This document shows, piece by piece, positions 1-32,000 of a DNA stretch of 32,000 bases (positions are counted from its first letter, which is position 1; each line of letters begins with the position of its first letter). The translations under genes were made by a program, and so were the position numbers. Origin of the DNA: an archaeon (GTDB taxonomy: Archaea; Iainarchaeota; Iainarchaeia; Iainarchaeales; JANQMZ01); contig JANQMZ010000007.1 in NCBI GenBank assembly GCA_028279805.1, forward strand, positions 60,001-92,000. Direction: 5' to 3'. The notes under the pieces were generated by a model. It saw only the letters and a list, made by a program, of their open reading frames with translations. It had not been told where the DNA came from and ran no database searches.

Positions 1-146
1 TTTCAAAAAGTGCCAAATCTTCTGTTTTAAAATTTTCAATAAACTCTTATGCCCGGAATCTTTCAAAAATTTACAATAATTTGGTACAATTCTCAGATAA
101 ATAGCTTTAAATTGCTTTAATAGCATAATTCTTTAACATTTGTTAT

Positions 147-1124
147 ATGCGTGATTTTATGTCTAAAAATATTCTTATAACAGGAATAAACGGTTTTGTC
201 GGTTCTCATTTGGCTGAATATGTTTTGAATAATAAGCTTGGAAATGTTATAGGCTTAAACAGGGATTTTAACACTTCTATTGAAAATATTGCCCAGATTA
301 AAAATAAGATTGAATTGGTTGAATGTGATATTACTGATTCTCATCGTGTTGAATCTGTTGTTAAGGAAACAAAACCTGAACTTGTTTTTCATCTGGCTGC
401 GCAGTCTTTTGTTCCGGCTTCATGGAACTCTCCTGTTGAAACAATGAATACAAATGTTTTAGGCTCTGTTAATCTTTTTGAAGCTGTAAGAAAATTTTCA
501 CCTGAATCTGTTTTGCAGATTGCATGCAGCAGTGAAGAATACGGTTTTGTTAAGGAAACTGAATTACCCATAACTGAAGAACAACCTTTAAGGCCTTTAA
601 GCCCTTATGGTGTCAGCAAAGTTTCAATGGATTTGCTTGGCTATCAGTATTTCAAAAGTTATGGTTTAAAGGTTGTGAGAACAAGAGCGTTTAATCACAC
701 AGGCCCGAGGCGTGGTGAAGTTTTTGTTGTAAGTGACTGGTCTAAACAAATTGCTGAAATTGAAGCTGGTAAAAGAAAACCTTTAATAAAAGTGGGAAAC
801 CTGGAAACAAAAAGAGATTTTTTGGATGTTAGGGATGTTGTTGAAGCTTATTACCTTGCAACACAAAAATGTGATGCCGGGGAAGCTTACAATATTTGTT
901 CCGGTACAGCGTATCCTATGAAAGAATTGCTTAACATGCTTTTGGATTTATCTTCAGCTGACATTAAAACTGAAAAAGACCCTGCAAAAATGAGGCCATC
1001 CGATGTTCAGGTTTTGGTTGGAGATTCAGCAAAGTTCAGGGAAAAAACAGGCTGGAAACCAAAAATTGATTTCAAGCAAACTTTGAAAGACACTCTTGAA
1101 TACTGGCGTAACAGAGTCAAATAA
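147..1124 (+). CDS. Extended SDR sugar-nucleotide enzyme, GDP-mannose 4,6-dehydratase / GDP-4-keto-6-deoxy-D-mannose reductase (Rmd)-like
   Basis: 325-aa ORF. Rossmann motif ILITGINGFVGSHL, catalytic YGVSK (YxxxK) and FNHTGPRRG. The block QIAEIEAGKRKPLIKVGNLETKRDFLDVRDVVEAY is typical of the Gmd/Rmd subfamily. TATA-like TTTAATAG at 116-123 lies about 30 nt upstream of the ATG. An alternative start is the ATG at 159. Confidence 0.8.
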   Translation: MRDFMSKNILITGINGFVGSHLAEYVLNNKLGNVIGLNRDFNTSIENIAQIKNKIELVECDITDSHRVESVVKETKPELVFHLAAQSFVPASWNSPVETMNTNVLGSVNLFEAVRKFSPESVLQIACSSEEYGFVKETELPITEEQPLRPLSPYGVSKVSMDLLGYQYFKSYGLKVVRTRAFNHTGPRRGEVFVVSDWSKQIAEIEAGKRKPLIKVGNLETKRDFLDVRDVVEAYYLATQKCDAGEAYNICSGTAYPMKELLNMLLDLSSADIKTEKDPAKMRPSDVQVLVGDSAKFREKTGWKPKIDFKQTLKDTLEYWRNRVK

Positions 1125-1147
1125 GTTTTTGAAAAGTTGTTTTTGAA

Positions 1148-2311
1148 ATGAAAATTTTTTATTCTGCGTTGGATTTGTCAATTCCCGGCACTCATGGCGG
1201 TTCTTCTCATGCACTGGAAACAATTAACTCTCTTAAAAAACTTGGCCATGAAGTAATTGTTTTTTGCTCTAATTCAGGAAAACAGCCTTTTTTTGAGCAA
1301 AAAGAAAAAATCACTTTTTACCGTTTTCCTGTTCCCAATTCCGGTTTTTTTAAAATTTTTTTCATGGTTTTTTTGTCAACTGTTTTTGTCAAATATTGCT
1401 TGTTTTTTAAAAAAATTGATGTTATCTGGGAGCGTGCCAGAATTTTTGGAGGCATTGGAGTTTTTTTTGGAAATCTTTTCGGAAAAAAAACCATTTTGGA
1501 ATTAAATGAACCTGTAATTGCAGGTGCGCGAATCTCAAAAAAATTTAAACCAAATTCTTTTTTGTTTAAATCGTTAAAAAACTGGTTTCATTTTACCGCC
1601 AAAAAGGCTAACATTATCACAGTAACCCATTTGTCTCTGGCTAAAAATCTTTCGAAAGAAAAAGTTAAGCTAATAGGTTATGGTGCAAACCCTGAAACTT
1701 TTTCACCGGCTTTAAGATATTCAAATATCAGAAAAAAACTTAATTTGCATAAAGGGCAGACTGTTTTGTATTCAGGTTCTTTCAGGGAATGGCATGCTCT
1801 TAAAAAAATTGTTTTGTCTGCTGAAAAAATTGTTAAAGTTTTTCCGAAAGCAAAATTTTTGTTAATTGGTTCTGGTCCTGAATTTTTAAAAACAAGGCAA
1901 CTGGTTTTTGACAAAAATCTTCAGAACAATGTGTTATTTTTGGGCAAAATTCCGTATAAAAAAATGCCGCAATTTGTTAATGCATCCGATATTTGCCTTG
2001 CTTTGTTTGACCCTGAATATGCTTTGTTTAAAAAGTTTGATTATTTTTATTCTCCTATAAAAGTTCATGAATACAAGGCTTGCGGAAAACCGGTCATTGC
2101 AACCCAGATGGGCAATTTGACAAAATTGGTTCAAAACAATGTTAACGGTTTTACGGTTAAAAACAATAATCCGGATAAAATCGCTCAAAAAATTTCTTTT
2201 TTAATTAAAAATGTTTCCTCTGCAAAAAAAATAGGTAAGTTTAACAGAAAAGAAATTCTGGAAAAAGACAACTGGTTAAATGTTACAAAAGGCATTTTAA
2301 ACAGCTTTTAA
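1148..2311 (+). CDS. GT4-family (GT-B fold) glycosyltransferase
   Basis: 387-aa ORF. The N-terminus (MKIFYSALDLSIPGTHGGSSHALE) is typical of GT4 enzymes. The C-terminal half has the E-x7-E-like region HEYKACGKPVIATQMGNLTKLVQNNVNGF. Confidence 0.8.
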   Translation: MKIFYSALDLSIPGTHGGSSHALETINSLKKLGHEVIVFCSNSGKQPFFEQKEKITFYRFPVPNSGFFKIFFMVFLSTVFVKYCLFFKKIDVIWERARIFGGIGVFFGNLFGKKTILELNEPVIAGARISKKFKPNSFLFKSLKNWFHFTAKKANIITVTHLSLAKNLSKEKVKLIGYGANPETFSPALRYSNIRKKLNLHKGQTVLYSGSFREWHALKKIVLSAEKIVKVFPKAKFLLIGSGPEFLKTRQLVFDKNLQNNVLFLGKIPYKKMPQFVNASDICLALFDPEYALFKKFDYFYSPIKVHEYKACGKPVIATQMGNLTKLVQNNVNGFTVKNNNPDKIAQKISFLIKNVSSAKKIGKFNRKEILEKDNWLNVTKGILNSF

Positions 2312-2316
2312 ATGCT

Positions 2317-3189
2317 TTATTTTTTTTCTGCGTAAATTTTCATGGCTGTTGCTTTTCCTGTTAAGGCCAAAAGCAGGCTTATTGGATAAATAAAAGGCAT
2401 TGTTATTATGTAAAGCCATTTGTGTTTGTCTAAATCTGTGAAATTTCTTAAAAAAAACCATGGTGTTGAATCAAATCTTATTTTTTTAATTTTAAACCCT
2501 GCTTTGTTTAATGTTTTGCTTATTGTTTTTTTGTTAAAGTGCGTTAAATGAACAGGCGGCTGTAAAGCATACCATTTTTTTTTAAAAAGTTTAAATTCAA
2601 AAGAATCAATGTTTGGCACTTCAATCCAGATCATGCCTCCCGGTTTTAAAATTTTGTGAATTTCTTTTAATTCTTTGAAAGGATGATGCATGTGTTCAAG
2701 TGTGTGAATTATTGCCACCACATCAAAAGAGTTTTTTTTAAATTTGCATTCCAGTAAATCTTTTGTGAAAATTTTTATTCCCAGTTTTTTTGAAATTTTT
2801 TCAGCTGCTTTTTTGTTTATTTCAATTCCTGTCACATTCCAGCCTATTTTTTCTGCATTTTCAAGCAAATATCCCTGGCCTGCACCTATTTCCAAAAATT
2901 TTCCGTTTTTTTTGAAAGGAATTCTTAAATTTAGCTGAAGTTTTAAAAAAATGTCAACAAGTATCCTGTAAAATGTTTTTTTTTGTTCAATTTTGTGTTT
3001 TTCATAAGTTTTTGGATAATATTTTCCTATTTCTTTTTCACTCGGGCGCGGATTTAAATAAACCAATTCACAGTTTTGGCATTTGTTGTATGAAAAATTT
3101 CCTTTATTTCCGTATAAAATATCTTTTGCGGTAATAAAATGTTTTTTTTCCTTTGAACTGCAAAAAGGGCATTTGTTCACTGTTTCCAT
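2317..3189 (-). CDS. Class I SAM-dependent methyltransferase with N-terminal CxxC...CxxC zinc ribbon
   Basis: 290-aa ORF. CPFCSS ... CQNCELVYLNP form the zinc ribbon. SAM motif I is FLEIGAGQGYL, and DVVAIIHTLEHM is the post-II/III region. Confidence 0.8.
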   Translation of the reverse strand: METVNKCPFCSSKEKKHFITAKDILYGNKGNFSYNKCQNCELVYLNPRPSEKEIGKYYPKTYEKHKIEQKKTFYRILVDIFLKLQLNLRIPFKKNGKFLEIGAGQGYLLENAEKIGWNVTGIEINKKAAEKISKKLGIKIFTKDLLECKFKKNSFDVVAIIHTLEHMHHPFKELKEIHKILKPGGMIWIEVPNIDSFEFKLFKKKWYALQPPVHLTHFNKKTISKTLNKAGFKIKKIRFDSTPWFFLRNFTDLDKHKWLYIITMPFIYPISLLLALTGKATAMKIYAEKK

Positions 3190-3209
3190 TCTAAAAAGAG
3201 AAAGTAATC

Positions 3210-3218
3210 AAATTTAAA
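3210..3218. promoter_or_regulatory. Palindromic TATA-like element AAATTTAAA, candidate shared bidirectional promoter core
   Basis: Centre at 3214. It lies 25 nt from the minus-strand ATG (3189) and 27 nt from the plus-strand ATG (3241). Neither ATG has a Shine-Dalgarno sequence, which fits leaderless archaeal-type transcripts. Confidence 0.4.
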
Positions 3219-3240
3219 CAGTTCGTGTTTAGGGTTATAC

Positions 3241-3906
3241 ATGAAAAAATCAATTATTATTCCTTCATTTAATGAGGAAAAAGGTTTGCCTGATGTTGTT
3301 AAACGGTGTAAAAAAGTTTTAAACAGGGGTGATGAAATCATTGTTGTTGATGATGGTTCTCAGGACAAAACGTTTGAAACAGCTAAAAAGCTTGGCGTGC
3401 GTGTTTTAAAACATTCAAAAAATTTGGGAAAAACATCTGCTCTTAAAACAGGTTTTAATGCTGCTAAAAATGATGTTATTGTTACGATTGACGGTGATGC
3501 AACTTATCCTCCTGAAAAAATTCCTGACCTGGTTAAAGAATTGGAAAATGCTGATTTGGTTGTCGGAACCCGTTTTAGAAAAATGTGGCCAAAAGATTTG
3601 TCTTGGATTCGTGTTGCTGCAAACAAGCTTGGAGCTTTGTTTGCAAGTGTTTTGTTTCAGAGAAAAATTACGGATGTTACAACTGGAATGCGTGCTTTTA
3701 GAAAAAATGTTTTAAAAAAAATTCCAGAAATTAGGGCAAAAGGGCTTGATTTTGAAGCTGAATTAACTTCGAGAGCAATAACAAGCGGTTTGGAATACAG
3801 GGAGGTTCGTGTTATTCCGGAGTTAAGGGAAGGACAATCAAATTTGCAGTTTTTCAGTCACATGTGGCTTTTTTTTAAAGCAATTATCAGGGGAAAATTT
3901 TTCTGA
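3241..3906 (+). CDS. GT2-family glycosyltransferase (dolichyl/polyprenyl-phosphate sugar synthase-like)
   Basis: 221-aa ORF. IIIPSFNEEKGL, VVDDGSQDKT and TIDGDATYPP (the DxD) match the GT-A DPM1-like arrangement. Confidence 0.85.
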   Translation: MKKSIIIPSFNEEKGLPDVVKRCKKVLNRGDEIIVVDDGSQDKTFETAKKLGVRVLKHSKNLGKTSALKTGFNAAKNDVIVTIDGDATYPPEKIPDLVKELENADLVVGTRFRKMWPKDLSWIRVAANKLGALFASVLFQRKITDVTTGMRAFRKNVLKKIPEIRAKGLDFEAELTSRAITSGLEYREVRVIPELREGQSNLQFFSHMWLFFKAIIRGKFF

Positions 3907-3909
3907 TTA

Positions 3910-3929
3910 TTTTCTTTTTTTTTGCTTTT
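3910..3929 (+). terminator. Oligo-T tract downstream of the GT2 gene (candidate T-tract terminator)
   Basis: TTTTCTTTTTTTTTGCTTTT starts 4 nt after the TGA stop. No stable hairpin is evident in the 71-nt convergent spacer. Confidence 0.3.
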
Positions 3930-3977
3930 GAAATATTACTAACATAAATAAAAATTTCTATCAGTGAAAACAATTTT

Positions 3978-5174
3978 TTAAGCATTTAAAGTTTCCTTGT
4001 AAGCCTGTTCAAATTTTTGGGTTAAAAAATTCCATGAATAATTTTGCTGAACGTGTTTTAAACCCTGTTTTACTATTTTTTGTTCAAGTTTTTGGTTTTT
4101 TAACATTTTAATACTTTTAACAATGCTTTCATCTGAATTTGGTTCAAATAATAATCCTGTTTTTTTATGTTTTACAACTTCAGGAATTCCCCCTGTTTTT
4201 GATGCCAGCAACGGTTTTTTCATTGCCAGTGTTTCAAGCATTAAATGAGGGAATGGGTCGTATAATGAGGGCATTATAACCATTGAACTTTTCGAAATTA
4301 TTTCAGGCATTTTGCTTCTTTTCACTTTTCCTAACAATTCCACATTTTTTTCCAGCCCAAAAACTGCAATTTGTTTCACAATTTTTTCTTTTTCAGGCCC
4401 GGTGCCAATAATCTTTAACCTTAATTCCGGATTTTCTTTCACTAACTCCTTCATTGCTTTAATTAAATGGCTTATTCCTTTCCATTTAACAAGCCTTCCT
4501 GAAAATAAAATATATTTTTTTGTCTGTGAAAACTTTTTGTAATTAAAGAGTTGCAAATCAACAGCGTTCCTTAAAACAATTGTTTTTATTTTTTTAATTC
4601 TTTTTTTTAGTAACTGGTTTTGCTGGAATTCACTTGGGCATGCAATTTTTGTTGAATGTTTTTCAAGCCAGTTTTGTATTTTGTCAAAAAATTTTATTTT
4701 TAAAGGCATTTTTTTATTTGCAGAATATTTGTTTTTTATTTTTTCATAAGGCATTTTACCATAGTTCATTAAATATTCTAATGATAAGTCACCTGTGTAT
4801 TTTGACAAAATCGGAATGTTTGAAAATGCTATTTTTTTTCCGAGTATTGATGCAAGAGCACTTAAATTTAAATCATGTGCATGTATTAAATCCGGTTTAA
4901 ATTTTTTTATTCTTTGAGCTACAAGCAAGGACATTGATAATGCTGACAAAATATTTGAAAAAGTTGAACTTTTTTCAGCATTCTGGGAGGGCTGCCATGC
5001 TCTGAAAACAGCAAAACCTTGTTCTTTTGTTTTCTTTTTAAAACCGGGAAATTTTACTGTTACAATTTGAACCTGATGCCCTTTTTCTGAAAGTTTTTTG
5101 CTTAATTCAGGCACGCTTGACGCGGGACCCCCTATTTTTGGAGGATAATTTGCTGAAACCATTAATATTTTCAT
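3978..5174 (-). CDS. GT4-family glycosyltransferase
   Basis: 398-aa ORF. MKILMVSANYPPKIGGPASSV at the N-terminus. The C-terminal E-x7-E-like region is PHLMLETLAMKKPLLASKTGGIPEVVKHKKTGLLFEP. GGTG lies 5 nt upstream of the ATG. Confidence 0.85.
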   Translation of the reverse strand: MKILMVSANYPPKIGGPASSVPELSKKLSEKGHQVQIVTVKFPGFKKKTKEQGFAVFRAWQPSQNAEKSSTFSNILSALSMSLLVAQRIKKFKPDLIHAHDLNLSALASILGKKIAFSNIPILSKYTGDLSLEYLMNYGKMPYEKIKNKYSANKKMPLKIKFFDKIQNWLEKHSTKIACPSEFQQNQLLKKRIKKIKTIVLRNAVDLQLFNYKKFSQTKKYILFSGRLVKWKGISHLIKAMKELVKENPELRLKIIGTGPEKEKIVKQIAVFGLEKNVELLGKVKRSKMPEIISKSSMVIMPSLYDPFPHLMLETLAMKKPLLASKTGGIPEVVKHKKTGLLFEPNSDESIVKSIKMLKNQKLEQKIVKQGLKHVQQNYSWNFLTQKFEQAYKETLNA

Positions 5175-5211
5175 TTTTGCACCAAAACAGCTATACTTTT
5201 CTAAAATCAGA

Positions 5212-5220
5212 TTTTAAATA
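5212..5220. promoter_or_regulatory. TATA-like TTTTAAATA in a divergent spacer, candidate bidirectional promoter core
   Basis: Centre at about 5216. It is 42 nt from the minus ATG (5174) and 44 nt from the plus ATG (5260). Both genes carry the same leader, TTTTGGTGC + 4 nt + ATG, in mirror orientation. Confidence 0.35.
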
Positions 5221-5259
5221 GTTGTGCAATTAAGTTATTTTTAGTTTTTTGGTGCTTTT

Positions 5260-6354
5260 ATGAAAAAGATAGCGGTTGTTTTTGGCACAAGGCCTGAAAT
5301 AATAAAATTAAGCCAGTTGATTCATCTTTTCCATAAAAACAGGAAAACAAAGCTTTTTTTGGTTCACACTGACCAGCATTATTCTTCTTCAATGAGTGAT
5401 ATTTTTTTAAAAGAATTAAAACTTCCAAAAACAACTCACAGCTTAAAAGTTGGTTCTTCAGAACAGGCTTCACAGGTTGGAAAAATTTTAACACGTTTTG
5501 AAAAATTTTTGTTAAACAAAAAACCGGACATGGTTATTGCTGCCGGTGACACCAATTCAGGCCTTGCTGCAGCTATTGCTTCAAAAAAACTTGGTTTTAA
5601 GTTTGCACATGTTGAATCCGGTTACAGGTCTTTTGACAGAAACATGCAGGAAGAAATGAACAGAATTTTAATGGACCAAATTTCAGATTATTGTTTTGCT
5701 CCTTCAAAAGAAGCTGTTAAAAATCTTAAAAAAAGTGAAGCTTTAAAAAAATCTGTTTTTTTAACAGGCAACACTGTTGTTGATGCGACAAAACGTTCTA
5801 TCAAACTCTCAAAAAATTCCAAAATTTTAAAAAAATTTGCTTTAAATAAAAACAATTTTTCTCTTGTAACTTTGCACAGGCATGAAAACACGGATAACAA
5901 AAAAAGACTTTCCAGTATTGTTTCAGCTTTAACCAAACTTGAGGATAAAATTGTTTACCCTGTTCATCCCCGTGCAAAAAAAATGCTTAAAAAATTTGGT
6001 TTGTGGAAAAAACTTTCAAATGCTGAAAACATTAAACTTGTCAACCCTGTTGGTTATCTGGATTTTTTAAAACTCTGCATTAATTCTAAAATAATTTTAA
6101 CAGATTCCGGGGGAATTCAGCAGGAAGTAACTGTTTATAAAAAACCTGTTCTTGTTCTGCGTGAAAATACTGAAATGCCTGAAATAATCGGCGTTTATGG
6201 TTTTCTTTCAGGCTGGAAAGAAAAAAACATTGTCCGTGATTATAAAAAAGTTTTGAAAAATTATTCAAAAATTTTGAAAAAAATAAAAAAATTAAAATCT
6301 CCTTATGGTGACGGAAAAGCAAGCCAAAAAATTATGAAAATTATTCTTTCATAA
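5260..6354 (+). CDS. wecB: UDP-N-acetylglucosamine 2-epimerase (non-hydrolysing, WecB/WbpI-like)
   Basis: 364-aa ORF. The family blocks VVFGTRPEIIKL, HVESGYRSFDRNMQEEMNR and DSGGIQQE are all present. Confidence 0.9.
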   Translation: MKKIAVVFGTRPEIIKLSQLIHLFHKNRKTKLFLVHTDQHYSSSMSDIFLKELKLPKTTHSLKVGSSEQASQVGKILTRFEKFLLNKKPDMVIAAGDTNSGLAAAIASKKLGFKFAHVESGYRSFDRNMQEEMNRILMDQISDYCFAPSKEAVKNLKKSEALKKSVFLTGNTVVDATKRSIKLSKNSKILKKFALNKNNFSLVTLHRHENTDNKKRLSSIVSALTKLEDKIVYPVHPRAKKMLKKFGLWKKLSNAENIKLVNPVGYLDFLKLCINSKIILTDSGGIQQEVTVYKKPVLVLRENTEMPEIIGVYGFLSGWKEKNIVRDYKKVLKNYSKILKKIKKLKSPYGDGKASQKIMKIILS

Positions 6355-7503
6355 TAACAGTTTTTGATAAAAAGCTTCAAGTTTTTTTGAAAGAAAAACC
6401 CAGTTAAACTCTGTTTTAACCGCTTTTTTCCCATTTTTTCCCATTTTTTCCCTTAATTTTTTGTTTAATAAAAGTTTTTTTACTGCCTGTGCATATTTTT
6501 CAGGTGCTGGCTGTGAAGCAATTCCTGTTTTATATTTTTGAAAAAATTTTTTCAATTCTTTTGTATCTGAACCAATGATTGGTTTTTCCATTGCCATGTA
6601 TTCAAAAACTTTTAAAGGCAACGCAATGTCTCCGGCGTCTCCTTTGGGAAGCATTACAAGGCAGACATCCGCTCCTTTGATATATTTTGGCACTTCTTTA
6701 TATGGAACAAATCCCAAAAATTTTACATTTTTTTCAAGTTTTTCTTTTTTTGTCATTTGTTTTATTTCTGCAAGTTTTGGCCCTTTTCCCAAAAAATAAA
6801 ATTTTACATTTGGCAAACTTTTTGCAACAATTTTTGCGCTTTCCAATATAAAGTCACCTTTTGCCCATCCTTCCAGATATCCTACATGTAAAACCGCGGG
6901 CTTTTCAAGTTTTTTTTGTTTTGTTTTTGTGTTAAAAATTTTTAAGTTTGCAGCATTGGGAACGGCAAAAGTTGTCTGCTTTGGTGCAATTTTTTTAACA
7001 ACTTGTCCCTGGTATTCTGATACAACTATAACTGCATCTGTTTTTTGCATGTTTTGTTTTACTACAAATTTTACAAGCTTTTCTCTTATTGAATTTTTCG
7101 GAGCCAGTCCGGAAATGGTAAACTCTTCAAGTGTTAATCCGTCCATTCCGTATAAAATTTTTCTTTTTCCGATAAAAGGTTTTGACAGTAAAGCTGAAAA
7201 TGTTCCCACATCTGCTTGTCCGTGCACGATGTCTATTTTTTCTTTCCAGCATAATTTTATTGTGTTAAAAAAAAGCCATGGAACCATTAATATTGCAAGC
7301 CATCTTGTAGGTTTTCTGAATTCAGGGACTCTGTAAACTTTTATTCCGTCAATTTTTTCAAAACTTTTTTGTTTTCCTCTTTTGGAGCATAATATTGTTA
7401 TTTCATGTCCCGATTTTTTAAGATTTTTGCAAAACTCCCACATTCTAAGCCCAATGCCTATTTTTGCAGGTATTTCCAGTTGACCGGTCATCAGTATTCT
7501 CAT
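6349..7503 (-). CDS. GT4-family glycosyltransferase
   Basis: 384-aa ORF. The N-terminus is GT-B-like. The C-terminal region LPLKVFEYMAMEKPIIGSDTKELKKF is E-x7-E-like. Its 3' end overlaps the convergent wecB by 6 nt. Confidence 0.8.
   Translation of the reverse strand: MRILMTGQLEIPAKIGIGLRMWEFCKNLKKSGHEITILCSKRGKQKSFEKIDGIKVYRVPEFRKPTRWLAILMVPWLFFNTIKLCWKEKIDIVHGQADVGTFSALLSKPFIGKRKILYGMDGLTLEEFTISGLAPKNSIREKLVKFVVKQNMQKTDAVIVVSEYQGQVVKKIAPKQTTFAVPNAANLKIFNTKTKQKKLEKPAVLHVGYLEGWAKGDFILESAKIVAKSLPNVKFYFLGKGPKLAEIKQMTKKEKLEKNVKFLGFVPYKEVPKYIKGADVCLVMLPKGDAGDIALPLKVFEYMAMEKPIIGSDTKELKKFFQKYKTGIASQPAPEKYAQAVKKLLLNKKLREKMGKNGKKAVKTEFNWVFLSKKLEAFYQKLLL
6424..6452. repeat. Tandem repeat, 2.9 copies of the 10-nt unit TTTTTTCCCA
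   Basis: Read directly: ttttttccca ttttttccca ttttttccc. It lies inside the 3' end of the minus-strand GT4 gene and encodes ...EKMGKNGKK.... Confidence 0.9.
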
Positions 7504-7568
7504 TGTTTTACCCTTTGATTAATTGTTTATAATACATTAAAAACTCTTTTGGTGCAATTTTTTTTGTT

Positions 7569-8528
7569 ATGCATATTAAAAACAAATCAGTTGTTGTTAC
7601 CGGTGGAGCCGGTTTTATTGGCTCTCATCTGGTTGATTCTCTTGTTAGAGAAAAACCTGAAAAAATAACTGTGCTTTCAAATTTTTTTTTAGGCTCTCCG
7701 AATAATTTAAAAAATTCTTTTAATGAAATGCCCGGCCTTGAAATTAAAAAGCTTGATGTTTCGCATGAAACTGATGTTAAAAATTTTTTTAAAAAAAACA
7801 ATGTTGATATTGTTTTTAATCTGGCTGTAATTCCTTTGCTTGTTTCTCTTGAAAATCCTAAATGGTGCATGGAACAAAATATTTCCATAACCACAAATAT
7901 TTGTGAAGCAATGCGTGAAAATTTTTTTGAAAAACTTGTTCATTTTTCTTCATCTGAAGCTTATGGTTCTGCTTTAAATGTTCCGATGTCTGAATCTCAT
8001 CCTTTAAATCCTGAAACTCCTTATGCTGCAAGCAAAGCGGCATCGGATCATATTGCTTTGTCTTATCACAGAACTTTTGATTTGAATATTTCGGTTGTCA
8101 GGCCTTTTAACAATTATGGTCCGAGACAGAATGCCGGAAAGTTTGCCGGAATTATTCCTTTAATGATTAAAAAAATGTTTGAAAACCAGCCTGTTCATAT
8201 TTTTGGGGATGGAACTCAGACAAGAGATTTTATTTATGTAACTGATACTGCCCAGGGTGCAATAAGTGTTTGCAAAAATGAAAAAACAAATGGCCATATT
8301 ATAAATCTTGGCTCGGGAGAGGAAACATCTGTTAATAAACTGGTTTCAATTCTTGCAAAAGAAACCGGTTATAAAAAAACACCTGTTAAAAAGCCAGCCC
8401 GTCCGGGAGATGTGATGAGGCATCTGGCTGATATAAGCCTTGCAAAAAAACTTATTGATTTTAAGCCTGAAACCGGCATTGAACAGGGTTTAAAAAAAAC
8501 TGTTGCGTGGTATAAGAAAAATCTTTGA
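7569..8528 (+). CDS. NAD-dependent epimerase/dehydratase (extended SDR, UDP/dTDP-sugar 4,6-dehydratase or 4-epimerase-like)
   Basis: 319-aa ORF. VVVTGGAGFIGSHLV, YAASKAA (YxxxK), RPFNNYGPRQ and GDGTQTRDFIYVTD are present. Confidence 0.85.
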   Translation: MHIKNKSVVVTGGAGFIGSHLVDSLVREKPEKITVLSNFFLGSPNNLKNSFNEMPGLEIKKLDVSHETDVKNFFKKNNVDIVFNLAVIPLLVSLENPKWCMEQNISITTNICEAMRENFFEKLVHFSSSEAYGSALNVPMSESHPLNPETPYAASKAASDHIALSYHRTFDLNISVVRPFNNYGPRQNAGKFAGIIPLMIKKMFENQPVHIFGDGTQTRDFIYVTDTAQGAISVCKNEKTNGHIINLGSGEETSVNKLVSILAKETGYKKTPVKKPARPGDVMRHLADISLAKKLIDFKPETGIEQGLKKTVAWYKKNL

Positions 8529-8571
8529 ACTTTTAAACAGTTTATTGTTAAATTTTGACAGGGTATTGGTA

Positions 8572-9990
8572 ATGATTTCTTTTTATCTTCAAAAAAATCC
8601 TGTTTCGAGGGAAATAAAACAATTGTTGAAAATAGCTGCGTCGGATTATTCTGAGAATAAAAAATATGATGTTGTTATTGCTGATAAAATTCCAAAAAAT
8701 CAAAATTTTAAAGCACTGGTTTTGGTTAAAAAAAATTTAAATTTTAATTCTGATATTCCTATTCTTGAAACAGATTTGGTTGATTTGTGTCAAAAAGGGC
8801 TTAATTTTAACGCAGTAGATTACACCAAACCTTTAATTGAAGAAGAACTTTTTTTAATTAAAGAATTTTGTGCTAAAAACACTGTTTTGGCTGAAATTCC
8901 TCCTGTTTCTTTTGGCAAAACTTTTTTTGTTGTTCTTTCTCATGATATTGACCATTTGTCTTTGCATGGAATGCATTTTGAAAGAAGTGCTGATAAAAAT
9001 CTTGACAACAGAACTTTTTTTGAAAAAATAAAATCTTTTCTTGCAAACCATAAAAGTTTGCATGATAAAACTTTGGGATTTTTTGCTCTTTTTAAAGGAG
9101 GAATCTGGAAAGACATTAATAATTTTGAAAAAATTAACAATATTGAAAAAAATTTTAATTTATCTTCAACTTATTTTTTTGCTCCTTTTAAGCAAAAAGG
9201 AATTTCTTATGATTTAAAAAATGCAGAAAATCATATCAATTTTGTTAAAAAAAACAATAATGAAATTGCCTGCCATTCAGTTTCGGGGCAGAACAGTTTG
9301 AAGCATGCTGTGAATGAAAAAAAAATTGTTGAAAAATTTGCACCTGTAAAAGGAAACCGGGTGCATCATCTTGATTTTGAAAGCACAGATTTTTTAAAAA
9401 ATTTTGAAAAAGCCGGCTATTTGTATGATTCTTCTCTGGGTTTGAACAAAAAAACAGGGTTTCCCTGCCTTACAACCCAACCTTTTGTTCCTTTAAATTG
9501 TGAAAAATTAATGGAGTTTCCTTTAAATGTTCAGGATGGTTCTCTGTTCAAATCGAATGCAATGAATTTGTCTTTTCAAAAAGCAAAAAAACATTGTTTT
9601 AATTTTATGACTTTTTTTCAAAAATTTGGAGGGCAGCTTGTTTTAGACTGGCATAATGTTTTTTTTAATCCGCAGTACAGTTCCTGGGAAAAACTTTACA
9701 TTGAGTTAATAAAAAAATCATTTGAATTAAATGCTTTGCCGGTAACCATGTCTGAATGTTTTGAATTTTTTAATGAGAGAAGAAATTCTAAAATTTTGCA
9801 TAACAAAAAATCAAACTCTAATCTTTTTAGTTTTAAAACGGTTCCTAAAAATAAAATGTTTTTAAGAATCTGGAAGAATAAAAATCTTGTTATAAATGCT
9901 GAAAATGAGTTAAATATTTCTGAATCAAAAAAATGTGTTGACATTCTTTGTTCAGATAAAACACTTGTAACAGTGTCATCAAAAAATTAA
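8572..9990 (+). CDS. Hypothetical protein with a divergent CE4-like (polysaccharide deacetylase / 7-stranded barrel) C-terminal domain
   Basis: The track ORF starts at 8503 and overlaps the upstream gene, so I prefer the ATG at 8572 (MISFYLQ...). CE4-like order of motifs: VVLSHDIDH, TYFFAPF, EIACHSVSG, GNRVHHLDF, GYLYDSSLG, MEFPLN. The assignment is by eye only. Confidence 0.45.
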   Translation: MISFYLQKNPVSREIKQLLKIAASDYSENKKYDVVIADKIPKNQNFKALVLVKKNLNFNSDIPILETDLVDLCQKGLNFNAVDYTKPLIEEELFLIKEFCAKNTVLAEIPPVSFGKTFFVVLSHDIDHLSLHGMHFERSADKNLDNRTFFEKIKSFLANHKSLHDKTLGFFALFKGGIWKDINNFEKINNIEKNFNLSSTYFFAPFKQKGISYDLKNAENHINFVKKNNNEIACHSVSGQNSLKHAVNEKKIVEKFAPVKGNRVHHLDFESTDFLKNFEKAGYLYDSSLGLNKKTGFPCLTTQPFVPLNCEKLMEFPLNVQDGSLFKSNAMNLSFQKAKKHCFNFMTFFQKFGGQLVLDWHNVFFNPQYSSWEKLYIELIKKSFELNALPVTMSECFEFFNERRNSKILHNKKSNSNLFSFKTVPKNKMFLRIWKNKNLVINAENELNISESKKCVDILCSDKTLVTVSSKN

Positions 9991-10970
9991 TTCATTGTTT
10001 TGTTTTCCGCGTTTTCAATATAAGTTTTTCCTTCTTTTATGAAAAAATAGTATCCTATTGCCAGAAAAAACAGTATAACTATTCTGTCCAGTAAAACAAC
10101 TGACAAGCTTATTTCTGTGGACACATTAATGTATGAATACATTAGAATCATTGTGGCATCTCTCACACCCAGACCTGAGGGTATTTGTGAAACTGTTCCC
10201 AAAAGCGAGGAGGAAGCCATTATTACAAGAATGTAGCCGAATGGCACGTATATTCCGAATCCCTGAAAAATAAGCCAGTATGATAAAACGGACAGCCCCC
10301 AGATAACCAGAATTACCGGTATTAAAAAATAAGCGTGCTTGTTGAACAAAAGCTCGGTCCACACTTCTCTTATTGTTAAGAGTGTTCTGAAAAACATTGT
10401 AAAATATTTTGAAAAAATTTTGTTTGAATTTTTATTTCCAAATTCAATAAAATAATAAAAAACTTTTAGCGGAATTAAAAAGAAAATCAATAATCCTATT
10501 ATAAAAATTCCTGCAAAAATTAAAAATTTGTCAATGGTTAAATATGGCAATCCTGCAAATAAAAAATAAACACCGACAGCTGATAAAAGCAAAACTGTTC
10601 CGATGTCTATTGCATATTCAAAGCTTGTGATTGAAATTGATTTTGTTCTGGCAATTTTTGTTTTACCGCTTAAAATCAAAGCTTTTATCGGAGCTGTGAA
10701 CTGGCTTGGAACAAAATTGTAAACAAATTTTGTAATATATTCGAGTTTGTATAAAAATTTCCATTCAACTTTCTCATTCAAAAGATGTAAAAGATATTTT
10801 GTCCTGAACGCACTTAAACCATAAACAACAAATACTAAAGAAAATCCCGCAATTATTAACCAGTAATTTTCAACCTGAAACAAAAAATTCAAATCAATTT
10901 GCTGAGTTAAAAGAAATAACAAAAAGAAAAGTATTCCGATAAAATACAACACAACATATCTTTTTTTCAT
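9987..10970 (-). CDS. UPF0104 / LPG-synthase-TM 'flippase-like' integral membrane protein
   Basis: 327-aa ORF with about 8 hydrophobic spans. The family-typical C-proximal motif is IPSGLGVRDATMILMY (compare PGGLGVRE). Confidence 0.65.
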   Translation of the reverse strand: MKKRYVVLYFIGILFFLLFLLTQQIDLNFLFQVENYWLIIAGFSLVFVVYGLSAFRTKYLLHLLNEKVEWKFLYKLEYITKFVYNFVPSQFTAPIKALILSGKTKIARTKSISITSFEYAIDIGTVLLLSAVGVYFLFAGLPYLTIDKFLIFAGIFIIGLLIFFLIPLKVFYYFIEFGNKNSNKIFSKYFTMFFRTLLTIREVWTELLFNKHAYFLIPVILVIWGLSVLSYWLIFQGFGIYVPFGYILVIMASSSLLGTVSQIPSGLGVRDATMILMYSYINVSTEISLSVVLLDRIVILFFLAIGYYFFIKEGKTYIENAENKTMN

Positions 10971-10974
10971 TTTA

Positions 10975-12645
10975 TCATCCCAAATGTTTAATTAGTTCTT
11001 CTCCGTTAAGATTTTTGCTTTTTTTATTAATTGCTTGTAAAAGCATTTTTTGAGCTTTTGTGTTCATTGGCTCTGAAACACTGATAAAAGGGCTGTTTGT
11101 TAAAATATTTACATGAACATGTGTTTTGTCTCCGCCGGTTAGTTTTAAATGGGTTAAAAAACATATAACTGATTCAGGATTTTCAAACATTGTTTTAATG
11201 GTTTTAAAAATTTTTTTGGAATAATCTGAATCAGGGTTTGAACGTAAAAACCGGTCAATCCATATGCATGGAACTTCAACGGTTTTTGACAGTTTTAATT
11301 CATTGTTTTCAATTTTTAAAAGACTGTAAGGCCGGGGAATTGTAATTTTTTCTTCATCAATTAAATCTGATGAATCAATTTTGAAATGTTTTTCAACATG
11401 CTGTAAAACTTTTTCGGTTCGTGTAAGTGAAGGATATCTTACAATAGCTGACTGTTTTAATCCTTTTGTTAAATTAAACCATTCTGCAATGGTTTTTTTG
11501 ATAAACTCTTGGGACATTTTGTGTTTTTTTTCTTCAAATGCTTTAACTTTTTCAGGGTAATTGAACAAAAGAACTGATTTTAAATAAAGAAAAAATCTTT
11601 TGCTAATTAGTGAAATCAAATCTTTTGAAAGTGTTAACGGTTTTGAAACTTCTCCGCTGTAACCACCATAAGACCATTTTTGATGGTTTGACAAATGGGA
11701 GCAAAGGCTGTGTTTTTCTGAAAATTTTAAACTGTTTTTATTTTTTTCAATGTTTATTTTTTCAAATCCGGCGTAATCTTTTCCTTTTTTTATTTCATCT
11801 CCGCTTACCATAAACAGGCCTTTTACTTTTTCTTTATTTAATCTTTTAACAGTTTTTTTTATTGCATTTTCAAAAAGCATGTCATTCCTGTTTTTTGCAC
11901 CTGTAATGTCAGTACATTCTCTTTTTTTGTTGTTAAAATAAAAGCTCTGGCATTCGCAGTCTATTGTAAACAAAGAAACTGGTTTTTTTTCCTTTGGTTT
12001 ATAATGCCCCAATGTGTGTAAAACAAATTTCATTAATAGCTGAATGTTTGAAATATTTGATGCATCTGCTTCGGCAAAATTATGCAAATAAATATTTTTA
12101 ACATATTCAAATGCAATGTTTCCGTTAATGTAATAAATATTTTTTGTTTTTTTTGTAAAAAAACCAGAACCGTTTTCAAATTTTAAAATTTTTTTACCCC
12201 TGCCAAATTTGAACGCTTTTGGAATGTCAACATATAAGTTTTTTGGCACAATTTTTGCATTTTTTTCAGGATAAATTTTGGTTTTTTTTAAATCACGTTT
12301 TTTTGTTTCAATTTTCATTTGTTTTAATTGTTTTTTTTCAATCAGGGAACTTAAAAGAATGCATATTTTTGCTTTGGTGTTTTGTTCTAAAATTTTTAAA
12401 GTGTTTTCTGAAAAATTAACCGCAAAAAAAACATCAATATTTTTATGTTTGTTTAAATTTTTTTCTTTAATCAGCTGAGCAGATAGTTTTGCAGAATCAA
12501 ATATTAATAATTGCAACCCAAAAACTGTTAATATTTCTTTTTTTGATGGCTTGTCTGAGTAAACTATTCCGATTTTTTTTGTTTTGGAAAAATTTATTTG
12601 TTTTAACATTTTTTCTGTAATTTTAATATCTGAAAATTGTTTCAT
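10975..12645 (-). CDS. Large hypothetical protein with a divergent CE4-like deacetylase domain (paralogous in layout to 8572-9990)
   Basis: The track start at 12696 would overlap the upstream gene by 41 nt. The ATG at 12645 (MKQFSD...) is preceded by GAGTTGA + 5 nt. Motif order: LFTIDCEC, GLFMVSGDE, CSHLSNHQ (H-x3-H), IVRYPSLT, HFKIDSSD, TVEVPC. Confidence 0.4.
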   Translation of the reverse strand: MKQFSDIKITEKMLKQINFSKTKKIGIVYSDKPSKKEILTVFGLQLLIFDSAKLSAQLIKEKNLNKHKNIDVFFAVNFSENTLKILEQNTKAKICILLSSLIEKKQLKQMKIETKKRDLKKTKIYPEKNAKIVPKNLYVDIPKAFKFGRGKKILKFENGSGFFTKKTKNIYYINGNIAFEYVKNIYLHNFAEADASNISNIQLLMKFVLHTLGHYKPKEKKPVSLFTIDCECQSFYFNNKKRECTDITGAKNRNDMLFENAIKKTVKRLNKEKVKGLFMVSGDEIKKGKDYAGFEKINIEKNKNSLKFSEKHSLCSHLSNHQKWSYGGYSGEVSKPLTLSKDLISLISKRFFLYLKSVLLFNYPEKVKAFEEKKHKMSQEFIKKTIAEWFNLTKGLKQSAIVRYPSLTRTEKVLQHVEKHFKIDSSDLIDEEKITIPRPYSLLKIENNELKLSKTVEVPCIWIDRFLRSNPDSDYSKKIFKTIKTMFENPESVICFLTHLKLTGGDKTHVHVNILTNSPFISVSEPMNTKAQKMLLQAINKKSKNLNGEELIKHLG

Positions 12646-12655
12646 AAATTTCAAC

Positions 12656-13729
12656 TCATAATAATCCAAATAATGAAATTTTATCTTTTCCTGCAATTTT
12701 AACCGGAAAATCGTTGTATAATCTGATTAACCAGAAAGCAAAAGCCTTCCTCAAAGGCTTGTAAACCTTTATTTCTCTTGGTATTTCGTATAATTCTCCT
12801 CCGAATGTTTTTTTGAATCTGAACATTCCCAGTGATTTTTTGTCAGTAAAACCGATTGGCTTTATTCTTACTCCGCCCAAATCCAGCCATTTGAATTTGT
12901 TTTCTTTTCCAAATTTTATTAAATTCCATATCAAAAAATCATTTGTTTTTAAATGTAAAAAATCTGGATCATAAACGGTGTTCCAGTAATGAATAACTTT
13001 TTTGTAAGCTATCTGTATGCTTCCTCCAATTATTTTGTTTTGATGTTTTATTATGAAAAAATTTGCCAGTTTTTTTTTACTTAAATCAAATAATTGTTTT
13101 TGATAATCAAAATCTTCAACTCCCAGCCCCGTTCTTTTACACATTTTTTCATGCAACTTGTAATATGTTTCAATATCTTTTTCGGTTCCTTTTTCAAATT
13201 TTAAATTGTTTTTTTCAGAAATTTTTATTGATTTTCTGCATTTTCTGTTCATTTCCTTCTGAATTTTTTCCAGTGGTTTTTCTAAATCCAGTAAAAAAGT
13301 ATGTTCAGGACTTTTTTGAAAGCCATGCTCTTCCAGCCAGTAATCTGCTTTTTTTCCGACAAGTTTCGGGGAATTAATATTTGCCCTGTTTACAAAAAAA
13401 TGTGCGTTTGTTTTTTTTGCAATTTCATCAATTTTTTCAAGAATTGCTTTAATTATTTTTTCCTTGTTTTTTTGCTTAACACATAATCCTGCGTTGCCTA
13501 TTCCGGGACTATCTAAAAAATTTACAAACCTGTTTTTGAAATGAACAAGGGGAATTATTCCCACAATTTTTTCATTTTCTTTTGCTGTTAAGTACATTGG
13601 TTTTAATCCGAAGAACGGCATTAATTTTTCCCATTCTGTTCTGTGCATAGCCCAACCATAATCATTTGAATCTGTAAAATCATTCCATTCTTTGGAATCT
13701 GTTTCTTTCATTAACTCCACTTTAATCAT
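12656..13729 (-). CDS. FemAB-like / GNAT-fold aminoacyl- or acyl-transferase
   Basis: 357-aa ORF. The C-terminal half, GGSIQIAYKKVIHYWNTVYDPDFLHLKTNDFLIWNLIKFGKENKFKWLDLGGV, matches the FemABX / BioF2-like acetyltransferase pattern. Its start forms an ATGA overlap with the upstream gene. Confidence 0.65.
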   Translation of the reverse strand: MIKVELMKETDSKEWNDFTDSNDYGWAMHRTEWEKLMPFFGLKPMYLTAKENEKIVGIIPLVHFKNRFVNFLDSPGIGNAGLCVKQKNKEKIIKAILEKIDEIAKKTNAHFFVNRANINSPKLVGKKADYWLEEHGFQKSPEHTFLLDLEKPLEKIQKEMNRKCRKSIKISEKNNLKFEKGTEKDIETYYKLHEKMCKRTGLGVEDFDYQKQLFDLSKKKLANFFIIKHQNKIIGGSIQIAYKKVIHYWNTVYDPDFLHLKTNDFLIWNLIKFGKENKFKWLDLGGVRIKPIGFTDKKSLGMFRFKKTFGGELYEIPREIKVYKPLRKAFAFWLIRLYNDFPVKIAGKDKISLFGLL

Positions 13730-14826
13730 TTGAATTCCCTCACTATTCTGATTATTTTTTCCATTTGTTTTTGTGATAACTGGTGGTGTATTGGCAGAAC
13801 AATATGTTGCTGTGAAATTTTCCAGGCATTTTTCATTGTTTTAAATTTTTGAGGCAATTCCCACATTATTCCTGCCTTATATCCTTTTTTTGACAGTTTT
13901 TTAGCTATTTTTTTATTGTTTTTTTCTGTAAACAACACAAAACCGAACGGATTTGTATGTTTTAAATCATGTTTTAAGTATTTCCGGCCTTTAAACGCTT
14001 TTTGATATTTTTCATAGTTTTCAATTCTTTTTCTTAAAATTTGTTCTTTTTTTTCAAGCCAGTAATTGCAAAGACTATTGTCAAAAGGAACCTGAAATGT
14101 TCCGGTATCATTAAATTTTATCACAAACTGTTTTGCCCTGTGAGCCAAATCAATAGGCGCATAAAAAATATTGTATAAAAAACTGTTAATAAAAGCACTT
14201 GATAAAATGTTTTCAAAAAAGAATAATAATTCTTCAAATGCAGTTAAAATAATGTTCATTTTTTTTCTTTTTTTTATTTCTTTTTTTGAAAGAACAAATT
14301 TTTTGTTTTTTATTGCAAGAATTCCTCCCGCTATTACCGGAAAAAATTTTCTGATTGAATAAATTACAAAATCTCCTATTTCTTTTTGCTTTTCTTTAGG
14401 AAAACACAAAGCATTATCTTCAATTATTATTGAACCTTTTGACTTGCACTTATTTCTTATTTTTTCAAGTTTTTTTGGCGAAATGTTCCAGTTAACCAGG
14501 TAAAAAATGCTTTCAGAATCAAGTTTGTTAAAAACATTATTTTCAGGTGTTAAATCTTTTTTAACATCATAATATTTTATGTTAATTTTTTTTTTAAACC
14601 GGTTTAATTTTAAAAAAACAACTTCACAATTGTATCCCGGTGCAAAAATTTTTTTATAACCGTTTTCAATACTTTTTTCTAACGCAATATTTATTGCATG
14701 GGAAGCGCTTCCTGTTTTTATTATCTGGTTTTGGTTTGAATAAATTTTTTGTTTTTTTGAATTAAAAGATTTTAAGAAATCTTTCAGCCCGAGAACCGGA
14801 TAATTTATTATATTAATCTGCGGCAT
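13726..14826 (-). CDS. Divergent DegT/DnrJ/EryC1-like PLP-dependent sugar aminotransferase
   Basis: 366-aa ORF. Family-order motifs: TGSASHAINIALE, IFAPGYNCEVV, IIIEDNALCF, GDFVIYSIRKFFPVIAGGIL (candidate PLP Lys) and IVLPIHHQLS. Confidence 0.5.
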   Translation of the reverse strand: MPQINIINYPVLGLKDFLKSFNSKKQKIYSNQNQIIKTGSASHAINIALEKSIENGYKKIFAPGYNCEVVFLKLNRFKKKINIKYYDVKKDLTPENNVFNKLDSESIFYLVNWNISPKKLEKIRNKCKSKGSIIIEDNALCFPKEKQKEIGDFVIYSIRKFFPVIAGGILAIKNKKFVLSKKEIKKRKKMNIILTAFEELLFFFENILSSAFINSFLYNIFYAPIDLAHRAKQFVIKFNDTGTFQVPFDNSLCNYWLEKKEQILRKRIENYEKYQKAFKGRKYLKHDLKHTNPFGFVLFTEKNNKKIAKKLSKKGYKAGIMWELPQKFKTMKNAWKISQQHIVLPIHHQLSQKQMEKIIRIVREFK

Positions 14827-15719
14827 CAGTAAAACCTTATTTTTCTCTCTTTTAAAGCGCGTTCAACCTGGTTTGAAAATTTTGTTCTTCTGCCTGTTCT
14901 TTTAAAATTTTCAAGTTCTAAAATTAAAAAATTTTTTCCTGCATCAACTGTTTTTTTGCCGCATACTACAACTGACGCTGATATCAGGTTAATGTTTTCC
15001 CGGTTTAATTCTTTTAATAAAACAATTTTTCCGCTTGTTTCAAAAGGAGTAAATTTTATTTTTTTTTCTTCTGTAAATTCCTGCAGGGCTTCAATCGCAT
15101 TTTGTTCCAATTCTTTTTGGTTAAATTTTATATCCGCATTTTTTATTTTTTTTGCAGGAACACCCGCCATTACACTTTTTGCAGGAACATTTTTTGTTAC
15201 AACTGCTCCCGCGCCTATGACACTTTTTTCTCCTATTGAAATGCCCGGCAGTATTACAGCATTGCTTCCTATGTAAACGTTTTTTTCAATGTAAACCGGT
15301 TCTTCTTTTATTTTACCATAACCTGTTACATTTGCTTTGCTGCTGTCACTTGTTGAAATTGTAACATTTGGCCCTATGTCACATCCGTCATCAATCGTAA
15401 CAGAATCATTGCATTCGATTAAACAGTTTGGTGCAATGTAAACATTTTTTCCTATTTTTAATCTGTTTCCCCGCATGTTTGCATTGTTTTCAATTATTGA
15501 ATCGGAACCGATTTCCAAATGTTTGCAGTCAAAAACACTGTTATATTTTATTTCAACATTTTTTCCTATTGTCATTTTTTTGAATCCCAGTCCAAAAACA
15601 GTGTTTGGATAAATAACCGTAAATTTTCCTATTTTTGCCCCTAACAAACTATAAATTGTTTTTTTTAACGAGTTAAATGGCAGCATTGCCACAATTCCTG
15701 CGATTATTTTTTTTAACAT
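14826..15719 (-). CDS. Hexapeptide-repeat (left-handed beta-helix) acyltransferase with about 100-aa C-terminal extension
   Basis: 297-aa ORF. It has the typical N-terminus ...LLGAKIGKFTVIYPN. Repeated [LIV]G-x4 hexapeptides run through IGSNAVILPGISIGEKSVIGAGAVVTKNVP. I recognise nothing in the tail from about residue 195. Confidence 0.75.
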   Translation of the reverse strand: MLKKIIAGIVAMLPFNSLKKTIYSLLGAKIGKFTVIYPNTVFGLGFKKMTIGKNVEIKYNSVFDCKHLEIGSDSIIENNANMRGNRLKIGKNVYIAPNCLIECNDSVTIDDGCDIGPNVTISTSDSSKANVTGYGKIKEEPVYIEKNVYIGSNAVILPGISIGEKSVIGAGAVVTKNVPAKSVMAGVPAKKIKNADIKFNQKELEQNAIEALQEFTEEKKIKFTPFETSGKIVLLKELNRENINLISASVVVCGKKTVDAGKNFLILELENFKRTGRRTKFSNQVERALKERKIRFY

Positions 15720-15733
15720 TTTTTTCCAGCCTT

Positions 15734-16432
15734 TTATTCTGCAATTATTATCATTTTTCTTCCTAATAAGTTTATTATCGGAATTTTTGTAAAAATTTTG
15801 TCAATTATTGAAAGTTTTCCCAGAAAAGGAATTGAAAGTTTTGTTCCGAGTCCTGAAAAAAAACCCATAGTATAATCTGTGTAAAAAGAATTCAAAATTT
15901 TGAAATCACTGTTTTCAACAATTGTTTTCATTTCTTTCATTGTATATTGTTTTGGGTATTCCACATATTTTCCTAATATTTTTAATCCTAAATTTCTTAA
16001 AGCCTGAAGCAAGCTGTCATGGTTTGTTGTTAAAATTATTAATTTTCCTTCTGGTTTTAAAACTCTTTTTGCTTCTTTTAATGCTTTTCCTTCCTGCCCT
16101 CTTATTTCAACAAGCAGGCTTGACATGAACACATAATCAAATGTTTTGTTTTTAAAATTCAGTTTTAACGCGTTTCCAACTTTTGCCTGTTTAAAAAATT
16201 TTTTTGCTTCTTTTATCATTTTTTTGTTTATGTCTATTCCTTCAACTGTTGCTTTTTTTCCAAATTTTTTTGTAAACATGTACATACATATTCCTGCACC
16301 GCATCCGTTGTCAAGAATTTTTGCAGGTGTTTTAATATGCGGGCAGATATATTCTGATAAAAGTTTTACATAATCAGTTGACTGTTTATTTTGAATGGAA
16401 TAACTTTCAACTAATTTGTCATATTTGTCCAT
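15734..16432 (-). CDS. Class I SAM-dependent methyltransferase
   Basis: 232-aa ORF. Motif I is ILDNGCGAGICMY, with FDYVFMSSLL and LKPEGKLIIL following. It is the first gene of the minus-strand operon 16432 to 9987. Confidence 0.8.
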   Translation of the reverse strand: MDKYDKLVESYSIQNKQSTDYVKLLSEYICPHIKTPAKILDNGCGAGICMYMFTKKFGKKATVEGIDINKKMIKEAKKFFKQAKVGNALKLNFKNKTFDYVFMSSLLVEIRGQEGKALKEAKRVLKPEGKLIILTTNHDSLLQALRNLGLKILGKYVEYPKQYTMKEMKTIVENSDFKILNSFYTDYTMGFFSGLGTKLSIPFLGKLSIIDKIFTKIPIINLLGRKMIIIAE

Positions 16433-16563
16433 AAAATCAGCTAAATATTGTTTTCAAATAAGAGAAATTCAGACTATAATTGTGCTTGTCTTTTTTAATA
16501 AAAAGGTTGGTACAATGCTAAAATAACCTTTTAACGCAGATATTTTGCATTTTGTTCCAATTA

Positions 16564-16571
16564 GTATAAAA
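16564..16571 (+). promoter_or_regulatory. TATA-like GTATAAAA about 30 nt upstream of the ATG at 16594
   Basis: The position fits an archaeal -30 to -23 TATA box with a leaderless start. No Shine-Dalgarno sequence precedes 16594. Confidence 0.35.
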
Positions 16572-16593
16572 ACAATTGTTTTGCAATAATTTA

Positions 16594-17187
16594 ATGTCTA
16601 ATACTTTCATTCATCCGACAGCCGAGATTTCAGACAAATCTGTTGTTGGTGAAAACACCAAAATCTGGCACAATTCACAGGTGCGTGAAAATGTTTCAAT
16701 CGGAAAAAACTGTGTTCTGGCAAAAAATGTTTACATCGACTTAAATGTTAAAATCGGGGACAACGTAAAAATTCAGAACAATGTTTCGGTTTATGACGCC
16801 CAAATTGAAGACAATGTTTTCATCGGCCCGGGAACAACTTTTACAAATGATTTAAATCCCAGGGCTTTTATCTGGGATGAGAAAAAAAGAACAAAAAAAA
16901 CCATAATAAAAAAAGGAGCTTCAATCGGGGCAAATTCAACAATTATCGGCGGAATAACAATCGGAGAATATGCAATGATTGGCGCCGGCTCGGTTGTTAC
17001 AAAAAGTATTCCTGCACATGCACTTGCATTCGGAAATCCCTGCAAAATCAAAGGATTTGTTTCAAAAAATGGTGAAAAACTTGACATTGTTGAATCACAA
17101 AATTCTGATACTGTTGTTTTAAAATCTTCAAAATCAAATGAAACCGTTTCAATTCCAAAAAAAATTTTTGAAAAGGTGAAAAAATGA
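16594..17187 (+). CDS. Hexapeptide N-acetyltransferase, WbpD/WlbB-like (UDP-2-acetamido-3-amino-2,3-dideoxy sugar N-acetyltransferase)
   Basis: The track begins at a TTG (16576). The ATG at 16594 gives [48 protein letters not shown], the characteristic WlbB-type N-terminus. It is followed by an aminotransferase and an oxidoreductase. Confidence 0.8.
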
Positions 17188-18278
17188 TTCCTATTGCAAA
17201 CCCTTCCTTGGGTTCAGAAGAAGAAAATGCTATAAAAAATGTTTTAAATTCAAATATTTTGGCACAGGGAAAACAAGTTCAGGAATTTGAAAAAAATTTT
17301 GCAGATTTTATAGGAACAAAACATGCAATTGCAACATCATCCGGAACAACCGCGTTACATGTTGCTCTTCTTGCAACCGGAATAAAAAAAAATGACGAAG
17401 TTATTACAACTCCTTTCAGTTTTATTGCTTCATCAAATTCAATTGTTTATTGCAATGCGAAACCCGTTTTTGCGGATATTGATGAAAACACGTTTAACAT
17501 TAATGCGGATTTAATTGAAGAAAAAATTTCAAACAAAACAAAGGCTATTATGCCTGTTCACTTGTTCGGGCAGCCTGCGGAAATGAAAAAAATAATGCAG
17601 ATTGCTGAAAAACATAACCTTACAGTTATTGAAGATGCGTGCCAGTCTCATGGCTCAGAATTTGATGGCAAAAAAACAGGTTCTTTTGACACTGGCTGTT
17701 TTAGTTTTTATCCAACAAAAAACATGACAACATCTGAAGGCGGAATCATTACAACCGATTCTGATAAAATTAATGATTTGTCCAGACTGTTAAGAGAGCA
17801 TGGTTCAAGAAAAAAATATTATAACGAAATTTTGGGATACAATTTCAGAATGACTAATATTGCAGCTGCAATAGGATTGGAACAGTTAAAAAAGCTTGAG
17901 AATTTTAATGAAAAAAGGCAGAAAAATGCTGAATATCTTTCAAAAGGCCTGAAAGACATTCCCGGCCTGATTGTTCCTGAAACAGCTTCAAACAGAACAC
18001 ATGTTTTTCACCAGTATACTGTGAGAATAACAAATGAGGCAAAAATGTCAAGGAACAGTTTTTCAGAAAAACTTAATGAAAATCAGATAGGCAATTCTGT
18101 TTTTTATCCTGTTCCTTTATACAAACAAAGCGTTTACAAAAATTTTGGTTTTGAAAATATTGAACTTCCCGTAACTGAAAAAATCTGCAACGAAGTAATA
18201 AGTTTGCCGGTTCATCCGATGCTTTCACAAAAAGATTTGGATACAATTATTTCGGTTGTTTCAAAAATTTTAGGTTAA
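17184..18278 (+). CDS. DegT/DnrJ/EryC1/StrS-family PLP aminotransferase, WbpE-like
   Basis: 364-aa ORF. Motifs [38 protein letters not shown] (PLP Lys) and HQYTVRI are present. AAGGTGA Shine-Dalgarno sequence, and an ATGA overlap with the upstream gene. Confidence 0.9.
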
Positions 18279-18289
18279 GTGTTTTTCAA

Positions 18290-19261
18290 ATGGTTTTAAA
18301 TGCAGCTGTTGTTGGCGTTGGAAACATGGGAAAAAACCATGCCCGTGTTTACTCCGATTTAAAAGAAACAAAGCTTGTTGCCGTATGTGATAAAAACAAA
18401 AATGCGAAAAAAATTGCCGCGCAATATAAGGCTGAATATTTTTTAGATTTTGAAAAAATGATTCAAAATGAAAATATTGACCTGGTTTCGGTTGCGGTTC
18501 CCACTTTTAAACATAAAGATGTTGTTCTGCCTTTTTTAAAACAAAAAATTCCCGTGCTTCTGGAAAAACCTCTTGCTTTAAATTTAAAAGAAGCCAAAAC
18601 AATTATTTCAAAAGCGAAAAAATACAAAACAAAGTTAATGATCGGGCATATTGAAAGATTTAATCCTGCAATTATTGAATTAAAAAAACAATTGCAGAAA
18701 AAAGTTTTGGATGATGTTTATGCAATTGACATTAACAGGAGAAGCCCTTTTCCTAAAACCATTACTGATGTTGGCGTAACAATTGATTTGGCTGTTCATG
18801 ATCTGGATATTATTTTACAGTTAACAAATTCAAAAGTTAAAAAAATTAAAGCTGAAACTCACACATGGTTTCATTCAACTGATGAGGATATTATGCGTGC
18901 TTTAATAAAATTTAAAAACGGAATGATTGCATCTTTGAATATTGACTGGGTCACTCCTACAAAAATGAGAGAAATTAATGTTACCGGCCATAAAGGAATG
19001 CTTAAAGCTGATTATATTACACAGGAATTGACTTTTTATAAAAACAATTATCCTGTTATTGACAAAACTTATTCTGAAATGATTAAAGGAGTTATTGCAG
19101 GCCCTGTAAAAAAAATTAATGTAAAAAAACAGGAACCTTTAAGGAATGAAATTCTTGCAATGGCAGATTTTGTTAAAAAAGGCAAAAATCCTGTAACTGC
19201 AACCGATTCCTTAAAAGCATTAGAACTTGCATTTGACATATTAAAAACAGCCAAAAAATAA
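18290..19261 (+). CDS. Gfo/Idh/MocA-family NAD-dependent sugar oxidoreductase, WbpB-like
   Basis: 323-aa ORF. AVVGVGNMGKNHARVY (Rossmann), LLEKPLALNLKEA (EKP motif) and GHIERFNPA are present. Confidence 0.85.
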   Translation: MVLNAAVVGVGNMGKNHARVYSDLKETKLVAVCDKNKNAKKIAAQYKAEYFLDFEKMIQNENIDLVSVAVPTFKHKDVVLPFLKQKIPVLLEKPLALNLKEAKTIISKAKKYKTKLMIGHIERFNPAIIELKKQLQKKVLDDVYAIDINRRSPFPKTITDVGVTIDLAVHDLDIILQLTNSKVKKIKAETHTWFHSTDEDIMRALIKFKNGMIASLNIDWVTPTKMREINVTGHKGMLKADYITQELTFYKNNYPVIDKTYSEMIKGVIAGPVKKINVKKQEPLRNEILAMADFVKKGKNPVTATDSLKALELAFDILKTAKK

Positions 19262-19398
19262 TGCAAAAACCTGTGCTTTCAAGAACGCAAATACTGTTCA
19301 GAATCCACGTTTGCAGCCCGAACGACATTTTTTGCGAGCACAGGCGAGCAAGCACTGCCACCGGCGTGCGTTTGCAGTCTGAACACAGGCTTTTTGCA
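19262..19398. ncRNA. Candidate structured RNA / 3'-UTR element (GC-rich, long-range stem); strand and identity unknown
   Basis: 5' TGCAAAAACCTGTG (19262-19275) pairs with CACAGG-C-TTTTTGCA (19384-19398), giving 14 bp with one bulged C. There is an inner 8-bp pairing of TGTTCAGA (19295-19302) with TCTGAACA (19378-19385), and a small hairpin CAC-T-GCC ACC GGC GTG (19353-19368). A direct repeat CGTTTGCAG[C/T]C[C/T]GAAC occurs at 19308-19323 and 19369-19384. The local G+C is clearly above the surroundings. Confidence 0.35.
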
Positions 19399-19406
19399 CC
19401 AAAATC

Positions 19407-19420
19407 TTTTTATATAAAAA
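19407..19420. promoter_or_regulatory. Perfectly palindromic TATA-like element TTTTTATATAAAAA
   Basis: It lies 57-70 nt upstream of the RHH gene ATG (19477). Being symmetric, it could also fire leftward into the GC-rich element. Confidence 0.35.
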
Positions 19421-19445
19421 AGCAGGCTATTTCTACTGTAATTGC

Positions 19446-19459
19446 CTTGTAATTACAAG
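19446..19459. promoter_or_regulatory. Perfect 14-nt palindrome CTTGTAATTACAAG, candidate operator for the adjacent RHH protein
   Basis: Read directly. It ends 17 nt before the RHH ATG. A further TGTAATT half-site at 19437-19443 lies 11 nt upstream of the TGTAATT at 19448-19454. Confidence 0.4.
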
Positions 19460-19476
19460 CTTAAAGGTTTTTTTTT

Positions 19477-19665
19477 ATGTCAAAAGAAAAAGTAACGATT
19501 TCAATCCCAAAACATCTTTATAATGAAATAAAGAAAGAAATTGAAAATACCGGCTTTTCTTCACCTTCTGAGTGGATTAAATATGTTTTAAGACAGGCTC
19601 TGGCTGGCGCTAAAAAAAGCAATAATGCCATTATTTCTTTTCCATATCTTGGTGAATCGGATTAA
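19477..19665 (+). CDS. Ribbon-helix-helix (CopG/NikR-N-like) DNA-binding protein
   Basis: 62-aa ORF. KVTISIPKHLYNEIKKEIENTGFSSPSEWIKYVLRQAL fits the beta-strand / helix / helix RHH pattern. Confidence 0.7.
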   Translation: MSKEKVTISIPKHLYNEIKKEIENTGFSSPSEWIKYVLRQALAGAKKSNNAIISFPYLGESD

Positions 19666-19678
19666 AACAGGTGTTTAA

Positions 19679-21469
19679 ATGTCTCAAAAAGTTGCGGTTA
19701 TCGGTATTGACGGAGCCAAGCCTGAAACAATTGAAAGACTGATGAAAAAAGGGCTTTTGCCTAATCTGAGCAATTTGAAAGATTCCGGAACATATGGCCA
19801 TTTACAGACAATTCATGCTTCCCAGACTCCTATTGCCTGGTCAAGCATTATGACAGGCCTTGATATCGGCAAACACGGCGTTTATGATTATCTTATCAGA
19901 GACCCAAAATCTATGCAGTTAAAATTTGGAATGAATGATGAAAGATTCACTCCAAAAGGAACAGAATATGTAAATTTAAGAAAAGGAAAACCTGTTTGGG
20001 AAATTTTAGGAGAAAATGAAAAAAAAGGAATCAGTTTGTTTGTTCCGATGGCTTTTCCGGCTAAAAATTTTAACGGTTTTATTGTTGCAGGAATGGGAAT
20101 TCCTGACTTAAGAGGAGCGCAGGGCGTCCCTGCAATTTATTCAAATGAATCTGATTTTGAAGAAAAAGAAGATTTTTATAAATTAAACTTTTCAGATAAC
20201 AAAACAGTTTCAAAAATTTTTGCATCAAAAGATTTAAGCAAAGAATTTGAAATTGAAATTCTTGAAAATAAAATTTCAATAAAAATTGAAAATGTTAATG
20301 AAATAATTTTAAAACAAAATGAATGGAGTGAATGGATTGAAACTTTTTTTGAACAGGATGACAAAAAAATTGAATCTTTTTTCAGATTCAAATTATTAAA
20401 ATTTAGTAATTCTGAAATAAGATTATATTTGTCTCCTGTAATGTATTCGCCAAAGCAAAATTTTATTCCGGTTGTTCAGCCCAAGGAACTAGGAAAAGAA
20501 TTGATTGAAAATGCCGGAATGTTTAAAGCATTAAGTTTTGAATCTGATGTTTATGGCTTAAAGCAAAAAATAATTGATGAAGAAACATGGATTGAGGACA
20601 TGAAATATACTTTTGATAAAAGAATTCAGGTTTCTGATTATTTGTTAAAAAACAAGCCCTGGAATTTTTTCATGGCTGACTATATGCCTGTTGACCGTGT
20701 CCAGCATTTGTTCTGGAGAGCGATTGACAAAAAACATCCTTTGCATGATGAAAGCAAACAATATGAAAATACTATTGATGAAGTTTATGCTTTTACTGAC
20801 CAAAAAATAGGTGAATTGTTAAAAAATTTTACCCAGGATGACCTGGTTTTTGTTGTTTCAGACCATGGTTTTTGCAGTTACAGAAAAAATGTTGAATTGA
20901 ACAAAATTTTAATGGAAAAAGGTTATCTGCATTTAAAGGATGAAAAAAAATCAGAATCTTTGAATGATATTGACTGGTCCAAAACAAAGGCATATGCTTT
21001 GGGTTTTGGGGCGATTTACATCAATTTGCAGGGCAGAGAGCTTTATGGTGTTGTGGAACAAAAAGACTATGATTTAATGCGGGAGCAAATAATTGAAGAT
21101 TTAACAGGTTTTTCTTTTCAAAACGAACTTGTTTTGAAAAATGTGTTAAAAAGAGAAGAAGCTTTTTCCGGAGGCTCACTTGAAGAATCACCTGACCTGG
21201 TTCCCTTGTATGCTGACGGTTTCCGTTCAGGCTCGGATTCAACTTTGGGCAAAGTTTCGTCAAAAGAAATTGTTCATGATAATTTAAGCAAATGGTCTGC
21301 TGACCATGTGGGCCCGTTTGATTTTTCTGACAATTTCGGAATTATTTTCTCTAACCAGCAGATTAATGTTTCAAATGCAAGTGTTTTTGACATTGCAGTT
21401 TCTTCACTGGATTTTTTTAATCTGAAAAAAGAAAATGAAATGGTGGGAAAATCTTTGCTTTTGAGGTGA
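19679..21469 (+). CDS. Alkaline-phosphatase-superfamily protein, type I phosphodiesterase/nucleotide pyrophosphatase-like (AlkP1)
   Basis: 596-aa ORF. VAVIGIDGAKPETIERLMKKGLLPNL sits at the extreme N-terminus, so there is no signal peptide. Nucleophile region SQTPIAWSSIMTG. Motifs DRVQHLFW and VVSDHGF. AGGTG Shine-Dalgarno sequence. Confidence 0.8.
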   Translation: MSQKVAVIGIDGAKPETIERLMKKGLLPNLSNLKDSGTYGHLQTIHASQTPIAWSSIMTGLDIGKHGVYDYLIRDPKSMQLKFGMNDERFTPKGTEYVNLRKGKPVWEILGENEKKGISLFVPMAFPAKNFNGFIVAGMGIPDLRGAQGVPAIYSNESDFEEKEDFYKLNFSDNKTVSKIFASKDLSKEFEIEILENKISIKIENVNEIILKQNEWSEWIETFFEQDDKKIESFFRFKLLKFSNSEIRLYLSPVMYSPKQNFIPVVQPKELGKELIENAGMFKALSFESDVYGLKQKIIDEETWIEDMKYTFDKRIQVSDYLLKNKPWNFFMADYMPVDRVQHLFWRAIDKKHPLHDESKQYENTIDEVYAFTDQKIGELLKNFTQDDLVFVVSDHGFCSYRKNVELNKILMEKGYLHLKDEKKSESLNDIDWSKTKAYALGFGAIYINLQGRELYGVVEQKDYDLMREQIIEDLTGFSFQNELVLKNVLKREEAFSGGSLEESPDLVPLYADGFRSGSDSTLGKVSSKEIVHDNLSKWSADHVGPFDFSDNFGIIFSNQQINVSNASVFDIAVSSLDFFNLKKENEMVGKSLLLR

Positions 21470-21473
21470 ACAA

Positions 21474-21593
21474 ATGGTTAAAAAAAATTTAAAAAACAAA
21501 AATAAAAAAAATTCAAAAACAAAAAAGAAAAACAATAAAGAAAAAGCTAATGACATTGTTGAAAGGAGATTAAAAGCATTTGGCTATATTTAG
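21474..21593 (+). CDS. 39-aa Lys/Asn-rich micro-protein ending RLKAFGYI (not in the supplied ORF track)
   Basis: ATG at 21474 lies 4 nt after GAGGTGA (21463-21469), which also contains the AlkP1 stop. Translation: MVKKNLKNKNKKNSKTKKKNNKEKANDIVERRLKAFGYI. Its TAG stop overlaps the AGGAGGT Shine-Dalgarno sequence of the next gene. Its C-terminus matches the C-termini of the proteins at 28441-30042 and 30129-31496. Confidence 0.55.
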   Translation: MVKKNLKNKNKKNSKTKKKNNKEKANDIVERRLKAFGYI

Positions 21594-21607
21594 GAGGTTG
21601 ATAAAAA

Positions 21608-22678
21608 ATGCATTTTTATGAGTCAACAATAATTGTTTCAAAAGACGGTTTGCAGGTGAAAAGTTATGCAAACGAACACCCGGAGGGATATGTTATTGCA
21701 AAACCAAAATATATTCCCACAACAAAAATCAAATCCGAGGAATTGCCTTTAAGGCCTTTGCTTGGAGAAGAAGTTAACCGGTTTGATTACTGGATCAGTG
21801 ATGAAGGGTTAAAAGACTATGTTTCAAAATTTAAAGAAACATATCCTGAATATTATTATGAATCCGATTTGTATAACACCTGGTTTTTTGTTATTCCAAA
21901 AAACCGGATAAAGGATGCTCCGGACGGGCGAGCTGGTGTTAAAAAAATTGTTAACATGGGTGAAGATGAAATGGATGAATATTTGTCCTTAACCCAGAAA
22001 TTTTTAAACCTGTTACATGATTCCGGTTTGTCGTATGATGATATGGGTGTAACCAATTCCACTTTACTGGGAACTTATACTTACGGGCGTTCGGACATTG
22101 ACATGATAATTTACGGAAAACAAAATTACTGGGACATAATGGAATACATGAAAGATGCAAAACACGAGCTTTTAAGATGGAGAAATCTGGATGAATGGAA
22201 AAAATATTATGCCACTTACAATGCAGGCTTAAATTTTAATGAAAAAGAATTCATCTGGCAGGCCCAAAGAAAGACAGCTGACGGCTTATTTGACAAAACA
22301 GTGTTTTCCATTTTTGGAGTTGAAGAACCCGGAGAACAATATGTCAAATGGGGGGAAGAAAAATGCACGCCTCTTGGCCTGGCTACAATTGAAGGTGTTG
22401 TGGAAAACAATTTCCATGCAGCTGTAAGGCCCGGTTATTATGAATTAAAAAATTCAAAAGTTATTGACGGCCCGAACCAAAAAGTTGACCTGGTTGTGAC
22501 ATATGCAAGAGATTTTATGTTACAGGCTTTTAATGGTGAAACAATTCAGGCACGAGGATTGCTTGAAAAAGTTGAATCTTTAAACGGAAAAAAAGATGAT
22601 TATTACAGGCTGGCCATTGGCTACTTTGATTCTTATCTGACAAGAAAAGGAGAAGAATTCATAAAAGTAAAACATTAG
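21608..22678 (+). CDS. Predicted Pol-beta-superfamily nucleotidyltransferase (archaeal COG1665-like), function unknown
   Basis: 356-aa ORF with a strong AGGAGGT Shine-Dalgarno sequence (21592-21598). The NTase signature is LLGTYTYGRSDIDMIIYG (G[ST]...D-x-D). The N-terminal block STIIVSKDGLQVKSYANEHPEGYVIAKPKYIP resembles, from memory only, the archaeal 'predicted nucleotidyltransferase' family. Confidence 0.5.
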   Translation: MHFYESTIIVSKDGLQVKSYANEHPEGYVIAKPKYIPTTKIKSEELPLRPLLGEEVNRFDYWISDEGLKDYVSKFKETYPEYYYESDLYNTWFFVIPKNRIKDAPDGRAGVKKIVNMGEDEMDEYLSLTQKFLNLLHDSGLSYDDMGVTNSTLLGTYTYGRSDIDMIIYGKQNYWDIMEYMKDAKHELLRWRNLDEWKKYYATYNAGLNFNEKEFIWQAQRKTADGLFDKTVFSIFGVEEPGEQYVKWGEEKCTPLGLATIEGVVENNFHAAVRPGYYELKNSKVIDGPNQKVDLVVTYARDFMLQAFNGETIQARGLLEKVESLNGKKDDYYRLAIGYFDSYLTRKGEEFIKVKH

Positions 22679-22686
22679 GTAAAAAC

Positions 22687-24060
22687 ATGGCAAAAGAAAA
22701 AAATGTTTTTGAATGGTATCTGGACACAATAAAAAAATCAAATTTTATTGATTTGACTTTGACGCCCGGATTAAATGTGTACATGCAAAACTCCTACAAA
22801 ATATGGGAAATAATAAAAGAACATTTGAATGAAGAATTGTCTTTTCTTGGTTTTGAAAATGTTTACTTTCCCATGTTCATTCCTTTAAACCTTTTCAAAA
22901 AACAAAAACATCATTTCAGGGTTTTTGAAAGCGAGTTAACCCATGTAAAAACTCCCAAGTCAAAAAATAAAACAATTCCATTAGTTGTTCGGCCCACATC
23001 AGAAGCAATAATGTATGATTCTTTTTCAAACTGGATTGAATCACATCATGATCTGCCTTTGCTTGTAAACCAGTTTTGTTCAGTTGTCCGCTGGGAAACA
23101 AGAAAAGACAATGTTCCCTTAATCAGAGGAAACGAATTTTTATGGCAGGAAAGCCATTCTGTTCATTCAAACCAAAAAGAAACAGAGTGGTTTGTTAAAA
23201 AATTGTTAAACGTTTATGATGATCTGATTCAAGGTTACCTGGCTTTGCCTACAATTAAGGGCCTAAAACCGGGGCATAGAAAATTTCCCGGAGCTGTTTA
23301 CACGCTTGCACTGGAATCTTTAATGCCTGACGGGAAGGCAATTCAAATGGCAACATCTCATTATTTAGGCAAAAATTTTTCAAAACCCCAAAAAGTCAGT
23401 TTTAAGGACAAAAAAGGCAGAAAAGAGCAGGCTTTTCAGGCTTCAAACGGCTGCACCACCCGCCTGATTGGAGCAATGTTAATGTTTCATGGTGATGACA
23501 AAGGTTTTGTTCTGCCTCCCAAAGTTGCAGACAGGCAGATTGTTTTTGTGCAAAAACCTCCTCAAAATTTAATTCAGTCTTTGATTACAAAAGGAATAAG
23601 GGCAAAATTTGATGCACGAAAAAATTTATCAGTAAAGGAAAAAATTGATGATGCTGTTTTAAACGGAGTTCCCTTAATTGTTTCCTTAAAAAAAGGAAAA
23701 TTAAAAGTTTTAATTCGTGACAAGCTTTCTGAAGAAATTGTTTCAAAAAATAATTTTGCTTTTTTTGCAAAAGGACAGCTTACTTTAATGCAGAAAAGAT
23801 TGTTTTCAAAAGCTTCAGATTTTTTAAAAAAACACACTTTTAATGTTAAAGATAAGGAAAAATTTGAAAATATTTTGTCAAACAACAAAGGACTTGCTCT
23901 GGCAAACTGGTGCGCTACAAAAAGTTGTGCTAAAAATATTAAAAATAAAACATCTGGTTCTTTAAGAATTGTTAAAAAAGAATTCAAAAACAAAAAACAA
24001 AAATGTATTTATTGCAGCAAGCCGGCAAAATTTCAGGCTTATTTTTCTGAAGCTTATTAA
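22687..24060 (+). CDS. proS: Prolyl-tRNA synthetase, archaeal/eukaryotic-type (class IIa)
   Basis: 457-aa ORF. VRPTSEAIMY, NEFLWQESHS and GCTTRLIGAMLMFHGDDKGFVLPP are present. The C-terminal Cys-containing domain (CIYCSKPAKFQAYFSEAY) ends in the invariant terminal Tyr. Confidence 0.9.
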   Translation: MAKEKNVFEWYLDTIKKSNFIDLTLTPGLNVYMQNSYKIWEIIKEHLNEELSFLGFENVYFPMFIPLNLFKKQKHHFRVFESELTHVKTPKSKNKTIPLVVRPTSEAIMYDSFSNWIESHHDLPLLVNQFCSVVRWETRKDNVPLIRGNEFLWQESHSVHSNQKETEWFVKKLLNVYDDLIQGYLALPTIKGLKPGHRKFPGAVYTLALESLMPDGKAIQMATSHYLGKNFSKPQKVSFKDKKGRKEQAFQASNGCTTRLIGAMLMFHGDDKGFVLPPKVADRQIVFVQKPPQNLIQSLITKGIRAKFDARKNLSVKEKIDDAVLNGVPLIVSLKKGKLKVLIRDKLSEEIVSKNNFAFFAKGQLTLMQKRLFSKASDFLKKHTFNVKDKEKFENILSNNKGLALANWCATKSCAKNIKNKTSGSLRIVKKEFKNKKQKCIYCSKPAKFQAYFSEAY

Positions 24061-24070
24061 GGTGTTTTTT

Positions 24071-25477
24071 ATGGCAAGAATTTTTGTTTTGGGTTTGGAT
24101 GGTGCGGCACCGGAACTTGTTTTTAAAAAATGGAGAAAACATTTGCCTAACATTTCAGAATTAATGCAGCAAGGCTCTTATTGCACAACCGATTCAACAA
24201 TTCCTCCGTCAACAATTATTGCATGGAATTCTTTTTGTTCCGGTTATGATGCGGGACAGCTTGGAGTATATGCTTATACCAAGCGGGGTAAAAAAAGCCT
24301 GGATGATAAAATTTTTGTCAATTCAACTCATGTTAAAAAACCGTTAATCTGGGATGTTTTGTCAAAAAAGGGCAAAAAATGCAACGTAATACATGTTCCT
24401 TTGACTTATCCTGTGCGCAAAATTAATGGCAGAATGGTTTCAGGTTTTTTGACTCCCGGACTTGAATTTGAATCAGTTTATCCAAAATCTTTTAAAAAAG
24501 AAATTAAAAAAATTTCAAAAAATTACATGTTTGATGTTGGGGAATTTTTGTCCTATAAAAGCATGAATCCGAAAAAACTTTTGGAAAAAGTTTATCAGAT
24601 GACTGAAATGAATTTCAAATTAATAAAAAAACTTGTGTTAAAAAAAGACTGGGATTTTTTTATGTCGGTAATCATCGGCACTGACAGGCTTAATCATTTA
24701 TTTTGGCATTATTTTGACCAGAAACATGTTTTATTCAAAAAAGGCTCCCGTTATAAAAATGCTTTAAGGGATTATTTCAAATTTGTTGATAAAAACCTTG
24801 GAAAAATAAGAAAAATTTTGCCAAAAGACACTGTTCTGGTTGTTGCATCTGACCATGGAATGGACCGAATGGATGCAAAAATAAATGTAAATGACTGGTT
24901 AATAAAAAAAGGTTATCTTGTTTTAAAAAAAGATTTTGCTCAGAAAGCAAAAAAAGGCCCGGTTAAAATAAAACTTTCAGGAATAGATTTTTCAAAAACA
25001 AAAGCTTACAGTATAGGAAGTTATCAGGCAAGAATTTATATTAATCTGAAAGGAAGGGATAACGAGGGAGTTGTTTTAAAAAAAGATTTTAATAAAATAC
25101 GCAGAGAACTTGAAGAAAAACTGTCAAAAATAAGGGGAATAAAGGGCCAAAAACTTAATACAAAGTTTTTCAAACCTGAACAAGTGTATAAAAAATTTGA
25201 TTCTGAAGCTCCTGATTTGATTGTTTATTTTGACAATCTTATTTATGGTTCCAATGATGAAGTGGGAAACAGGTCATTATATTCAATGGAAACAGTTGTG
25301 GGAAAAACAATGGCCGGACATGCTCCCAAAGGCATTTTTGTAATTCATGGCCCAAATATCAAAAAAAGGGGTTTTATTGGTGAAAAAAATATTTTAAACG
25401 TGGCTCCGACGTTTTATAAAATTTTAAAAATTAAAAAGCCTAAAGGCTTGCAGGCAAAAAATTTGGATATTTTTTAA
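24071..25477 (+). CDS. Alkaline-phosphatase-superfamily protein, type I phosphodiesterase/nucleotide pyrophosphatase-like (AlkP2)
   Basis: The track start at 23969 runs through the proS 3' end. The ATG at 24071 is preceded by AAGGTG and gives MARIFVLGLDGAAPELV. Nucleophile region PPSTIIAWNSFCSG. Motifs DRLNHLFW and VASDHGM. Confidence 0.8.
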   Translation: MARIFVLGLDGAAPELVFKKWRKHLPNISELMQQGSYCTTDSTIPPSTIIAWNSFCSGYDAGQLGVYAYTKRGKKSLDDKIFVNSTHVKKPLIWDVLSKKGKKCNVIHVPLTYPVRKINGRMVSGFLTPGLEFESVYPKSFKKEIKKISKNYMFDVGEFLSYKSMNPKKLLEKVYQMTEMNFKLIKKLVLKKDWDFFMSVIIGTDRLNHLFWHYFDQKHVLFKKGSRYKNALRDYFKFVDKNLGKIRKILPKDTVLVVASDHGMDRMDAKINVNDWLIKKGYLVLKKDFAQKAKKGPVKIKLSGIDFSKTKAYSIGSYQARIYINLKGRDNEGVVLKKDFNKIRRELEEKLSKIRGIKGQKLNTKFFKPEQVYKKFDSEAPDLIVYFDNLIYGSNDEVGNRSLYSMETVVGKTMAGHAPKGIFVIHGPNIKKRGFIGEKNILNVAPTFYKILKIKKPKGLQAKNLDIF

Positions 25478-27138
25478 TTGGACATTTTGTAAACTTTTAT
25501 TCCGTTTTCTTGAAACAAAATCTGTTCATTTAACTCAGAACAATTTGTTAGAAAATAGTCAGCATCTTTTTGTGAATATTTTAACACTTCTTTGCCTTTA
25601 TTGTCAAATATTTTTCTCTGCCCGTTTTCATATTTGAAATTAGCAGCCCATGAGAACTGAAAAATTTTTGGAAACTGTATTAATCTGCTCCTGTTTTCTC
25701 CAGAATCAGGTACGTCAAAAAAAGAATTGTATGGAAAGGGTTGATAGTCATATTTTGGAAGTTTTGTAAAGCATTCATCTATTCCTAAAACAAATTCTCC
25801 CGGTAATGAATTTATTTTTTCGCCAATTGAATAAAAGCCAACCGGAAAAGTTGGCTGATTTTTTATTACAGGCGTATAACCTGTAAAGTAAATAAAATGC
25901 CAGAATAACAATCCGAAAACAAGCAATGTTGCAATTGTTTTAACCGGTTTTTTCATTGTGTTTATTTTTTCAGAAATTTGTGTAAAACCAATTGCAGCGA
26001 TTATTGAAAGGGGAACAATTGCGAGGTAAAAATATTTTACGGACATGTAAAGCTGATGAATCTGAACTGGAAAATTGTTTGTAAACATGTTTAAAAAGAA
26101 TCGTGCGAACACTGAGAAAATCATCAAGGCAAATGCTCCGAAAAATAATAATAATTTTGAATTGTTTTCCTGTTTTTTGTTTTTAAAAATGTAAATTATT
26201 CCGGGGATTGCAAGAAGAAAAACGGCAAGTGAAAAAGGGTTTGGCGTAAAAATGCCTCCTCTTATTAATCCTCCTTCCGCTATATAAGTTGCATAATGAA
26301 TTGCTAATCCGAAAACCTGCGGAATAACGCTTAAAAGAGCTAAAAATGGCAGTATAAAAATTTTGAAATTTTTTTGTTTTAAAAAATTGAATGCTAAAAA
26401 AATTGTGAAAATCAGAAAAGCGTGAGGGTAAGCTGTTAATCCTATTAGTGATAAAAAGTATGGTTTTTTTTCTTTTGTTGAATAAAAATAAAAACCGCTT
26501 ATTAAAAAAAGCATTGTGAAAACCTGTGGTAAATGCCCTGCAAGTAAAACCCATAGGCTTGTAATTGTAAACGCAAAAATGAATGAACTGATTATTGCTG
26601 TTTTTTCATTGTAAAATTTTTTTGCAAACAAAAAAACTCCTATTGTTGTAAAAATGAGCAAAAGAATTGGCAAAATAGTATTAATCATGTAAGCGTTTCC
26701 GATTATTGAATGAATTGAGGATGTTGTTGCATAATAATTCTGAGGATAACTGTGATCCAGATTAAAAGGAAAACTTTCTTCTGCTGATAAAAAACCATTT
26801 TCTTCTGTTACAATATTGTGATTTGCAGATGTTAATCTTGTGTGTTTAGAATGGTTCATTAAATCTGAAGCGGTTACCGGAAAAATAAAATTTGGAAAAA
26901 TAACATACAAAAAAAGCAGAACAAATACTCCTATTATTAATGCAAAAATTGTTTGTGTTTTTGGTGTAATTGTTTCTTTTTTTGTTTTTTTTAATATAAA
27001 TCCTGTGATTATTCCTGAAATCAAAATATTTGCAACAGTAGTATAAGAATAAATCATTCCCAGATATCCCAGCCATAATGCTATCAGTGAAAATATTGCC
27101 AGAAATGACACAAATCCTGTGAACACTTTTTTTATCAT
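25474..27138 (-). CDS. Polytopic membrane protein with a C-terminal soluble domain; possible GT-C-like glycosyltransferase or glycan polymerase
   Basis: 554-aa ORF. There are at least 10 hydrophobic spans over residues 1-420, followed by a roughly 130-aa hydrophilic tail. I see no WWDxG (AglB/STT3) motif. It is translationally coupled (ATGA) to the Wzx-like gene. Confidence 0.35.
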   Translation of the reverse strand: MIKKVFTGFVSFLAIFSLIALWLGYLGMIYSYTTVANILISGIITGFILKKTKKETITPKTQTIFALIIGVFVLLFLYVIFPNFIFPVTASDLMNHSKHTRLTSANHNIVTEENGFLSAEESFPFNLDHSYPQNYYATTSSIHSIIGNAYMINTILPILLLIFTTIGVFLFAKKFYNEKTAIISSFIFAFTITSLWVLLAGHLPQVFTMLFLISGFYFYSTKEKKPYFLSLIGLTAYPHAFLIFTIFLAFNFLKQKNFKIFILPFLALLSVIPQVFGLAIHYATYIAEGGLIRGGIFTPNPFSLAVFLLAIPGIIYIFKNKKQENNSKLLLFFGAFALMIFSVFARFFLNMFTNNFPVQIHQLYMSVKYFYLAIVPLSIIAAIGFTQISEKINTMKKPVKTIATLLVFGLLFWHFIYFTGYTPVIKNQPTFPVGFYSIGEKINSLPGEFVLGIDECFTKLPKYDYQPFPYNSFFDVPDSGENRSRLIQFPKIFQFSWAANFKYENGQRKIFDNKGKEVLKYSQKDADYFLTNCSELNEQILFQENGIKVYKMSN

Positions 27139-28436
27139 TTTATCTTCCTAATAACAAGTTTTTTTGCATTGTCATAAAAAAATATTATGTCTTTTAATCT
27201 TGGAATTATTTGGACCGGCGCATCTATTTTATTTGCTTTATGCAGGAAAAATGCAAATCTTGCTGAAGCTGCGAGTGTTTGTGTTATAATGTAACCGTTT
27301 AACCCGAGCATTGGCACTAAAATTATTCCTGTAAAAGCTGTTGTTCCAAGCGTTATTCCGAATCCTTTTGAAATCACATCAGTCATTTTAAAAGATTTAA
27401 ACATGGTTGTCATAAACGTGTCAAGTTTTGACAAATGAAACAATATGAATAAGGGAAAAATGCTTGCAGCATCAGTAAACTGCGGAAACAAAACTGTAAG
27501 AAGAGTGTGTCCTATTATAACCAGAAAAATTCCTACTCCTATTGTATAAATTGTTGAAAATTTTATGCTTAGGGAAACAAAGTTTGCCATTGATTGTTTT
27601 TCAGTGTCTCTTTCAGAAATATATGGAATTAAAACATTTGAAAGAGATTCTCTTGTTCCGCCGATTGCATGTGTGAAAAGCTTTTCTGTTAAATAATAAA
27701 GCCCTATTGCAAAATTTCCTACAAACATTCCCAAATAAACAAGCCTTAACTGCCTGTTTAATGCTTTAAATAAATTTGTTGGTATCAGCCATGAACCGAA
27801 TTTTTTAACCTGCTCCATTGAAATTTTTTGCCCTTTTTGTTTTTCTTTAGAGTAAAAAAATGTTAGCAGAATAAATCCTGTTATTGAAAAAATATTTGCA
27901 TATATTACTCCGGCCATTCCCACCTGAAACTGGATAACAAGAAGGTATGCTATTCCAAGATTTAAAATATTTTCAAATGACAACGCTTTCAGTATTTTTC
28001 CGAATTTTTTTAAACCGCTTAAAAAAGCACGATAACTCTGGTAAAGCGGGGTTAATATAACCAAAACTGCCGCAGTTCTGAACAAATCCAGTCCTTCTTT
28101 TCCTATAAAAGTTAAAATGTTTTCAGCAAAAACAAATAATACAACAAAAAGAAGAATTGCCAGAATCATTTCATATTTTAATATTTGGTTTAAAAATTTT
28201 TTCGATTTTGCTTTTGGTGTGTAAAATTCTATTATGTCAAAAAAAACAGGCAACCCAATTAATGGCAATAATCCTGTAACAAATGCAATAAAATATAAAA
28301 CTAATCCGTAATCGCTTGGCCCTAAAGCGTTTGCTATCAGGTAAACAAAAACAATTCCGGATAATGTTAAAACTATTTTTGAACCGTATAAATAAAAAAA
28401 GTTTTTTATAAATTCCCCGATTGTTTTTCCGCTCAT
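27135..28436 (-). CDS. Wzx/RfbX-like MOP-superfamily polysaccharide flippase
   Basis: 433-aa ORF. The N-terminus IKNFFYLYGSKIVLTLSGIVFVYLIANALGPSDYGLV is typical of Wzx-type proteins. About 12 hydrophobic spans. Confidence 0.7.
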   Translation of the reverse strand: MSGKTIGEFIKNFFYLYGSKIVLTLSGIVFVYLIANALGPSDYGLVLYFIAFVTGLLPLIGLPVFFDIIEFYTPKAKSKKFLNQILKYEMILAILLFVVLFVFAENILTFIGKEGLDLFRTAAVLVILTPLYQSYRAFLSGLKKFGKILKALSFENILNLGIAYLLVIQFQVGMAGVIYANIFSITGFILLTFFYSKEKQKGQKISMEQVKKFGSWLIPTNLFKALNRQLRLVYLGMFVGNFAIGLYYLTEKLFTHAIGGTRESLSNVLIPYISERDTEKQSMANFVSLSIKFSTIYTIGVGIFLVIIGHTLLTVLFPQFTDAASIFPLFILFHLSKLDTFMTTMFKSFKMTDVISKGFGITLGTTAFTGIILVPMLGLNGYIITQTLAASARFAFFLHKANKIDAPVQIIPRLKDIIFFYDNAKKLVIRKIK

Positions 28437-28440
28437 TTTT

Positions 28441-30042
28441 TTACCCCAGATAACCCAAGCCTTTTAACCTGTTCTGAAGAGCTTCCTGTTGTTTTTGTGA
28501 TAAATCAATTTCTTTTTTTTCTTTTAATTTGTAGTCTTTTGTTTCAATTTTTTGTTTTTTAAACTCATCTTCAAATGCTTCTGAAATAATCTGTCCGTCC
28601 ATGTTTTTTTCAATTTTTAAATTCATTAAAAACAAAATTGTGGGAGCGATGTCCACAAGTTTTTTTCTTTCAAGTTCAATTTCTTTTTTTATTTTTGGTC
28701 CGTGCATTGTAAAAATTCCGACCTGCCTATGATCTCCTGAAGTTGTAACGGATTCTGTTACAATTTTGTTTGTTGTTTCAAAAGCGGATGAAATCATGTC
28801 ACTTTCGTTTGCTGGAACCACATACAAATCGGGAGCATCTTCAAGGCTTTTTCCGGAATAAACTTGTTCTTTTTCAAAAACCGTTTTAATCAGCTTTTCA
28901 CCGGTTTTGGGGTCTTTTAAGCTTAAAAGCTCTTTTTTTAATTTTTTTCTTATCTCGCTGTAATTGTTTTCATTTACCGGCCCTTCTTTGTTTAAAAAAA
29001 GTTGTCCCATGTGCCTCATAAAATATGCCTGTGTGTTTTTCCAGTCAACATTTTCAAATGACAAAAAACTTTGCTGTTTTATTTTTTCTCTTGCCTGTGC
29101 CGGAACTTTTTTTATTAAAAAATCAATTTTGAAAAATTTTAAAATTTTTATAACATTTTCAATTGTAAATCCTTTTTTTCTCATTGCAAGTTTTGCCTGG
29201 TTTTTCATTTTTAAATATCCTTTTTCTATTAACCAGTTGTTTAAATACATTAACCTGTAATTTGCTCCGAAACCATGGTCTGATAAAATAATAACATGGT
29301 CAAATTCGTTTTCATGTTTTTTTATAAAATTTCCCATAAGTTCATCTATTTTTGAATAAAAATTTGGTATAAAATTTTTAAATTCATCATCCTCTTTTGT
29401 ATGATTTGGATGTTTTTCATCATAATGTTTCCAGAAATTATGCTGAAAAGGATCTGTTGAGTGAACCATTACAAAAAAGAAATCCGGTTTGTGTTTTTCA
29501 ATTAATTTTGTTGCATAATCCAAACGTGTTTTTTCAACATTAACCGCTTCTTTAAAAAATTCTTCTTCTTTTCCTTTTTTAAACTGGGAACATTTGATTT
29601 TATATTCTCCCAATTCTTTTTCAAAATCCTGAATTAAATTTTTGGGATAAAATTCTGCTTTTTTGCTGGGAGTCAAAAGGCCTGTTACAACAAAACCGTT
29701 AACCTTTGCAGGCGGGTATGTCAGGGGAACATTCATTATTCCCACTTTTTTTTCTTCCTGACTCAATATTTCCTGTAATGTGATTGACTTTATGTAAGTT
29801 GAGTTTACTTTTTTTTCACCGTCTTTTCTTGAAAAATCAAAAATTCCGTGTTTTCCCGGATTGCATCCTGTTTGAAAAGTTGTCCAAGCAGCACTTGTTA
29901 TTGGCGGAATGCATGATTCCAGTTCACATTTTACCCCTTTTTTGAAAAATTTTTCCATATTTGGCAACAAGCCTTTTTTTATTGCAGGTTTTACAACATC
30001 AAAAGTCCAGGCATCCAGCCCGATAACCATTACTTTTCCCAT
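28441..30042 (-). CDS. Alkaline-phosphatase-superfamily protein, type I phosphodiesterase/nucleotide pyrophosphatase-like (AlkP3), C-terminal RLKGLGYLG tail
   Basis: 533-aa ORF. MGKVMVIGLDAWTF at the N-terminus. Nucleophile region PPITSAAWTTFQTG. Motifs DPFQHNFW and ILSDHGF. A K/E-rich linker precedes ...QNRLKGLGYLG at the C-terminus. Confidence 0.8.
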   Translation of the reverse strand: MGKVMVIGLDAWTFDVVKPAIKKGLLPNMEKFFKKGVKCELESCIPPITSAAWTTFQTGCNPGKHGIFDFSRKDGEKKVNSTYIKSITLQEILSQEEKKVGIMNVPLTYPPAKVNGFVVTGLLTPSKKAEFYPKNLIQDFEKELGEYKIKCSQFKKGKEEEFFKEAVNVEKTRLDYATKLIEKHKPDFFFVMVHSTDPFQHNFWKHYDEKHPNHTKEDDEFKNFIPNFYSKIDELMGNFIKKHENEFDHVIILSDHGFGANYRLMYLNNWLIEKGYLKMKNQAKLAMRKKGFTIENVIKILKFFKIDFLIKKVPAQAREKIKQQSFLSFENVDWKNTQAYFMRHMGQLFLNKEGPVNENNYSEIRKKLKKELLSLKDPKTGEKLIKTVFEKEQVYSGKSLEDAPDLYVVPANESDMISSAFETTNKIVTESVTTSGDHRQVGIFTMHGPKIKKEIELERKKLVDIAPTILFLMNLKIEKNMDGQIISEAFEDEFKKQKIETKDYKLKEKKEIDLSQKQQEALQNRLKGLGYLG

Positions 30043-30128
30043 TTTAACGCCTTTTTTTTATGTTTTTGTATAAATTCTTTGTTTTTTGGTTTAACAATTT
30101 TTGGGTACAACTTTAAACAGGCTTTTTC

Positions 30129-31496
30129 TTAAAGATAACCCATTCCTTTCATCTGTTCTTTTGTTTTATCAGTAATTTCAACTTGTATTTCTTTATCAGG
30201 CAGCTTGTTATTTTTAATCAAATCATTAATCATTTTTTCAAATTCTGCAACTTTTTCAGGTTTTTCAGCTGCAAGATTTTTTAATTCACCCGGATCTTGT
30301 TTTAAATTAAAAAGTTTTACATCTTGTGTTACAGTTTTTGTTAATTTTTTTTCCTTTGACAAATTAAAAAACTGTTTAACATACCCAAAAATGTTTTTTA
30401 TAAACTTTAACGAAAAAACTTTTTTTGCTTCAAAATATTTTTTAATATACTTCCATTCATTTGTTCTCACAGAACGCATTAACTTAAAATGCTGCTGAAA
30501 TTCTGTTATGCCAACCAAGTCAAATTCTTTTTCTCCTCGAATCATCGGCATTAAATTTTTTCCGTGAAATTTTGTTTTTTCTTTTATTTCTGTTAAACTT
30601 AAAACAGTGGGCAGCAAATCAATATGCCTCACCAACGGCTTTATTTTTTTCCCGGCCGGAATCAAACCAGGGCATCTTATTATTATAGGAACTTTTACAA
30701 CCTCATCAAACATATACCATAACCCGTGTCCCAACTGCTTGCTTTCTTCTTTCCTGTCAAATAATATTTCACCATTATCTGATGTGATTATGACAATTGT
30801 GTTGTCAAGCAGATTCATTTTTTTTAATTCTTCAAATAAAATTTTTAATTTTTCATCAGCATCTTTTATTCCCGCATCATATAAATCTTTTAATGCTTCA
30901 ATATCCTCCTTTGAAAACATTCCCTTGCTTGCAAATTCCTTTAATTTCGGAATGTCCGTTGCAGCTGTTTTTCTGTACCTGTTTTTTAAAGTTTTTTTTG
31001 ACAAATATTTTTCAGGCGGATCAAAAGGATAATGAATATCAAAACAGTGAACAAAAGCAAACCATTTTTCATTTTTATGCTGTTTAACCCATTCCAAAAA
31101 CTGTTCTGTTTTAATGTCAAGATTTCTTCCCTCATCATTGTAAACATCAAATCCTCGCTCCCATCCGAAATCTTTAGCCATTATTACTCCGCCAGTAAAA
31201 GCACCTGTTTTGTATCCTGCGTTTTTCATCATTTCAGCCCAGGTTTTATATTTTGGTAAAAGATAAAAATTTTTTTTATCCGCAGTATGCATAAAAGCGT
31301 TTAAACCGGTAAACAAAGCCATATGTGCCGGAGCAGTCCAGTTTCCCTGTGTTATCGCTGTTTCAAACAATGTTCCCTGTGAGGCAATTTTATCAATAAA
31401 AGGAGTTGTTTTTTTATGGTAACCATAACAACCCATATGATTCTGCCTTAAAGAATCAAGCAAAATTACTAACACATTTTTAGCCATTTTTTTCAC
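30129..31496 (-). CDS. Sulfatase-fold (AlkP superfamily) protein lacking the C/S-x-P-x-R signature; probably not a true sulfatase
   Basis: 455-aa ORF from a GTG at 31496. An alternative start is the ATG at 31487 (MAKNVLVILLDSLR). The sulfatase-like core includes ITSDNGE. The signature position reads T-A-P-A-H-MALFTG (31305-31337). The C-terminus is ...KEQMKGMGYL. Confidence 0.75.
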   Translation of the reverse strand: MKKMAKNVLVILLDSLRQNHMGCYGYHKKTTPFIDKIASQGTLFETAITQGNWTAPAHMALFTGLNAFMHTADKKNFYLLPKYKTWAEMMKNAGYKTGAFTGGVIMAKDFGWERGFDVYNDEGRNLDIKTEQFLEWVKQHKNEKWFAFVHCFDIHYPFDPPEKYLSKKTLKNRYRKTAATDIPKLKEFASKGMFSKEDIEALKDLYDAGIKDADEKLKILFEELKKMNLLDNTIVIITSDNGEILFDRKEESKQLGHGLWYMFDEVVKVPIIIRCPGLIPAGKKIKPLVRHIDLLPTVLSLTEIKEKTKFHGKNLMPMIRGEKEFDLVGITEFQQHFKLMRSVRTNEWKYIKKYFEAKKVFSLKFIKNIFGYVKQFFNLSKEKKLTKTVTQDVKLFNLKQDPGELKNLAAEKPEKVAEFEKMINDLIKNNKLPDKEIQVEITDKTKEQMKGMGYL

Positions 31497-31615
31497 AATA
31501 CACTATTTTTCAAAGACACCTTTTTTAAGTGTTCTTTTAGCGTTTTTTTGTTATTGCACCAAAAAGCTATTTATATTCAAAAAAGCATTTATTTGAGTTT
31601 TAAACTGTTTTAAGG

Positions 31616-32000
31616 TGTTTTTTTATAAAAGTTCAGATTATTTTTAACGCATTTCCACCTCAAATTGTGGGAGGCTCAATCCGCGCCTATTCTTTCTGCA
31701 AATATTTAACAAAACTGGGACATGAAGTTTTTCTTGTTACAAAAAAACAATCCGAAAAAGATTTGAAAGATTTTCCAATTCCAAAAAACTGTCACATTAC
31801 CAGAACAACAGGCAAAATGCTTTCATTCATTTTTCCGGGAGCAGGCTATGTTCCTTTTTTTTTGTTTAACTCGCCTGTGCTGAACAAAAAAAACAAAATT
31901 GATTTAATTCACGGTTCCTCACCAACAATCGGTTCTGCTTTAACAGCTTTTTTGCTTAAAAAAATAACAAAAAAACCTTTTGTTATGGGAATTCGTGACC
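31616..32000 (+). CDS. GT4-family glycosyltransferase, N-terminal fragment (runs off the window)
   Basis: The open frame runs from the TAA at 31601 to the window end. The only plausible start is GTG at 31616. Translation: ..IIFNAFPPQIVGGSIRAYSFCKYLTKLGHEVFLVT...IDLIHGSSP, the typical GT4 N-terminal domain. It is not in the ORF track because no stop is reached. Confidence 0.6.

Follow-up and report, generated by a model that had tools for sequence, protein, structure and literature searches.

The window, meaning the whole stretch of 32,000 nucleotides that was analysed, encodes three PF01663 proteins (AlkP1, AlkP2 and AlkP3), a sulfatase-fold protein and, directly downstream of AlkP1, a 39-codon micro-ORF (Table 1). 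AlkP2 likely starts at the ATG at 24071, the listed ORF beginning with a TTG at 23969. In the sulfatase-fold protein, T-A-P-A-H stands in place of the sulfatase C/S-x-P-x-R. The ribbon-helix-helix (RHH) protein encoded 5' of AlkP1 has the N-domain of the 'RHH + LGY tail' family described below but the variant end ...IISFPYLGESD; its matches to NikR and RHH_1 were weak, and the gene is kept 5' of AlkP1 in three other loci (L002, L003 and L009). The 356-aa protein encoded after the micro-ORF had no match in Pfam, NCBIfam or the PDB sequences. Neither an Rfam family nor a tRNA was found in the window, so the spacer holding the micro-ORF is not an RNA gene.

Table 1. Features of the AlkP1 micro-ORF region and of the tail-bearing genes in the window
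Feature	Position	Strand	Basis
Ribbon-helix-helix protein, 62 aa, directly 5' of AlkP1	19477..19665	+	Custom N-domain HMM, E=5.6e-16
AlkP1, 596 aa, PF01663, tail-less, complete at ...GKSLLLR	19679-21469 (TGA 21467-69)	+	Family match and orthologues
Shine-Dalgarno-like GAGGTGA	21463..21469	+	4 nt 5' of the micro-ORF ATG
Micro-ORF MVKKNLKNKNKKNSKTKKKNNKEKANDIVERRLKAFGYI	21474..21593	+	39 aa plus TAG; sequence read and ORF list
Lys/Asn-rich low-complexity spacer of the micro-protein, codons 2-25	21477..21548	+	Ortholog alignment and sequences
Conserved tail core of the micro-protein NDIVERRLKAFGYI	21549..21590	+	dN/dS and profile score
Shine-Dalgarno AGGAGGT of the next gene	21592..21598	+	Overlaps the micro-ORF stop codon
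356-aa protein, no family	21608..22678	+	Also follows the micro-ORF in L008
AlkP2, PF01663, tail-less, ends ...KNLDIF	24071..25477	+	ORF list and family match
AlkP3, 533 aa, PF01663, tail in cis, ends ...QNRLKGLGYLG	28441..30042	-	ORF list and homologues
AlkP3 tail, last 20 residues LSQKQQEALQNRLKGLGYLG	28444..28503	-	Homologue alignment and AlphaFold2
Sulfatase-fold protein, PF00884, tail in cis, ends ...EQMKGMGYL	30129..31496	-	ORF list and family match
Sulfatase-like tail TDKTKEQMKGMGYL	30132..30173	-	Sequence and tail profile

The micro-ORF runs from its ATG at 21474 to a TAG at 21591-21593 within the 138-nt spacer 3' of AlkP1. Its GAGGTGA takes in the final Arg codon of AlkP1 together with the TGA stop. 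Of the 28 gene starts in the window, about half have an anti-Shine-Dalgarno match of at least 4 nt, and only the AGGAGGT of the next gene is longer than this GAGGTGA. No terminator-like site was found between AlkP1 and the micro-ORF, and the micro-ORF frame is closed upstream by a TGA at 21462-21464. A preliminary description of this DNA had reported a 39-aa ORF with its own strong Shine-Dalgarno sequence in the spacer, and the sequence and the ORF list bore out every detail. It had also called the ORF unlisted, which was true of the list then at hand but not of public annotation, where an identical 39-aa product has already been called as a gene (P0241).

The micro-protein combines a low-complexity spacer with the conserved tail core N-D-I-V-E-R-R-L-K-A-F-G-Y-I. 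The spacer varies among orthologues in sequence, length and net charge (about +14 here versus about +1 in L001, counted from the sequences). No match was obtained between the micro-protein and the RHH N-domain HMM, and by that criterion it is not an RHH type II antitoxin.

Scans for AlkP1 relatives recovered two loci in genome contigs and two in metagenome contigs, other contexts being retrieved by exact-protein look-ups. A micro-ORF was located directly after AlkP1 orthologues with 51-63% identity in four further assemblies (L001, L011, L008 and L006), although only its start is visible in L006. These orthologues retain the coupling signals: the Shine-Dalgarno sequence lies within the 3' end of AlkP1, 4-5 nt before the start codon. 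The junction is GGAGTGA-N5-ATG in L001 and L011, and L006 and L008 have AGGTGA-N4-ATG (or ATA). Over the last 17 codons dN/dS was 0.16 in the comparison with L008 and about 0.2 in those with L001 and L011 (full range 0.16-0.5), and the conserved tail includes synonymous changes such as AGG AGA to CGA CGT and GGC to GGT. The micro-ORF is a genuine, separate small gene with a conserved coding sequence.

An alternative is that the tail represents the C-terminus of AlkP1 itself, the link between the two frames being either an error in sequencing or assembly or a +1 frameshift programmed at AGG-TGA. The AlkP1 stop and the micro-ORF start are 4 nt apart, and an AGG-TGA beside a Shine-Dalgarno-like sequence loosely resembles the prfB frameshift site. 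However, the LGY tail was absent from all 120 of the best AlkP1 matches, and the 119 that are C-terminally complete end ...DGKSLL or equivalent, including 14 orthologues of 581-600 aa that end ...DGKSLL[ER]. A search with a conceptual fusion of AlkP1 and the tail found no fused homologue. The two frames are separate in five independent assemblies, in line with the earlier dismissal of an indel in the nearby poly-A runs as the cause of the split, and their offset differs, the micro-ORF lying at +1 relative to AlkP1 in the window, L006 and L008 and at -1 in L001 and L011. A TAA in the tail frame follows the AlkP1 stop immediately 5' of the micro-ORF start codon in L006 and L008, so that the frames could not be fused there by any shift. 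On these comparative sequence data the reading is refuted, and we would give it next to no weight. The idea that the tail had been split off beside a third paralogue fails with it: because the AlkP1 family is without a tail throughout, the micro-ORF is better described as a free-standing copy of a mobile module than as a detached AlkP1 C-terminus.

The micro-ORF could also act as an upstream ORF that couples translation of AlkP1 to that of the 356-aa gene, in which case its peptide would be irrelevant. Its stop codon overlaps the Shine-Dalgarno sequence of that gene, and L008 has the same gene order with a Shine-Dalgarno sequence directly 3' of the micro-ORF stop. Such a device seems improbable given that purifying selection acts on the last 14 residues of the peptide, which fit a motif at the C-termini of other proteins, and that the micro-ORF is retained in L001 even though the next gene there is convergent.

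The terminal motif was searched for in the window as [LMIVF][KRQ]xxG[YF][ILVMF]x{0,1}-stop. Exactly 3 of the 1185 six-frame stop-delimited segments carried it, namely the micro-ORF, AlkP3 and the sulfatase-like protein; mononucleotide shuffles gave a mean of 0.22 matches, none of the 200 shuffles reached three, and the expectation for the 28 real protein termini was 0.0065. This confirms the earlier observation that AlkP3 and the sulfatase-fold protein share the motif and that AlkP2 lacks it. Relatives of the sulfatase-like protein end ...ERLRGMGYL (L001) and ...NQLKGLGYF (L009).

An alignment of 59 such tails was used here to define an LGY-tail module and a 21-position profile. The usual form, [FY]-[ST]-x-E-E-E-E-x-Φ-x-E-R-L-[RK]-x-L-G-Y-Φ, is about 20 residues long, and its last residue is L, I, V, M or F followed by 0-4 extra residues, often G or D. 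The core Φ-x-x-R-L-[KR]-x-[LFM]-G-Y-Φ, at most four residues from the C-terminus, occurs in the window's micro-protein as IVERRLKAFGYI-stop. The acidic [ST]-x-E-E-E-E stretch that precedes the core is absent from this micro-protein, which has KEKAND there instead; the L001 micro-protein has a partial match, EDEDAIEKEND. On the profile the window's copy, a training sequence, scored 26.8 bits and the independent L008 copy 19.4 bits.

Conservation of the motif at the C-termini of homologues, on which the preliminary description depended, was evident once these were aligned: 118 of 120 AlkP3 homologues, bacterial and archaeal, end ...EEExΦKERLRxLGYΦ or ...RL[RK]xLGYΦ. In this one AlkP subfamily the L526, L529, G530 and Y531 columns are nearly invariant, a level of conservation that equals many positions of the catalytic core. 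The motif is not private to the three paralogues in the window. In a search of 1.84 billion representatives the profile matched 398 clusters (E<=1e-3), and the commonest carriers were small RHH-like proteins, which made up 87 of the best 150 of the 398 matches and are mostly 60-85 aa long. The remainder of the best 150 included about 11 AlkP C-termini, 10 APS-kinase-like 'double motif' ends, 1 sulfatase fragment and about 21 Met-initiated stand-alone proteins of up to 52 aa; 5 were rejected as false positives. PG_binding_1 repeats (P0249 and P0253), in which only 11 positions match, were also among the profile matches and were treated as false positives. The tail occurs on five or more types of protein, characterises a large, unnamed family of 60-85-aa RHH proteins and also exists as a free micro-protein gene. 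Pfam and NCBIfam have no model covering the micro-protein or the LGY tail, and literature searches by motif, by RHH with sulfate activation and by COG3379 found no paper describing the tail. The PDB holds no solved chain with an LGY tail and no solved AlkP3 relative beyond the distant NPP, sulfatase and PhnA folds.

In every locus retrieved, the small tail genes adjoin tail-less PF01663 genes or sulfate-activation genes, the sample comprising only about 8 independent contexts. Sulfate-activation genes are represented by Sat and APS kinase in L001 and by CysD/CysN in L002, while the window's micro-ORF directly follows AlkP1. L010 has the order RHH-tail, TauE, Sat, sulfotransferase, APS kinase and RHH-tail, and L012 has an RHH-tail gene and then a PAPS_reduct gene. 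The loci L013-15 contain RHH-tail, Sat, an AlkP2-like tail-less AlkP and APS kinase; AlkP2 of the window has 36% full-length identity to the AlkP of the L013 operon. RHH-tail, GT2 and AlkP genes are found together in L016-18, and L019 combines a CysN-like fragment, a tail-less AlkP and a 72-aa tail protein. At the P0389 locus a 40-aa tail protein is convergent with a 499-aa PF01663 gene. These contexts tie the LGY tail genomically to PF01663 enzymes and to genes for PAPS synthesis. The one cis-tail AlkP3 homologue with an examined context (L020) had no sulfate-activation genes within 9 kb, and the link to sulfation is therefore not universal.

Another reading makes the micro-ORF a relic without function, such as the remaining 3' end of a cysD gene that was deleted. 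In L002, L003, L007 and L009 the AlkP1 orthologue is immediately followed by cysD (1zun_A, E=1.7e-68), and the cysD product of these more distant loci has the tail-like end ...MMQKLRSLGYM. With cysD in the same slot and ending in this way, a cysD origin of the micro-ORF is possible, although origin and present function are separate questions. A relic would hardly be expected to keep a Shine-Dalgarno sequence, an intact frame and a tail dN/dS of about 0.2 while the AlkP1 proteins are only 51-63% identical. Archaeal CysD tails also scored 12-14 bits on the tail profile against 19 bits for the independent L008 micro-ORF, and the bacterial CysD end, from P. syringae, did not fit the profile (-2.8 bits); the universal CysD end reads ...KKRQGYF. 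We regard a mere relic as a slim prospect. No information on the role of the CysD C-terminus was found in the literature searched. In L001 a Sat-type ATP sulfurylase is used instead of cysD.

In an AlphaFold2 model of AlkP3 the mean pLDDT was 94, residues 491-530 were at 94/93/87/81 and residues 516-528 formed a helix with pLDDT 81-87. The AlkP3 tail is predicted to be an ordered helix and not a floppy tag, docking in cis being suggested solely by pLDDT. A model of AlkP1 and the micro-protein as a chimera gave one long helix with pLDDT 47-75, the micro-protein part being without alignment depth. The original suggestion of a docking tag behind a flexible basic linker therefore stands in part: docking is the most economical reading, whereas the flexible and basic linker is not supported, as the whole C-terminal extension of AlkP3 is predicted to be ordered and most carriers have an acidic SxEEEE before the core.

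Our preferred reading, to which we would give roughly an even chance, is that the micro-protein is a free-standing copy of an amphipathic docking helix that is translationally coupled to AlkP1, the helix being supplied either in cis or in trans. The micro-protein would consist of the variable low-complexity spacer and a single LGY tail, its translation coupled to that of AlkP1. The tail itself would be an amphipathic helix, closed by a Gly cap with Tyr and a hydrophobic residue after it, whose most likely role is docking to the surface of a protein. The tail is carried in cis by the AlkP3 family and by the sulfatase-like proteins, whereas beside the tail-less AlkPs (AlkP1, AlkP2 and relatives) it resides on a small neighbour, either a micro-protein or an RHH DNA-binding protein, that may provide the helix in trans or act as its competitor. 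The target could be the AlkP-fold enzyme itself or a shared partner; for AlkP1 we infer an action of the micro-protein in trans. Should the tail prove to be a docking helix, it would provide a handle on the function of the PF01663-type AlkPs encoded in clusters for PAPS synthesis and surface glycans, DPANN clusters among them, and on the regulation of these clusters, and it would give the conserved 39-aa micro-protein a concrete role.

A different possibility, to which we would give perhaps one chance in five, is that the tail is a self-association element, for example through antiparallel pairing in which the acidic N-half of one helix faces the basic C-half of the other, and that the micro-protein caps or modulates oligomers. 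Paired tails would then oligomerise RHH repressors and enzymes without binding a groove of the AlkP fold. The charge order of the tail, EEEE and then K-x-R-L-R, and hydrophobic residues spaced 3-4 apart are consistent with this, as is the occurrence of tandem 'double-motif' proteins, and RHH repressors such as Mnt tetramerise through C-terminal helices. However, the helix is very short, with a hydrophobic stripe of about 3 turns, the window's micro-protein lacks the acidic half, and modelling of AlkP3 as a monomer already predicts an ordered tail.

It is also conceivable, though rather unlikely, that the tail is a regulatory tag, such as a degron or a substrate site in which the invariant Tyr is modified, with the micro-protein serving as a decoy. 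The invariant Tyr and Gly with acidic residues nearby would suit such a tag, and carriers occur in PAPS-producing loci, one of which (L010) encodes a sulfotransferase. This proposal is purely inferential; no protease, adaptor or tyrosine-modifying enzyme was consistently linked to the tail, and conservation over 20 residues exceeds what a degron needs.

Several known systems resemble the LGY tail in part. The commonest carriers are built like the RHH type II antitoxins RelB, ParD and CcdA, which combine an RHH with a partner-binding C-terminal tail: an RHH of about 45 aa is followed by a linker and a short C-terminal helix, and the gene is first in its operon and sometimes overlaps the next (L009). 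An enzyme-binding tail on these proteins would give autoregulation of the RHH-antitoxin kind. Unlike in antitoxin systems, the neighbours are AlkP and PAPS-pathway enzymes rather than toxins, and the micro-protein has no RHH; similarity between the tail profile and RelB tails was insignificant (E=1.4 and 7).

The docking reading can be extended to a pathway-wide code, in which one groove of the AlkP fold would bind the helix from enzymes, RHH repressors and free micro-proteins alike; this is a speculative extension that we consider doubtful. The carriers would be AlkP3-type and sulfatase-like proteins, CysD, APS kinase, RHH repressors and micro-proteins, whose helices would assemble a complex for sulfate activation and glycan modification. 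Transcription of the cluster would be coupled to the level of free enzyme, as in antitoxin-toxin autoregulation, and the micro-protein, stoichiometric and coupled in translation, would act on the tail-less AlkP1 either as a trans-subunit or as a competitor. Eukaryotes offer many documented cases of short linear motifs that connect enzymes, regulators and micro-proteins, but such motifs are rarely recognised in bacteria and archaea; a code of this kind, if true, would amount to a prokaryotic short-linear-motif network across both.

Among other terminal peptides, the CysE peptide that inserts into CysK in the cysteine synthase complex is alike in concept, being a short C-terminal docking peptide of a sulfur enzyme, but has an invariant terminal Ile and no helix. 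A CysE-type CysK-binding tail was rejected here because the last residue is not constant and none of the window proteins has a CysK-type domain. The tails of the ribosomal stalk proteins P1/aP1 and of SSB, which recruit several partners, share with the LGY tail an acidic stretch, a short amphipathic end with Gly and an aromatic residue and, if the tail docks, the use of a common handle; their sequences are unrelated, the stretch preceding the tail in AlkP3 is predicted to be ordered, and there is no consistent GTPase partner. Encapsulin cargo-loading and microcompartment encapsulation peptides likewise place one short terminal peptide on several enzymes of a locus, but the window encodes neither a shell protein nor an encapsulin, DNA-binding RHH proteins would make implausible cargo and the consensus differs. 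The HbYX proteasome-activator motif was rejected since Gly precedes Tyr and Tyr is 2 to 6 residues from the end. Further motifs were rejected on sequence logic: a PCNA PIP-box; a PDZ or free-carboxylate ligand, given the variation in the trailing residues; a membrane-targeting helix, given a flank that is mostly acidic; and an export signal, since the tail is also found on DNA-binding proteins and on enzymes that have no signal peptide. The LGY tail differs from PG_binding_1 in being terminal and in lacking the rest of the domain, and the first helix of that domain (V..LQ.RL..LGY...DG.FG) shares with it Φ-x-x-R-L-x-x-L-G-Y, a helix ending in Gly-Tyr.

The 138-nt spacer separating AlkP1, one of three alkaline-phosphatase-family (PF01663) proteins of the window, from the next gene contained the 39-codon micro-ORF, whose product is already called as a gene in the public annotation (P0241). 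About half of the window genes were preceded by an SD-like AGGT, GGTG or AGGTGA, and the match before the micro-ORF was the second-longest. Neither the junction of AlkP1 with the micro-ORF nor that with the following gene contained a terminator-like site, no Rfam families or tRNAs were found in the window, and micro-ORF translation is probably coupled to AlkP1. The ending [LMIVF][KRQ]xxG[YF][ILVMF]x{0,1}-stop closed only three of the 1185 six-frame segments, namely the micro-ORF, AlkP3 and the sulfatase-fold protein (shuffle mean 0.22, with at least three reached in 0/200 shuffles; expected count over 28 real protein termini 0.0065). The AlkP2 C-terminus had no LGY-type end.

Coordinates of features in the window and in loci from other assemblies (L-numbers)
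Feature	Locus	Position	Strand	Description
495-aa protein	window	8503-9990		no Pfam match
573-aa protein	window	10975-12696		no Pfam match
Intergenic element	window	19262-19405		5' of the RHH gene
Small RHH gene	window	19477-19665		62 aa, immediately upstream of AlkP1; RHH N-domain HMM E=5.6e-16
Small RHH gene	L002	3322-3513		before AlkP1 orthologue
Small RHH gene	L009	2829-3014		before AlkP1 orthologue
AlkP1	window	19679-21469		596 aa, PF01663, ending ...GKSLLLR-TGA
TGA closing the tail frame	window	21462-64
GAGGTGA, SD-like	window	21463-69		4 nt before micro-ORF ATG, overlapping AlkP1 stop
Micro-ORF	window	21474-21593		ATG to TAG; product MVKKNLKNKNKKNSKTKKKNNKEKANDIVERRLKAFGYI
ATA in ATG position	L008	~1815		micro-ORF start
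356-aa protein	window	21608-22678		motif GRSDIDMIIYG
356-aa protein homologue	L008	1941-3017		directly 3' of micro-ORF
AlkP2 as listed	window	23969-25477		TTG 23969; overlaps prolyl-tRNA synthetase gene by 92 nt; true start likely ATG 24071 (MARIFVLGLDG...)
554-aa protein	window	25474-27138		no Pfam match
AlkP3	window	28441-30042	minus	ends ...QNRLKGLGYLG
Sulfatase-fold protein	window	30129-31496	minus	ends ...EQMKGMGYL
cysD with intein	L009	4800-6830		676 aa, after AlkP1 orthologue
APS kinase	L013	8024-8587		tail-like C-terminal helix, ..KLKELGYIDNSEED
APS kinase	L010	2845-3381		tail-like C-terminal helix

A query with a conceptual AlkP1+tail fusion listed 120 AlkP1 relatives, and the tail was present in none of these (0/120 among the matches listed). 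All 119 listed relatives complete at the C-terminus ended in ...DGKSLL or an equivalent, so AlkP1 is complete as it stands. Fourteen orthologues of 581-600 aa (45-63% identity) were among them, including the closest listed (P0002, 63% identity, from a Candidatus Iainarchaeum / Diapherotrites MAG), which is followed after 5 nt by a called 52-aa gene, MTEKKK...EKENDLVKRRLKALGYI (L001). The same arrangement occurred in three more assemblies, L011 (52 aa, ending ...RDNDLVKRRLKALGYI), L008 (ending ...NQNEIIKKRLEAFGYL) and L006 (beginning MIATKKDKKTKK..., after which the contig ends). Junctions read AGGTGA-N4-ATG (or ATA) or GGAGTGA-N5-ATG, and the micro-ORF was offset from the AlkP1 frame by +1 at three loci and by -1 at the other two. 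The preliminary description placed a TGA at the close of the tail frame, where it was indeed located, and ruled out an indel in the nearby poly-A runs as the cause of the split. In L006 and L008 a TAA lies in the tail frame downstream of the AlkP1 stop, so that no frameshift could fuse the frames there. A frameshift or assembly error is thus excluded by the tail-less AlkP1 relatives, the varying offsets and these blocking TAA codons.

A relic or a pure uORF are rival explanations to a function of the encoded peptide in docking. Over the last 17 micro-ORF codons pS was 0.31-0.70 and pN 0.06-0.34, with a dN/dS of ~0.2 for the window tail against L001 or L011, while the spacers (22-38 aa) differed between loci in length as well as in sequence and net charge. 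The gene is conserved, and what is conserved in its product is a single copy of a mobile C-terminal module. The ATA in L008, for which no other canonical in-frame start was found, reflects either a non-canonical start, reinitiation or an error in the metagenome assembly. The 356-aa protein conserved downstream had no match in Pfam, NCBIfam or PDB sequences, and its GRSDIDMIIYG motif looks nucleotidyltransferase-like by eye.

The terminal motif first noted in the window was retained when homologue C-termini were aligned, as, among AlkP3 homologues of 33-37% identity, 118 of the best 120 ended in ...LGY followed by 1-5 residues. These came from Anaerolineae, Omnitrophica, Hodarchaeales and other lineages, usually ended in [FY][ST]xEEEExΦxERL[RK]xLGYΦ(G) (Φ, hydrophobic), and were nearly invariant at the columns of AlkP3 L526, L529, G530 and Y531. 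Searching 1.84 billion cluster representatives with a 21-position profile of 59 tails identified 398 proteins at E<=1e-3. Among the best 150 of these, to which classes were assigned, 87 were proteins of 60-85 aa with a ribbon-helix-helix (RHH)-like N-domain (consensus KVTIEIPKELYEKIKKRIEESGFKSVEEYIEYVLREVL) and the tail, about 21 were Met-initiated, no longer than 52 aa and devoid of any other domain, about 11 were AlkP C-termini and 10 had 'double motif' ends in which an APS-kinase C-terminal-helix-like segment (..AKLEELGYV) precedes an extra tail. A sulfatase fragment and a transmembrane segment with a tail accounted for one each, and five were false positives (PG_binding_1 repeats, two actinobacterial repeat proteins and one eukaryote-like repeat protein). 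The tail is therefore a widespread module rather than a local curiosity. For the tail and the RHH-tail family no model was found in Pfam or NCBIfam, only weak NikR and RHH_1 matches, no solved chain bearing the tail was found, and the motif strings had no relevant occurrence in the literature searched. Within the libraries searched, the LGY module, the RHH-tail family and the free form as a micro-protein all appear to be undescribed.

Some of the small Met-initiated tail proteins were K/E-rich as in the L001 micro-protein and some had an N-terminal amphipathic helix. In P0273, P0316, P0332, P0334 and P0385 the stand-alone protein starts with a short basic amphipathic helix (MGIFNFFKKRKK, MAFNFLKKLFGKKKK and similar) resembling a membrane-targeting sequence, suggesting that some tails are anchored to the membrane.

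The window encodes a surface-glycan island, with glycosyltransferases, epimerases, aminotransferases and a flippase. Near the AlkP1 orthologues were a Sat-type ATP sulfurylase and APS kinase in L001, and CysD, TauE and CysN in L002, L003, L007 and L009, where the micro-ORF slot is filled by cysD with a product ending ...QKLRSLGYM. The L009 cysD carries an intein (Intein_splicing and LAGLIDADG matches within PAPS_reduct). Every small tail gene with retrievable context was beside PAPS-pathway genes, tail-less PF01663 genes, or both. In gene order, an RHH-tail gene was followed by TauE, Sat, a sulfotransferase, APS kinase and a second RHH-tail in L010, by a PAPS_reduct gene in L012, by Sat, a 458-aa tail-less AlkP with 36% identity to window AlkP2 and an APS kinase ending ..KLKELGYIDNSEED in L013-15, and by GT2 and a 517-aa tail-less AlkP in L016-18. 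In L019 a CysN-like fragment and a 245-aa tail-less AlkP were followed 23 nt further downstream by a 72-aa tail protein, and at the P0389 locus a 40-aa K/E-rich tail protein was convergent with a PF01663 gene of 499 aa. One cis-tail AlkP3 homologue (L020), preceded by GT2 and by an unknown protein of 869 aa, had no sulfate genes within 9 kb. Overall, the genomic contexts link the module with PF01663 enzymes and with PAPS synthesis. Relatives of AlkP1 and AlkP2 sit within PAPS-synthesis operons. Tail-like C-terminal helices (..KLKELGYIDNSEED) occur on the APS kinases of L010 and L013, and ten profile matches (including P0248, P0252, P0255, P0257, P0384, P0386 and P0394) run from ..AKLEELGYV through a linker to a full LGY tail. 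A duplicated APS-kinase C-terminal helix may have been the origin of the module.

An AlphaFold2 model of AlkP3 (alignment of 91 homologues, mean pLDDT 94, pTM 0.93) had an NPP/PhnA-like core, and no close solved relative was found. AlkP1, AlkP2 and AlkP3 have a core in common, to which the AlkP3 tail adds 49 residues past the AlkP2 end point, and this cis copy is predicted to be ordered (pLDDT 94/93/87/81 over 491-530), with a helix at 516-528 followed by GLGYLG. When AlkP1 and the micro-protein were modeled as a chimera, only one long helix with pLDDT 47-75 resulted, in a region without alignment depth.

The tail would act as a docking helix in cis or in trans, a reading to which we give an about even chance; within it, an AlkP groove has a somewhat lower chance of being the target. 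Self-association and a tag or decoy role are further rivals to docking. As the tail is near-invariant across bacteria and archaea, its binding surface would travel with the carriers, being either the AlkP-fold enzyme itself or another tail. The recurrence of RHH and micro-proteins of the same consensus beside tail-less AlkPs suggests delivery or competition in trans, and the RHH-tail carriers would mirror the RHH antitoxin layout of a DNA-binding domain and a partner-binding tail. Short terminal peptides that wire pathway proteins and a regulator together are a known principle, including CysE-CysK, antitoxin tails, stalk and SSB tails and cargo peptides.

The 62-aa RHH protein of the window ends in a variant, ...IISFPYLGESD, kept in L002 and L009 (conserved end IIS[FI]PYL[GA]), and, judged by its Φ-x-x-Φ-[G/P]-Y-L pattern, this end may be a tail that has diverged. 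The intergenic element before this gene is apparently more G+C-rich than its surroundings, has two 16-nt direct repeats (CGTTTGCAGYCYGAAC) spaced 61 nt and an RNA fold of -45.8 kcal/mol (z=-2.4), and had no match in Rfam or tRNA searches. The element may serve the RHH protein as an operator or may encode a small RNA.

The 'sulfatase' has T-A-P-A-H in place of the C/S-x-P-x-R of true sulfatases, a replacement pointing to Thr as the nucleophile and to activity of a phospho- or other transferase type, not to sulfate-ester hydrolysis. The 495-, 573- and 554-aa proteins, of which at least the last looks polytopic-membrane by eye, are candidates for the glycan polymerase or transferase parts of the island.

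Follow-up and report, generated by a model that had tools for sequence, protein, structure and literature searches.

Agl30 (VNG1056C) and Agl31 (VNG1057C) are N-glycan sulfotransferases of Halobacterium salinarum (Zaretsky et al., mBio 2025; PMC11980604), and their sulfation of the dolichol-phosphate-linked N-glycan was established by genetics and by transfer into Haloferax (PMC11980604). Agl31 is cytosolic with 6HHM as its best structural match, and donor, nucleophile and mechanism are not addressed in that paper (PMC11980604). Since Agl30 and Agl31 are AP/sulfatase-fold proteins, a precedent for sulfation exists, and the claim in the initial annotation of the DNA studied here, that no described pathway has this composition, is outdated.

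The window, which is the whole 32,000-nucleotide stretch of archaeal DNA analysed, holds four AP-fold genes, P1 to P4; they lie in two tight operons that also encode a Wzx flippase and a membrane protein, probably of GT-C-like type. The features, with positions in the window, are:

19477..19665, plus strand: small ORF of 62 aa, ribbon-helix-helix-like, heading the plus-strand operon; assigned by eye from KVTISIPKHLYNEI
19679..21469, plus strand: P1, 596 aa, leaderless COG3379/PF01663 protein, P1-type, by PF01663 match
21474..21593, plus strand: micro-ORF of 39 aa whose end, ...VERRLKAFGYI, reproduces the C-terminal tail as a free-standing unit
21608..22678, plus strand: Pol-beta-type nucleotidyltransferase-like protein, 356 aa, weak NTP_transf_2 match; candidate sulfate-activating component
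22687..24060, plus strand: archaeal-type prolyl-tRNA synthetase (TIGR00408, tRNA-synt_2b, ProRS-C_1), embedded within the operon
24071..25477, plus strand: P2, 468 aa, leaderless COG3379/PF01663 protein, P2-type, without the tail, by PF01663 match
25474..27138, minus strand: polytopic membrane protein, 554 aa, of a rare family, probably GT-C-like (hydrophobic spans, hhalign)
27135..28436, minus strand: Wzx/MOP-family flippase (Polysacc_synt_3, Polysacc_synt, MOP flippase NCBIfam model)
28441..30042, minus strand: P3, 533 aa, leaderless COG3379/PF01663 protein with a helical insertion and the tail ...NRLKGLGYLG, by PF01663 match
30129..31496, minus strand: P4, 452-455 aa, leaderless sulfatase-fold protein with T-A-P-A-H and the tail ...MKGMGYL, by PF00884 match

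The ORF list places the 62-aa ORF 13 nt ahead of P1. In the minus-strand operon the successive genes are separated by 86 nt and then by 4 nt, and the last two overlap by 4 nt; because of these tight coordinates P4, P3, the flippase and the 554-aa protein are regarded as coupled, as was initially annotated. The P2 ATG at 24071 has the Shine-Dalgarno sequence AAGGTG, which an alternative upstream TTG start lacks, and the micro-ORF has GAGGTGA 4 nt upstream. The prolyl-tRNA synthetase scores 407 bits with TIGR00408, under the curated cut-off of 437 bits.

Profile matches agree with the three PF01663 proteins and the one sulfatase-fold protein of the initial annotation. PF01663 (Pfam) was matched with E-values of 1e-37 by P1 (in two pieces), 3e-39 by P2 and 2e-35 by P3, and P4 matched PF00884 Sulfatase (E = 1e-42) as well as SGSH_C; nothing else in the 876-kb genome matches PF01663 or PF00884. 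Both sets of motifs first quoted, the N-terminal beta1-Asp motifs and the T-x8-[TS]-G strings, can be read in the sequences, and the earlier view that signal peptide and anchor are lacking is consistent with hydrophobicity on the Kyte-Doolittle scale, where 19-residue windows reach at most 1.19 in all four proteins. Lacking a leader is typical of the family, since about 100 of 120 COG3379 homologues have the start of the beta1-Asp motif among their first 12 residues. P1, P2 and P3 are about 30% identical to one another and all keep the nucleophile and metal ligands (D10, T49, D197, H201, D255, H256 and H438 in P3 numbering), P1 having an insertion of roughly 120 aa and no C-terminal tail. More than 3000 homologues of P3 exist, with full-length identity of about 35%, and the AlphaFold model of P3 (pLDDT 88.8) has the NPP fold, with target-normalised TM values of about 0.67-0.69 against ENPP6, Xac NPP and PhnA and of about 0.65-0.69 over the NPPs and PhnA together. 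In P4, T-A-P-A-H occupies the site of the C-x-P-x-R signature, and a T-x-P-x-H motif is found in most of the 120 P4 homologues listed. Asn238 of P4 stands where its relatives have His, and its nearest solved structures by sequence are S1 sulfatases, 6HHM included. In the Thr-type sulfatase subfamily most members have an Asp-His metal pair and some have long N-terminal membrane domains, and many bacterial Thr-type sulfatase relatives carry a signal peptide or a membrane anchor, so that cytoplasmic location does not extend to the whole family; PAPS is out of reach for these exported or anchored relatives. Taken from sequence, these features support the prediction that P1 to P4 are cytoplasmic, catalytically intact AP-superfamily enzymes.

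The neighbouring genes had been annotated as a flippase and a GT-C-like protein. The former assignment stands (Polysacc_synt_3 2.5e-17, Polysacc_synt 1.7e-11, and a MOP flippase NCBIfam model), whereas the signals for the latter are weak: hhalign gave a probability of 91.6% across 85 columns against PMT_2 proteins, and weak PMT_2 matches were found in 4 of 24 family members. The 554-aa protein has about 10-12 hydrophobic spans and belongs to a family with 36 cluster representatives among 1.8 billion, in which D92 in the first loop is invariant; its AlphaFold model was unusable (pLDDT 42). Linkage of P3-type genes to lipid-linked glycan genes is conserved across phyla. At 83 species-representative loci the neighbours, almost always on the same strand, included GT2 (34), UPF0104/LPG_synthase_TM (19), a second COG3379 gene (19), a large GT-C-like protein (at least 10) and Wzx (7). 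The step before flipping suggested in the initial annotation is a reasonable reading.

The explanation we favour, with about even confidence, is that P1 to P4 are cytoplasmic AP-fold transferases which decorate a dolichol-phosphate-linked glycan, most likely with sulfate, before it is flipped by Wzx. The four proteins would add an anionic group to the glycan at the inner membrane face, the group most likely being sulfate from APS or PAPS, after which Wzx would flip the decorated glycan and the GT-C-like protein would use it outside. By analogy with Agl30 and Agl31 of Halobacterium, the AP-fold proteins themselves may perform the sulfuryl transfer. We know of no biochemical demonstration to date that an AP-fold protein uses APS or PAPS, nor of any PF01663-type protein assayed for sulfotransfer.

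Sulfate activation is linked to these genes in related organisms, as shown by 151 related DPANN genomes of the same order or phylum. Of these, 14 have COG3379, and CysD(N), Sat or APS kinase was found in 11 of these 14 but in only 13 of the 137 COG3379-negative genomes (odds ratio 35). The activation genes mostly adjoin AP-fold genes, and in 10 of the 16 genomes with CysD this gene is no more than about 3 kb away from one for a COG3379 protein or a Thr-type sulfatase. Gene orders are P2-PK-Sat-APSK-P1-microORF-P4-Wzx in G054 and microORF-APSK-Sat-PK-P2 in G002, so that P2 orthologues head P2-PK-Sat-APS kinase operons in both. P1 orthologues of 580-626 aa in G054, G049, G039 and G015 adjoin CysD or Sat/APS kinase, the CysD beside the P1-type gene in G015, G039 and G049 being tailed, as is that beside a P3-type gene in G106. 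CysN is additionally present in G015, G039 and G106, and in G030, where CysN is fused to APS kinase and CysD is present too, P1-like and P4-like genes are close by. The counterparts in sulfate-activating G054 are close (P1 863 bits, P2 537 bits, P4 40% identity), and the relatives' CysD (360 bits), CysN (377 bits) and Sat (430 bits) all exceed the NCBIfam cut-offs. Sulfotransfer_1 and Sulfotransfer_3 gave no match in four of the five searched genomes having both COG3379 and sulfate activation, nor in the genome of P1 to P4.

The C-terminal tail "L[KR]xLGY[LIV]" is common to P3, P4 and the micro-ORF beside P1, and outside the AP fold it is found on true APS kinases in Blastocatellia and on CysD in Syntrophorhabdus and DPANN. 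It occurs in 110 of 120 P3 homologues and in 69 of the 120 P4 homologues listed, and of the 8873 ORFs in the genome of P1 to P4 just 3 bear the tail, the micro-ORF being one of them. A Diapherotrites genome has a 52-aa ORF ending ...VKRRLKALGYI after its P1-type gene, and the E. coli CysD end ...KKRQGYF resembles the AP-fold tail. The tail may be a docking peptide uniting the tail-less P1/P2-type proteins, the tailed P3/P4-type proteins and the sulfate-activating enzymes.

Sat, CysD, APS kinase and a pyruvate kinase partner were not found in the genome of P1 to P4, which is 93.7% complete and totals 876 kb with one 853-kb contig, and this is a puzzle if the added group is sulfate. It is the only COG3379-positive genome in the sample at least 90% complete without sulfate-activation genes. 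Because the known sulfate-activating genes are missing here, transfer or cleavage of a phospho group (phosphoglycerol, phosphoethanolamine, sugar-phosphate or similar) on the lipid-linked glycan at the cytoplasmic face remains a rival, although an unlikely one. Phosphoryl transfer is the classical reaction of a Thr nucleophile at a bimetallo site, and P1-P3 have the Thr (or Ser) nucleophile with all NPP-type ligands, P3 in an NPP fold; the Thr-type sulfatases include members whose long N-terminal membrane domains recall LtaS and EptA, and most of the subfamily has the Asp-His pair. The donor could be a membrane phospholipid, used in an LtaS-, EptA- or NPP-like manner and making a dedicated donor-synthesis gene unnecessary, or a nucleotide-activated alcohol. 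However, the phospho-group or teichoic-acid-like chemistry is not supported in the form initially proposed: no cytidylyltransferase or CDP-alcohol donor gene was seen in the window and the relatives' orthologues sit inside CysDN or Sat-APS kinase operons, sharing the tail with those enzymes. Known LtaS/EptA-type enzymes also act outside the membrane by means of a membrane domain absent from P1-P4, and P4 has Asn at the His position like true sulfatases. Sulfuryl transfer is more likely than phosphoryl transfer.

APS kinase is missing from most CysDN-carrying relatives, which therefore need some other partner that consumes APS or PPi. The reaction catalysed by ATP sulfurylase runs strongly uphill and has to be pulled by another enzyme, the NPPs are nucleotide pyrophosphatases, and the operon of P2-type gene, pyruvate kinase, Sat and APS kinase has a donor-making look. 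The PF01663 paralogues might be accessory hydrolases that draw sulfate activation and glycan assembly forward, or clean up after them, by removing pyrophosphate, pAp, AMP, stray APS/PAPS or nucleotide-sugar by-products, while only the Agl31-like P4 or another protein transfers. We consider this improbable too, since three ancient, about 30% identical paralogues are kept in a genome with no sulfate activation to assist, and the linkage of bacterial P3-type genes is with GT2, flippase-like and GT-C genes and not with nucleotide metabolism. Furthermore, no Thr-type sulfatase was matched in the COG3379-carrying genomes G031, G039 and G106, so that on this view they would have no transferase candidate. 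That the AP-fold genes are decaying remnants, non-functional after loss of sulfate activation, would fit this exceptional genome but is very improbable, as the four ORFs are intact, P1-P3 have every catalytic residue, the genes follow one another closely in operons and have Shine-Dalgarno sites, and a 0.88 Mb genome is unlikely to retain 6 kb of dead genes.

If P1 to P4 are sulfate transferases, the donor may be supplied here by a host or by the nucleotidyltransferase-like gene of the operon (NTP_transf_2, E = 0.058). Homologues of this gene in G031, G076 and G041 form tandem pairs with HIT-like and PHP phosphatase-like proteins, and in G031 and G076, both without Sat and CysD, APS kinase adjoins the pair. 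Bacterial data speak against sulfate: at P3-type loci sulfate-activation genes lie within 10 kb in only 3 of 80, and the Thr-type sulfatase relatives with signal peptides or anchors are cut off from PAPS.

Among the known systems, CysD-CysN(-CysC), Sat-CysC and NodPQ activate sulfate and feed sulfotransferases, and in the relatives such genes are encoded beside AP-fold genes; here, in contrast, no canonical sulfotransferase follows, APS kinase is mostly absent from CysDN-carriers, and the genome of P1 to P4 has none of these genes. The NPPs (Xac NPP, ENPP1-7) and PhnA share with P3 the fold, the Thr nucleophile and six metal ligands, and with P1-P3 a PF01663 match above threshold, but sequence identity is 10-15% and P2 had no PDB match by phmmer. 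P1-P3 differ from them in being leaderless and cytoplasmic with extra helical insertions, P3 having the C-terminal tail as well, and in a context of glycan assembly and sulfate activation instead of nucleotide or phosphonate catabolism. P4 resembles formylglycine (S1) sulfatases in PF00884, SGSH_C, the Asp-Asn metal pair and matches to dozens of solved structures (E down to 3e-23), yet it has no signal peptide, lies in a biosynthetic context and, because T-A-P-A-H replaces C/S-x-P-x-R, cannot form formylglycine. LtaS, EptA/MCR-1, OpgB and BcsG share the sulfatase fold and Thr nucleophile with P4 and are transferases decorating envelope polymers, but they have an N-terminal multi-span domain, are extracytoplasmic and use phospholipid donors, whereas P4 is soluble and leaderless and scores far under their NCBIfam cut-offs. 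Agl30 and Agl31 differ from P1-P3 in Pfam family (PF01663, COG3379, where no sulfotransferase has been demonstrated), and the C-terminal tail, micro-ORF and CysD link are not described for them; unlike their system, the genome of P1 to P4 is without sulfate activation. Like P4, they are sulfatase-fold AP-superfamily proteins whose genes belong to a glycosylation cluster of an archaeon; Agl31 is a soluble protein of the cytosol, the location predicted for P4 too, and 6HHM, the best structural match of Agl31, is also among the PDB sequence matches of P4, a likeness that consists in this shared match. Agl30 and Agl31 modify the dolichol-phosphate-linked glycan before export, the same stage as is proposed for P1 to P4.

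Four proteins of the alkaline-phosphatase fold (AP-fold), designated P1 to P4, are encoded in the window within two operons:

19477-19665, plus strand: RHH-like ORF, heading the plus-strand operon
19679-21469, plus strand: P1, 596 aa, PF01663 (E = 1e-37)
21474-21593, plus strand: 39-aa micro-ORF, between P1 and the nucleotidyltransferase-like gene
21608-22678, plus strand: 356-aa Pol-beta-type nucleotidyltransferase-like protein, between P1 and proS
22687-24060, plus strand: archaeal-type prolyl-tRNA synthetase (proS), inside the same operon
24071-25477, plus strand: P2, 468 aa, PF01663 (E = 3e-39)
25474-27138, minus strand: 554-aa polytopic membrane protein of a rare family, GT-C-like candidate
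27135-28436, minus strand: Wzx/MOP flippase, Polysacc_synt_3 (63.5 bits, cut-off 23), multiple hydrophobic spans
28441-30042, minus strand: P3, 533 aa, PF01663 (E = 2e-35)
30129-31496, minus strand: P4, 455 aa, Sulfatase PF00884 (1e-42), plus SGSH_C

P1, P2 and P3 score 131, 136 and 123.5 bits against PF01663, the type I phosphodiesterase / nucleotide pyrophosphatase (NPP) family (gathering cut-off 23), and P4 scores 146.9 bits against PF00884 (cut-off 25). The four reading frames are present as the initial annotation described them. A profile search found these four to be the only members of the two families in the own genome, the assembly holding the window (876 kb, 93.7% complete, archaeal 16S rRNA 1395 bits), whose features agree with an archaeon of DPANN type. 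The plus-strand operon runs from the RHH-like ORF through P1, the micro-ORF, the nucleotidyltransferase-like gene and ProRS to P2 with gaps of 4-14 nt, proS itself being flanked by gaps of 8-10 nt. On the minus strand P4, P3, Wzx and the 554-aa membrane protein follow each other; the first two junctions are gaps of 86 and 4 nt, and the last two genes overlap by 4 nt.

When P1 to P3 were aligned with 17 homologues, D10, T49, D197, H201, D255, H256 and H438 (P3 numbering) were kept in all three, and through motif alignment we take these residues to be equivalent to the nucleophile and metal ligands of NPP. By this sequence comparison T49 of P3 is the putative nucleophile and the six Asp/His residues are the ligands of a predicted bimetallo site; among 120 COG3379 homologues, 95 have T and 16 have S at the nucleophile position. 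The evidence for an NPP-like fold comes from the AlphaFold model of P3 (pLDDT 88.8, pTM 0.90), which matches ENPP6 (Foldseek E = 3e-19, target-normalised TM 0.69) and also ENPP1/3/5/7, Xac NPP and PhnA (target-normalised TM approximately 0.65-0.69). A phmmer search of PDB sequences with P2 gave no match. For P4 the nearest solved structures by sequence are S1 sulfatases. It carries T-A-P-A-H at the position of the formylglycine-yielding S1 signature C/S-x-P-x-R, with T51 aligned to the formylglycine position, and T-x-P-x-H is found in most of its 120 homologues listed. Residue 238 of P4, in the second metal pair, is Asn (S-D-N-G), where His (S-D-H-G) stands in at least 90% of the aligned relatives. 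Ca/Mg-dependent true sulfatases (arylsulfatase A, PAS) use the metal pair Asp-Asn.

All four proteins are leaderless, as had been claimed: they have no hydrophobic segment, the highest 19-residue Kyte-Doolittle average being at most 1.19 (1.12 for P4), and the beta1-Asp motif starts within the first 5-10 residues. The catalytic core of P4 begins at residue 5-8, and a hydrophobicity scan found no N-terminal multi-span membrane domain in this protein. The early beta1-Asp start is shared by approximately 100 of 120 P3 homologues, and in P2 the ATG start is preceded by a Shine-Dalgarno sequence and the longer TTG start is not. Generic phosphate scavenging by P1 to P4 was ruled out because the proteins are leaderless.

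One large glycan-biosynthesis island takes up the window, whose G+C content is approximately 30%; it encodes GT4, GT2, epimerases/dehydratases, a WbpB/E/D-like trio, a FemAB-like protein and a UPF0104/LPG_synthase_TM protein. The trio is for a 2,3-diacetamido sugar, and the UPF0104 protein belongs to a family recurring beside COG3379 genes in bacteria; it lies with the trio, the FemAB-like protein, two large proteins (495 and 573 aa) without Pfam matches and a divergent member of the DegT-like group at 9987-16432 (minus strand) and 16576-19261 (plus strand). The Wzx identity is secure, the protein being polytopic and above the Polysacc_synt_3 cut-off. The family of the 554-aa protein has 36 representatives among 1.8 billion, and its members sit in glycan loci. 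A Pfam search with the protein itself gave no match, the family profile found nothing in the PDB and the AlphaFold model, built with 3 sequences, was unusable (pLDDT 42). Weak PMT_2 matches in 4/24 family members, 91.6% hhalign probability over 85 columns against PMT_2 proteins and an invariant D92 in the first loop suggest a possible relationship with GT-C (PMT_2/ArnT-like) glycosyltransferases.

P3 belongs to COG3379, named by JGI as 'predicted AlkP superfamily phosphohydrolase/phosphomutase', and has more than 3000 matches at approximately 35% identity across the full length, from Anaerolineae, Blastocatellia, Omnitrophota, Desulfobacterota and several archaeal groups. Within four genes of the P3-type gene in 83 species-representative loci, and nearly always on the same strand, the neighbours were GT2 with C-terminal membrane spans (34 loci), UPF0104/LPG_synthase_TM proteins (19), a second COG3379 gene (19), PTPS_related/YfhO-like giant membrane proteins (10), GT4 (10) and Wzx (7). 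Annotated example loci gave the same picture. The linkage to glycan genes is accordingly real, and the survey contradicts the scattering of homologues that would speak against it.

A link to sulfate activation was found in relatives. The closest P4 homologue (40% identity) is from Diapherotrites, and its locus reads P2-type, pyruvate kinase, ATP sulfurylase, APS kinase, P1-type, 52-aa micro-ORF, P4-type and Wzx, where the types denote orthologues of the window's proteins. Among 151 genomes of the same order or phylum as the own genome, COG3379 was present in 14, Thr-type sulfatase in 21, CysD in 16, APS kinase in 10 and Sat in 3. A sulfate-activating gene occurred in 11 of the 14 COG3379 genomes versus 13 of the 137 others (odds ratio 35, Fisher's p 4e-8, which overstates the association since related genomes are not independent), corresponding to 11/13 when the own genome is set aside. 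In 10 of the 16 CysD-positive genomes no more than approximately 3 kb separated CysD from an AP-fold gene, and all eight relatives' loci retrieved had CysD (mostly with CysN), CysNC, Sat-APSK or APS kinase within approximately 10 kb of COG3379. The relatives' CysD, CysN, Sat, pyruvate kinase and APS kinase were above NCBIfam curated cut-offs, and APS kinase was absent from most CysDN carriers. A genome-wide search for Sulfotransfer_1 and Sulfotransfer_3 in five such relatives gave no match in four. These tiny genomes accordingly activate sulfate beside AP-fold genes, and no candidate other than the AP-fold proteins was seen to use it. In two DPANN genomes the P2-type gene and that for ATP sulfurylase are separated by a gene for a pyruvate kinase barrel lacking the C-terminal domain (TIGR01064, 333 bits; L004:15271-16347 and L090:7088-8185), which may regenerate ATP for sulfate activation.

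A C-terminal tail, L[KR]xLGY[LIV], occurs among both the AP-fold and the sulfate-activating proteins. P3 ends in ...NRLKGLGYLG, P4 in ...MKGMGYL and the 39-aa micro-ORF in ...RRLKAFGYI, and among 8873 ORFs of the own genome these three alone have the ending. It was found in 110/120 COG3379 homologues and 69/120 Thr-type sulfatase homologues. P1-type and P2-type proteins lack it, and in relatives they lie beside a micro-ORF or a CysD that carries it. The 39-aa micro-ORF has its own strong Shine-Dalgarno, a polybasic N-terminus and a stand-alone copy of the tail; its 52-aa counterpart follows the P1-type gene in the Diapherotrites genome. A sequencing frameshift was ruled out as its origin by this Shine-Dalgarno and by the similar micro-ORF behind the P1-type gene of another genome. 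More tail micro-ORFs, of 55-84 aa, were seen in G002, G054, G106 and G147 of the sample and in one Syntrophorhabdus locus. In the form L[KR]xLGY[LMV] the tail also ends true APS kinases (two Blastocatellia genomes) and CysD (Syntrophorhabdus, several DPANN):

L043:208-825, tailed APS kinase or CysD
L056:61-1023, tailed APS kinase or CysD
L058:14581-15384, tailed APS kinase or CysD
L094:7526-8356, tailed APS kinase or CysD
L096:11682-12482, tailed APS kinase or CysD
L097:10054-10863, tailed APS kinase or CysD
L104:5422-6330, tailed APS kinase or CysD

On a Syntrophorhabdus-like contig (L089:5040-9981) tailed CysD-CysN comes directly after the genes of a PstS-type ABC transporter and of a PF01663 protein of 424 aa; an ORF of 72 aa (4822-5040) lies immediately upstream of this stretch. 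The motif resembles the native C-terminus of CysD, since E. coli CysD ends in ...MELKKRQGYF, and the tail may be derived from, or mimic, that element. We infer from these endings that it is a predicted docking peptide assembling AP-fold and sulfate-activating enzymes; the shared tail and the stand-alone micro-protein together suggest a docking system.

The own genome is the informative exception, having the full AP-fold set without known sulfate activation. Searches of it for Sat, CysD, APS kinase and the pyruvate kinase partner, and for a canonical sulfotransferase, found none; weak APS_kinase and PAPS_reduct matches (31 and 33 bits) were rejected as true CysC/CysD because real CysD, Sat and APS kinase found nothing when used as tblastn queries. 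Of the COG3379-positive genomes in the 151-genome sample that are at least 90% complete, no other is without sulfate activation. G054 has PK-Sat-APSK between P2 and P1; the corresponding place in the own genome is taken by proS and the 356-aa nucleotidyltransferase-like gene. Only four other sampled genomes had homologues of this nucleotidyltransferase-like gene. In G031 and G076 a tandem nucleotidyltransferase-like pair is followed by an approximately 210-aa HIT-like protein and a PHP protein resembling 3',5'-bisphosphate nucleotidase (pAp-phosphatase-like), with APS kinase adjacent and no Sat/CysD. G041 has the same pair with HIT-like and PHP-like proteins, but CysD is present and no APS kinase was seen, and the G147 homologue is separated from a P4-type gene by 2.5 kb. 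The tandem sets are located at:

L093:2908-5087, tandem nucleotidyltransferase-like/HIT-like/PHP locus
L098:6108-9792, tandem nucleotidyltransferase-like/HIT-like/PHP locus
L100:480-4194, tandem nucleotidyltransferase-like/HIT-like/PHP locus

Their gene content fits a candidate non-orthologous ATP sulfurylase within a replacement sulfate-activating system. The own genome has the single nucleotidyltransferase-like gene and a search for the HIT-like and PHP partners found neither. The exception implies a new sulfate-activating enzyme, a host-supplied donor or a family not restricted to sulfate.

The best reading, to which we give roughly even chances, is that P1 to P4 form a cytoplasmic AP-fold module that would sulfate a lipid-linked glycan, with flipping by Wzx coming after. 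The initial annotation had proposed phospho-group or phosphodiester decoration of such a glycan before flipping; the conserved glycan linkage bears this interpretation out in part, but phospho-transfer is placed below sulfate and appears unlikely. That the PF01663 paralogues act as accessory nucleotide hydrolases is likewise improbable. Sulfation by the AP-fold module can be extended to a joint proposal, put forward with considerable doubt: COG3379 and the Thr-type sulfatase-like proteins would make up a large class, so far unrecognised, of sulfotransferases that work in the cytoplasm through a Thr/Ser nucleophile, using APS directly without APS kinase in many lineages, their CysD-like 'LGY' docking tail binding the activating enzymes, also in trans via the micro-protein, and the Pol-beta-type protein replacing ATP sulfurylase here. 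Chloroflexota, Acidobacteriota, Omnitrophota, Desulfobacterota and many archaea contribute thousands of members to COG3379, for which the literature search found no paper assigning a function; it likewise yielded nothing of relevance on archaeal alkaline phosphatase family proteins together with Wzx. If true, sulfation of lipid-linked glycans by these proteins would explain sulfated envelopes in many organisms without canonical sulfotransferases and raise the mechanistic question of how a scaffold for phosphoryl transfer would carry out sulfuryl transfer, with APS instead of PAPS as the possible donor.

Among known systems, P4 is like the S1 sulfatases in its sulfatase-domain profile match and unlike them in missing the formylglycine signature. 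With LtaS/EptA-type transferases it shares a Thr nucleophile within a sulfatase-fold domain, but these enzymes have a membrane domain and an extracytoplasmic catalytic domain whereas P4 has no membrane segment, and its NCBIfam scores are 34 bits for LtaS (cut-off 970), 20.6 for EptA (561) and 32 for CptA (900). The nearest precedent described is that of Halobacterium salinarum, in which the membrane-associated Agl30 (VNG1056C) and the cytosolic Agl31 (VNG1057C), annotated as AP-domain proteins and structurally sulfatase-like, are both needed for sulfation of the DolP-linked N-glycan and sulfate the glycan of Haloferax when moved into that host (Zaretsky et al., mBio 2025; PMC11980604). Their donor, nucleophile and mechanism are not discussed in that paper (PMC11980604), and for Haloferax Agl7 (HVO_2046), needed for DolP-hexose sulfation, the literature found does not state the protein family. 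The initial view that no described pathway has this composition therefore holds for the PF01663 type, for which none was found, but not for the sulfatase-fold type (PMC11980604). An activated sulfate source was searched for in the own genome and not found (no Sat, CysD or APS kinase). By published description P4, and possibly also P1 to P3, can be likened to Agl30/Agl31; P4 resembles them in its AP-superfamily sulfatase-like fold and its archaeal glycosylation cluster, and the one point shared with Agl31 is 6HHM, the best structural match of Agl31 (PMC11980604) and among the PDB sequence matches of P4. If P1 to P4 do sulfate a lipid-linked glycan, the Agl30/31 discovery, made in one haloarchaeon, would come to include bacteria and a second AP-fold family.
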